A DNA stretch of 62,723 nt, the filler included, from Folioceros fuciformis (Eukaryota), in the NCBI GenBank assembly GCA_049999805.1. It is 3 parts of 2 records of this genome, joined end to end, with 100 filler letters (N's around TTAATTAATTAA, not from the genome) between each part and the next. Parts side by side here need not be neighbours in the genome. Positions count along the whole stretch, not along the records: positions 1 to 31,923 come from JBNGIO010006217.1; 2 more parts are not named here. One strand, given 5' to 3'. A program made the translations under genes and the position numbers. Below are positions 1 through 62,723 of the stretch, piece by piece. The first letter of the stretch is position 1. Each line of letters opens with the position of its first letter. The notes beneath the pieces were generated by a model that saw nothing but the letters and a program-made list of their open reading frames with translations, was not told where the DNA came from and ran no database searches.

Positions 1-425
1 CCTTGCTCCTCCAGGCCCGCGCTCTGCTGCTGTGGAATGCCGACGTAAGGCGCCGCCAGTCGCTTCAGATAAGGCCCAAAATCCACATCCAGGGCCAAGG
101 GCGCCAGGCCGGCTCCGTCCGGCGGCAGCCTCCGCCAGCTCATAAACTTCCAGAAGGCGCCCCTCACCTCACCGAGGAACTTGAAGGCATCCTCGGTCCC
201 CAGTGCCTCATCGATCACTCCGCAGAAGCTGAAGCCGTCCTCCATGAGGCAGCTGATCATCCTGCCCCTCCTGGTGAAATTATACCGGCTGTGATTGCTT
301 GCCACTCTTTCCAGGAGCTGCACGCACTCCTGCACCAGTTCCGGCTCGCCATCGTTGTACACTGCCAGCAGCACGCTCCCCCTTGCCACTACCGCAAAGT
401 AGATCAGATTCGGCAAAACCCCCAT
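1..425 (-). CDS. Longin-domain protein, probably phytolongin; runs off the window edge
   Basis: Manual translation from the ATG at 425: MGVLPNLIYFAVVARGSVLLAVYNDGEPELVQECVQLLERV...GRMISCLMEDGFSFCGVIDEALGTEDAFKFLGEVRGAF, matching the longin N-terminal pattern. Open and intronless to base 1. Absent from the ORF track because no stop lies in the window. Confidence 0.8.
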   Translation of the reverse strand, partial: MGVLPNLIYFAVVARGSVLLAVYNDGEPELVQECVQLLERVASNHSRYNFTRRGRMISCLMEDGFSFCGVIDEALGTEDAFKFLGEVRGAFWKFMSWRRLPPDGAGLAPLALDVDFGPYLKRLAAPYVGIPQQQSAGLEEQ

Positions 426-1289
426 ACCTCAGGGCTCAGGCCGCGCCGTGCGGCACGGCATCTACCTCTCCGCCTCCTTCCCCGTCACCACATCATGTGA
501 TCCGTGCTCTGCCTCCCCCGCATCTTCGTCTCCCAGCCCAGATCCACAGTCTGCAGCGCAAGGAGAATACGGCAGCCGGGAATTCGCCACGCCCTTCCTC
601 GTCAACGCGCATGGAACGAATCAGACGGCTCCGGCCACCGAAAACCAGATCTGGGGAGGGAAGCAGCACTCGATGTGGCCAGCCGATCCGATCGCAACGA
701 AAACCGCAGACCGACCGACCGACCGACTGCGTCAACCAACGCAACCCTATTTACCTCACTCACGCCATCTGCCGTTCGAAACGGCTTCTTTCCTCACACC
801 CCGCACTGCCATCGTGACGTCCTCCGGTCGGGACGTGCCAACCTGATCAACATCTGCTCACGTGTGAACACGCCACCTTTTCCCTCTTCCTCTTCCACAC
901 ACATCTCGTACATAACACATCCACATTGCTAGCCCATGAATTAACAACCCATTTATTTTGCACGATTCAGCGTCTACAAGAGATCCCCGTGAACCCAAAT
1001 ATCTTCTACACACATACATACAAAAGCCAACATCCCATAACACATTAGATTCTACCGTTCACAGTTAGCAAGAAAAGTATATTATTATTACTATTATAAC
1101 TATTATATGTTTCAAGTCACCTACAATACCCATCAGAAAATCCTTCGGGAGATTGAAAGGTTCATGGTTGTCGTCTCTACCTCTCTACCTCCAAGCTTCC
1201 TTGGTGAGCGATGGAGATGTATCAAAAGACACTGACTTACAAGCACTCACAATGACAAAGAGCTCAAATGAGCTTCTCTCTTCACACAA

Positions 1290-3010
1290 TCTAATACAAC
1301 ACCATCAGTCCCCCTTCCTGGCATGTCCCTATCTGCACACACTCTAGTACAACACCATCAATCTGCCTGCCTTTCTAGCATGTCTCTCTCTACACGCATT
1401 CTAGTACAAACACCATCAATATGCCTGCCTTTCTAGCATGTCTCTCTCTACACGCATTCCAGTACAAACAACATCAAACCACCAACTTGTTTGCTTTGCC
1501 TTTTCAATCCCAAATCGGTTAGGTACAAGACTACCCGTTTAGCTTTTCAGTGACCTGTTTGCTTTGCCTTTTCAATCCTAGAACGGCCAAGTACAACACC
1601 ACCCGTTCGGCTTTTCGGTGCTAGAACGCATGCTCAAGCAATGGCCACTTACTTCTTTGGCTTTCTAGTGCCACAACACCCACCTGCATTCTAGTACTGC
1701 ACCACCAATTTGCCTTTCTAGTGCTAGAATGGCCACCCACATTCCGGTTTGCCTTTCGGAAAGGCTATACACATTCCTTCAGCCTTTCCAATGCTAGAGT
1801 GACCACTCACATTCTAGACTAGTACTATACAACACTAATGGTCTTATACTACTTTCTAGTAGTTAGAGCAAGACCAACTATCTTGCATTCTAGTACGATA
1901 CTAATGGTCTTAGACTACTTTCTGGTGCTAGAACAAGACCAGCTGCAATGCATTCTAGTACATCACCATGAGTTGGCCTTTATAAAACCACAACAACTAT
2001 AGCTTCATCTTTTACACATCATCGGTCTACTACCTCTGTGGACCAACTACAACACATTCGAGTACATCACCACGAGTGTGCCTTTATAATGCTACAACGA
2101 CTATAACTTCATCTTGTACAACATCACCAATTTGCCTCTCTAATACCACAAACTGCTATAGCGTAATCTAGTACAACATCACCAATGTGCCTCTCTAGTG
2201 CCGCAACGGCTATAGCGTTATCTAGTACAACATTACCAATGTGCCTCTCTAGTGCTGCAACGGCTATAGCGTCATCTAATACAACATCACCAGTGTGCCT
2301 CTTCGGTGCCGCAACAGCTATAGCTTCATCTAGTACAACATCACCATTGCACCTTTCTAATGCCACAATAGCTATGACTTTTATTACAACACCCCAAGTT
2401 TGCCTTTCTAGTGCCACTACGGCTATGACTTTATCTAATGCGACACCCCAAGTTTGCCTTTCTAGTGGCACAACGACTATGGCTTCATCTAGTTTGCCTT
2501 TCATCTAGTTTGCCTTTCTAGTGCCACAATGACTGCAACTTCATCTAATACAACATCACCAATGCACCTTTCTAGTGTCACAATAGCTATGACTTCATTT
2601 AATACAACACCCCAAGTTTGCCTTTCTAGTGCCACAATGACTATGCCTTCATCTAGTTTGCNNNNNNNNNNCACAATGACTATGCCTTCATCTAGTTTGC
2701 CTTTCTAGTGCCACAATGGCTATAGCTTCATCTAGTTTGCCTGTTTAGTGCCACAATGGCTATGGCTTCATCTAGTATCACACCCCAAGTCTGCCTTTCT
2801 AGTGCCACAATGGCTATGGCTTCATCTAGTATCACACCCCAAGTCTGCCTTTCTAGTGCCACAACAACAGCTATGGGTACATCTAGTATCACACCCCAAG
2901 TCTGCCTTTCTAGTGCCACAACAACAGCTCCCAAGTCTGCCNNNNNNNNNNCCACAACAACAGCTCCCAAGTCTGCCTTTCTAGTGCCACAACAACAGCT
3001 ATGGGTACAA
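1290..3010. repeat. Tandem minisatellite, unit ~54-57 bp
   Basis: Repeated unit like CTAGTGCCACAATGGCTATGGCTTCATCTAGTATCACACCCCAAGTCTGCCTTT; two 10-N gaps inside; copies are more diverged towards the left. Confidence 0.9.
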
Positions 3011-3049
3011 AAGTTCTAACTACATCAGTTGTTAAATCGATTAAAATAA

Positions 3050-3121
3050 TGCCTCCACTGAGGATCGAACTCAAGACCTTCAGTTTACAAGACTGACGCT
3101 CTACCACTGAGCTATAGAGGC
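3050..3121 (-). tRNA. tRNA-Thr(UGU)
   Basis: Reverse complement GCCTCTATAGCTCAGTGGTAGAGCGTCAGTCTTGTAAACTGAAGGTCTTGAGTTCGATCCTCAGTGGAGGCA folds into a cloverleaf with anticodon arm TCAGT-CTTGTAA-ACTGA; a TTTT run follows. Confidence 0.95.
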
Positions 3122-5048
3122 TGCGATAAACTGTGCGAAAGCAAGCATATATTCATTTAAAAATTTAGTTTCCAGGTCACTATGAGCTTCGTGGCTGTTT
3201 TGGGTGAACAATAGAACTCTTCTTCTTTTTGGATGTCCTCTATCCGAAGCTACAGACCGCGATTTCAGTGCCCCCCGGATGACGTGCACTGTTCTGTCAG
3301 TTCGGCCTTGGATATCCTCCATCCGCAGCGACAGATCACGACTTTTGTGCTCCCAGAATTGCGCACTCCGTCCTGTCAGTCTGAGACGAAATCCCTTGCA
3401 CGGCCTCTCGATCGACAAGCCGCTGAGTCACGGAATGTCACGGTCTTCCTGGGGTTGCCCTGGTTTCGCGACTGATGATTCAGAGGCCCAGATCTTTGGT
3501 GCTTGGAAGTGGCAAGACCATGGGCCTGCGAGACCCCTGCGCCTGCACTCCAAGACGGCCAATGCTGCATGAAGAATTGTCTCATCGTCTAGCAGACATC
3601 AGCAGACTCCACCTACCATCTGCTGGACATGAGAGCAACTCATCAGCCGTATCACGCAAGGGTATGACGGCCCTCCTTACTCCTCCTCCGAAGGCTTTGT
3701 CAATCGTACTCGTTTAAGGGCGTGAGGGCGTCACAGGTTGGTGACCATACTTCAATCCTCGTCACATGGCACGGAGTGAATATTCTTCCTTCACGTGGCC
3801 ATGGTCCAGGGTGTCTTAAAACCTAAGCTTAACCGGAGAGGGAGCCTTGGAAGATTTGGAACACTACGAGATCCTCCGTGTCGGAACATCAAGGTGAGCA
3901 GAGCCATCACTGCCATCAGTGTCAGGCGCTGTCTTCCTTCTCTTGATTTTTCTCTCATACCACTACCCGAGACCCTCTGCAGTTGACGACACGGAAGAAG
4001 TATCTACACGTTTCATTCTTCAATTCATATCCTGCTGACGATGAATTACCTACTTACCGTTCTCCCAACTTGCCGCAGTGACCCTTGTCGGCATTTCCAT
4101 TCCCCCCTTCTCCGAGAGGATCTGGGTCACATGCTCCAATTCCCAAGTGATCCTCACTTGACTCCAGCTTCATCACCACCTCTGTCCCTTTCTTGCCGAC
4201 TTCAAGTATTTCACTGGGACGGCTTGTTAGTTGGCTCAGGATCCGTCCCAAAGAGAACTGTCTCCTGCCAGACGCTTTCGCTTAGGCTGCACTCCTTGTT
4301 AGGAAGACTTGTATTTGAGAGGAGGCACATTGCCTGCTCAGATCAGTGAGGGACCACGAAGAGGCTTCCCAACTTAGGGCCTCCGAGACGGTAGGACTCA
4401 AGAAGACCATACCTTACTCCCAACATGAACCTCAAATGCGCATGGCTTGAAAAGATCTGACTACAGTCTGTTCATTCATTCTCCTGTCGGCAAGCTCCGA
4501 GTACCTTCTGGAGAAAGCAGTCTGAGGCTCGCCCAATGGCCGAGACAGGGCCAGAGACGCGTGAAAAAGAAGCATTGGGAGCTTCTCAGTCCTTTCGGCA
4601 GGCTCACTTCCACTTTAATATCCTATCTAAACTTCGAGTACTGTATGTTAGACAGCCAGCAATGCCGAGTACATTTCGATAAACTGCAGGGGACGTGAGA
4701 GGATGGACTTGAGTGCATAGCGTTCAGGGACTCTGTTGTCTCGTCATTCTTGCTCCTTTCGCCCTCCTTACGACGTTGCCGGGTCTAAACAAGGACAAGG
4801 TGTGGCTATCATGGGGTTGCTTTGTAATCAGGGGGTCTGACCTCTGAGGACTTCCTCTTCATCGACACCAGTCTTACTCCAAGCGCGCCGAAGGAGAGCA
4901 GAGGAGAAGCAGCCGGAAGAGGCCGGTAGGATGCAGGAGCGAGACGCAGCTGGGTAGGGGCCTGAGAGTGGCGATGGCGGAGCGCGGGGAGCGGGTTTTG
5001 GATCCCGTGTCGATGCGCGTTGCAATGGCGTGATTGTAGCTGCCTGGG

Positions 5049-7388
5049 ATGGGGAACTCCCGCTCCAGTAATGCATTGTCGCAGACCGCATGGTCGTCGG
5101 GGTCTTCTTCTCCGCGATACCAGCCTGCCGCGCGAGGAGGAGCAGGGAGCACACCGCTAGGGCGGAAATTCTCCAGGAAGTACTTGCGCATTAGCGACCA
5201 GTTCACCACTCTTGAGCAGGTGCTGGTGCTGGTGTTGGCTTTGCCAGGAGGTGCAGAGCGTTTTTCTTGCGAGATCTTTGAAATTCGGCAGCGGAGGCGA
5301 GGGTTTGGAGCTTGGGAAGCGTTGTAGCTCACTTCCGCTGTTTCCGCAGGTGCAGCAAGCGTTGAGTCAAGCTGGTCTGGAGTCGTCCAATCTCATAGTT
5401 GGGATCGACTTCACCAAAAGCAATGAATGGACAGGTGCTTCACTGACCTCGCTGATGGAGGTTGTGAGGGACATGGCTGAGGTAGTAGCGTGCGTGATGA
5501 CGCGGTTTCTGGTTTGGCAGGGAAGCACTCGTTTAATTGTCGAAGCCTGCATGCCATCGGCGCTACTCCTAATCCCTATGAGCAGGCCATTTCCATCATA
5601 GGCAAGACGTTATCAGCTTTTGACGATGACAATCTAATTCCATGCTTTGGTTTTGGAGATGGTAAGTAACGTTGGGGTTTGTGGTTCGTGTCGATCTCCT
5701 TGCCTGAAGTTCTGATATTGTGTTGAATGTTTCGGTGTTTCGTCAAACAAGAAAATGAATTTTCTCGTCTCCTGACCAGCTTCAACGCACGATCATTATG
5801 TATTTAGTTTTCTGCCGGACCACCGGCCCTGTCACGGATTTGAGGAAGCTCTTTCGAGATACCGCGCAATTGTTCCTCATCTTCGCCTTGCTGGTAAGCT
5901 AGCCACCCAAAATCTCGCTCGAGACGCAAATGCCAGCCGTATGTTGGGTGTCTTCTCTGGAGATGAGAACCAAAGTATCTATGACTAAGGCCAAGTGCAA
6001 GCTGGGTGTACTGCAACATTTATGTGGGTCACAGATTCTTACTTGGAACATCTACAGGGCCAACTTCGTTCGCGCCTATTATTGAAACAGCGACGGCCAT
6101 TGTTGAGCAGACTGGAGGGCAGTATCATGTCCTCCTCATCATCGCAGATGGGCAGGTCCGTTGCCGCCCACTGGACTGACTCTGCCTTCAGTTGAACTGG
6201 TCTTTGCACTTTGTGACGCTTGTCAAGGTCTCCTATCTTGCTGAGTCTGGACTGGCAGGTGACAAGGAGTGTGGACACGGAAGATGGCGGATTAAGTCCG
6301 CAAGAGCAAGCAACCATTGATGCAATTGTCGCTGCAAGGTAAGGTCTTCTTGCTGTTGCAGCCTATCTGAAAACTGTCTTAGATGTAGCTTCCTGACAAG
6401 CATGCGGTTTGTTCTTTTTGAAACTTCGACGGCAGTGAGCGTGCTCTCTCAATAGTGGTGGTTGGAGTAGGTGATGGTCCTTGGGATATGATGCGTGAGT
6501 TTGATGACAATATCCCAGCTCGAGGTTTCGATAATTTTCAGGTGGGAAATCCACTAACCTTTGAGTTCATCCGGGTTTGGATCTCTGGGTTCTAATGGAG
6601 ACGTGTTTTTTGTATGCAGTTTGTAAACTTTTCCCAGATAATGGCTAAAAACATGGCAATATCTCAAAAGGAGGCTTTGTTTGCCTTATCGGCTCTGATG
6701 GAAATACCTGGCCAGTATCAGGCCACCATCGAGCTTAACATCTTGGGGTGAAAGTGGTTTTTTTGCAACAACTTCTTGCTTACCTGGTTCTGTTTGAGCT
6801 GCTTTTAACTATGGCTTTCGGCGTTTCTTAATGCAGCAAGCGAAAGAGTAATGTTAAGTTTCATCCCCCGCTACCGCCTCCCCAAGGAGTTCTACAGGCA
6901 GACTCTGCTGTGAGCAGCTTTCCTCACTCGACAAGCATGTCACGCTACCCTGATCTAAGCGAGTTCTACGCAACGTCTCAACGTGCGGAGTACTTTTCTC
7001 AGTCTCCTTTGCGAAATATTCAATCGGCAGTGGCCTCACCGAACAGAGTTAGCGATGCCCAGGTACCTACCACCTCCGATCAGCATGATCTGTACTCTTT
7101 ATCTGTGGAATTCGTGCTGGCATGGTTTCCTTTTTTAACTTCTTTGTCGCTTCGAATGCAGCTTTGCCCAGTCTGTTTAACAGAGCGGAAAGACATGGCA
7201 TTTGGCTGCGGCCACCAGGTAGAAAGACATGGCATTTGGCTCCGGCCACGACGTTTCTAGCCAGAATGTCCTCAAAAACTTAATCTAACCTGGGAACCTT
7301 TCTGCAGACTTGTCGAGAATGTGGGCCGGGATTGGAGAATTGTCCCATCTGTCGACTCGAGATCAGCACACGGATCAGATTGTACTAA
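5049..7388 (+). CDS. RGLG: RING domain ligase (copine/vWA plus C-terminal RING E3 ubiquitin ligase), multi-exon
   Basis: N-terminal MGNSRS (myristoylation-type), [99 protein letters not shown] introns. Confidence 0.95.
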
Positions 7389-7690
7389 AATTGGGACCAT
7401 AGTGTCCATTCGAACTGAGGAATATTGCCCTGCAGCGTGCCCAATCCATGTCGGGCCTTGATACAAAATTTGGAATGTTGGATTTAGATTTGCCATGGTT
7501 GTGGTTTGTGATGTTTTCTGGGCCCTAGTTGTAATCATACATAAAGTACACAAAAAAAACTGTACATGTATGTTGGTTAGTATCTAGTCTTCACTTCTCC
7601 GTTGTGGCGGCGTTATCGGATCTTGTCGTAGGTGGTTACGTTAGGATGTTGTCGGTCTTTCACTTCCTGTCTTACTATCTAAATGTTGAT

Positions 7691-9870
7691 CTAAATGTTG
7701 AACGCTCGGCCGCCAGTACTTATGTATTTGCCATCCTGCTGCACTTTCCTTGAATTTGCGGGCACATTCATTATTGCGGGTTTAGGCAGCAATTGAACGG
7801 TGTCGACATGCAGGTCTTCACTTTTGAACTCGTCTTCAACGGAAGAGGGGCCGAAGGAGACTCTCAGAGGCCTGAACAGCAGCTTCGAGGGACTCTTCAG
7901 TTTGTGGAGTTTCAGTCTGTCTTCCAGGGCTGTATGTGTTCTGAAGAACACTTCATCCATGTCTGGAGCAGTATCAACATAAGAATCCCACCTACGACAT
8001 TTCTCTATACCCTGTAATGAGGTAAACCAGCCATCATGCCCGTTGTCTCCCGCCAACGGAGGGTCATGTGCTCTGGAGGAGTAAAGTGCTTCCTGGTTGA
8101 AGTATGGCTGCGTGTCCTCTTCATTCTGATTCAACCTACGTGCCCAGAGCAGAAACGTTAAACTGTTCTGTTGAGAGGTTTTGTTCTCAAGAGCTTTTCT
8201 TCATTTGCTTTCCTTGCCCTTTTTCATAGCTAAGCCATTTAGGCTAACCAGGTAGAATGTTCGATCACAGAATGACGAGAAAACCTGTTTTGTAAGTACG
8301 ATGCTGCAGCAGTAAGCTTGCCAGAAGATCCTGATTTTTGTGTTGAGTTGCCATCAAGTTCCATCAACAATGACTCAACCTTGGCTAGCACGGCATTCTC
8401 GCTCTGTGACATGGAATGTATGTTGATGCAAATGTCCTGCCCAAGGTGACAATCATCTTTAGATTACAGGTGTCCTGAGGATGCCACCTTACCTTTTGCT
8501 TAAATGCAGCTATCTGTGAGATGGCTGCCTGACGTAGCTCATTGTTTCGCATTGCAAACTCCCTTTCCAGCTGTGAAGCCCTTTCTCTGTATTGCTGCCA
8601 AGGAGAGGAGAAATAGACCAAGTTGAAGTCAAACTTCCTGGGAGTGATTCTCAACGTATTCCATCACAGGATATGCTGTACTAGGTCTTCCACCTGGTTG
8701 TTATCTTGCAGTACTTGCATTATGTGTGGAGAACATTCTGGAAGTTCACCATCTTACGTGTTCAAGGTACGTAAACCTCTTCATCAGCAACTGCTCCTCA
8801 TGCGCCTTCACCGTATCCAGCTCTCCCAAGGCTCTTTGCAGGCTATCCTCCATTCGCTGAGCCTCTGAGCGTCAGAAACCGTTACTATCAACACCCCATG
8901 AGCACCATCGTGACCTACAGACCTGAAAGGATTTCAAAACGTGTACCAACCCATTTTCTTGTTCAGAAGATGAGACTTGGTTGCCTCCATGAACTGCTCA
9001 ATGGCAGTTTCCAACCTCGTGTCCACAGACCTGTTGCTGTGATTGGCCACCGGAGCCTTCTTTCTCTCTTGTATCAAGTGCTCCCGTCGCGGGATGTCGT
9101 CTCCCCGAGGTGGCAGCTGCGGAGGAGAAGGCTTCGGCAGAAGCTCCCTCTCCCTCTTGACATCCTTCTGCATATGTTCCTGCAGCCACCAAGAATCTGT
9201 AGCATGTCGGAGACGGAGAAGGAGGCTGGAAGCATTCTGAGTGGACAGACGATGCTCCACCTTGAGCAATTTGTCGACGCTGCAGAACTGGTTCACCAAA
9301 TCCGTGCACTGATTCTTGGATTCCCCTGCATTGTCTTCACCGATCCAGCCGAACCCCCATTAGCAAACCACCACCAGGCCACATTCCTGTTCCCACAACA
9401 TACAACACTTTCTTACACCTTCCCCAGAGCCGCATCCTGTACCTGCGTCTGCACTTCGCTCCAATTCAGCGTCATTGGCCAGCGCACCCAGTTCTGCATG
9501 AGCCATGGCATAACCCTTTCATACAGACGAGCATGGATGCTCCTCATGGACTCCCATCTCCTCTCCTCTCCTCCTCCCCCAGTACACACAAGGTACTGTC
9601 GGCAAAGATGCTTACTGCTCAGCAGTTGATCCAGCCTTTGCATGTTGGCATCATCTGCTATGGTATGCCCCATCCTACTGGGGCTTCTTTCCTCCGTTCT
9701 TGCTCCTTCCTGACTCCTGCTTCCCTGGGCACGTCGTCTTCCCTCCATCAAAATGCCTCTCCTCGGCTGTGCACACAGGCAGCCTTTCTTTCCTGTATCT
9801 CACCAAACTCCTCCTCCCCTGAAGCCTTCTTTCCCTCCATGCATTCCAATCTGGGTAGCTCCGCCTCTAC
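7691..9870 (-). CDS. Hypothetical multi-exon coiled-coil protein; boundaries approximate
   Basis: Chain of minus-strand open segments flanked by GT/AG, e.g. EAQRMEDSLQRALGELDTVKAHEEQLLMKRF and QQYRERASQLEREFAMRNNELRQAAISQIAAFKQK; last exon 7691-8136. No family recognised. Confidence 0.5.
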
Positions 9871-10454
9871 ACACGGAACTCCGCACACAACCCACAGAAA
9901 GGTCCGTCAGGCTGAAATCTGAAACCCTCTCCTCCATCCCCGCCTCAACCGAGCTTTGACGTACCCACGAAAATGCTGGGTTCTTGACGTCATCATCTCC
10001 ATCACCAGAGTTTGAGTGATGTGGCGTATGTAATCCCGAGGAAAATGAGGGATTAATTTGAAATTATTCAGTAGTTAAGTTCGTGTTCATAACTGTGTTA
10101 GTAAGTCAACATTCTCATGGGGCAGAAGTCCCGGGTTCGATTCCTTGGTCTGATTAAAGAGCATCTCTTTCCTTTAAGGGAGAGTCATGTTTCTTCTATG
10201 TCGCCGCAAGGGTTTGCATGAGTGTGCATGTCGTGAAATTTCCGTAACTGCTCTCTTGGGTCAAAATCCTCGGCCAGTACCTACCCGCAGATTCACCGTC
10301 CCCGCTGGCAAGGCTGGCGGTAAAAACATGCGTCTACCGCGGCAGCTGCGGCCCCACAAAATCGGCGCGTACACTGGAATTTGAACCAGGCGGCGGTGAA
10401 AGCAGCAACCTTGCGACATAGGCGGGTAAAAAAGCTAAACATGGAATCGTATAC

Positions 10455-10585
10455 TCTCTCCTCTCTCTAGCTCCCTCATCTCTCCTCTCTCTCATTCTCC
10501 GCCCGCTTCCTCTATTTTCTGAACGAGAGCTCTCTCTCTGTCCCTCGCTTCCTTCCTTCCTTTCCTACCTTCGTCTCTCTCCTTG
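10455..10585 (+). promoter_or_regulatory. CT-rich (GA/TC) tract upstream of the MYB gene
   Basis: Long pyrimidine (CT)n-rich stretch of the kind found in plant core promoters and 5' leaders; function inferred. Confidence 0.45.
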
Positions 10586-10976
10586 AGCCCATCGCCCGCA
10601 GCAAGTCCGACCAGCCTTCACGCCCCGATCTGATCGCGCACGCGTGCCTTCACGACCGGCGCTCGCGGCTTGGCCTCCTCCGGCCTCCCCTCGCCCGTTT
10701 CGCTCCTGCTCCCGACCGGACGCGCCGCTGGCTGTCATGGATTAGCGCAAGGCGATGCTGGCCGGGATTGCGCGTGTGAGTGAATGAGATCGGGCGCGGA
10801 AAGGAGGCATGAAATTCAAAAGCCGGGTCACCGGGGCTTCGCTTTTCGGCAGCGCCAGAGCTCAAAGCCGCCGTCTTCTTGCTGCTGCTGCTGTAAGGTG
10901 ACGTGATCGGATCGGATTCGGGAAGGAGGAGGAGCATCTCATAGCATCGCATCGACCCCGCCGCCGAGCGAGTTGG

Positions 10977-13461
10977 ATGATAACGCGGTCGGGGCAGGTG
11001 GATTTCGGGAGCGGTGCCGGCCAGGTGCAGGGAGTTACCGCCAGCCACCATTTGCAACTGCTGCAGGCGCACTCGCTGCTGCAAAAGGAGCCGAGGATGA
11101 GTATGAAGCCCATGCAGAACGGGGAGGAAGTGCTGCGGAAAGGGCCGTGGATGCCCGAGGAGGACGAGATATTGGTGGAGTATGTGCGCCAGTTCGGCGC
11201 ACGTGATTGGAGTTCCATTCGGTCCAAGGGATTGCTGCCCCGCACTGGCAAGTCCTGTCGCCTGCGCTGGGTGAACAAACTGAAGCCCGATCTAAAGAGG
11301 TACTAGTTTTCTTGACCTTCAACCGCGCTGCTCGGGCTGCGCCTTGCATGCATGTGCTGCTTCTGGTTAGCAAGTTTGAACGGGCCGGTTGTGTAGCTCG
11401 TAGTGTAAGCTAGCTGTAATGGTGCTGTACTCACGAGCTTGGCTAACCGTGTGGAGACGGCTGCAGCTGAGGCTGACTTGCAGGATGTCTTAGAGGTGCT
11501 GCATGACATGCTGCTCTTGTCTCACATTGTGCCTGGAGATCAAAGTTTTTAGTCTGATGAATTTACCCTACTCACCTGTGTCTCCTACTTGTGTCCTTAA
11601 AGGATGGGTGGGAAGAAATAAAAATGAAAAACTCACCTGACGTCACAACTTCAAGTCTGAATATAACTATTAAAAAGAGAAGAAAGGAATGAGCTCTACT
11701 TCTGAATTATCCAGCTTAATCTCCTAAAACTACCAATGTATTTGCAGAAGTGGTTGCAAGTTTTCTCCGGAGGAAGAGAAGCTTGTAGTGGAAATGCAAG
11801 CTAAGCTTGGCAACAAATGGGCAAAAATAGCATCATGCCTTCCAGGTCGCACAGATAATGACGTTAAAAATTTCTGGAGCACCCGGCAGAAACGAATTCT
11901 TCGTGCTCTCCAGCGCCCTAAGATGCCATCTGGAAGTACGGATGCATCTGCGGACACATCTGACCTCAGCAAAGACCCATCTATGAGTGACTTTGCAGCC
12001 TTTCAGGTGCCTTGGAATCTTTTAATTTCTACATAATAATTTAACCAACTTGGGGTGGGTTGGGCTGGAATCGGGGGGAGTATAACTTTCTGAATGCAGT
12101 AGTAACCTCTAGGCTGCTGTTGTCAGGTTGCGGTTGGCTTGTGAGGGTCCATGGGGTGTTTTGCTGTCTTGATCGTGTCGACCTTTTGTCATAACATTCT
12201 CAAAGGGTTGAAGTCTAAACCGAGAGCAATAGCGGAAGGGAGGTTGAGGACAATCTGAGCGAGCAACTGAATGAATGAATGAAGCTATTGTCTCAATTCC
12301 TTGGATGCAGACTTACAAAAAAAGAACGTATTAAAATGAATCCAACCAGTGACTATCTCCAGAGAGAAAGAGAGAGAGAGAACAGAGTGAAGCTTTTAAT
12401 AAGGCAACATTACAACATAATATGTGGCATCCAACTTTTTGTTCCTAGTTTTCTGCCCCTTCTCAAATGGCCACATCATGCCTGTTTTGGGTCTCTTCCC
12501 AGGGCGACATCAAGGGAGAAGCCAGATCACTTGGGTGTCAACTAACCTTCTGATGTGAAAACTGGTGACCAGAAGCAAACTTGGTGCGTGCATGCAGGTG
12601 CACAGTCCTTCCGGAACTCATGGTTCGGTAGTGCCATCCAGCTTTGTACCTCCCTTTATTTTTGGCGAAGATGATAGTGCTTTCAGGGATCCACAGGGTC
12701 ACATAGGAGATCTTCGGAGACTGCGGCACAACATGCAGACTTTCAGCTCCCTTGACGTAGATGATGTTTTGAGCATTAAGCTGCAGGATATGGTTACAGG
12801 AGATTCTCACCATTACACTGACTCTGAATTTCCGCATCAAACAGGGAGGGTGCTTGGTTCCCATGATGATGTCAGGCATCACAGCTCAGTGCTGTACCAC
12901 CACACTTCCCCTGTTCAAGTGGTGACAAGCAGGAACTCCAGGTCTGTCAAGCGGCGGCCTCGCTCAAGGAGAGATGCCAGAACTTCGTGCTTTGAGGTGC
13001 ACTCTAGCCATAGTGGAGGCGGTGGGGGCAGCGGAGGCAGTGACTCTATTGGATCCCTGGACTCATCACAGCTGCTTCCAGACGCAATTGGGATCCCCAC
13101 GAGCCTGCTGCCGAATGGCAGCCGGTCAGAGTTTGGTGTCAGCCTGTCTGACCAGCAGCAGCCCAGCAACACCAACTATCTTGATTTTCTGCTTCACTCG
13201 GAGGCCTCCACACTACAGAGTAGCCAGGTTTTCAGCCCTGAGCTGCCAAGCTTTCTTGCCAGCAGTCACCAGTGGGAGAAGCTGCCTATGCTATACTCGG
13301 AGGACTCCAGCATCCACCATCATGACCAGTGCGGGATCAAGGCGGAGTCGGATTCCTGCAGTCCTGATAGTGTGATCTCTGGTTTTGCAGGTGACGTCTT
13401 TGATTCCTTGGAGCCTTTGTGTCCAGCCCCCTCCGAGTGGTGGGTTGCCAGGTTAACTTAA
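10977..13461 (+). CDS. DUO1: R2R3-MYB transcription factor of the DUO1 clade (sperm differentiation); 3 exons, ~10977-11299, 11748 or 11751-12006, 12598-13461
   Basis: KGPWMPEEDEILVEYVRQFGARDWSSIRSKGLLPRTGKSCRLRWVNKLKPDLK..GCKFSPEEE..GNKWAKIASCLPGRTDNDVKNFWSTRQKR carries the DUO1-diagnostic WSSIRSKGLL, GCKFS and NFWS.RQKR motifs; acidic C-terminus. Start codon uncertain (10977 or ~11098). Confidence 0.92.
11208..11228 (+). promoter_or_regulatory. miR159/miR319-family complementary site in the DUO1 coding region
   Basis: TGGAGTTCCATTCGGTCCAAG versus the miR319 complement GGAGCTCCCTTCAGTCCAA: two G:U pairs and one mismatch; lies in the WSSIRSK codons as in angiosperm DUO1. Confidence 0.65.
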
Positions 13462-14025
13462 TTTTCTTGTTATGCATCTGCTCAGGAGTCCTAGAGGGGC
13501 AGAGCTAAACTAAGCATTAATTTGAAACCGCAGGATAGCTTTCGTGCCCTAGAACGTCTAGTCAGTACTGTCATCTCTGAGCTTTCTGCAAATAGTTGGG
13601 ATCATTAATCAGAACACTTGCTGTGCTCCTAATCCCCGTAAGGGGTTGGGACTGTCAGCCGGGGGGATAGACCACACCAATAACCGACCAGCACTTGAAG
13701 TGAAAGTGGCGCATCATTCCCTTGTTGTATACTGTGCACGTCGCAGGTCCCCTTATTAGTCGTGAGCCTAGTCTTGGAGCCAATGTTGAGTAGGAGTTAG
13801 TACGAGTATTCTGTAGTTGTCATAATGGTGATTTGTGTAATTGCCAGGCAAAACAAAATGCGGGGCCCGAGTCAGTTCCCTCGCGTTGCTCTTCGTGTCA
13901 TGTGGTGTCCGGCCGTGAGGGACTCTGTCTGGCATCTCCTTGCCTGGAACACAAATCTGTTCTGAAAATCCCCCTGAATGAAGTGTCATGTTTTGTCTCC
14001 TGATAATACACCTAATGTGCCTGTG

Positions 14026-14119
14026 TCCTCCAATGTAACATTACATTGGAGGATAGCCCCGAAGAGAGCAATTTCAGATTGGCGCGTAATGAAATTGAAA
14101 TTGCTCTCTTCGGGGCTAT
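14026..14119. repeat. Two adjacent perfect inverted repeats (13-bp and 24-bp stems)
   Basis: TCCTCCAATGTAA-ca-TTACATTGGAGGA (14026-14053) and ATAGCCCCGAAGAGAGCAATTTCA-19 nt-TGAAATTGCTCTCTTCGGGGCTAT (14053-14119). Confidence 0.95.
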
Positions 14120-14259
14120 GCGCGGGGGATGTTCGTCTGAGAGATCATCTCCTCACCCCGCCCGGCCAGTAGGACTACATAGCGTCTGGCACCTCTGGAG
14201 GTGAAGGGTTGGGAGTGTGTGGTCGTTGTTTTTCAAATCATGCCTTTATTCCCCCTAAG

Positions 14260-16732
14260 TATCACCTGTGCCGATACGTATCGCTACCCCTTGCCTGTTG
14301 GTGCATCTTGGAATCAATGCTCTGACGGTGTGTAGAAAGGAACTTGGACTGGAAGTTTTTGCACACACGACGCAGATACTATTCTAGTAGGATACCTGTC
14401 CAATGACATGTACTGTTGATTTCCTCGAGCGCATCTTGTTCACCATGCGAGACGGGTCTCGCATGACACCTCCCACTTGCTCTGCAATACTCTACATGCC
14501 AGGAGTGAGGTCAACCTCCATGGTATGCCACCTCATACACGAGTTCAAGACCCACAACGACAAGCATAATACAGATGGAATACACGATCATGAACTGCAA
14601 CTGGCTGCCTGATGACATACAGGCCTTGTGATTATCGTCGTGAAACATACCTTATTGAAGGCACGGAGTTTTAACTTTGAAGCAGCACCACCGGAAGACA
14701 GCTGAGTTTTGCGCTGCCATCTGTCCAATGAACTATCTCGATATGGAACCAGACTGCAAGAGAAGCCCAGGGTGTATACACAATATCAGAGCAGCGTACA
14801 TCATGCTCAACCTCAGTCCCAAAGCAACCATAGCAACGTCAAGTCTGTTTCATCTTATTTTGGAAGATAAGACCAAGACAAGGGGACTGAGATACACACC
14901 CGACATAAAGGGCATTCATCTGCTCCCAAGCCTCATCTACTGAAGAGAGAGACCGAGACGACTCTGCTCCACCCCCTGCTTTTGGCGTTCCATTATCTGA
15001 TAAGAAAATTTCCCAGGCTCAGCAATCGATTATCGCGTGGCTACTTTGCTTCTCCCTAAACCCTAAACCCTAACACAGAAGGACTGAGAAGAGCGATGTA
15101 CCAGGCTGAGTACGAGAAAACGCTTCACTGATAGCAGGATTCTGCTTGAAAATGGCCTGCATTTTAACGAAGACGCAAGAAAAGCCCACATCAAAACTTG
15201 AACAAACTCGCTACAGAACAGTTGCCAGAGAAAAATGACGGACCACTTTTAATGACGCATACCTGCTCCAAATCTAACAGTCTACCAAGTGTGCAGAGCC
15301 CTGTCTGAATCAAAGCCTCGGAAGACTTCTTAATCCTTGGGTCGCTGGTAAACGTTGACATTGCTTCACCCTGTAGAATAAGACAACCAACCAGTCACAC
15401 AACCACAGTGAATTATGCAGGAAGGTTGGGTCCCCACAGTGGGGGCTGTTAAATGGTCCAACGTGCAGTTCATCAAGTCAATTAGAAAAAAAATTCATCC
15501 GCAAGTGCCCCCAACAAACTCACACCCATGCATCTTAGTAAGCCATGACATACCCTTGGAAGTCTATTAGCACCAGAAAAAAACTTTTGTGACAAGATGC
15601 GATGCTCCACACTCCTGTCCCAGAGAACCTGTGAGACAAAACATGCTGCATTTGCGACCAGGTGAAAATCAGTCCCAGCCCTCGAGTCCACACCCAGATG
15701 CAGAACAGAGTCGCTATGCGTTGGCCCCAGGATGAGCGCCGTAGCCACCAGCAATTACCTTCTGGTTTCGCACTCCCAAACCTTTCTGCACGTCGGAAGT
15801 ACCATCTGTTTTCAAGTTGCGCAGTATGAGCCTGCAGCATTTAATCACACAGTTATGCCACCTCAAGAGAGTATACACGACTGCACCCCAACAAAAAAAT
15901 GGGCAGCTTTTCACTGGAGCCCCTTACTCTTCCTGCGCGCGAAGTTCCTCGTATTCCTTGCTGAGAGCTTCCAGTGCATCATCCTTATTGCCCCCAGCTT
16001 GCCAGCCCTATAACACCAGGAAATAGAGTCAACTACACACACAAGGGAACATACAAATCAAGACTTTCCCCTGTACATTCCACTGTTCCTGCACCATACG
16101 AGAGAACACGGAACATGTGATCTTCAAATGCAACAAGATATGTGACACTTTGCATTTACTCACATGTCCATCTGGCTCCTCTTCGGAGACGTCATCGTCC
16201 TCCGGTGCAGCTCTACTGCCATTTGAAACGTCGGAATCAGAATCAGCTTGCTCCTCTTCAGACTGGCTCTCTCCAAGTGCCCTCTTCCTACTGCTCGTCC
16301 TTCCAGCGTACTGAGGCCCATCCAGTGCTATATCAGGGCGCAGCCGCAACCTTCCCTCTGCACCACTGCAATGACCAATTCCACACCATCACATCAACAC
16401 CTGCCATCGTTTTCATTCAAACCCAAAACCTTAAGGTTGGCTACCCATAAACCATCCAGACAACCCACTACTCACAAGGGCAGAAAATCCTCCGCATTTT
16501 CGCACTCCTCGTCATCCTTCTGTCCAAAAAAATGCTCCATATCACCTCCAAGCTCGTCACGCTCAAAATCTCCACCTGCTCCAGAACCCAGAACACCGTC
16601 ACAACCGTTCCTTCACAAGGGCGCAAAACCCACAAACCTGCTGCCGTGATTCCCACCTCGAACTCCGTCTTCATCGCCCTCGGACTCTCCACGAACAGCC
16701 GGGGCCCTCCGCGTTTTCAACACAGCCGGCAT
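14260..16732 (-). CDS. AATF: AATF/Bfr2 (SSU processome) protein, multi-exon; C-terminal TRAUB region not found
   Basis: Exons read LRPDIALDGPQYAGRTSSRK, DVQKGLGVRNQK/VLWDRSVEHRILSQKFFSGANRLPR, YRDSSLDRWQRKTQLSSGGAASKLKLRAFNK, SIAEQVGGVMRDPSRMVNKMR, matching plant AATF. Confidence 0.85.
15054..15073. repeat. Short interstitial plant telomere repeat (telo-box) in an AATF intron
   Basis: CCCTAAACCCTAAACCCTAA; shorter copies near 22155, 33508 and 43878. Confidence 0.7.
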
Positions 16733-18315
16733 GTCTGGTGCTGACAATGCCCGCTCAATTATCCGACGACACAAACACGAGGTGCCATGCCACCAGCTCT
16801 CACCCGCCCACGACAAGCCCAGCCCAGCTGAGGCCTTTCCCAGGTAGGACACGGCGTGATCAGAACACGGCTGATAGAATCCAAAGACGCGTTCACACAA
16901 CCAATCTACGCAAGTGTGTGTTCGTCATCGCATACGGACGGAGAACACGCTGCATTGATGGAGGGAAATGGCTTCCCGAGTGGCCCATGGTAAACATCTC
17001 GGTCTTTGTTTGGCATATATAGACAGACTTCCAGAATGGGAGTGTCAGGACGAGATCCAGCGCGTGAGTCGCCTTTAACCTGAAATGGTAATAGCTCAAA
17101 CCGGTACAAGCCTTGGTTAGTAACTGCCGCTTTTCATGGGGTTGAAACAAAACCAAAACTACGAAGTGGGTGAAACAAAACCAAAACTACTAAAAACAGG
17201 GCGGGCAGTCCCCTTTTGGAGGGATGAAAATTCACCAATTGGTTTTGGGCCTTACGGCTATGGGCAGTGCCTTTCACCGGTACATCCTTTCTGAGATGCT
17301 CGCAGAGGCAAAGAACTAGTTCCCAAGTGCACCACGGGAGCAGCGTTTCGTCCCGGTGAGTGCCCGTAATTAAAATCCGGCACTTTTTGGCCATGTACAT
17401 GGTGTTATGGAACATGGAAAGTGCCTAAAACTTATTTGGGTACACATGGAAAGCGACCCTAAGCGTAGGACGGAGACGAGAGGCCCCACTTCTAGCCTCT
17501 CCCCGCGTATCTCTCTTCCCCCTTGCCTTCGCTTGCCCTCCATTTTTCGTGCCTGCAGGTCCGTGGGTGGGCAATTCATCGTGACACCAGGCCCTTCAAG
17601 GATGGCCCCGTGACCAAGACCCGAGATCGGGACGGTGTGTGGAGAATTACCATGACTTTCTCAGGACGAGAGTGGCAAGCGGGAAGTCAAGCCAGTCCTC
17701 GGATTTTGAGACTGAGGGAGAGCTCGCTGGGTGTAGGTGGTGTGTGGGGTAACTATCCTGAAGCGAGTATGTGATGAGGACGTCCATGCAGAGGAGCTTT
17801 CAGGACCACGTGGAATGGATGGGTGACATGAAGAGGAAATGGCTTGATGGGTACAAGGCATCAGGGTAAGTGCTAGCACTGCTTGATGCTGGTGGGTTGG
17901 AGAAGCGAGTATTGGGCGTATGCAGCTTTGAAAATATAGGCAGTCAATGCGCTGGTCAGTGGTCCCTGCCATAGCCGTGAAGCAGATCCCGTGGGGCTGT
18001 AATCGAAACAGCTGTTCTGTTTATTGCAATCTGACGCCCGATGACCCAGCAGAGAAGGTCCCAGAGTAGTCGCGGATTTAGGGTTGAACAACATGGAATT
18101 TGGTTTTGAAGATGGTATTCAGTAGACTCGAATTTTGACAGCGTCAATTCACTGCATTTGCCTCTATCGATCTGGTTTTGAACGTCGGACAGCTGGCACG
18201 CAGCTGGCAAACGGCGTACTTGGGGATGGCAAAGGAGGGTAGATGGACTACACATTATTTGGCATAGGCACGTTGACTTGGTCGTTTAGTCAGGTCGGCA
18301 GGGACCGAGCCTGCC

Positions 18316-20369
18316 ATGACTGTGCAAGATAATCATCGAGGGCTTGCCCTAGCTCTCTCCTCCAGCATCTTCATCGGGGCAAGCTTCATCATCAAGAAGA
18401 AGGGACTGAAGCGAGCAGCCAGTACTGGCGTCAGGGCAGGTAGGTTTCATGATCACATAGTACTCAGAAATCTGGCAGTTCTGAGACGCTCTAGCGAGCT
18501 GCAATGTTGTATCTGGTGCCGTAGCCAATGCTTGAAGAAGGCTCTTGGTTTTCGTGCTGCAGGTGCTGGTGGGTATGCGTATCTATCTGAACCCTTATGG
18601 TGGGCAGGCATGGTGACCAGTAAGTTTTGGAAGCTGCCCTCATCTCTCGTCCATGAACAGTGAAAGCTCAGCGTTTGGAGGCGTTCGCACTGGTCTCTGA
18701 ACTTTTTTGTCCTGTTTTGTCAGTGATTGTCGGAGAGGTTGCCAACTTTGCTGCGTACGCGTTTGCTCCAGCTATTCTTGTGACGCCACTTGGTGCCCTC
18801 AGTATTATTGTCAGGTGTGGTCACATTTTCCATGTTCTCTGTGTGTCCACAGTTGCGTTTCTGTAATCGCAAAATGCAGTGAGAGTCTTAGTTGATGTTA
18901 GATGTTGCATGACTAACTGGTGGGCATGAATTGGTGTTTTCAGTGCATGCTTGGCACATGTGGTGCTGAAGGAGAAACTACATTGGCTAGGAATTCTGGG
19001 ATGTGTCCTTTGTGTTGTTGGCTCCACCACCATTGTGCTTCATGCACCTGCGGAGCGTTCAGTCGAGTCTGTGGAGGTTGTCTGGCGTCTTGCAACAGAA
19101 CCTGGTATACCCTTGTCCTGGCTTTTTGGCTGCAGTTTGTATGCTATACCTGCACAGTTGCTGGTGTCGTTCTAGAACTGGAGAGTTATCTCTCGAAGCA
19201 GCGGTTTTCAGGAATTCTGTCTGCTCAGACTGTCATGAGTTATGCCTCAGAGGCTTTACTGACAAGTCCTCGTCCTTTTCCAGCTTTTCTGTTTTACACA
19301 GTTTGTGTAGTGTCAGTGGTGTTGCTGCTCATTTTTCATTTTGTGCCGCGATATGGGCACACACATATCATGGTATACATTGGCATCTGCTCTCTGATGG
19401 GCTCTCTCTCGGTAATTGCTTTACACGCCGTGACTTGCTCCCGACGTGGAATTTCCTTAAAAGTAAGTTTGTTAATTATTAAATGACATGCTCACGGGCA
19501 CATATTCCAGGTCATGAGTGTCAAAGCCCTGGGCATTGCTTTGAAGCTAACGTTTCAAGGGGACAACCAGCTTGTTTATCCTCAAACGTCCGTATTTGCA
19601 ATGGTGGTAATCACCTGCGTATTGACTCAGATGAACTACCTGAATAAGGTGGGGATACAAATCATTGTGAAGTTCTTTTTCCTGTAAGCGATGTTCGTGC
19701 AGGGACAAGATATGTGATCTGACTTGCATATGTTGCCTCTTGTTTGGTGGTCAGGCTCTAGATACATTCAACACGGCTGTCGTGTCACCAATCTACTATG
19801 TGATGTTCACAGCACTTACTATTCTTGCAAGTGTGATTATGTTCAAGGTCAGTGTCTTACCAATGAGCATACGGGTCATTATCAGTTGGACGGTAGTGGC
19901 AGCATAATTTTGCTGATGCAGATGCTTTTGCGCTGTGTTTGTAGGATTGGGCTGGCCAGAGTACCCCACAGATCATCAGTGAGCTTTGTGGGTTTGTAAC
20001 CATCCTTTGTGGAACATTTTTACTGCATGCGACAAAGGATCTTGGCAACGATTCCGCTGGGATGGGTTCGTTCCACTAACATTCCTTATGCAGTTCTGTC
20101 GGTTCATCCTGTTAAGTTGGAGGTAGGTTCCAAGTGAGTAAGATAGCATTGAAGTTAGTGCTGCAGTGCTGCTGGAGGAACGTGCTGCGTTTGCCAAGTT
20201 TGACACAGTGCATTCTCATATTCACGCAGGTGGTCTCTACAGTGGCATCCAACCTCCTATGGGCTCTGGTCGGCTGTCCCTGGGTGTCATGATTAAGCGT
20301 CCTAGTGAGGATGAGCTAGACGGAGATGAAATTCCGTTGCGACGTCAAGAGTCTTTCAGGACACCTTAG
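18316..20369 (+). CDS. NIPA-family magnesium transporter, multi-exon
   Basis: [99 protein letters not shown]; ends [13 protein letters not shown]. Confidence 0.95.
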
Positions 20370-21428
20370 TTCCCTTAATCTCGGTTTACGTCCCCTTTTC
20401 ATTTAGCTAGCTTGGTTGAGACGACCTTGTAGAGCCCTCCAGCTGGGTGAGTGTTGTAGAAAGCGCAGCGCGGCAGAGCATAGACTTTTGTTGAGTTCTT
20501 GGGGCATGTGTTATCAGTTGGGTGCTTCTATTTATCCATCCCTCATAATCCATGGTCTCTTCTGAGGTCTCTGTAGAATCATCTGAATGTAGGAGATGTA
20601 TCATGTCAAGCAGCTGTGAGCAGGTTTTGTCACCTGCGCGTCCCTTGGACTAGAAGCAGACCAATACAGGGCATCTATACCTGTCCCACTCCTAGATCCA
20701 CCATTTGCTCTCTCCTGGACGAAAGAGGTAATATGTACGTAACCTGTGGGGCTGGATTGCATTTGCGTGGAGCTTGTTATGATTTTGAGAAGAATTGTGA
20801 CTCCCACGGTCACACAGTATGTGACCTCCAATGCCTTGTCATTTCAAACATCTGTGTGCTACAGGTGCATTAGACTATGCTGATGATACGCACAGACGTC
20901 CAATTTCGGCAGTGCAGTGCGAGACAGTCGATTTTTTGCAGGATCTCTTGGGCAAGTCTCTGTTCCAGCTGGTGAGACCTCACCGCCGCCAGCAATACAT
21001 ATATGTTATGGTCACCATTGATTGAAATTCAGTCTGTGGAGACTCCACACCCTGGCTGGACCAGATTCTGTTTTAATGCTCTCGTCGACACTTGTGCTCT
21101 CAGCTTTCTCTAGGAAGTTGCATTATTTTGCCTTTTACCTCCCATGTTTGCTAAAAGGCTCTGTACAACGTGCTTGTGAAAGCACATGTCTTTCCACACG
21201 CTTATGTTCCGTGTTACTGCTGTTGGCTGAAGCAGCTGACTGGTGTGGAAGCTGCGTTGAACTTGCGGAGACGAAGGAGTTTTTGTTCACTATGTTGAAA
21301 GAACCCTCTAATTTGGTATTGATTCGAAATTGCACCAACGTGCAGATCCCTGCATTTAGTGTGTGGTTGGGACTGAAACACAGAAATCATAATTTTTAAT
21401 TGTATGATTCACCCAAATGTGCAACGTC

Positions 21429-21509
21429 GTCAGGATGGCCGAGTTGGCCTAAAGCGCCAGTTTCAGATACCAGCCCGAAAGGGCGTGAGTTCAAATTCCA
21501 TTCCTGACA
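21429..21509 (+). tRNA. tRNA-Leu(CAG), degenerate and probably a pseudogene
   Basis: GTCAGGATGGCCGAGTTGG...TTCAGAT...GTTCAAAT...TCCTGACA; acceptor stem and long variable arm intact, but the anticodon stem (CCAGT/ACCAG) and T stem contain mismatches. Confidence 0.8.
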
Positions 21510-21687
21510 ACCGGAATTGGCTTCAGTGGGAATTTGTTCGTTCCCACTCTTTTGCAGCAACTTTCCCATAAATGGCTTTCCCATAAAGAGCTAGCTTTGA
21601 CGCTTCTACAAAGGTTGCAGAGAGATCTACATCATGATGGTCACCATAAACACAAGCTTGCACATCACATCGACACAAGAATGATCA

Positions 21688-21870
21688 AATACACATATCA
21701 GTTAACAAACAACAACAAATGCACATATCAGTTAACAANNNNNNNNNNTAACAAACAACAACAAATGCACATATCAGTTAACAAACAACAACAAACTCTC
21801 ACTTCAATACAAACAACAATAAACTCTCACCCCTCAATACAAACAACAACAAGCTCTCATCTCCCAATAG
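21688..21870. repeat. CA-rich tandem repeat, unit ~30 bp
   Basis: ACAAACAACAACAAATGCACATATCAGTTA-type units followed by related ACAAACAACAA..CTCTCA units; one 10-N gap. Confidence 0.75.
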
Positions 21871-22628
21871 GAACTTAGATGACTCATGAAATCATGTGAG
21901 GAGTGACACTGACAACTACATTTTACTTTAATGGAATAACCAATTTTGAACTAAGAAATATAAAAAGTCATGAACAATAGAAGGACAAAGTTCATGAGAC
22001 AATTCACATCTCTCGTGCAAGATGCTCCAAAGTTGAAGTGACAGATCTAGAGAAACCACTAAGGACATTCAAACCTTGTGTGTTTCGGCCTAACAGCAGT
22101 ACGTGGTGATGGGAGGTCCCTATGTAGACCAGGGCATCTTAGTATGTGAGCCCCAAACCCTAAACCCTAAGATTTCTCTATGAACTTGCATTATTTTAAT
22201 GTTTACCTCCAACGTTTGTTAAATGGTTTTGTAATTCTTACTTGTAAAACCTTATATCTTTCCACATGCTTATGTATGTTCCGTGTTATTATTGCTATGT
22301 GCTGAATCAACTGACTGGTGTGAAAGCTTGCGTTGAACTTGAAGTTGTGGAGCCGAAGAGATTTGTGTTCGCTGTGTTGAAAGAAACCTTCTAATTTGGT
22401 ATTCATTCGAAATGTATATGCACCTGTCCTAGAAGGAGAAAAAGAATCGGCACCGTAAGGCCGTGGGACGCGACCGAGTTTGTTGGTCCTTGGAGCATTC
22501 GTTTTCTCGGAGGGCTCATAAAGCGGGAATTGTGTGCGCGGTTGCAAGCCCTAACATCGCGTTGCAGTCCGATTCCTTGTGGAGAGTCTGTTGTTTGGCG
22601 CTGCCGCAAGCAGACACCTTTGTGCAAG

Positions 22629-22998
22629 ATGATTTACGACGTGAACTCGGCGTTGTTCCGTTCTTTCTTGAGTCAGAAGGGCGGTGCCGCTGACAAGAGG
22701 TAGCTGCTTTCTTTCTGATTTTTGTCTCCGGGAGCATGTTGCCGAAGTTTCTCTGGTTTTGCTTCGATCCAGTTCGGGATGTTGTGTGATTCTTCATTCG
22801 TTTGGTTTTTTGAGCACGCTGTTGTTGTATTCTGTTGGCAGCTTGTGCAGTAAGGACACGGCCTTTTTGCAGCGTGCACCTCTTTTCTAATGCGTATGCC
22901 TTGTGCCTGCTGTTGTTGTGGTCAGGAAAGCGGAGGATCAGAAGCCCAAGGATCAGAAGCCTAAGGCAAGTGAGAACAAGCCTGTCATGAATGAATGA
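22629..22998 (+). CDS. Wound-induced basic protein family microprotein (47 aa); exons 22629-22699 and 22926-22998
   Basis: MIYDVNSALFRSFLSQKGGAADKR|KAEDQKPKDQKPKASENKPVMNE*, closely matching this conserved plant family; GT-AG intron. Confidence 0.92.
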
Positions 22999-23984
22999 CG
23001 GATCGAGGAGTCTGTGGTGGTGTAGCACGGTTCTTTCACCGCAGATGCGTTAGTGTAGGCGAGGGCGGGACTTGTCCTATTGGTAGCGGTATCACATGCC
23101 GAGATGATTAGGGTGTCGTAGGATGAGGGCGAGTACGAATCTGTTAAGGCGTAGCTTCAGCTGTCCGCATCTGTTGCTGTATGTGAACTTGTTGAAAGCT
23201 CTGTTGTAATCTTCTGTGGCTCAAGTCTGAATATCACGCCATCCGAGTGTGAACCCTAATTCCGTCTTCTTGCCTGTTCTGCCGTGCAGCAATCTGGGTA
23301 TGACTCGAGCTCAGAATAATGTAGGATGCAGCAGCCCTCAGAAATGCGCGGATTGGCAGATGCATGGAGTTGGTATGACTTAGGGTTGCATTGTATAGAC
23401 CGCATCAATTCCCGTGCGACTTCGAATCACGTCCAAGCGTTGCATCTAAGGGCAGCGATGAACGTCTCATTGCTTCCGAATCGGATGGGAGTTAAGTTCC
23501 TTCAACGTGTCATCAAGTTTCCGGTCCTTTAACGTTTCTTCCAAGTTTCCGGTTCCTGCAGACTACTACTGGGACGGCTCGGTCTCCTACTGGAGTACTT
23601 CTTACTGCTGATACAAAGCACGCAGCCCAACAGACCATCCCGCAGGTGATTTCCAACCTCGCGTGTCTATCCCAACACGCTCCTTAGCTGCAATCGCCAG
23701 GGCAGGCCTCTAACCCAATCGTAGCAAAGCCCACAGCTGTATCAAAATAATTTATTTCACACCACCTCCAGATCAGCTATTGTAGCAGCTTTAACCTCTT
23801 GAAGTCAAAAATTTCCTAACTAGATCCTCAATAATGGCCAGGAACAAAAGCTGTTACATCTCACCATCCGCTCTAAGGCAGCAACAATTCCCGCGAGTGT
23901 CGTCCCCAGAGAGCTACTGGAAGCCCGCCCACAACAAGTGGCTCTAACTGCGGGCTGCTGGCAGCCCATTGACCTGTGAACCCC

Positions 23985-24496
23985 CTAGTCTGCAGTCGCG
24001 CTCCCTTGATTCAATTCTGCGAATCTCATGCTCACTCGCATGGAATGTTTCAGATACTTCTCAGCACAACGTTGTACGCAAGTTTCCTCTTGCTTGTCCA
24101 ACGTCTTTCGCCGAAAATTATCCACACAATTGCTGAAGCACCTCTCTACCAAGGAATTATACATCTTCAAACTGCAAGCCAGCCATGAAGCTCTGTCACA
24201 TGTAGGCTGTGCTCTAACAGCCCCAACCCTGACGACACCAGCTCCAACATGGCCTCAAGAAGACAATTCTGACTCCCGATCACATCCTGGAATCCTAGAA
24301 TCGAATCCTCCGACACAGAAACAAACAAACAAACAGACGTAGAAGGCCTCATTCCTCGACCTACAGGCAACGGGAAGGGGCGAAGGACGAACCTGTCCCG
24401 GACTTGCAAGTGCTCGATCATGTTGGACATCCGGACCTTGTCTTCCTCTGCGAGTGCTTCGAAATCTGCCGGATCGACTGGCCGCCTGTCCGCCAT
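23985..24496 (-). CDS. TIM9: Mitochondrial small Tim chaperone Tim9, 2 exons
   Basis: EEDKVRMSNMIEHLQVRD|SLKMYNSLVERCFSNCVDNFRRKTLDKQEETCVQRCAEKYLKHSMRVSMRFAELNQ; twin CX3C motif. Confidence 0.95.
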
Positions 24497-24984
24497 CTTC
24501 ACCGCCCCAGCGCCGAGGCTGGAAGATCTGCTTACAAGCGCGCAGCTCTATAGCCTAGCGTAGGTGAAGGTCACAAGAAGAGTGCGCTCATTTAGGTCAG
24601 AAACGTTCCCCTTGCTAACTTGACAAAAGGTGCATAGCGCCTAGGTCAATCGAACGTTTGCCCCGGCCCTTTTAGGAAGGTTGCGGCTCGTTCTCCCACG
24701 ACATTAAAGCTGTAGCACATATACATACTTGGCACATGATATCCTCATGCACAGAGTCTACTGAGTCGTATGCAAAGCATCCACCACGAGCTCGTCCTGT
24801 CAGATCGACAAAACTCGCTCCACACACCCATTAGTGTAAATACGATTTCCACGAGTTGGCCCTCCGAGGATGCTCGCAAAAGTGTGAAGAGACTCGAACA
24901 ACGAGTTCCGTTCCCCGCGAGACGTCTCGTTTGTCGTGGACGAAAGCCAACCCTAGGAACTTCACGACTGAGCCCGAGGTTGGT

Positions 24985-25350
24985 ATGGCCGGCGAAGGCG
25001 GACGGATGCCGAGGCCATCTCCGCTGAAGAAAGTTCTGGTGCAATGTGCCTTCAGTGTGAGTGAGCACGAGGATGATTTCTTGAACTGAAATTGGCCTGT
25101 TTGCATCGGATGATAACATTTGCATCAAAACTGCCACGGGCAGAGCAGATGAAGGAGTACGGACAGTGCGTGGCCCGTGTGACTCCCAAGGTAGACAAAG
25201 GTGTGTGCGAGAAGCAATTCCTGGCCCTGAAGGCATGCATGCGAACCGCGGTAGGTTTGAGTTCGAGTTAGGTTCTTAGCAGGTGATGGCTACTGTTTTG
25301 TGGCAGTGATCTGAGAATGATTCGGTGCGCAGCTGAAGCAGAAGGGATGA
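24985..25350 (+). CDS. Small twin-CX9C (CHCH) protein, NDUFAF8-like; exons 24985-25056, 25149-25250, 25333-25350
   Basis: MAGEGGRMPRPSPLKKVLVQCAFS|MKEYGQCVARVTPKVDKGVCEKQFLALKACMRTA|LKQKG*; two exact CX9C motifs appear after splicing. Confidence 0.82.
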
Positions 25351-27032
25351 CTAGATCCTGATTGTGGAACGGCTGGCATTCTCCGAAGCTGGTTGTCAGA
25401 GCTGCCTTGGTAAGGCTCTTCGTCTTGAGGGTGCCAGGGATCGGGGAGGCTAGCATTTCTACGGTGTCAAGGTCGAGGAACATGGCCATTAGTTTTCGGC
25501 CTGTGAGTTGTAGTTGGAAATGTTGCCGTCTCATGGCGTGGAGCTTCTGTTTGTGAAGTCCAGGGACAGACTGCGAGACTTTGTTGGCTGGCACGTGGAC
25601 GTTCGGATGTGGATGCCTTCCATCAAACCTGATCTGTACATATTGATGGGGATGGGTGGCCACGTTCGCCGGGGAGCTGCCAGGCACCAAGGAGGAGTTG
25701 GCAAACTTATCCTCTGGTTTGGCGTGTAGTAAAATGTGGTTTTACTGCAAGGGCACTCCCTGCTCCAGATTGATGTACCTTGTTGTTTAGCTTCTACGGC
25801 ACTCGAAATGCACGTCATCGGTTGTACGTGCGTGCCAGCTTTGTGGTAGCGTTCCACACAGTTTGATCGAGTTGCGCATTTCTCATTTCTCCCGTGAACT
25901 TGTCAGGCCTGAAATATCAAGCCAGGTCACATACTGCTGCCACATCTCACGGACTTACCTTTCGGCATCCTGAATTCACAAACGCTTTTCCACCAGAGTC
26001 GAGGCCTCCAGGAACTTCGTGTTTTGGACCCTAGATGCGTTTTATGCTCCAAAGGAATCTGGTACTTTTCACACTCCGGGAACTGTATAAGTAGTATCAT
26101 AATGGTTTACCTACGACAGGTATTGCTACATAAGGACCATCTTCAGTGCTCAATTTGATGTGGCCACTGAAACACGTCAATGGGGAGACGACTGTTGCTG
26201 CTATGCCTTCTTGCTCTGCTGGTTGCAACGGCTTCAGGTTAGACATTCCTGGCTTGGTGTTGTTTCCTTTGTCGCAAAAATCATTAGGCCCTAGAAAACT
26301 GTGTTCACTCAGGTCTGTGGCTGTGTGTTCAGGTCAGTGGGAGCGGTGGTGGTGCACCGTGTACCCGTTCTCCGATTTTGCTCGTGAGAAAGTACTTCAG
26401 CACATACTTGGATTGCGGAACCCTTACCAGTGCGCCTTAGCTTGTTTCCAGACCTCTGGGTGCTTACTCTTTCAGTGGCAAGATCTACAAACAGATCCCC
26501 CAAGATTCGCTTGCTGGTTGAAGAGCACGGTGTCGCTGGACAACCTCATCTATGATCCCACATCCCTTAGCGTTGTTAGTTGGGGTGAGTTATAAACATT
26601 CTACTCCACTTCTATTTTCAACTTTTTTGCAATGGACGTCTAACAATCCTGATTATCACATGCAGAAAGTTTTCGTAACTGCACATCCATTTTCGATCGA
26701 GGTCAATGTTGGGAACCTTACTGCCCTCCTTAATAAATCTGTCAAAAAATAATATTTATTACAAGTGAAATCTAGTTAAAGATGAAATAATTTAAACTAA
26801 ATATCCTGTAATATTTTAATAACAATGATAGGTAGTACATCATCGTTTTATTCATTATTTACATATTTTTTAAATCTGCATCTTTATTATTTGCCAATAT
26901 ATTTAGCATAATAAAATCCAATTGAAACAGAACAATATAGAAGTACGGAGTGAAAATTTGATATGTGAAACTTTATCCCGAAAATTAATCAAAACCCACA
27001 GTTTCCCTCTGTACTTAAGATTAAAGCTAAAG

Positions 27033-28385
27033 CTAAAGTTGAAACTTAACTTCTCCAACACGCGGTTGGGGATTAGCTTCAGGATCAGAAGATTCATGTG
27101 TTTTTCTCAAGGACTGAATTGGGGGTGGTACAACTTGTTTAGGTTTCTTGCTGTAGACATAATAAAGAATCACTTGAATAATGCCCAAGAGACAACCCGA
27201 ACCATTGGGAATCTGCCATTTCTCACACACAAACATCATTAAATTCTATTCTGATTTTAAATTCAATATAATATACTAAAATCAGAAAAAATGAGCAAGT
27301 AGTAAGATACCAAAATGTATGGATCGAAATATCCAGGCATGATCGCATACAGAGTCCAAACCAAGCCATTTGAAGCTAGGGCCATGGATAGATAAAGAGG
27401 CAAAGATTCCGCGCTCTTGGTTTGAATGACCTTCCTCTGCCAATCACGTCATATCATTATATAAGTAGTTTTCCAGAATTAAAAAAAAAAGATTAGGTTC
27501 CAAATGAAAAGGCAAAAAAGGCACACTTACCAGTACACTTAATGGTGAAGCATACATCAAAGCGCAGAAGATAACACAGACAAGGCCCATGATGAGTTTT
27601 CTGTCCTTGGGCTCGTCTTCAATGAGGAGCACAGGTAGAATAACCGCCAAAGCAATTACAATATCGCAGATAAACAACCCAACGATTTGCAGCTGCACAT
27701 AGTACAAATTGCATGAAGAACTTTGGGTTACTTGCAAATTGTCCAACATCTAACAATTTGCAATTGCAGGAATTTGAGACAACCCATGAACTGTGCAAGA
27801 ACTTGAGACAACCCATGAGCTGTACAGGAACTTGAGACAACCCATGAGCTGAGCAAACTTCACTTAGCACTACGAACCTGAATTCTGCTTTTGGCATAGT
27901 AGAAAAACGTGGAGAGGTAGATAAGTTGCATGACAGCTCCCACTGAATTAATAGTGTACACAAGCATGCCATTGGGCTGAACTTTCTTTGAACCATAGAA
28001 GATCCAAAACACACAGTTGAGGAGGGTACAAATATAGGGCACAGGAGAGTATTCCAAAGTGGTGCCGCTCTTGTACATGAGAAAGAACATCTGGCTGAAT
28101 TGATATTACATTGGAAATCAGTGAGTGATATAATCGACAATAGTTTTTATGAAAAATAAAATATTTCTATGATGAATAATACTTACATTGGTGACAAGAA
28201 AATGCCCAAGGATGTTACATTACCTGTGAAAAAAAGAAAGAATAGAAATCGTAAATAAAATTTAGATATTAAGCAAAATCAGGATTAAACCACTTCTATG
28301 TTTTAGATAGAAAAATAAAAAAAGTAATACCAATGATGCCGAACGCAAGACGAATAAGGTAGGAGGAATGGTGCGAAATCGTCAT
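27033..28385 (-). CDS. SWEET: SWEET sugar transporter (MtN3/saliva), multi-exon
   Basis: RLAFGIIGNVTSLGIFLSP, YSPVPYICTLLNCVFWIFYG, LVYTINSVG, MYASPLSVL|RKVIQTKSAESLP, DPYIL|IPNGSGCLLGIIQVILY. Confidence 0.93.
27771..27852. repeat. Intronic tandem repeat, ~29 bp x3
   Basis: ACTTGAGACAACCCATGAGCTGTACAGGA-type units. Confidence 0.8.
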
Positions 28386-28474
28386 ACTGTCCACCTCCCT
28401 GTGAAGAAAATCAATATGGACCAATAAGTACAAACACCAGCTTATAATAGGCTGAAAGACCTCAAAAGATGAAG

Positions 28475-28695
28475 AGTGATTGAGGAAGAGAGGACCCGAG
28501 CTCAAAGGATGGAGAGGAGGAATAGAAGACACTAGCTGAAAACATGGAGAGTGATACAGGAAGAGAAGATACTAGCTCAAAACATGGAGAGTGATCCAGG
28601 AAGAGAAGACAGTAGCTCAAAGCTAGCTCAAAACATGGAGAGTGATCCAGGAAGAGAAGATACCGGCTCAAAGGATGAGGAGTGATACAGGCTCC
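28475..28695. repeat. Degenerate tandem repeat, unit ~40 bp, upstream of SWEET
   Basis: Recurring GCTCAAAACATGGAGAGTGATCCAGGAAGAGAAGA. Confidence 0.75.
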
Positions 28696-28889
28696 GGAGA
28701 GCACAATGCTTGAGTAAGGCACATAGAAAGTACCTTAATATACTGTCTTGCAATCAGCCACATTAGTGCATGTGTTCACAACTACGAGTTGTGTAACATG
28801 AGATAGAACTTCTAAACATGACAAATGAGACCATAGACAAACTGATAGTATACATCTCTTCGTGGATAGATCTGCCAAATGAGACTTTG

Positions 28890-29072
28890 ATGGATGAACA
28901 CTCTTGGACATGCAGATACTTTGGAACTTCTTGTGGATGAAACATTCGCGTGGCAGACTAAGGCTCCTGGACATGCCGATACTTCGGAACTTCTTGTGGA
29001 TGAAGCTTTCGGGTGGCAGAATAAGGCTCCTGGACATGCCGATAGTATGGAACTTGGTGTGGATGAAACATC
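28890..29072. repeat. Tandem repeat, 63 bp x~3
   Basis: GGACATGCCGATACTTCGGAACTTCTTGTGGATGAA...GTGGCAGA.TAAGGCTCCT repeated with a 63-bp period. Confidence 0.85.
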
Positions 29073-29264
29073 CACTCGACATTTTGGTGGATACAGTTTG
29101 TGCTCACGAGCGGCGTAGAACTACGGAATGCGGGAGTTGTCTTGGATCGGGAAGTGAAAATTTGAAGGAAAGATAACGACGGATCTGAAGGTGCTAGTTA
29201 AACCGTGACAGGGGTTAACTCACATATAGGTGGCGCTGGCCTGTGAGCGGCTTTGGGACGAATC

Positions 29265-29462
29265 ATGGACAGCGCGGGACTCAAGCAGGCGAGGGAGGCG
29301 CTGGACGTGGTGGTGGCTATGTCCAATCTGCTCAACACTGGTCTCGACAGGCAGACTCTCGCTATTTTGGTGGCGCTGTGTGAACACGGAGTTAATCCCG
29401 AGGCTCTTTCTGCCGTGGTGAAGGAGCTCCGCCGGGAGGCTGCGGCATTGGCCCGGAATTGA
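29265..29462 (+). CDS. MZT1: Mitotic-spindle organizing protein 1 (MOZART1 / GCP3-interacting protein), intronless, 65 aa
   Basis: AREALDVVVAMSNLLNTGLDRQTLAILVALCEHGVNPEALSAVVKELRRE is the MOZART1 signature. Confidence 0.95.
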   Translation: MDSAGLKQAREALDVVVAMSNLLNTGLDRQTLAILVALCEHGVNPEALSAVVKELRREAAALARN

Positions 29463-29720
29463 TGCCGTTGCGGAGTGCAGTTGGATGAGGCGCGGTGGAC
29501 TGTGCCGGATTTGTGTTTCTTGAGGCATGGTTGGGAGAGGAGGCGGGGTTGGTTTGGAGGTGTGTTCTGGTCTGGTTGAATGTGTGGATGTTTGTGAAAT
29601 GGCTGGAGTTGAGGGAAGGTTCGGTGATTAGGATGGCAGAGTTCTTTGCGAGGTGAGGTGAGGTGTGTAGTTTGTAGGAGTCGTGTTGCAGTGACGGGAG
29701 CTGGAGCTTTCTTGCTGGCC

Positions 29721-30987
29721 ATGATTGCGTTAGGGTTCGAGGGGTCTGCTAACAAGATTGGGATTGGAATTGTGAAGTCTGATGGGACGATCCTCGCTAA
29801 TCCGCGGCACACCTACATCACTCCTCCCGGACAGGGCTTTTTGCCACGGGAGACTGCCGTGCATCATCAGCAGCATGTGCTGCCCCTGGTGCGGGCCGCC
29901 CTGAAGGAGGCGGGGTTGGAAGGGAGTGACATTGACTGTCTTTGCTACACCAAGGGGCCTGGGATGGGGGCCCCGTTGCAGGTGTCCGCTGTCGTAGTTA
30001 GGGTCTTGTCGCAGCTGTGGAAAAAGCCGATTGTAGCTGTGAATCACTGCGTGGCACACATAGAGATGGGAAGGGTTGTGACGGGAGCCGTTGATCCTGT
30101 AGTTCTGTACGTTAGTGGGGGAAACACGCAGGTGATAGCCTACAGTGAGGGTCGGTATAGGATTTTTGGTGAGACCATCGACATCGCTGTGGGCAACTGT
30201 CTGGATAGGTTTGCCAGGGTGTTGAAAATTTCAAACGACCCTAACCCTGGCTACAATATTGAACAGGTAACGACGTTCTTTTTTGTTTTGTGGATGTTTC
30301 GGTCGTTGGTGGTGGTTTGGCCCGTCGGCTCACTTCAAGCACGTGATGTTCGTCCTAAGTGGCACAGTTAGCCAAAAAGGGGAAGGAGTTCATTGAGCTG
30401 CCGTATGTGGTGAAAGGCATGGATGTTTCTTTCAGTGGCATCCTGAGCTTCATCGAAGCTGCCGCCGTTACAAAACTAGCTGCCAAGGAGTGCTCTCCTG
30501 AAGACCTTTGTTTCTCCTTGCAGGTGCTTTCTGGCTTGCTTTCTGGTTAGCATGCTTCGTGGTGCTGGTAAAGTAACAGTCTTGATGGACACCTGCTTAC
30601 AGAGCTTTTCCCTGTGCTCAGGAGACGGTTTTCGCCATGCTCGTGGAGATCACCGAGCGGGCTATGGCTCACACCGATAAACAGGACGTTTTGATAGTAG
30701 GTGGAGTTGGATGCAACATGCGGCTGCAACAGATGATGCAGGTCATGTGTGACGAGCGAGGGGGTAGGCTCTTCGCAACTGACGATCGCTATTGCGTGGA
30801 TAATGGAGCCATGATCGCATACACAGGCCTTTTGGCGTATGAACATGGAATTACTACTCCAATGGAAGAAACAACTTGCACTCAAAGATTCCGGACCGAT
30901 GAGGTCCTAGCTGTATGGAGGGGCACACCAGCAAGCGAGTCTGTTGCTACACAGGCCCCGCTAGCTGCGAATCTGCTAATGAAGTAA
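29721..30987 (+). CDS. KAE1: tRNA N6-adenosine threonylcarbamoyltransferase (KEOPS Kae1/OSGEP), 3 exons
   Basis: [89 protein letters not shown]. Confidence 0.97.
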
Positions 30988-31599
30988 AGTACACTCTTGC
31001 ACTAGCGCAAAGTTGTCTTCACGACGACATCGTCATCTGTCCAGCTCTTCTGATCCTTCGCGGCCGTCATCCTGGTACTTCCTATCCAGAACACACGCTA
31101 GAATCCCTATTTGCTACGCTTGCCGAGTGTTCGTCTTTGCTCGAACGCTGACTCAAATGCAGCATACAAATGTCACAGCGGAGTGTACCCTTCTTTCACG
31201 ACCAGTCCCACCACCAGCAGAAGGAGCCCTATGAGGAGAGCGGTGGTCGGGCTCACATATGTCTGCTCATACGACTTGAACGTCACAAGGACCCCGACCA
31301 GTCCGATCGCCAAACCCCTCTTCTCGCACGTCTCCATAGCGACACTGAAGGTTCGCTGAGAAGCACTCGAATGAAGAGAGTGGACTCTTTCCTGTCTCCC
31401 CTTCTCTCGGCATGTGGATGCGGCGCTTCGAGTTGAGTCCCCACCGCAGTGCAGGAGTCATCCCTCTGGACTGTTCACGAGCTTATCATGATAGAAAAAA
31501 AGGATTGAAATTGTTTTAAACGTACGTAACTAACATGTTTTACTACTGGGCGCGTGATAATCAAAAGGATTTTTCTTGAACTATGTATCTCATTTTATG

Positions 31600-31923
31600 A
31601 AAAGAAACATCATATCTTGAACGAGAGAAAAATACCCAAACAGTAATGGCATAAGGTGGCATAAGTGAAATAAGATGAAAGTTAAAAGTAAATATCCAAA
31701 CAGTAATGGCATAAGGTGAAATAAGGTGAAAGTTAAAAGTAGAAAGGTGAAAACAAAATCTAAAGCTGTCTTGATTGAAGAAGCAAGTATGCTTCGTGCC
31801 TTTGGAAATAAAATGTATGTTCGAGGCAAAACCTCTTATGGAGTTGTAATGACCACTAGTATTCTAAGATGAGTGATGTGTATCATTCCCAGTTTTAGCA
31901 GTGGCTTAGCTGTGGAGTATAAA
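31600..31923 (+). mobile_element. LTR fragment of the same family as the Gypsy LTR at ~58.4-59.2 kb, cut by an assembly gap
   Basis: Close match to ~58570-58848, e.g. GAAGAAGCAAGTATGCTTC and ACTAGTATTCTAAGATGAGTG..TGTGTATCATTCCCAG..TTTAGCAGTGGCTTAGCT.TGGAGTATAAA. Confidence 0.88.
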
Positions 31924-32023
31924 NNNNNNNNNNNNNNNNNNNNNNNNNNNNNNNNNNNNNNNNNNNNTTAATTAATTAANNNNNNNNNNNNNNNNNNNNN
32001 NNNNNNNNNNNNNNNNNNNNNNN
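31924..32023. other. Artificial contig spacer
   Basis: 100 bp of N with central TTAATTAATTAA (stops in all six frames). Confidence 0.95.
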
Positions 32024-32675
32024 AATCTCGTCTAAACACTCCGCAGCGTAAAAGGAAGGGGGCGTTACTCAAACCCTGACCTAACACTAAACACTCCGCA
32101 GCGTAAAAGGAAGCAACAGCCTCGAATCTCGTCTAAACACTCCGCAGCGTAAAAGGAAGCAACAGCCTCGAATCTCGTCTAAACACTCCGCAGCGTAAAA
32201 GGAAGGGGGCGTTACTCAAACCCTGACCTAACACTTAGTCTGTCCGATGAGTAATCAAACCCTGACCTAACACTTAGTCTGTCCGATGAGTAATTAGGCC
32301 TGACCTAACACTTAGTCTGTCCGATGAGTAATTAGGACGTGGTCTGTCCGATGAGTAATTAGGACGTGGTCTGTCCGATGAGTAATTAGGACGTGCTGGG
32401 TCAAAGATGCTTAGTCTGTCCGATGAGTAATTAGGACGTGCTGGGTCAAAGATGCTTAGTCTGTCCGATGAGTAATGTCCGATGAGTAATTAGGACGTGC
32501 TGGGTCAAAGATGCTTAGTCTGTCCGATGAGTAATGTCCGATGAGTAATTAGGACGTGCTGGGTCAAAGATGCTTAGTCTGTCCGATGAGTAATGTCCGA
32601 TGAGTAATTAGGACGTGCTGGGTCAAAGATGCTTAGTCTGTCCGATGAGTAATTAGGACGTGCTGGGTCAAAGAT
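32024..32675. repeat. Complex array of perfect nested tandem duplications, beginning with LTR-end sequence
   Basis: Repeated AATCTCGTCTAAACACTCCGCAGCGTAAAAGGAAG (reverse complement of LTR ~59138-59190), then many copies of GTCCGATGAGTAAT(TAGGACGTGCTGGGTCAAAGATGCTTA). Confidence 0.9.
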
Positions 32676-32723
32676 CGCCACTCTGAAAATATTTAAAATG
32701 AAAGCCATGCTTCGAGAGGAGAG

Positions 32724-32796
32724 CGATCACGGTGGGACTCGAACCCACAATCTCCCGCTCCGGAGGCGAGCGCCTTATCCATTAGGCCACGCGACC
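32724..32796 (-). tRNA. tRNA-Arg(CCG)
   Basis: Reverse complement GGTCGCGTGGCCTAATGGATAAGGCGCTCGCCTCCGGAGCGGGAGATTGTGGGTTCGAGTCCCACCGTGATCG; anticodon loop CTCCGGA; T-runs downstream. Confidence 0.95.
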
Positions 32797-32920
32797 GTGC
32801 ATGAAGGCAACTGTGATAACTAAATATATATTTTTAAATTACATAATTGCAGAGGGAGGAGTGTATGTGTTTCCGTCCACCCCAAGCAGAGTATTCGATT
32901 TGGCGTCACGACATTGTACA

Positions 32921-33475
32921 ATGCATCAAAGGCGCTACGAGTACGTGTGCCTGATGGAGCTGGAGCACGGGAATCCTATAATCTCCACACACACGGTGTT
33001 TGTGAAGCAGGGAGTTGGCCGGGGACTGCGACCGTGGATGCTTGCGTTGCCTCTAGTGCTAATCACAGCATTGATTTACGGCACGATCCAAGCGGCAGGC
33101 AATGTGGCGATCCTGCTGGCCTTGGTTCTTGCAGGTGCGCATCTTCGGAGAAGGCGCTCGGTGCTGAAAGAGGCTGTCGTGGTGATGCCGAACTTGGGGG
33201 TGCAGCTCGAGACTGTCTACGGCAGCGGAAAGGTGTCGTACCGTTTTTACCCTATGCACACGGTCCTGGCTGCCGTGATCAACGAGGCTGTCACACCCAC
33301 TCGCTGTTACTTTTACTTGGCTCTCATCCTCAGAGACGAGTCCAAGCTCGCGCTGGTCTTCCAGGAGACCAGGCCCCCTGTGAACATGCTGGTGCCCGTG
33401 TGGAGATATCTCTGCACTGCCTTCGCTGCTGCCAATTCCAGCCCCTCTGTTACCCTTCCGAGAAACGAGAGCTAA
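32921..33475 (+). CDS. PIGH: GPI-GlcNAc transferase complex subunit PIG-H, intronless
   Basis: Two hydrophobic helices followed by VLKEAVVVMPNLGVQLETVYGSG..RFYP..VLAAVINEAVTPTRCYFYLALILRDESKLALVFQETRPP..LVPVW. Start could instead be 32801 (same frame). Confidence 0.88.
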   Translation: MHQRRYEYVCLMELEHGNPIISTHTVFVKQGVGRGLRPWMLALPLVLITALIYGTIQAAGNVAILLALVLAGAHLRRRRSVLKEAVVVMPNLGVQLETVYGSGKVSYRFYPMHTVLAAVINEAVTPTRCYFYLALILRDESKLALVFQETRPPVNMLVPVWRYLCTAFAAANSSPSVTLPRNES

Positions 33476-33603
33476 ACTTCTCAAATATAGTGCTTCCTTC
33501 GTCGCGCTAGGGTTTATACTACGAAAATTATCTGCGACTCGAGAGGATTGCAGGATTTTGTTCCCGCGGATTACGAGGAGCAGGAGTGACGATCGTTGAA
33601 GCC

Positions 33604-34696
33604 ATGACGACAATCAGGAGATTCTGTTGCGAAGACCTTCTGCGCATCTCGCCTGTGAATTTGGACTATCTCACGGAAACGGTAATTCTAACAATTCTCT
33701 GGTTTGGTTGTTGTCGGTGGTGGGAGTTGTCGAACCGGAGCCGAAGCCGGAGCCTGATTTGTTTCTTTGCTGCCTGTCGACAGTACAACATGCCTTTCTA
33801 CCTCACTTATCTTGCAAGATGGCCGGACTATTTTCACATCGCTAAGGGCCCTAATGGATCTGTCATGGGCTACAGTTGAGTCGCATTGCCAATCCTTTTT
33901 TTGACTCCTGCGAATTATTTCTGTTCCTGCCTGATGTGAAGGGTTTCTTTCAGCTGTATTGACCCTTGTCTGCGAGGCTGGGACATGCGAGTTTGGTGAT
34001 GGAACGATCGTTGTTTGTTAACGTGTGTTATTCGTCGCGATTTTCGGTGTCTTGTTTCATGTACGCAGTTATGGGGAAGGTCGAGGGTCACTTGGAGTCA
34101 TGGCACGGCCATGTGACCGCTTTGAGTGTAGCACCTGAATACCGTCGCCAAAATTTGGCGAAGAAGCTTATGGGGATTCTTGAGGAAGTAACTGAAAAGA
34201 CGTACGTCCTCTATTGCTGTAGGGGTTTTAACTGGAGGACGTTGTTGTCTCTCCCATTGCACATCTTTATGCCAGCCCTTTCTCGCTTTTGTGTGTGGCA
34301 GGCACAACGCTTATTTTGTAGACCTTTTTGTTCGAGCATCCAATGCTCCGGCCATTCAGATGTACGAGAAGGTAAGAGGAATACGTGCCTCCCTGCTGCT
34401 AGTCGAGTCCTGTAGCGGGCAAATCCTCCGTCTGACGGTTTCTTTCTGTGTCGTGCTGTTCCAGCTGGGTTATGTCGTCTACCGAAGGGTGCTTCGTTAT
34501 TATTCTGGGGAGGAGGATGGATTAGGTAGGTCATATTCATTCGCACTGTTTTCGATGTTGAATAGCAGGCTCGAATCCTGAGTTTGTCCCGCAATCCTCT
34601 GCAGACATGAGAAAAGCGATGCCGAGAGACAAGGAGAAGAAGTCTGTCATCCCACTGAAAAAACCCATAACGCCTGATCAACTGGAGTATGATTGA
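33604..34696 (+). CDS. NAA20: N-terminal acetyltransferase B catalytic subunit, multi-exon
   Basis: MTTIRRFCCEDLL..VNLDYLTETYNMPFYLTYLARWPDYF, MGKVEG..ESWHGHVTALSVAPEYRRQ, AYFVDLFVRASN, GYVVYRRVLRYYSGEEDGLDMRKA; ends DQLEYD*. Confidence 0.97.
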
Positions 34697-35785
34697 CACT
34701 TCTGTAGAGCCTTTTCTTCGTATTATGATTTCCTCCTGGCAGCGAAACAAAGCGGTTGTATGAGTGCTAAGTTTTCAAGTACTCACAGTGTGGCGGGTAG
34801 GGTAGGGTAGGGCTCTCATGAGTCACGTCGACGCACTCGGAACATAGGCCTCAGAAGATATCTGTCGGATGGTTGAAGGAAGTGAGCACTGTGCTCTCAG
34901 GATGAGACTCTGAGGTGGTTTGTTAACTGGAGTTGCGTGTCCTGCTATAGAATCCAATTCCCGTCCAAGTGCAACTGGCTGTGCCTTGGCTGCTTTCTCA
35001 ATTGTATGTCGTTATACACCAGTAGCAACTCGCATCATACTTTAGCATAAAAAGGAAGGAGGAATGTTAGCGCAGTCTGAGATCCGTTGTGAGCTTGCAG
35101 TGAATCTGGCTGCGGCCGCCCTTGAACTTGGCTTCGAGCTTGCAACTTTCGCAGAATCTCTTTGTCAGTATTTCTAGGCTTTGGGACAAACTGTAACACA
35201 TGGCGCATTTGAGATAATCTTGGGCCCACTGTTGGCGTCACTGTGGATAAAAACAGCAGCATGGGCCACATCGGCTGGCCGGGCCCCGGTACAAGGTTCG
35301 TTGGCCCGGCGGGATGCGAACCGGGGGTATGGAGGAGGTCTGCTGGCCGGGAAAACAATGCCGTATTTTGGATGCTGGTTTTGGCAAACCGCTGTTCATA
35401 GGCTGTGTAGAGGAATCGAGTGGCGGGGGAGGGGAAGTATGCGCATCTAGTTGGTCGAGGTCGACTGGGATTCCTCGGACACGGACTGAAGCGATGGTCA
35501 GACTGCAGCAGCATTGCGGTGTGAAGGAGCGATGTGTGCCATGGTGGTGGGCCTCAGGCCTGCCTGCAAGCTATGTATATGGTGCCTTCGCGCCCTCTTC
35601 AGACCACCTGGGATCCGTTTCTCCAGCCGGCACATTCAGGCGCTCCGCCGAGTTTTCATGGCGAGGAACGCGGGGATGCGGCAGTTTTGAAGTCCTGACT
35701 GGCCTCCAGTATGCTCCTAGCTTATTGCTTTTGCTGCTAGGTGGCTGTTGCCTGCAGGAATTTTCCCGCCACTCATCTGTACACA

Positions 35786-38102
35786 ATGGCCCAGGTGGGT
35801 TATGGATCTTGTCTGTTTGCTGGGGTCTCACTCGTTCCAAGTTTCTTCCTACGTATGTGCCTTCGCTTAAAATTGTGGTGCAGGCAGCTGCAGCGTCAGG
35901 GAGCCCAGTCCTTCGTCATGATGATGGCTTTGTTGGAGATGGTTCAGTTGATCTCAGGGGCAGACCCTCCATCAAAAGAAAAACAGGAACGTGGAAGGCC
36001 GTTCCTTTCGTCTACGGTATACATTTGTGCAACACTAGCTGAAGGCACCTGCGTGGATTTTCAGATAGTGTGTTTTTTTCTTTTGCCTAAACTGATTACC
36101 TTTCACCACTGTCTGCGCAGCTGTTCAAGGAGGGGACACTGTGGCAACGCTTGGGATTGCAGGGAACCTTATTGTTTATCTCACGGGAACTCTCCATGTT
36201 GCCATTCCAGACGCTGCAAACATAGTGTCGTACTTTATGGGTATTCTCTATCTTCTTCCCCTGTTCTGGGGTTTTCTGGCAGATTCTCACTTCGGAAGAT
36301 ACTGGACAATTCTCTGCACCTCACTTGTGGCCTTTGTGGTATGCATCTGAGAACCGTCAACTGTTGTTTGGATTAGCAGTAGTATTGAATCTGTAAGACC
36401 TGCTCTGAAATATGTTCATGATTGCCAGGGACTGGTGGTGTTCACTGCGTCCGCTGCTGTTCCAGCTCTGCAACCTCCACACTGCGTTCCAAATGCAGCC
36501 AATCAAGGCGTCTGTCCGATAGCTAGTGACTATGTTCTGAACTGGATGCACGCAGGCTTGTACCTACTGGCCATCGGGTCTGCAGGCATCAAGCCCTCCA
36601 TAACCTCGCTCGGTCAGGACCAGTTTGACCAGACTGATCCTGTGGAGAAGGACATGGGAACTCACTTCTTCACAGGCTACTACGTCGTCTTGAATGTGTC
36701 CACCATTTTCTGCGTCACGGTTTTGACCTACATTCAGACAAATGTCAGTTTTGGTTGGGGCTATGGTGTCGGAACAGCAGTTTTCACCATGTCAATACTT
36801 ATCTTCCTTGCTGGCACTCCAACATACAGGTCCTCTACAGCCCTTGTAGGTCATTCCCACGTCTCTCTGCCGTAAAGCAGCAACAGACACTGACTGCTCG
36901 GTTTTGGTTTTTGCCTTGTGCATTGACAGGCATATCAAGCCATCGGGCAGTGCCTTGACACGAGTAACACAAGTCGTGGTTGTAGCATTCAAGAACTCCA
37001 AACAGGAACTTCCGGCAGCTCACGAACAGCTATATGAGCTCAGCAACAAAGAGTACAACAACCAAGCTATTCGCAAGCTGTCCCATACGAGTAGATTCAG
37101 GTGGGCGATTCAATGACTCCGACCCGTCGCTTGCACCCAGCTAGTGGAACATGGGCCACTGTATTAGGTTGCCCCGTTCCTTGTTACTGATCTCCTCAAT
37201 TGTACAGATGGCTGGATAAAGCTGCCATTTATCCACACGCAAACAAGGACGAGGTCGGCCCCTGGGATGTGTGCACGGTCACACAGGTCGAAGAACTGAA
37301 GTGCGTGATCCAGATTCTACCCATCTGGCTGACCACTGTGTCTGTGTACATCATGTTTTCACAAATGCTTTCCTTCACCGTTCAACAAGGAGTGAACATG
37401 GACAGGCACATAGGAAAGCATTTCACAATCCCTGCAGGTTCCATCTCCGTATTCATGCTTGGGACTGCCATCATCTTCATCCCCCTCTTCGAAACTTTTA
37501 TCGTTCCTCCCTTGAGACGATTCACGGGTCATACCCGAGGCCTGTCAGATTTACAGAGGATTGGAGTGGCCATGGTGCTGGCAATGTTGGCCTTAGTCAC
37601 AGCAGCGGTAGTAGAAGACAAGAAGGTGAATACCATCAAAAACCACCATGTCACCTTTCTCGAGATCGTTGAAAACAAGATTCCTTTGGGCTTCTACTGG
37701 TTGATTCCACAATATGCGATACTAGGCGTCACCGAGTTCCTGGTGGGTGTCAGTCAGTTGAACTTCTTCTACTCTCAAGCCCCGGACAACATGAGGAGCT
37801 TGGGAACCTCTCTCTATTTCACATCTATATCTCTGGGTTACTTCTTGTCTACTGCCATCGTGAACTTGGTTAACAGGATCACCAAGCACTCAGGAGGGTG
37901 GCTTTATGCCGACTTCTACACTGGTGGACTGAGGAAGTACTACTACCTGTTGGCCGTTGCTGTAGCAGTCAACTTCGTAGTTTTCCTAATTTTTGCACGC
38001 TGCTATACTTACAAGAAGCTACACGAGGGCCAGGATTTGCATGCAGGAAACGAGTTCCGACAAATTGACACGGCTAAAGTCAAGGATGTAGAAGACGTTT
38101 GA
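35786..38102 (+). CDS. NRT1/PTR family (NPF) transporter, multi-exon
   Basis: DGSVDLRGRPSIKRKTGTWKA, GFLADSHFGRYWTI, GIKPSITSLGQDQFD, FRWLDKAA, CTVTQVEELK, LQRIGV, FFYSQAPDNMRSLG. The MAQ first exon at 35786-35794 is inferred. Confidence 0.95.
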
Positions 38103-38766
38103 TTGAGTGCGTCTGCAAGAAGAAGAGCAAGTTTTGTGTGCACGTATAAACCTTCATATCCTTCAGTATCTCAATATCAATCCGTATGTTTGAGATCTGA
38201 AAGATACGATGTTTTAAGTGTTTGTATAATGTAAATAAACACCCTTATTTAATAGCCCTTTGGGGCTGGTTATTGTAATGTAACAGCTCTATGGGGCTTT
38301 TCAAAATTAAAATGCACAATACAAATTCATGAGAGGAAACAGTAAACTCAAGGAAACTTGGAGATTTGTACATCTCAATATAAAAGTTCTTTGGTAGAAA
38401 TGATCACTCCATATTTTTACCATCCTCTTATCAACTACACTAAGATCATTGAATTTGCAAACTAAGATGTGACTAATTGTAAGATATGGCTAAGAGGGAC
38501 TACTACTTCCTCATAAGGGAATTAATTTTATTAAACCACATTTCGGCCGGACAGAACCATTTATGGCTGTGGTTACCAATGGCTGGTGGGGATCGAGATT
38601 GCAGCTTTAAAGAGATGCCGGAAGGCGAGAAAAATGGTTTCCCTGTGGATTAATGAGGAGCGACGCAGCAGCCCCGTTGAGGCTGATGGTTTGGTTTACC
38701 GGACACTGAAGCACACGTCTTTTCTCGTTTCCTGGCCATTGTTTGCAGGGGCTGGGCCTTGGCCTG

Positions 38767-41700
38767 TCACACACTCTGATCAAGCACGGATAAGGCCCAT
38801 GATGCTGGGTCCAGGTGTGTGACATATGTACTCTGCTCCGTTGCAAGACCAAGCTGGTTAAGCGAAGCATTCTGGCCTCCGATCTGGGGATGCTTTCTGT
38901 CCCCAACAACAAAACTGTGGACCTGTCCATCTATGTCTGTCCACCAGCTCTGGCCTGGCTGCTTCCGTGCTCCCATTCCTTGCCTCCTCACCTGCATCTC
39001 CTGTGCCTCCTCCCACATCTGGGCACCGGAATATATCATGGACATCAGCACATAGGCTGCAGCATCTTGTGGGTCGAGCTTCACAGCTTCGTTAAAAGCG
39101 AGCAGCCCAATGTCTACATTGGTCCACTTTCGACAGGCACTTAGGAGAGTGTGCCAAACTGCCATGTGGGGCTGCACAGGCATCGACAGCACCACTGCTA
39201 GTGCCACGTCGAGGTTGCCTGCTCGACTCAGGAGATCTACCATGCAAGTGTAGTGCTCCACTGCAGGACTGATGCCGTACTGTCTGCTCATAGCCTCAAA
39301 GTACTCTTGCCCTTTGCTCACCAGGCCTGCGTGGCTGCATACTGTTAGAACACTGAGGAATGTTACGCTGTCTGGTTGGATGCCATGTTCTTTCATTCTG
39401 TGAACTAAGGCGAACACAGCTTCACTGTCTCCTTGACGGGTGTATCCTGCAATCAGGGCATTCCATGCAACAATGTCCCTGTCAGGCAAGGTATCGAACA
39501 CCTGCTGAGCATCAACTATGCTCCCAGACTTGGCGTACATGTTTATCAAACTGTTGCCTATGGTTGAATCCGCTTGGAGCCCTTGTTCCTCGACCTGTGC
39601 ATGAAGCTGTCTCCCTGCATCCAGTGCTGCCACACCTGCACATGCCTGGAGGAGGCACACAAATGTCACAGAATGCTCTGGAGCAATGCCCTCATCTTGC
39701 ATGGCATTATGAAGACGAAGGGCTTCCTGACCCATGCCCTGCTGCATATAGCCTGTGATGAGAGCAGTCCAGGTCGCCACATTCTTTTCATTGAGATTGT
39801 CAAATACGCTCTGAGCATCTTGTAGGCTGCCGCACTTGGCGTACATGTTCACCAAGCTGCAGCCTACTATCACATCAGCCTCCAGTCCCTGTTTCGATAT
39901 CTGTGCATGGAGCTCCCTCCCCCTTTCCAAAGCCAGGGTGCCCACACTTGCACATGCCTGAAGGAGGGACACAAACGTTACCGAATCAGGTGCAGCAAGG
40001 CCTTCCTCTTCCATTCCGCTGTAGAGGTGAAGGGCTTCCTGACCCATGCCTTGCTGAGCATATCCTGAGATCATGGCATTCCACGTGATCACGTCTTTTC
40101 GACCGAGCTTGTCGAAGACGCTTTGGGCATCCTCTGCACTGCCACACTTTGCGTACATGTTTATCAGACTGTTGGCTACAAACAGATCCACCTGAAGCCC
40201 TTGTTCTCCAATCTGCGCATGAAGCTGCTTCCCCTTCTGCAAAGCAGCATTACCTACATTTGCACAAGCCTGCAGGAGGCAAACGAATGTCACAGAGTCA
40301 GGTGCCGAGATTCCTTCGTCTTGCATAGCACTGTAAAGACGGAGCGCTTCCGCGCCCATGCCCTGCTGAGAATATCCTGCGATTAGAGCGCTCCATGTCA
40401 CCACATCTTTGTCATCAAGATTGTCGAAGACAGCTTTAGCATCGCTTAGGCTGCCACACTTGGCATACATGTTCACCAGGCTGGAACCTACAACCATATC
40501 AACTTGAAGCCCTCTTTCTCCAATCTGTGAATGAAGCTGCTGTCCCTTCTCCAAAGCCGGGGTGCCCACACTTGCACATGCTTGCAGGAGGTACACAAAT
40601 GTTGCAGAATTAGGAGAAGCCGTGCCTTCTTGCAGCAAGGCGCTGTAAAGATGAAGGGCATCAAGGACCCGTCCCGCCTGCAAATATCCTGCTATCATGG
40701 AATTCCACAACGTCACATCTTTCTTACCGACTCTGTTAAACACGGTCTGGGCATCCTCTAGACTGCCACACTTCGCATACATGCCAATCAAAGCGTTTGC
40801 CACAAACACATCAGCTTGAAGCCCTTGTTTGCCAATGTGTGCATCAAGCTGCTTTCCCATCTTCAACGCTGGTGTACCCACACTTGCACATGCCTGTAGG
40901 AGGCACACAAATGTCACAGAATCAGGCACAGGACCGCCTTCCGCTATCATAGCACTGTACAGATTAAACACTTCCTGACCCATGTTCTGTTGGGAATATC
41001 CTGCTAAAATGGCATTCCAGGTCACCACATCTTTTTGACCAAGCCCGTCAAAAACTCTCTGGGCATCCTCTAGGCTGCCACACTTTGCATACATGTCTAT
41101 CAAACAGTTAGCAACAAACACATCAGCTAGAAGCCCTTCTTCTTCGATTTGGACGTGAAGCCGCTTCCCCTTCTCCAAAGCTGAGGTGCCCAGACTTGCA
41201 CATGCGTGAAGAAGGCTGGCAAACGTCACAGAATCAGGTGGAGCGGCACTTCCTTCTTCTTGCATATCGCTGAAAAGATGAAAGGCTTCCTGAAGCATGC
41301 CATGCTGGGAATACCCCGCTATCATGGCATTCCAGGTCACCACATCTTTCTGACCAAGCCCATTAAAAAGGCTGTGAGCATCCTCCAGGCTCCCACACTT
41401 GGCATACATATTTATCAGACTGTTGGCTACAATCACACGAGATTGAAGCCCTCGTTTCTGAATCTCTGCATGAAGATGCTTCCCCTTCTCCAATGCCTGG
41501 GTGCCAAGACTTGCACACGCCTGCAAAAGGCCCACAAACGTCACATGATTGGGCGCAGCCTTGCCTTCTTTCTGCATAGCATCGTAAAGACTAAGGGCCT
41601 GCTGGCCCATTCCCTTCTGGGAACATCCGGTTATCATTGCATTCCACGTCACCACATCCTTCTGACGAAGCCCAGCAAACACTCTGTGAGCGTCTTCCAA

Positions 41701-42783
41701 GCTGCCACACTTTGCATACATGTTGACCAGGCTGCAACCTACGACTCCATCAGCCTGAAGTCCCTGTTGTTGAATCTGTCCATGGAGCTGCTTGCCCCTC
41801 TCCATAGCCGGGGAGCCCACACTCGCACATGCCTGCAGGAGGCACACAAAAGTCACAGCATCAGGTGCAGTCAGGCCTTCCTTTTGCATTTCACTGAAGA
41901 GACAAAGGGCCTCCCTACCCATTCCCTGCTGGGAATATCCGGTCATCATCGCATTCCACGTCACCACAGTTTTGTGACGAAGTCCAGCAAACACTCTTTG
42001 AGCTTCCTCCAAGCTGCCGCACTTTGCATACATGTCCACCAAGCAACTACAAACAAATGAATCAGGCTCAACCCCACTGGCCAACACATCTGTATGCACC
42101 TGCTGCCCAGTTTCCAAGTCATCTCCCCGAGCACAAGCCTGCAAGGCTGCCACAAACACGTGGCCATCTGGCTTCACACTTGACCCACGCATCTCGTGAT
42201 ACAGTTCTATGGCCTGCTTAGCTTGTCCTTGTCTCACATGCGCAGAAATCATGGATGACCACATGAAGGCATCTGGTTCAGCAACCACGGTGAACACATC
42301 CATCGCTTCTTGCAACCTGGCTTGAGAAGCATACATCCGCAGGAGGTGATTGGACAAGAAGGTGTCGGAGTCATAACCCGTCTTCACGCAAAGAGCATGA
42401 ACACGACGACCCAGAACCAGATCCTTCCTAACCACGCATGCTTTCACGAGAGTATAGAGGAGAGGCTTGGAACTTGGATCCTCCTTCTGCACCAGAATTT
42501 CAAGTGCCTCGACGGCCTCAGCCAGCTGCCCTTTTTCGCATAGTCTACTCACAGTATCAGCCGTAACGCTGGCAGATATCTGTTCAGCAAGCTTAAAGTC
42601 TTCTCTCGGATGGGCTTGGGATGCCTTCCTTGGCAGACTGCTGCACCTCCCGGCTTCCTTGTTCGCTAATGCTTGACATCTCGCAGTCAGTTTCACACAC
42701 GCCTTGCCTACAAGACCAGAAAACCCCCCAATCTGATGCGCACAGAAGTCCTGTGGTCCTCCACCCCAAGAATCAAGTTCCAT
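38767..42783 (-). CDS. PLS-class pentatricopeptide repeat protein (about 30 motifs) with E domains and PG-box but no complete DYW domain; organellar RNA-editing factor type
   Basis: 1338-aa intronless ORF with ~10 P-L-S triplets (VTWNAMI..YSQQG / VTFVCLLQACAS / MYAKCGS), HYTCMVDLLSRAG and RKQPGQSWWTD..VHSFVVGDRKHPQ; stops before any HxE/CxxC. Confidence 0.96.
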   Translation of the reverse strand: MELDSWGGGPQDFCAHQIGGFSGLVGKACVKLTARCQALANKEAGRCSSLPRKASQAHPREDFKLAEQISASVTADTVSRLCEKGQLAEAVEALEILVQKEDPSSKPLLYTLVKACVVRKDLVLGRRVHALCVKTGYDSDTFLSNHLLRMYASQARLQEAMDVFTVVAEPDAFMWSSMISAHVRQGQAKQAIELYHEMRGSSVKPDGHVFVAALQACARGDDLETGQQVHTDVLASGVEPDSFVCSCLVDMYAKCGSLEEAQRVFAGLRHKTVVTWNAMMTGYSQQGMGREALCLFSEMQKEGLTAPDAVTFVCLLQACASVGSPAMERGKQLHGQIQQQGLQADGVVGCSLVNMYAKCGSLEDAHRVFAGLRQKDVVTWNAMITGCSQKGMGQQALSLYDAMQKEGKAAPNHVTFVGLLQACASLGTQALEKGKHLHAEIQKRGLQSRVIVANSLINMYAKCGSLEDAHSLFNGLGQKDVVTWNAMIAGYSQHGMLQEAFHLFSDMQEEGSAAPPDSVTFASLLHACASLGTSALEKGKRLHVQIEEEGLLADVFVANCLIDMYAKCGSLEDAQRVFDGLGQKDVVTWNAILAGYSQQNMGQEVFNLYSAMIAEGGPVPDSVTFVCLLQACASVGTPALKMGKQLDAHIGKQGLQADVFVANALIGMYAKCGSLEDAQTVFNRVGKKDVTLWNSMIAGYLQAGRVLDALHLYSALLQEGTASPNSATFVYLLQACASVGTPALEKGQQLHSQIGERGLQVDMVVGSSLVNMYAKCGSLSDAKAVFDNLDDKDVVTWSALIAGYSQQGMGAEALRLYSAMQDEGISAPDSVTFVCLLQACANVGNAALQKGKQLHAQIGEQGLQVDLFVANSLINMYAKCGSAEDAQSVFDKLGRKDVITWNAMISGYAQQGMGQEALHLYSGMEEEGLAAPDSVTFVSLLQACASVGTLALERGRELHAQISKQGLEADVIVGCSLVNMYAKCGSLQDAQSVFDNLNEKNVATWTALITGYMQQGMGQEALRLHNAMQDEGIAPEHSVTFVCLLQACAGVAALDAGRQLHAQVEEQGLQADSTIGNSLINMYAKSGSIVDAQQVFDTLPDRDIVAWNALIAGYTRQGDSEAVFALVHRMKEHGIQPDSVTFLSVLTVCSHAGLVSKGQEYFEAMSRQYGISPAVEHYTCMVDLLSRAGNLDVALAVVLSMPVQPHMAVWHTLLSACRKWTNVDIGLLAFNEAVKLDPQDAAAYVLMSMIYSGAQMWEEAQEMQVRRQGMGARKQPGQSWWTDIDGQVHSFVVGDRKHPQIGGQNASLNQLGLATEQSTYVTHLDPASWALSVLDQSV

Positions 42784-43929
42784 CCTGTTTGCTCTGTGCT
42801 TTCATCACGAGCTCAAAGCCGGGTGCATCACTACGTTACATGATGGGATGACTAATTCACGATATCCACCAAACATGCCCTGTTCACTGCAACACATTGA
42901 TTTGCCATATTCCCATCCACTGATCCACAGGACTCCTGCATTTCGGATTTGTGATACCAAGGATGTGTCAGGAAGAAGAAGAAGTCTGGTACACAGATCA
43001 CTCTTATGAAATCTTCCGTGTTTAGTAGTCCAGTCCACCACTTCTATCATCTAGAACAACTCTCTCCGACCCGACTCGAATCGAGCATTCTTAACCACCA
43101 GGTTTTTGTAAATGTGTGTCCAATCTGGACCTTGTTGGGACTAAGTTGATGCCAGCTGCAGCCATGGTGATGAGACAGTGGGATGAAGATGAAGACTTGA
43201 TGGACAAATAGCTTCAATGATTTTCAGCCTCTAGTTCACAGGTGTACAATGCAATAATTTTTTGTCTTTATGTTCTGTATATTTCTCAATGATGACTTTT
43301 TTAATTCTTGGTGGATACGTTTATAAAATTAATTAATTGAAGTTAAATGGACACAAGTTTGTAAAAAGTGATTGATTAAAACCAAATGAACACAAATTTA
43401 TAAAAATTGTGGAATTGAGCATGCTACACTCAGGTCAGTACTTACGTGCTACTTAACGGTGTTTCTTTTCTCATTAAGAAGAAGAACAAGATATGGTGCT
43501 GATATGGTTGTAATGGACCTCACACAAGTTTCAATTTTCAAAATTTTCAAGCATATTATTCTCAAATCCCTAGATTGGGTGGCAAAGCATAGAGGAGAGT
43601 GCATCAGCCACAATTCACAAGTACACCCCTCTTGCAAGTTGGACACACCTTACAGTTTGTCCTCCTTGCTGTTAAGACCACAAGTACAGCCCCTTTGCAA
43701 GTTTGCAAGACACACCTTTGTTCCCCTTGCGATGGAAACCCACAGGTTATGTGCAAGACATTTTCCAAGTCTATAAAGATTTGTGTGATGCAATTCATAA
43801 GCTTAGTCTACCTCTTTTGAATATTGTAGCATTTTTTCGCATATTGTTTCCATTGCACTACAATGGGCATAAGGTAAAGGGTTTAGGGTTTGAGAACATT
43901 GGCAAGAGAGGTGGTGTGAATAACTCCAG

Positions 43930-44432
43930 TTGTAGATAGACCCTTCCTCCTCTTGGACTATAGATAGAGCCTTCCCTTCTTCTAGTAGTAGATGGACCCT
44001 TCCTCCTCCTGTACTATAGATAGAGCCTTCCCTTCCTCCCTTTGGACTATAAATAGAGCCTTCCCTTCCTCCTTTTGGACTATAGATTGACCGTTCCTTT
44101 CCTCTTCTAGTCTATAGATAGAGCCTTCCCTTCCTCCTCCTGACTATAGATAGACCCTTCCTTTCCTCCTTCTCATCTATAGATAGAGCCTTCCCTTCCT
44201 CCTTTTGGACCATAGATAGACCCTTCCTTTCCTCTTCTAGTCTATAGATAGAGCCTTCCCTTCCTCCTCCTGGACTATAGATAGACCCTTCCTTTCCTCC
44301 TTCTAGTCTATAGATAGAGCCTTCCCTTCCTCCTTTTGGACTATAGATAGACCCTTCCTTTCCTCTTCTAGTCTATAGATAGACTCTTCCCTTCCTTCTT
44401 CTAGACTATGGATAGACCTTTCCTCCTTCTAG
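43930..44432. repeat. Tandem minisatellite, unit ~33 bp
   Basis: About 15 copies of CTATAGATAGA(G/C)CCTTCC(C/T)TTCCTCCTT(TTGGA/CTAGT). Confidence 0.92.
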
Positions 44433-45836
44433 ACCATGATATTGGGATTATGCTCTTAGGTGCTATAGGTAGTTTTTAGTTTCTAGGGCTTCAAGGGGCT
44501 AGCTTAGTGTCCTAGTCATCTTTTGGAGATTTGTCTCACCTCTTTTAAGGTAGATGGTTTCCATCTTGTCTTTCCAAAATAAATAATCACTCTTAGAACT
44601 TAGATGTGATGCCTAAAGTGAAGGATCCTTCTTAGCAGACTTTCATAGAATTCTTCTTCTAATACTCCTTTCATAGAATTCTTCTTCTAATACTCCTTTC
44701 AGCGTCACTTAGCTCAAGAAGAACATTATTTTCCACCAAGAATTTTAATCGACACACTCTTGAATGGAAAGTCTCATCTATCCCAAAGATTGGAAGAACA
44801 ACCTCTTCCAACCTGAGTAGGGAGGGCCAAAGGAGGTACTAGCCTCTTCAAACATCAAACATCAAACATCGTTATAAAAACTACCTAATGCTTCCAAAAT
44901 GTCATGATGTGTAATAACAAAAGCCTAGCCTGCCACAGAATGATGATGTGGAATAACAAGAAAATGACCTACCTACTTTAAGGATAGTCTTTTGCAAAAG
45001 TCTTTGGTGCATTGTAAAAGTGTTTGGTACGCAAAAAGACCCTTACACAAAGCTAGCTAGTCTCACACTCAATAACTCTCATCACACCCTTTTCACTAAT
45101 GTGTAGACTTTTCTCTCAAGGGGAAGGGTAGGAGGCCAAGGACTAGCCCCCGACTATTCACCCCTGCCTGGACCTACTCAATCAAAGTTTTTTTTATCTA
45201 CACTAATATATAATATAATAGTATATGCATTAAAGGGACTACACACAGACAGCAGCTCTGGAACCAGGCTGAGGAGGAGTTTGAATTTCGAATTGTGTAC
45301 AGGCTGGAGCCGCGTACGACCGTGACCTTTCAGGTCATCATTCACCAGTCCATGTGAACGGTTAATGTTATTAAATAGCCGGAACAAAAAGCGGGAATTG
45401 GAATGGTAAGGACCATACAACACTACATACATATGATGTACAGTAGTGGCGAACGCATAGGGTCCCCCGCCGCTGCCGTAGCGTGTGGCAGGAAAGAGTA
45501 ATCTGCTGTTTGACCTGGAGCGGGGAAGGGAGGCTCTCAGTCTGCGGGAGTTGGAGACGTCTCACACAATGTGGATTTGCTGAGGAGGAAGATGGAGGTA
45601 TGTACATGTTAATGAGGAGGGGAAGGAGAGACCACTGTTTGTGGGTGGAAGGATGGAGGGATGGAAGAATGGAAGACGACACAATGAAGCAAAGCAATCA
45701 TCTTCAGGTTAGCAAAGAGATATTCCTTCGCCTCCGGCTGTCTGGCGTACACGAGAGAGAGCGATAGAGAAGATGAAGATGCCTACAGCCATGGGCAGGT
45801 AGGTAGGTGGCGAGCCAGCGTCCAGGCTGGACAGCA

Positions 45837-48127
45837 TCACATGTCCCAACTGTCCTGACGGATGTGGAAGCCTTGCTTCTTCAAGGGGGTGCCCCCGAAC
45901 ATGTCGGAGAATCTTTTCAGACACTTGGTACGTTTCTCGTAGTGTGACTGGGTGTTGCGACTGATGGCTGAGCTGGAGAGCTTGGAGGTGTCCACTGCCC
46001 ATGACGGGTGGATGTACTGGACAGACACTCCAGAGCTGCTGTTGGCCAGAATGAAGTTGTAGAGGATGTCTTCACAGTTGAGGAGCTGGTCGACTATGGC
46101 CCTGCCCTCTGCGTTTGACTTGCTCCAGTATTTCTCGAAGCCGGATTGACTATCCATGAAGGCTGCACCTGTGAGCATCATGTTGTAGGCGTCTTGGGAC
46201 CTGGCGTATCTCTCGTTCTTGTATACCAGGCTGGTGTCGACGAGGCGTGGGTAGTAGCCTACGATTCTGCCAGGGTGCTCCCGCCATGCCTTGAACCCTC
46301 GTTCCACATCGTCGCATGTCACCATGATGTCGTCGTCCAGCTCCAGCACTGCCCTGGTGCTGATGTGAGGGTCTGGCCGGAACCTGTTGTTCAGGGAGTT
46401 CTTCTTTTCCACACGGATTCTGACGGGCACGGCTGAGTCGAATTGTGCGGGGTCGGGAGGCTGCCCCTTGTTCCACACCACCACTATTTCCCGCACCGAT
46501 GCACACCTGGAGTAGTGCCTTATGTACATTTTGAGGTTCCACAGTCGGGCCTCGTAGGTCATGGTCACCATGGTGAACTGTGAGTACTGGTGCCGGATGG
46601 GGTACGGCTCTTCTGCACCGTTGCCACCCAAGAAGCAGGCCACCATGACGCACACAGCCACCAAGCTCACGCTGAAGCTCAGTGCAAGAACCAGGAAGCC
46701 GAAACAGCTCTTGGCTCGCACTCTGCCCCTCACGAAGCTGTTGCTCCTGTTCAACACCAGCATGAATTTGTACATCCTTGCCCCAACACCAGGACGGTAC
46801 CAGGGAGCCAAGACGTCGCTCCTGCCTGGGACCAGGTACATGCTGGGTGGGAGAGCACATCGCACAAAACCCAAGAGCACGCCCAGGAGGAGGTTGGAGG
46901 CGGTCAGTACCAACAATCCTAACAAGCCCGTCAATCTCCTGTTCACGATATCCCCACTGGGCACTCGGTCTCCGTCCATGGCTGCAATCCAGTCTCCGTT
47001 CGGGAGCATGTGAGCATCGATGTGGTGATACCTCATGCCATTCCAGGCATACCGCCCCTTTCTGGGCTCCACGAACCCGAGAGGCACCTCCACCTCCTTG
47101 TACCTACTCCTGTCTAGCTTAACGATCTTAAAAGCTCGCACCCTGCGCCCATACGTCTCGCCACAGTCCTGCCCGAAACGATACCAATTCCCATCCCAGA
47201 AGATGGGTCTCCCAGCATTACGAGAGCCCAAGCTCTTGTGCCGGTTGTGGATGGGATTCGCCCCGTGCTGCGACCATAGTCCTGACAAGGAGCTGGAATA
47301 CCAAATCTCCAGCTCCCCATTTTTCACACACCCAAATCTTGTATGATCCGACCCTAAAATCCAGAACAATCCATCATATTTCACAAGTGCTGCATCCACC
47401 AGTGGCTTCCCAATGAGCACACGATCCAGAGTCCACTCCAGCGGGAAATCCACTGCTCTGTACAGCCGGAGGTCACCCTTCTGGCTGCCCTCAGGCATCA
47501 TATATATCTGCGACCCAGCGAACCAGCTCAACCAATCAAAGCTCCTCTCCAGCCTCCTCCTCCTCTTCCTCCTCACATAACACAAACACGAAACCAAAAC
47601 AAGACATTCAAGCATTGTCAAGCACCTGTCCGGCGTGCTCAAACACATAAGGATAGGAAAGATGCCACTCCTCATCCAGAGCAATTCCAAGCGACGTCCA
47701 GGTGGAGCCGCCATCAACACTCTCCGCCACACCTATGTCCCCTTGCAAAGTCACACTGTTTTTGGTCTCGTAAAACAGATAAAACCTATTCCCCTGGATC
47801 CAGCAAACGCGGCGCCGTTAGCGACAAAGCCAACAACCTCCAACTGCCCACGACCACCACTATCACCACCACAGCTCACACAGACACAGACACGCACACA
47901 GACAGGGACACGGACACACACAACTATGCGCCCTGTGCTTCTCCACCTGCATGAATAGAAACGGATCCGCCACGAAGTTGCTGAGATGGCTGCCGTTGGA
48001 GACAGCGGCGCAGGTAAGCACAGGATTGGCCACCGGCCAAGCAGCTCCTCCATCACTCTGCGCATTTTCCTGCACTCACCCGCATTCCCTTCACAGTTTA
48101 GTCCCCCTCCCCACTGTGTTGTGCCGC
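45837..48127 (-). CDS. GINT1: Glycosyltransferase family 64, glucosamine inositolphosphorylceramide transferase type; 5' end lost in gap
   Basis: Exons AWPVANPVLTCA..SNFVADPFLFMQ, LFYETKNSVTLQGDIGVAES.DGGSTW..LGIALDEEWHLSYPYVF, IYMMPEGSQKG.., and GT64 core SQFTMVTMTYEARLWNLKMY..NSLNNRF..VLELDDD..NCEDIL.NF. Confidence 0.93.
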
Positions 48128-48227
48128 NNNNNNNNNNNNNNNNNNNNNNNNNNNNNNNNNNNNNNNNNNNNTTAATTAATTAANNNNNNNNNNNNNNNNN
48201 NNNNNNNNNNNNNNNNNNNNNNNNNNN
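48128..48227. other. Artificial contig spacer
   Basis: 100 bp of N with central TTAATTAATTAA. Confidence 0.95.
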
Positions 48228-51200
48228 CTATTGCAGGGAGCTCACAGGGAGCTTCCTCACAGAAGAAACCCAAGAAGACCGGGAAATGCAACTGGTGCAG
48301 AATTCCCGGCCATTAGGGAAACGAGTGTCGTAAGAAGCAGGCTGGCATACCTCGCAAGGAGGGCAATGCGAATGCTGAAACACACGTCGTAGTAAAGAAG
48401 CAATCCTCTCCTTCCGCCCTGACAGTAGGGGTAAGGGAGTTTGCTCAACCTCTAGTCTTTCCCACATGCTTATCTGCCATAGCAGAGTGTAGACCATTTC
48501 AAGAGTGGTACTTAGACACAGGTGCAACAGCGCACATTTGCTTTGATAGAAGTGCCTTCTCCACCTACAGACAAGTAAAGGATTAGTTTGTCTATTTAGG
48601 TGATGACAGGGCATTGGTATCTCCAAGAAAGGGCACAGTGTTCCTTCCTGTGCCTTCAGGGCTAAAATTGTCCCTCACCAATGTTTACTATGTGCCTGGA
48701 ATGACTAGGAACCTCATTTATGTCAGGCAACTGAACATAGACAACAATAGTCACATTCTGTTTACCCCCACATAGTGCCAGATCCTTGATGCATTTGATC
48801 ATCGTAAGGTCTTAGCTTATGGATCTTCTGACCATGATCTATTCCGACTTCACTTGCACAGTATCCCTATACAGTCCCACTTGACGTCACAAGGTGAGCT
48901 CTCACCTTTACATCAAACAGACAAAGCCATATTATGGCACAATAGGTTAGGTCATCCACATGGTGCTAAGCTGCAAAAACTGGCTACCAGTGACCTATAC
49001 TATGATGGAAAGATTGGCACTCTTCCTATCTTACCTCTGTGTGAAGCTTGTGTGTTATCTAAGCGTCACCAAGCAGCCTTCAAAAACAGGACCCCACACA
49101 GAGCCTCTAATGTCCTCGAGCTAGTCCACACTGATATTTGTGGGCCACTGTCACAGCCTTCCATAGGTGGTGGCAAGTATTTCCTAACCTTCACTAATGA
49201 CAAGACAAGGTTTGTCATGGCTTATATCTTGAAGGCCAAAAGTGAAGCCTTCTCTCAATTCAAAACTTATTTAAAATTTGTTGAGAGATGGACAGGACAA
49301 CAGCTCAAGACCCTCCGCTCNNNNNNNNNNNNNNNNNNNNNNNNNNNNNNNNNNNNNNNNNNNNNNNNNNNNNNNNNNNNNNNNNNNNNNNNNNNNNNNN
49401 NNNNNNNNNNNNNNNNNNNNCTACCTTACCATTGCCCTATTGGGCTGAGGCCCTAATGACAGCTGTGTATTTACGAAATAGATTACCTACCACTGCAGTT
49501 GTAGGTCAGACGCCATATGAGGCTTTCTTTGGCAGGAAACCGTCTATCCTTCATCTTCGAACCTTTGGTTGTATCGCTTATGCTTTCATCCCGAAGGAGA
49601 AGCGTAAGAAGCTATCTGCAAAAGCCAGAAAACTCCTTATGATAGGCTACACTGAGGGCATAAAAGCTTATAAACTGTATGATGTCCCTCAGAACAAGGT
49701 GATATATGCACGAAGCGTTACCTTTGACAAAGGACGTGTTTGGACGCCAGTGGGAACACCTCCAGATGACAGTGATGATCTGTCTGTTCTCCCCAATATC
49801 ACTTTCTTTGATGACTCAACACCTGCGGAGATTGCTCCTGCAAGGGGGGATGAGCATGATAATCAAGTTAATCCAGTTGACCCAGCAGAGGATGATGCCT
49901 TTGCTGACCTTGATGAGCAGCAGCAACAACCTCCCATTGCTGTTGAGCTACAACCAGACATACCAGATCTAGATGATGATGACGCTGCAGACGATGCAGC
50001 CGTTGTTCTGGACAGTGATGATGACGTTGATGCAGTTGAACAGCTACCACATCCTGAACCCCCACTTGAACTTTGATACCCTGCAAGAGAAAGACATGCA
50101 CCTGATTACTATCAATCACATGATTTCAGGTCAAGTTCAACACGTGCTAATGCTATGAGTCTGGACCCTACAGAGCCTCGCACCTATGAAGAAGCTATGA
50201 GTAGGCCACATGCTATAGAGTGGAAAAAGGCCGTTCAGTCTGAGTATGACAGCCTCATCAAGAATGGCACTTGGGAACTCGCAAAATTACCTTTTGGACG
50301 CAAAATGGTGTCCTGTAAATGGGTATTTAAACTCAAGGTTAAAGCAGATGGTACCTTTGACAGGTACAAAGCCAGACTCGTTGCTCGTGGCTTCTCCCAA
50401 GTACCAGGTCTGGATTATCTGGAAACTTATGCTCCTGTGGTGAAGCTAGCCACGTTTCGTGTTCTCTGTGCAGTAGCAGCACATCATGACTATGAGTTGG
50501 AAATGTTTGACGTCAAAACAGCCTTCTTACATGGCAAGCTGGATACTGAAATCTATATGCAGCAACCAATGGGCTACGTAGTAAAGGGAAAAGAGGACCA
50601 TGTTCTTCGCCTAATCAAGACCCTCTATGGTTTAAAACAGTCAGCTCTTGAATGGAATGCAGTCTTAGATGAGGAACTGCGAGCTTTAGGCTTCATCAAA
50701 TGTGTTTCAGACAATAGCCTGTATGTCTACAGGGCTGGAGACACTGTATGTTACCTTGCTGTGTATGTGGACGACTTGATACTCGCATGTAACAGTCCCT
50801 CCTTTATCACAAAAATTAATGGCCTCCTATCCAAGAAGTTCAAGATGTCAAACTTAGGAGCTTTACAAAGCTGCCTTGGCATTCATATTCAGATAGATCG
50901 AAAGAAAAGAGTTTTAACTCTCACTCAACCAAGATACCTTCTTGATAGCGTAGACCAACTTGGACTCAAGGATGCAAAGCCTGTAGTCACACCTCTACCA
51001 AGTGGACTTAAGCTTAGCAAATCCATGAGCCCACAAACGCAAGGTGAAAAGGACAAAATGCTTCCTATCCCTTACCGCAAGGCAGTAGGAAAGCTCATAT
51101 ATGCAGCAAACACTACTCGTCCTGAAGTGGCATATTCCACAAGTGTGCTCTCACAATACTTGGAAAACCCTGCACAGGAGCACTGGACTTGTGTTAAGAG

Positions 51201-51436
51201 GGTATTTCGATACTTAAAGGGGACAGCACAGTATGGAATCGTTTACAAATACAAACCTGATGCCTCCCTTGAACTAGATGTATATACCGATTCAGACTAC
51301 GCAAGTGACATAGACAGTAGAAGATCTGTCTCTGGATATATCGTCATGTTTGCTGGGGGACCAATCTGTTGGTCCAGCAAGAAGCAACCAACGGTTGCTC
51401 TTTCAAGCACAAAAGTCGATTACCGTGTCCTCACAG
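48228..51436 (+). mobile_element. Ty1/Copia retrotransposon internal region (gag knuckle, protease, integrase, RT, start of RNase H), decayed
   Basis: CNWCRIPGH*GNEC, WYLDTGAT, LWHNRLGHP, LELVHTDICGP, WAEALMTAVYLRNRLP, RYKARLVARGFSQVPGLDY, DVKTAFLHG, YVDDL, YTDSDYA; stops and frameshifts present. Confidence 0.96.
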
Positions 51437-54110
51437 CCTGTGAGGTGCTTTATTTTTAAAAGCAGCTTGATGTCTCTTGGAAAGAACATAGGACTCGCAA
51501 GGTGGGAGTGGAGCCAACGTCCCAATTGGTCCATCTTGATAAAGGTCACTAACAGCTAACCTCTGTAGTTTTGCTGTATGAGGGTGACCTAGTCTTGCAT
51601 GCCATAACTTGGACTTGTCTATTTGTTGTGTAGGTACAGGGGTGACATCTCGAGTAATGTGAGAGGTTGGAGCACCACTACTTGTATGAAGACGAAATTG
51701 ATCATGATCCTCAGAACCATAGGCAAGTATTTTTCTATGGTCAAATGCATCCAGCAGTTGACACTCAGTTCTAGTGAATAACATGTGACAATTGTTGTCA
51801 GCATTCAACTTTATGACTGAAATTAAATTTCTAGTCATGTTTGGCACATAGTAAACGTCATGTAGTGTTAGTATTGCACCTGACGGAACTAACAAGTCTA
51901 TTGTGCCACGACCAGGGGACACTAAGGATCTGTCATCTCCCAGGTAAACATATTGATCCTTTGCTAACTGTTAAGTTTGAAAAGATCCTTTGTCAAAAAA
52001 AATATTTGTTGTAGCACCTATATCTAAGTACCAGTCCATAGCTTGGCTTACCTTCAATTTTGTTGACAGGCAAGCAGGATGCAAGTATGAACTTGCAAAG
52101 ACTCTCGTACCTACAGTGAGGGCAGAGGGGGTAGGTTGTTTCTTCACAACCACGTGAGTCTCAACAACTAATGAACCCTCCTTGCGAGGAACACCAGATT
52201 GCTTCTTTCTACACTCATGTTCCCAATGACCAGGTAACTTGCACCAATTACAAGTTCCTGTCCTTTTGGGTTTTCTTTGGTTGGCTCCTTGTCCTTGTGA
52301 GCCACCACCTCTAGATGTATTGCCTCCACCTCTGTTGTAGGGTTTTCCTCCTCCACGGCCCCCATTGGATGTGTAGAGGGCTTGCTGTTTTCCAGAATTT
52401 ACTGGAACCCCTTATTGCTTCTTCTTGGAGCAATGCTCCCACTAACTCTGCAAAGGTGGTTTCAGGAAGTGTAACATTCGCTACCTTTGCTAGTTTCGAG
52501 GTTTGAAGATGTGAAGCATTGAAGGATGTCACGAAATGTGACCATGATTCTAGGAGAGACAGTAAGAAGTATAAGCTTAACATGTCTTCTTTGACACACT
52601 CATTTGAGGCACTCTCCAATTTGGAGACAAGTGTCCTGAAATGACCAAGGTGCTTCTCTACTGATTCTCCATCTTTCATCTTGCAATTCAGTAAATTACG
52701 CAAGGTTGTCAATTGACTCGTTGTGTTGCTGCCTGAATACAGAGCCTGAAGTTGTGTCCAGATTTCTGCTGAGGTTTTACACCCGGATGTCTGCCTCAGC
52801 ATATTTGAGGTTAAACTACTCCGGACGAGGAATATGACAGCTTCATCTTTTGCCACCCATTCATCCTATTTCAACTTTTCAGAAGTGGTAGGTGTCGTGG
52901 TAGTAGCTGGGAAGTCTTCATCACCAATAGCTATCTTCCAAAGCTTCTTATTTTGTAAAGCTCCACGCATTCTGATTACCCATATGTCGTAATCATACCC
53001 ACCAAATCTGTCTTTTCTCTAAACCCTTCCCCACCATAGCTAGATGAGGGATCAGTCATTTTTCTTCTTTTGTATTATGGGTTAGCTACTCCCAAAACAC
53101 TAAGATACTAAAAATGACTAACCTTTGTAGGTTTGTTTATGTGGACCTTAGGCACATGTATCTTCAGCAACAGAGTCAGAGAATGTTAGCAGCAAGGTTG
53201 GACAAACTGTCTATAGGTATGTTTATTAACCCCTGATGCTGTGCAGCATTCCCTATTCTCTTATTTCTAATCTCCAACATGTTGTACGAATGTAGTACAT
53301 AAGAAGGACAAGAATTTGGACTGTTATTTATGAACTCTACTTGTTTTCTTAGCGTGCTTACAAGCTGCTCCTCTGAAAGCATGATTAGCAAGCAAGGTAG
53401 GCTTCAACAAGGTTAGCAGTTTAAAGTCCAAATGATCTATTTTTTCAATTAGATCATGCAAGTTAACAGTCACTGCAATTATCCTTTGTGAGATATTGTC
53501 AAAACGCCTGTCAGTTTGTTGCTGGTGTGCCTCGATCCTATTTATCAATTTGTCAACTGTAAGTGATTGAGAGAAATGAGAAGTTAGGAAACCTCTCTGA
53601 TTATAGTTTCTTTATGGTAGTCGTTTTGCTGCAGCATTCCATGATGCTTGCGCAACGACTTCTGGCCCCATGCAACGATTCTGGTGATGAATCCGCTTAG
53701 CAAGGCGATGTCGGCCATCCACTCGATCGGCCATTCATTTGGCCAAATTTTTGTGTTGACAGAATTCCTTTTTAAACATTTTGTGTTATTTATGAATGCC
53801 ATTAATAATCTGACTATAGACTAGGTAGTTTTCCTAGCGCATCCCTGCTGATTTTGTTGAGGTAGCAAACCAGAGGGGATGCGTTGAGATCACTCCCTTA
53901 ATCTAATAGAAATTACAAGTGCATCTTCATAAACAATCAACACAAAATATATACTTTCTATTCTTTATTTCTTGATCAAGAAACTTAATTTCTAGATCAA
54001 AATAAACAAGAAAACTATATAAATGCATTCTTTAAAATGTATTTTTAAAGGTGCATTCATTACTCCACAACCTTCATCCTACTGCTCTAATATTGCTCTG
54101 ATAGCATAAC
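51437..54110 (-). mobile_element. Second related Copia element in opposite orientation (leader, gag, protease, pre-integrase), truncated
   Basis: gag EIWTQLQALYS..KMKDGESVEKHL, CNWCKLPGHWEHEC, WYLDIGAT, LHDVYYVPNMTRNLISV, LWHARLGHP; PBS-like TGCTATCAGAGC (one mismatch to the tRNA-iMet PBS) at 54095-54106. Confidence 0.88.
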
Positions 54111-55505
54111 AAATTTAGGTGATTATAGATCAATTAAACATATTAAAATAATCAACATTATGTTAAGAATACAATAATAATGTATAAGTTCATAAAAATA
54201 ACTTAAGTCACTTGTGAAACATTGTGACCTAATCAAAGGACGTAACCCTTGTCTTTAAAAGCTCTTAAGTTAACTAAACTATTGAACCCTAATAATCTAT
54301 CCAACACATGTATTCCTTTAACCATGACCCAGGACACAAGATACATGTTTTTCAACATCTTCAAGCAATTTAGAGTGGATCAAAATATACAGAGGTGTGT
54401 GCCCCTCACATCTTCGAAAGGGGATGTTTGCTAGCATCCTATGACAACTTCAAACCTAGATAGTAAAAGCTTGCAAAGGATGTAAAGACGATTACCCTTT
54501 AGGGTACTATGTTTTGCCACACCTACAGGGGCCGATGGTTCCTAACCCACGATGCTCATAGGCACACATGTCAATGCTCACAACTCACAAATTTCTAGCA
54601 ATGGCTACCACTTGCTTCATAGTGTTAAACACAGATAGCTAGTTTAGGTTCATAGAAGGTCAGTAATAGAGTGTGAGTGCTTGCACTTTGCACATGCGTT
54701 GTGTGTTGTAGGTTGTTGGTGCAGATGGCTTGGGTCATGCACCAAATTGCAGCTGCGTTTGGGCATGTAGCTTGCAATTGCCTTTTGGCCTTGCACCTTG
54801 CAGGCAACCGTTACTTGCACATTGTAGTACCGTTGCCTTCTGGCATTGCACCTTGCAGGCAACCCTTCCTTGCACATTGTAGTACTTATTGTGCGTTGTG
54901 CTGATTGCAGGTGGTGATAATGATTACCTGGACCCCTTGTGTGCTTTGTGCAGGCATTGCAAGTTGCGTGCAACAACGCTTACATGAAAGCCCTGGAGGG
55001 TATGGACTACCTGCCTGATATGTATCGCTTGCACCTAGCCTTGACAACGTTGTGCAGAGAGTGGAAGAGTAGAACCGAGCCCTTGGATGCCTACCTATAG
55101 ACTTGGATGGAGCAGGAAGCCACTCCATGGGGCACGGACAGGCATTTGCCTCCTTCTCTCTTTATAATAATGGGGGTTTTTCTCCCCAATGGCTTATGGG
55201 CATGTGTGGTGTGGGGTGAAACCCTTTGTAGCTTTGGCTTGCCCTCACGGGTTGTGAAATAAAGATGAGCATTTCATTCCCCCCAAGCTAGTGCAATCCT
55301 TTTTAGGTGTGAATATGATATTTGTACGAAGGAAACCCTTGAGGTGTGGAGATAGAGAACAACAAGCGGATGAGGATGTGCCCTTCAACCCTTCACCTCA
55401 TACTGAATGCCACTAGGAGTGTGGCAATAGACAGGAATGTGCCGAAGGGACGTCCCTTCAGCCACTTGTGGAGTTGCAAATGAATAAAATAGCACCCACG
55501 GGACA

Positions 55506-55697
55506 ATCATAGGTGTGCATATAGCCAAGAGAGGTGAATGCTTCATAGGTGTGCATATAGCCAAGAGAGGTGAATGCTTCATAGGTGTGCATGTAGCCAA
55601 GAGANNNNNNNNNNTAGCCAAGAGAGGTGAATGCTTCATAGGTGTGCATGTAGCCAAGAGAGGTGAATGCTTCATAGGTGTGCATATAGCCAAGAGA
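55506..55697. repeat. Tandem repeat, 36 bp x~5
   Basis: CATAGGTGTGCATATAGCCAAGAGAGGTGAATGCTT units; 10-N gap inside. Confidence 0.9.
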
Positions 55698-55851
55698 GAT
55701 GAACGCAGCGAGGTCTACTGCGAACCTAGCATATCTAGGATGGATGTTCAACCCTAAACCTCAACAAAAGATGAAGTGATGATTGATTGACTGGCTAACT
55801 CAAATGTGTCAGAAACAAAATCTTACGATAGTGGCATCTCCATCAAACCAG

Positions 55852-55938
55852 CTAGGATGGTGCCCTACTACCGATGCAAGCATCTAGATGGTGCCCTACT
55901 ACCGATGCTTGCATCTAGATGGTGCCCTACTACTGATG
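55852..55938. repeat. Tandem repeat, ~31 bp x3
   Basis: GATGGTGCCCTACTACCGATGC(AA/TT)GCATCTA units. Confidence 0.85.
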
Positions 55939-56723
55939 TGGTAGGTTTGTGATGTCCAAAAATTTGGACCGTATATGGTTGGACAAAACTTTCTATGCAC
56001 GAACGTGTGACCTTATCGATATTCCATATGGGCCACCATGTTCCTCCTCGAACTTTGGGGAAAATTGGAATTTCTTATATGAGGTAGGCAGGATGTCCAA
56101 CATATTTGTTGTATAAAGTTTGGTTGTTTACAATATACATTGTGATACTTATTTACAAGTAAATATAATATGATATTAATTTATGTAAGTGAATATGAAC
56201 CGTGTGTTTGTATGGGGTAGTCTACCAAGCGGCTTATGCAAGAGACACATTGACGTTAATCTCACCGACGATGGTTAACAGTGCATAATGTTGGCGTCTT
56301 GCAGCCTTTTTCGTTTTAAACTCGTTTAGTGTACCACGCAAGACTGTACCACGCGTCTACCGATTTGTGTAGGTACTTCGCAGGAATTATTTGTGAGGCC
56401 TGAGGCATTGCCCAGACGGAACATGTGGGAACATCTGGCAACCAGGTGCACAAGCGGGTCACAGTGGACTGCGGCCCACATGTGTGAAGACGGATCGAGG
56501 GGGACGGAGCATTACCGCCGAAATCCGCGACGTCTTCTCCCCAAACACGAAAGGTCTTACGGGGTACCGACTCGCAGATCCCAGCCTTAGAGGATTCACT
56601 ACCAGGCGCAGGACCTTGCAATGACCTTTCTTAGGGTGTGAAGTTGCCTCCATCTAGCTCGTGGATTGGACACCTCGAGGCTGGCCAGGAGCTGAGCAAG
56701 CTTGGGTTGGCTGGATTTGGGAG

Positions 56724-58320
56724 ATGGAGGTCAGATGGCTGGCGATCCTAGCGCTTTCTCTTCTTCTCGTGTCATGCACGGACGCGGTGCGGCTTATCTC
56801 TTCAAAGGACGACACGAGCACTGCCGCATTCGCTCTGGTCACGGTATGGATTTCAGCCGTGTTGTGTGGTCTTCGGTCGTCGTTCGATTTACGGTCACTC
56901 CCGGGTTGACTAGGTTTTGTCTCTTTCCTCATGGGAAGATGCGGTGCATGGCTTGGTTTAGTTCCATCCCGCCCCGTGGAATCGGTTTTGGAGGCTTCTA
57001 CGTGTCGGAAGTGTGGAATAGCAGCCCTCTGAATCTGCGGTGTCGATTTTGTTTGTGCAGGATATAGCTGGAGCCGTGTCGAAGAGAGTCGGGTGGGATG
57101 TCGATGACGTGACTATCTCGAAGATTGACATGGTGGATGCAAAGATAGGACAGTCAGTGGTATATGAGGTCGATATTGAAGTCGGAGGCACCGTTATACC
57201 AGTGAAGCTCTCGGAGGAGGTGACGAATTGGAAGTATGTCGTTGAGGACCCCTACATGCAGAGTACTGAAAACACAGATGGAGGCGATGAGAACAAGGCT
57301 TTGGATAATTGGCAGCCAGATACACCGGCGCTATTCCCGTTCGAAATAGCAGGGCCTGTGGAGCTTTGGATTACAGGTGCAGAGCAGATGAGGCTTGCTG
57401 TACCGGTACGTCTTTGATAATTGGCCGTTAGTAGCGTTTTGTTGTGTATATGTTCCATCAAATGTGGGACACGGGACCTCACCACTAGCTTTCTGTTGTG
57501 CTTCCAGAACGATGTGGAGGCAGGAATCTTGAATCGTGTGATGCTTGCTGATGGAGCTGTGGTTACAGTGGAGGGGGCCAGGGAGGTAAGTCTCACTCGT
57601 CCTCTACAGCTCCCATTGCCACTTGTGGGAGCTGGTGGTGAAGGAGGGGTTGCTGCCAGTCTCATAGATCTGGCTTCTCGTCTTCGGTTTACTTCCCAAA
57701 TCGGAGACAAACCCATTTTGTCTCTGCGTATAGTCGGGCCAAGCTCACTGGTTGCAGCTGCTGTTGAAGAATCGGGTGAACCGGATGCCAGTGTTTCCAA
57801 GTTGAAAGTGAAGAGGCTTGCACCAGGGGCTGTGGAGCTGGTATCCAGACAGCCATCACCAGCCAAGGCATTTGAGCAAATTCCCTCCTCACTGGCTGTT
57901 GGTGATTCAATGTTGTGGCCTCTTCCTTCCCTCAACGGATCTAACGCCAAGCTTCTGCACTTGGAACGGGCATTGATGCTGTTGCTTGGCAAACAAGCCT
58001 TCAAGAGGGGCTCTTTCAAGCTCTTGGGTGCCAAGGCGTCGGCTGCAACTTTTGTGCAGTTCGAATTCGAGCTAGAGAGAAAAATAAACAAGACAGAGAT
58101 GCCTGAGGTATGGCCAGAATGGGTAACTCTTCCCTCAATTGATAGGTATCAGTTTGAAGTTCTTGCGATGTTGGATGGGCAGCGGTTGGTACCTGTGACT
58201 CTTCAACAGCTTGAACCTGTGCACTCGACAATTGTGGTTGATAGCGGTTGGGGTCGTGGTAATGTCTCCTACACGAATCTACCGATGGTGATAGTTCCCC
58301 CAGGTGCCATGACGTTGTAG
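56724..58320 (+). CDS. TIN1: TUNICAMYCIN INDUCED 1-like secretory protein, 3 exons
   Basis: Signal peptide MEVRWLAILALSLLLVSC; GQSVVYEVDIEVG..IPVKLSEEV..WKYV, PFEIAGPVELWI, DVEAGIL.RVMLADGAVVTVEGAREVSL.RPLQLPLPL, LKVKRLAPGAVEL. Confidence 0.85.
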
Positions 58321-58409
58321 ATGAGCATCAATTCTTTATGGTTGCACGAGCCAAAGGGATTTTAGCTGATTGATCAGTCTTCCAGCCATTTTACTCATAG
58401 GGAGGGTGG

Positions 58410-61400
58410 GTGTTCCGTAATGAGTTGATGTTACTTTTCTTCAAGGGGTATATGGATATTGTTGTACATAGAAAACAATTTTTATTAAACATTATGTGAC
58501 GAAGGGAAAGATATTTTGAATAAATATTATGTGTGGATAATGTGAGAAAGTTTTCCTTCGGAGAGTAATGGTATAAAGGCGATATAAGTGAAATAAGGTG
58601 AAAATTAAAAGTAGAAAAGTGATGATATAAATGAAATAAAGTGAAATTTAAAAGTAGAAAGGTGAAAGTTAAATCTAGAGTTGTCTTGATGAAGAAGCAA
58701 GTATGCTTCTTGCACCCTTTGGAAACAAAATGTGTGTTCCAAGCAAAACCTCCTAAGAAGGATGGAGTTGTAATGACTACTAGTATTCTAAGATGAGTGG
58801 TGTGTATCATTCCCAGCTTTAGCAGTGGCTTAGCTATGGAGTATAAATAGGCCAGTGTTAGGGTCTTAAGGATATACTGTGATACACTGATACACAAAGA
58901 GGCAGACAATGAGAAGTCTAGCCTTGAGGCATAGCTGTGGAGGGCTTGAAGAGCAAGCTTGTCAGATAGAGTCTAGGGCAGTAGCTAGTGGGGCGTAGAT
59001 CGCCAAACTCTTTTGTAAGTATCTGGAATAAAGAGCAGCACCTAGAGGAGGTGGTCTGCGAGTCGTCAGTGGACGGCGGGCTACTTGGAGCCTAGTACTG
59101 AGTCGTGTGCGAGGAAGTGAGTGAATTGTAAGTGGAGCGCTGCGGAGTGTTTAGACGAGATTCGAGGCCGTTGCTTCCTTTTACGCTGCATAAGGAAGGG
59201 GGCGTTACTTAGTTGGTATCAGAGCATAGTCTATTCCTCCAAGATGGCCAAGCGCTACAGGATGCAGATACGAGAGGTTTCTCCTAATCCTCCGCCTCAA
59301 CAACTCGAGGAAAATCAAGGCAAGGAGATGCCGCCTACTGACTCAGCAGCACCATCCGGAGACAAATCTGAAGATTGGAAGACGCAGATGATGGTCGCTT
59401 TACGACAAATTCTCCCCGAATTATTGCCGGAAGTTCTCCAAGATTTGACAGCATCTGGGAAAAAGGTAAGGAAGGATCCACAGCCTATAGCTCTACAAAA
59501 TGAGGAAGCGGAAGACAATCAAGATCCTTTTCATATCTTCGAAGCAGTTCCGAGGGCAAATTTGAAGTTGGCCGTGCCAGATAAAGATGAGGGAGTAAGG
59601 GATCTACAAGCTATTGATTCCCGGATTTACTCTATATAAAGCTATCTTGCTTCATCTGGCCTGGAGCCTAAGCATTATTTAGGAATTGTGGGCAACTTTC
59701 TCAAAGGGTATGCTTTGGTGTGGTGGCGAAGTTATTGTGCTAATGTAGCCCAGGGAAATCGAGCACACACCATCACAGACTGGGCATCTTTTAAAGAGGC
59801 CTTGAAGAAGCAGTTCCAACCTGCGAATGCTTTACACTTGAGCCAGCAGCTGCTTGATAATATAAAGTAGACAGGTACTGTACGAGAATATGTAAGTACA
59901 TTCAGTGAAGCTGTTATGCATTGTACTTCAATGAGTGAAGTTGACAAACTACATCGCTTCATGGTTGGTTTGAAGGATTGGGCTGCTAACAGAATTGAGT
60001 TGTATAGTCCAATGACCTTGGCAGAGGCCATAACAGCAGCAGATGCTATCCCAGATACCTTTCATTCCAACACATCCAACTCCTTAAGAAGATTTCGAGG
60101 TAATACCTGTGGACGGTATATGCAAACTAGGGTTTCTTCCAACAATGTTGCAAGAGGGACTCCCAAGGATAATGAAAGGAGTACAGTTGCAAGAGGCAAC
60201 TCCAGTGCGAGCTTCCGTGGGAGAAATCGAGGAGTGCGCAGGGGGCGCGGACCTCAGAGAACAGTGACAATGGGTTCTCGGAAAGGAGTTTGTTTTGCTT
60301 GTGAAGAGCCGGGACATTACGCGAATGAATGCCCCAATACTCAACAAACTTTGAATGTTGTTCAAGACAACCCACAGCCCCAAAGACTCAGGATTACAGA
60401 AGTATCCAAATATGAAAATCCCAAATGATGGGATTGGCCACATGTTGCACAGGCTACATGTGGTGAGTCTAAAGATATTGAGGACAACATTATTCACAGG
60501 GCAGGTGGAGAGCTCATGTATATAGAAGGATGTGTGAATCGTGAAGAAGCGAAGATGTTGCTTGATCTAGCAGCAACACATAATTTCATTTCTCCTTGCA
60601 GAGCAAGTAAAGCTTGGTTTGACATGGGCTAGTACTTCAGAGCCATGTACAGTGAAACAAGCAAAAAGAAAGCTGCAATTCTTAGGACAGCTAGAAAAAG
60701 TTCCTTTGCAGATAGGCAATTGGACAGGACAAGCAAGCTTCACAGTTGTAGATATGGATGATCATGAAATCATCTTGGCCTTAGAATAAATGAAGGCCAA
60801 TAAGGTATGTGTAGACGTGGACTCACGCACCATATAGATCGTAGGAGATGAATTTCTAGTCATGCCATTTGGACTCACTAATGCACCAGCCACATTTCAG
60901 ACTCTCATGAATAGTATATTCAGAGATCTGTTGGATGAGTGTGTTGTGATCTATTTGGATGACATTTTGATATTCAGTTCTACCTTAGAGGAGCATGTCC
61001 AACACTTGAGGAAAGTGTTGGAAAGGTTAAGGGCAAATTCTTTGTTCTTAGCTATAACAAAGTGTGACTTTGTTAAGGAACAAGTAGACTTCCTTGGATT
61101 CATTGTCTCTGCTGATGGAATCAGGATGGATCCTGATAAGATAAAAGCCATACAGAGTTGGCTGCCGCCAAACAATGTGCATGAAGTGCGTATGTTTTTA
61201 GGATTGGCTGGCGTGTACAGAAGATTTGTACCAATGTTTGCCAAAATTGCTGCCCCATTAACTGATCTCTTGAAGAAGGTGAAGACTTGGAAGTGGGATG
61301 AGGAATGTCAAAGGGCATTCGAGTTTCTCAAGTTGAAACTCAGCACTACCCCAGTATTAACAATCTATGATCCAAAGAAAGATATAGAAGTGTATACTGA

Positions 61401-62439
61401 TGCGTCAGATACAGCTATTGGAGGAGTGCTTATGCAAGAAGGTAGGCCAGTGGCTTACGAATCAAGAAAGTTGCATGAACATGAGAAGAAATACCCCACA
61501 TATGAGAAGGAGATGACAGCCGTCATCAATTGTCTCAACATTTGGAGACACTATCTTCTTGGAAGATCTTTTGTGCTGTACACAGATAATGTAAGTACAA
61601 GTTTCTTTTCTAATCAGCTGCGACTAAATGCTAGACAAGCTAGATGGCAAGATTTCCTAGCGATGTATGATGTGGAGATTAAGTACAAGCCACGGAAGGA
61701 AAATCTCGTGGCAGATGCTCTCAATCGTAAGCACGAGTTGAGTTTAATATCTGTTTTTAAGCTGAAGAATCCTAAGCTAGCTACAACGTAGATGGTGATT
61801 GAGCCAAGGGACACTCACACGCAGATTAAGGAGGCTTATTTGCGCGATCCATTAGTGCAAGATTGGATCAACGAGATGGAGCAACCGGGGTCTAAGTTTA
61901 AGCTTAGAAATGGCTTGTTAATGTTCAAGCAAAACAGGATTGTGATTCTTGATTCTCAAGAGTTGAGAAAAAAGTTGCTTGCAGAATGTCACGATGTGCT
62001 AAGTGCTGGTCATCGGGGAATTGACATAACTTATGAGAAGTTGAAGAAGCTGTTTTACTGGCTTGGAATGTATAAACATATTGTAGAGTATGTGAAGTCT
62101 TGTGTAGACTGTCAGCAGGATAAAGTAGAGCAGACAAATCCACGAGGTTTGTTGCAACCCCTACCTATTCCAAGTGGGCCTTGGAAGAGTATATCAATGG
62201 ATTTTGTTATGCCATTGCCACCCAGTAATGGATACACAGCTATCATGACAGTTGTTGATAGGTTTAGCAAGCAAGTACACTTTATCCCCACGAAGAAGCA
62301 TGTAAAGGCTTTAGAAGTTGCTCAATTGTTTAAGAAGCATATCTATGTGTTACATGGATTGACTATGCAAATTGTGAGTAATAGAGATCCCAGATTCACA
62401 GCGGAAATTTGGCAACAGCTTATGAAGAGCTTGGGAGTG
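58410..62439 (+). mobile_element. Ty3/Gypsy LTR retrotransposon: 5' LTR (start approximate) to ~59208, PBS, gag, protease, RT/RNase H, partial integrase; decayed
   Basis: LTR with TATAAATA (~58843) ending GGGGCGTTAC; PBS at 59214-59225; gag from 59244 with [47 protein letters not shown], integrase H..GH..C..CQ and ISMDFV; in-frame stops. Confidence 0.96.
59214..59225 (+). promoter_or_regulatory. Primer binding site (tRNA-iMet) of the Gypsy element
   Basis: TGGTATCAGAGC immediately after the LTR end. Confidence 0.9.
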
Positions 62440-62723
62440 TGTGAACCTCCAAAGTTTGGGGTAGTAGTTTGTTTTGGTTGAAAAAGGGTTAATAGTGGTA
62501 TGGTTTGGTTTTCTTTTTCAACTTATTTTCCCTAATTTTCCTTGATTTTCTGGTCATTTTTCCTATTTTTCTTTGTGCTAATTAAGTTAATTGACCAGGA
62601 AATAGTTGGTTTGGTTATAAGAGTGGGTATAGGTTTGGTCCCAGACCTGGGAAGGTTTAGGTTCGGTACCAGGCCATAGGGTTGGGTGATTAGTTTAATA
62701 TTAATTAAAGATATATAATATTA
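62440..62723. mobile_element. Probable start of a nested insertion (LTR-like) interrupting the Gypsy integrase
   Basis: Integrase homology ends abruptly at ..LMKSLGV and is replaced by T-rich non-coding sequence beginning TGTGAACC. Confidence 0.5.

Follow-up and report, generated by a model that had tools for sequence, protein, structure and literature searches.

An MZT1-KAE1 gene pair of Folioceros fuciformis joined in one spliced RNA contig, and possible routes to the second protein

The MZT1 and KAE1 genes

In Folioceros fuciformis, two genes follow each other on the + strand in the order MZT1, KAE1, and the gap between their open reading frames (29463-29720) measures 258 nt. Positions are those of the window, the whole 62.7-kb stretch of DNA that was analysed. 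The initial annotation had placed an intronless MZT1 of 65 aa at 29265-29462 and the KAE1 ATG at 29721, with 258 nt between the two genes, and all of these coordinates were reproduced. The features of the locus are given below; X1 is a public run and X2 comes from organism B.

29040..29264, + strand: 5' leader of the long RNA; record 1 of the X1 contig starts here, with 0 mismatches
29265..29462, + strand: MZT1/MOZART1 coding sequence (plant GIP1-type), 65 aa, no intron; PF12554 and homologues
29462..29656, + strand: four abutting mini-ORFs
29463..29720, + strand: G+U-rich inter-ORF spacer, 258 nt, unspliced in the cDNA contig
29683..29691, + strand: acceptor-like GTGTTGCAG, unused in the assembled RNA
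29721..30266, + strand: KAE1 exon 1, 182 codons; Pfam TsaD, start colinear with homologues
30267..30367, + strand: KAE1 intron 1, 101 nt, GT..AG; skipped in the X1 and X2 contigs
30368..30523, + strand: KAE1 exon 2, 52 codons; X1 contig
30524..30621, + strand: KAE1 intron 2, 98 nt, GT..AG; skipped in the X1 contig
30622..30987, + strand: KAE1 exon 3, 121 codons plus stop; Pfam TsaD and X1 contig
30988..31488, + strand: transcribed stretch 3' of the KAE1 stop, probably the KAE1 3' UTR; X1 records 1-3
31075..31162, + strand: optional GT..AG intron, 88 nt, past the KAE1 stop; X1 joint 31073>31162
31173..31337, - strand: possible convergent small ORF, 54 aa, overlapping the transcribed stretch downstream of KAE1

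The product of the first ORF matched the Pfam MOZART1 profile (PF12554) over positions 1-47 of 47, with an E value of 2.3e-24 and a score of 85.3 bits (cut-off 27). Homologues made up 56 of the 57 candidates, the closest being 79-83% identical (BLASTP), and among 29 aligned homologues the residues G26, D28, L38, G42, P45-L48, V51, V52, E54, L55 and E58 were invariant. By this full-length profile match and its conserved core residues, the 65-aa ORF is classed as MOZART1/MZT1, a gamma-tubulin-complex microprotein.

After removal of the two introns supported by contigs, the KAE1 coding sequence comprises 1,068 nt in three exons and encodes 355 aa. Exons 1 and 3 matched Pfam TsaD (PF00814; E 4.4e-47 and 2.6e-14, respectively). 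Aligned from residue 1, the product shares 80-88% identity with KAE1 proteins of land plants and Chara (among the land-plant ones, 85.8% over 345 aa for P0059 and 87.7% over 333 aa for P0075), and its top database matches carry the source name tRNA N6-adenosine threonylcarbamoyltransferase. Judged by these alignments, it is KAE1/OSGEP, a complete and colinear member of the TsaD family of the Kae1 type found in eukaryotes and archaea; KAE1 is the catalytic subunit for tRNA t6A synthesis. Both genes of the pair are real, and their functions are unrelated. Past the KAE1 stop, the - strand ORF at 31173-31337 had 17 weak matches (best E 1.1e-9), and no Pfam family was found in the nine of its matches that were scanned.

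RNA contigs and the sequence between the genes

A single X1 contig of 1,836 nt aligns to the locus with 0 mismatches as the pieces 29040-30262, 30364-30520 and 30619-31074. It lacks both introns of KAE1 and includes MZT1 and the spacer in full. X1 was taken as cDNA because three introns are removed in its contigs, its run type being otherwise a guess. MZT1 and KAE1 are linked at the RNA level. It is important to consider that these RNA data are assembled contigs, and that a contig over two genes neither equals a single spanning molecule nor excludes shorter mRNAs. The initial annotation had proposed one transcription unit for both proteins; this agrees with their being joined in one spliced contig (29040-31074), which by itself does not imply a single molecule. 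An MZT1 poly(A) site and an independent KAE1 start inside the spacer, with no reads spanning both genes, had been named as evidence against that proposal, and X1 gave the opposite outcome, at the contig level.

Another X1 variant has the 88-nt intron at 31075-31162 removed (depth 23.3 vs 97, contig depths not being weighed as evidence). No splice joint was found among the X1 contigs in 29040-29720, including at the acceptor-like site at 29691, and contigs can lose rare isoforms. X2, which is about 92-95% alike in KAE1, yielded no match to MZT1 or to spacer positions before 29699 at a likeness of at least 90%. Two further runs, X3 and X4, gave no alignment at all, and none of these blanks carries weight either way. 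The leader of the long RNA (29040-29264) contains three upstream ATGs, at 29047, 29063 and 29128, and a search within the window for 31-mer repeats near its end at 29040 found none.

The spacer consists of 44% G, 31% T, 14% A and 11% C (G+T 0.75). No other 258-nt stretch of the window, on either strand, is as rich in G+T (maximum 0.756, mean 0.508, SD 0.063), and the spacer falls well outside the window's own spread. The earlier comparison of its G/T-rich sequence with local introns holds approximately, although the spacer exceeds the two KAE1 introns (G+T 0.67 and 0.62) in G content. A lack of a poly(A) region and of a promoter tract had also been pointed out, and this held: an AATAAA-like hexamer (at most one mismatch), a TATA motif, a telo-box and a site II motif were all absent from 29463-29760, where the only pyrimidine run of at least 7 nt was CTTTCTT at 29707. 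Two UGUA motifs are present in the spacer, at 29666 and 29673, and with its UG-rich sequence they presumably resemble a plant far-upstream polyadenylation element. The acceptor-like GTGTTGCAG was found at 29683-29691, exactly where it had been reported. The idea that the spacer harbours a structured RNA or an IRES-like element was considered and rejected, as there was no Rfam match at E 0.1 or better and the fold energy (MFE -66.7 kcal/mol) was no better than that of shuffles (-67.95 ± 3.7; z +0.34).

By the general Kozak rule, which may not be the species' own consensus, the MZT1 AUG stands in a strong context (A at -3, G at +4); the KAE1 ATG has G at -3 and A at +4. Eight AUGs lie between these two starts, six of them inside the spacer and one overlapping the MZT1 stop. 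Strong contexts (purine at -3, G at +4) surround three of the eight, at 29527, 29599 and 29633, the last of which is also the final AUG before that of KAE1. The spacer count was 6 vs 5.2 ± 2.1 in shuffles, and over 29040-29720 there were 12 AUGs vs 13.0 ± 3.3.

As had been noticed at the outset, MZT1 terminates in a TGA that overlaps the ATG of an 8-codon ORF starting at 29462. This ORF is the first in a chain of four, at 29462-29488 (8 codons), 29485-29523 (12), 29527-29631 (34) and 29633-29656 (7). From the MZT1 stop onward, the junction gaps are -1, -4, +3 and +1 nt, the first two reading UGAUG and AUGA, and the chain finishes 64 nt ahead of the KAE1 ATG. Of 20,000 dinucleotide shuffles, 204 contained at least four tight junctions and 32 contained an all-tight chain, under a post hoc definition set after inspecting the sequence. 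The A-poor composition, which clusters ATG, TGA and TAG round the same few A's, bears on this statistic. A stop-codon read-through fusion of MZT1 and KAE1 was rejected: the two genes are in the same frame, but the spacer is interrupted by stops in that frame. The frame of KAE1 is open only from 29628, and a frame-0 mini-ORF stops at 29597.

Conservation of the pair and known systems

KAE1 was found beside MZT1 at none of 80 other MZT1 loci from metagenomes, among them two moss-like ones, L001 and L002 (76% identical). The sequence available downstream was 500 nt or more at 66 of the 80 loci and 2,000 nt or more at 30. No TsaD domain was found in eight longer MZT1-bearing proteins, nor PF12554 in 120 KAE1 proteins among the matches listed. 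The MZT1-KAE1 pairing is not conserved across the metagenome loci compared. In other eukaryote contigs, MZT1 is the first ORF only 4-37 nt from unrelated genes; in L071, Med20 lies 12 nt downstream of MZT1, and L026 has 0 ATGs in 307 nt.

To our knowledge, proven two-protein nuclear mRNAs are very rare in land plants, with CDC26-TTM3 as the reference case. A literature search for a plant MZT1 bicistronic locus found none. Polycistronic and MOZART1 searched together gave no plant locus among the matches listed, in sources available as excerpts, and a search for bryophyte or Marchantia bicistrons gave nothing relevant among the matches listed. PMC9170682 mentions polycistronic genes for trypanosomes alone.

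The layout of the pair recalls that of green-algal bicistrons, in which, according to the excerpts available, a short ORF 1 for a conserved microprotein is followed on the same strand, after a short spacer, by a long ORF 2 for a housekeeping protein, with RNA over both (Gallaher et al. 2021, PMC7896298; PNAS 2025, PMC11892635). With 198 nt for ORF 1, 258 nt for the spacer and 1,068 nt for ORF 2, MZT1-KAE1 has the short first ORF and short spacer of such loci, for which excerpts of PMC11291117 give medians of 291 nt for ORF 1 (Auxenochlorella) and of 183 nt (Chlamydomonas) and 40 nt (Auxenochlorella) for the inter-ORF distance. As a rule, however, green-algal bicistrons start ORF 1 in a weak context and are depleted of AUGs ahead of ORF 2, and one extra inter-ORF AUG cut ORF 2 output by more than half (excerpts of PMC11291117 and PMC11892635). 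Neither feature was found here: the MZT1 AUG is strong by the general Kozak rule, and AUGs before KAE1 are not depleted relative to shuffles in 29040-29720 or in the spacer. The pairing is also unconserved at the loci compared. The contig over both ORFs fits, but does not prove, the exclusively bicistronic mRNA of the algal loci. Taken as sequence, the spacer argues against a green-alga-style two-protein messenger. The supplements of PMC7896298 and PMC11892635 (7 files each) contained no MZT1 or KAE1 terms.

CDC26-TTM3 (Lorenzo-Orts et al. 2019, as cited in excerpts of PMC11291117) is described as deeply conserved, from land plants to Chlamydomonas. What MZT1-KAE1 has in common with it is a land-plant setting and a cell-division-related microprotein ORF of about 65 aa upstream of an unrelated enzyme ORF (as cited in excerpts of PMC11291117 and PMC9768141). 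Unlike CDC26-TTM3, the present pair recurs at none of the 80 other MZT1 loci compared.

For Arabidopsis, excerpts of PMC9768141 describe 271 loci with read-through polycistronic RNAs, which are NMD targets, whose second ORF is rarely translated (7/8 tested) and which show intergenic splicing at 158 of the 271. MZT1 and KAE1 resemble these loci as same-strand neighbours that may share one RNA, being covered here by a single spanning cDNA contig. By analogy, the first ORF would be translated, whereas the joint RNA should yield little of the second protein, which would have a separate mRNA. In contrast to the 158 loci with intergenic splicing, the MZT1-KAE1 spacer is retained.

Two packed units or one messenger

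The reading that we favour, with moderate confidence, is that the two genes are packed closely together, that their transcription overlaps or reads through, and that KAE1 is made mainly from a shorter mRNA of its own. A lineage-specific rearrangement would have packed MZT1 and KAE1 258 nt apart on one strand, and their transcription would overlap. The long RNA would act as the MZT1 messenger, either as a read-through product or with the MZT1 poly(A) site at or past the KAE1 start, while KAE1 protein would come mainly from a shorter mRNA starting in or near the spacer, most simply 3' of the AUG at 29633. Ribosomes scanning the long RNA would be captured at the strong AUG of MZT1 and at those in the spacer, a pattern like that of the Arabidopsis read-through bicistronic RNAs, whose second ORF is seldom translated (excerpts of PMC9768141). 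The leaky scanning offered by the initial annotation is hard to reconcile with a strong MZT1 AUG followed by eight further AUGs before KAE1, three of them strong and without depletion; together with the unconserved pairing, these observations make a case against it.

Several points weigh against the two-unit reading. A promoter and a terminator within 258 nt are an assumption, as the spacer shows no such motifs. Furthermore, the anatomy of the locus (a tiny first ORF, a short spacer and a long second ORF) matches known bicistronic loci, MZT1 elsewhere is the first ORF within a few tens of nucleotides (4-37 nt) of unrelated genes, and the extreme spacer composition and the mini-ORF chain are left without explanation.

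An obligate bicistronic mRNA is a rival reading that we consider unlikely. Such a messenger, of about 2.2 kb, would run from a promoter upstream of 29040 to a poly(A) site near 31488, with KAE1 translated by reinitiation, possibly through a mini-ORF relay. The spliced X1 contig covers both ORFs with the spacer kept, the spacer holds no promoter or poly(A) motifs, the second ORF is far longer than the first, and the spacer length is within the algal inter-ORF range (excerpts of PMC11291117). MZT1 also leads very tight pairs in other eukaryote contigs (L071, L026), and the mini-ORF chain was seldom matched by shuffles, but that statistic is post hoc and an A-poor sequence clusters the codons that compose it. 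On the contrary, reinitiation after a 65-codon ORF and four more ORFs should be inefficient (general knowledge; also excerpts of PMC11291117), Arabidopsis read-through second ORFs are seldom translated (excerpts of PMC9768141), and the pairing is missing at 80 of 80 other MZT1 loci. Ribosomes stopping at the MZT1 stop would leave two downstream exon junctions and a 3' UTR of about 2 kb. Downstream exon junctions and a long 3' UTR are classic plant NMD triggers. Reinitiation is a candidate route to KAE1.

A more specific form of the obligate bicistron, which we regard as a long shot, is a lineage-specific two-protein mRNA on which KAE1 is reached, without leaky scanning, by a termination-reinitiation relay via the four mini-ORFs in the G+U-rich spacer, MZT1 being a recurrent "rider" on housekeeping messengers. 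Leaky scanning is the route in green algae and in CDC26-TTM3, and the proposed relay would differ from both. If the locus were a true bicistron, it would be a second land-plant case, one unable to use leaky scanning, and would offer a test bed for plant reinitiation and microprotein gene expression.

One promoter with alternative processing is, in our judgement, very doubtful. A minor isoform would splice out part or all of the AUG-laden leader at 29691, and the retaining isoform would serve MZT1. The acceptor-like motif fits this scheme, as do donor-like GT sites upstream, among them a candidate donor GG|GTGTGT near 29560 that would remove four AUGs, and a spacer G+T that resembles that of local introns (0.62-0.67). 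However, that donor would leave the AUGs at 29462, 29485 and 29527 in place, and X1 shows no joint anywhere in 29040-29720, though it kept the minor 31075-31162 variant at about one-fifth depth. For the same reason, the earlier suggestion that MZT1 sits in a retained 5'-UTR intron of KAE1 finds no support in X1.

An assembly join, in which the end of the MZT1 mRNA and the start of the KAE1 mRNA overlap by at least 31 nt and were merged by the assembler, with no molecule spanning both, is improbable to a high degree: De Bruijn contigs merge any overlapping transcripts, and a contig over two genes does not prove a single transcript, but this reading needs a promoter and a terminator, neither of which was seen in the spacer. 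It is a biological sub-case of the two-unit reading and differs from it only on the existence of read-through molecules.

If MZT1 and KAE1 are two overlapping units, which we think likelier, the locus represents ordinary tight packing and read-through. It would then serve as an annotation warning, since what looks like the 5' leader of KAE1 contains a 65-aa gene that could easily be overlooked or merged.

A second same-strand pair, PIG-H followed by a NAA20-like gene, lies in the window 2 kb further on in joined-stretch coordinates. Its spacer, at 129 nt, is shorter than that of MZT1-KAE1 and contains two motifs of promoter type, TAGGGTTT (33508) and a CT tract (33493), so this genome may have a local habit of packing genes tightly, with a promoter placed directly behind the stop of the upstream gene.

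MZT1, KAE1 and the RNA contig that covers both

The initial annotation placed MZT1 and KAE1 on one strand, 258 nt apart, and our analysis confirmed this observation together with all of its coordinates and sequence details, namely the TGATG at the MZT1 stop, the 8-codon ORF and GTGTTGCAG at 29683-29691.

Features of the MZT1-KAE1 locus
29265-29462, + strand: MZT1/MOZART1 (plant GIP1-type) ORF of 65 codons, intronless and full-length
29721-30266, 30368-30523 and 30622-30987, + strand: the three KAE1 exons, with the ATG at 29721, 258 nt 3' of MZT1

The MZT1 product covers the entire 47-position profile of Pfam PF12554 (E 2.3e-24), and 56 of 57 candidates in a homology search were relatives. The nearest are 79-83% identical, with a lycophyte and mosses among the sources, and the core residues are all conserved in an alignment with 29 relatives. 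KAE1 has two GT..AG introns (101 and 98 nt) and encodes 355 aa. This product aligns from residue 1 with land-plant and charophyte KAE1 proteins (80-88% identity), which makes the ATG at 29721 the conserved start; the top matches are from liverworts, a conifer, a fern and Selaginella. Neither MZT1 nor KAE1 has an entry of its own in the database searched, and the source was placed as a non-seed land plant, probably a bryophyte.

Among the public sequencing runs, X1 was the only one with good locus content (0.88 of sampled words). It yielded a single 1,836-nt contig covering 29040-30262, 30364-30520 and 30619-31074 with 0 mismatches and containing the leader, MZT1 and the entire spacer; both KAE1 introns have been removed, and the contig therefore represents cDNA. 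A repeat within the window did not break the contig at its start, as no 31-mer near 29040 recurs there. An assembly does not reveal transcription starts, and assemblers of this kind usually trim short poly(A) tips; contig depths were left out as evidence. Run X2, from a relative, covered KAE1 only from 29699 onward and was uninformative. The initial annotation had proposed one transcription unit, to be abandoned if the gap lacked spanning RNA. The opposite was seen, at the level of a contig: co-transcription stands to that extent, but a single molecule does not follow, as a contig across two genes does not itself show a single transcript.

On the + strand, transcription 3' of KAE1 reaches approximately 31488 in further contigs, ending just before an A-run. 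An optional 88-nt GT..AG intron lies 3' of the KAE1 stop (31075-31162, + strand) and is absent from a minor contig variant (depth 23 versus 97). Convergent to KAE1, within the transcribed 3' region, is a 54-aa hydrophobic ORF (31173-31337, - strand) with two helices predicted by eye. It has 17 weak matches among 1.84 billion representatives (best E 1.1e-9, 64% identity to a 52-aa protein), and the 9 of these 17 that were scanned gave no convincing Pfam family. The ORF may encode a genuine small membrane protein, or the matches may reflect composition.

How KAE1 could be expressed

The reading that we place first, at about even chances, is that of two packed genes with overlapping or read-through transcription. 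The KAE1 protein would come from its own shorter mRNA, and the long RNA would be overlap or read-through of MZT1 transcription. On that long RNA, a ribosome terminating at MZT1 would leave a 3' UTR of about 2 kb with two exon junctions. Long 3' UTRs and downstream exon junctions are NMD triggers in plants. In Arabidopsis, PMC9768141 describes 271 loci with read-through polycistronic RNAs, which are NMD targets and whose second ORFs are rarely translated (7/8 tested).

G makes up 44% of the spacer (29463-29720), T 31%, A 14% and C 11%. Its G+T content peaks at 0.756, the highest of any 258-nt stretch on either strand of the 62.7-kb window (mean 0.508, sd 0.063). A G+T of at least 0.72 is reached only by 258-nt windows starting at 29402-29542 (region 29402-29800), and the KAE1 introns are less extreme (0.62-0.67). 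Between 29463 and 29760, there is no AATAAA-like hexamer (one mismatch allowed), TATA, telo-box or site II motif; two TGTA motifs (29666 and 29673) and one 7-nt pyrimidine run (29707) are present. The spacer matched no Rfam family, and its predicted fold is not more stable than that of shuffled sequence (z +0.34). Because of what is generally known of plant poly(A) signals, our best guess is that the G+U-rich spacer would serve MZT1 as a UG-rich polyadenylation enhancer of the plant type.

An obligate bicistron, with KAE1 translated by reinitiation, is a doubtful alternative to the two packed genes. Leaky scanning, which had also been proposed, is contradicted by the sequence. According to PMC11291117 and PMC11892635, green-algal bicistrons are marked by an ORF 1 AUG in weak context and by fewer AUGs than expected ahead of ORF 2, and one AUG added to the inter-ORF region cut ORF 2 output by more than half. 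In contrast, the MZT1 AUG here has a strong context (A at -3, G at +4) and is followed by eight AUGs before that of KAE1 (29319, 29462, 29485, 29527, 29580, 29588, 29599 and 29633), three of which (29527, 29599 and 29633) combine a purine at -3 with G at +4. The number of AUGs is as expected both in the spacer (6 versus 5.2 +/- 2.1) and in the whole 681-nt leader (12 versus 13.0 +/- 3.3). This makes leaky scanning to KAE1 very unlikely. KAE1 may still be reached by reinitiation. Taking the first AUG per stop, a chain runs from MZT1 through mini-ORFs of 8 codons (gap -1, UGAUG), 12 codons (gap -4, AUGA), 34 codons (gap +3) and 7 codons (gap +1), the last lying 64 nt from KAE1; the remaining three spacer AUGs sit within the 34-codon ORF. 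Dinucleotide shuffles gave four tight junctions in 204/20,000 cases and an all-tight chain in 32/20,000, for a statistic defined after the pattern was seen and in an A-poor composition that clusters ATG, TGA and TAG. The chain is thus suggestive and not evidence of function.

A pure assembly join of overlapping transcript ends, biologically a sub-case of two packed genes, would account for a contig across both genes, and we give it little credence. Alternative splicing of the leader, including the proposed nesting of MZT1 in an intron, is similarly improbable: the X1 contigs, which did preserve a minor intron variant outside this region, have no joint in 29040-29720.

Partners of MZT1 in other genomes

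When metagenome contigs were scanned for the pattern of an MZT1 alignment, 80 loci were obtained. A tblastn search with the three KAE1 exon peptides found KAE1 at none of these 80, where downstream DNA extends for at least 500 nt in 66, at least 1,000 nt in 50 and at least 2,000 nt in 30; the loci without it include two moss-like ones (L001 and L002; 76% identity, with 2.4 kb and 6 kb downstream). Furthermore, a TsaD domain occurs in 0/8 longer MZT1-bearing proteins, and PF12554 in 0/120 KAE1 proteins among the matches listed. Thus, the MZT1-KAE1 pairing is at most lineage-specific, whereas PMC11291117 describes conservation of CDC26-TTM3, the land-plant bicistronic reference case, that reaches from land plants to Chlamydomonas. 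Unrelated genes do lie closely 3' of MZT1, on the same strand, in contigs of other microbial eukaryotes.

Same-strand genes 3' of MZT1 in metagenome loci
L071:121-1041: Med20, 12 nt 3' of MZT1; 1 ATG in 252 nt
L032:2-1061: AAA_18 protein, 4 nt 3' of MZT1; 0 ATGs in 298 nt
L026:1317-2352: 242-aa ORF, 37 nt 3' of MZT1; 0 ATGs in 307 nt
L059, L060, L064 and L070: Med21, TXD17-like thioredoxin, DEAD helicase and synaptobrevin, respectively, 119-491 nt 3' of MZT1

The three tightest pairs (L071, L032 and L026) are AUG-poor, with 0-1 ATG separating one start from the other, unlike the MZT1-KAE1 locus. They make candidate bicistronic loci, in which ORF 1 would be MZT1 and the partner would vary. The other four are not AUG-poor (2 to 12 ATGs between the MZT1 frame and the downstream ATG).

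Gene packing in the window

Gene density in the window is roughly one per 4-5 kb, with repeats and retroelement fragments between genes. A second tight same-strand pair lies 2 kb downstream.

Features of the second pair (32801-34700, + strand)
PIG-H gene (Pfam PF10181), + strand: stop at 33475
NAA20-like N-acetyltransferase gene, + strand: start at 33605; NAA20-like by reading of the N-terminus, with a GNAT Pfam match (E 1.3e-5) in the second exon

By reading, no ATG occurs in its 129-nt spacer. With a CT tract (33493) and a telo-box-like TAGGGTTT (33508), the spacer looks like a promoter set immediately behind the PIG-H stop. This genome may thus habitually pack genes tightly, with transcripts that overlap, and short spacing by itself gives weak support to a bicistron.

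Directly upstream of PIG-H, a tRNA-Arg(CCG) gene (32723-32796, - strand) overlaps the start of the longest PIG-H ATG ORF, so that PIG-H itself probably starts at a later ATG, e.g., near 32923. Tandem-repeat arrays at 28461-28673 (40/51-nt unit) and 28901-29071 (63-nt unit, 2.7 copies) lie around and just upstream of the contig start at 29040. The intergenic region that contains both is divergent and separates MZT1 from a - strand ORF (27622-28146) that is SWEET-like by reading and has no Pfam match. Other window content (38770-42801 and 45840-47732, both - strand; 48776-52865; 59871-62478) includes a 1,344-aa intronless PPR protein with an E motif, a GINT1/GT64 glycosyltransferase ORF, and copia-type and gypsy-type retrotransposon fragments; the window holds 316 N.
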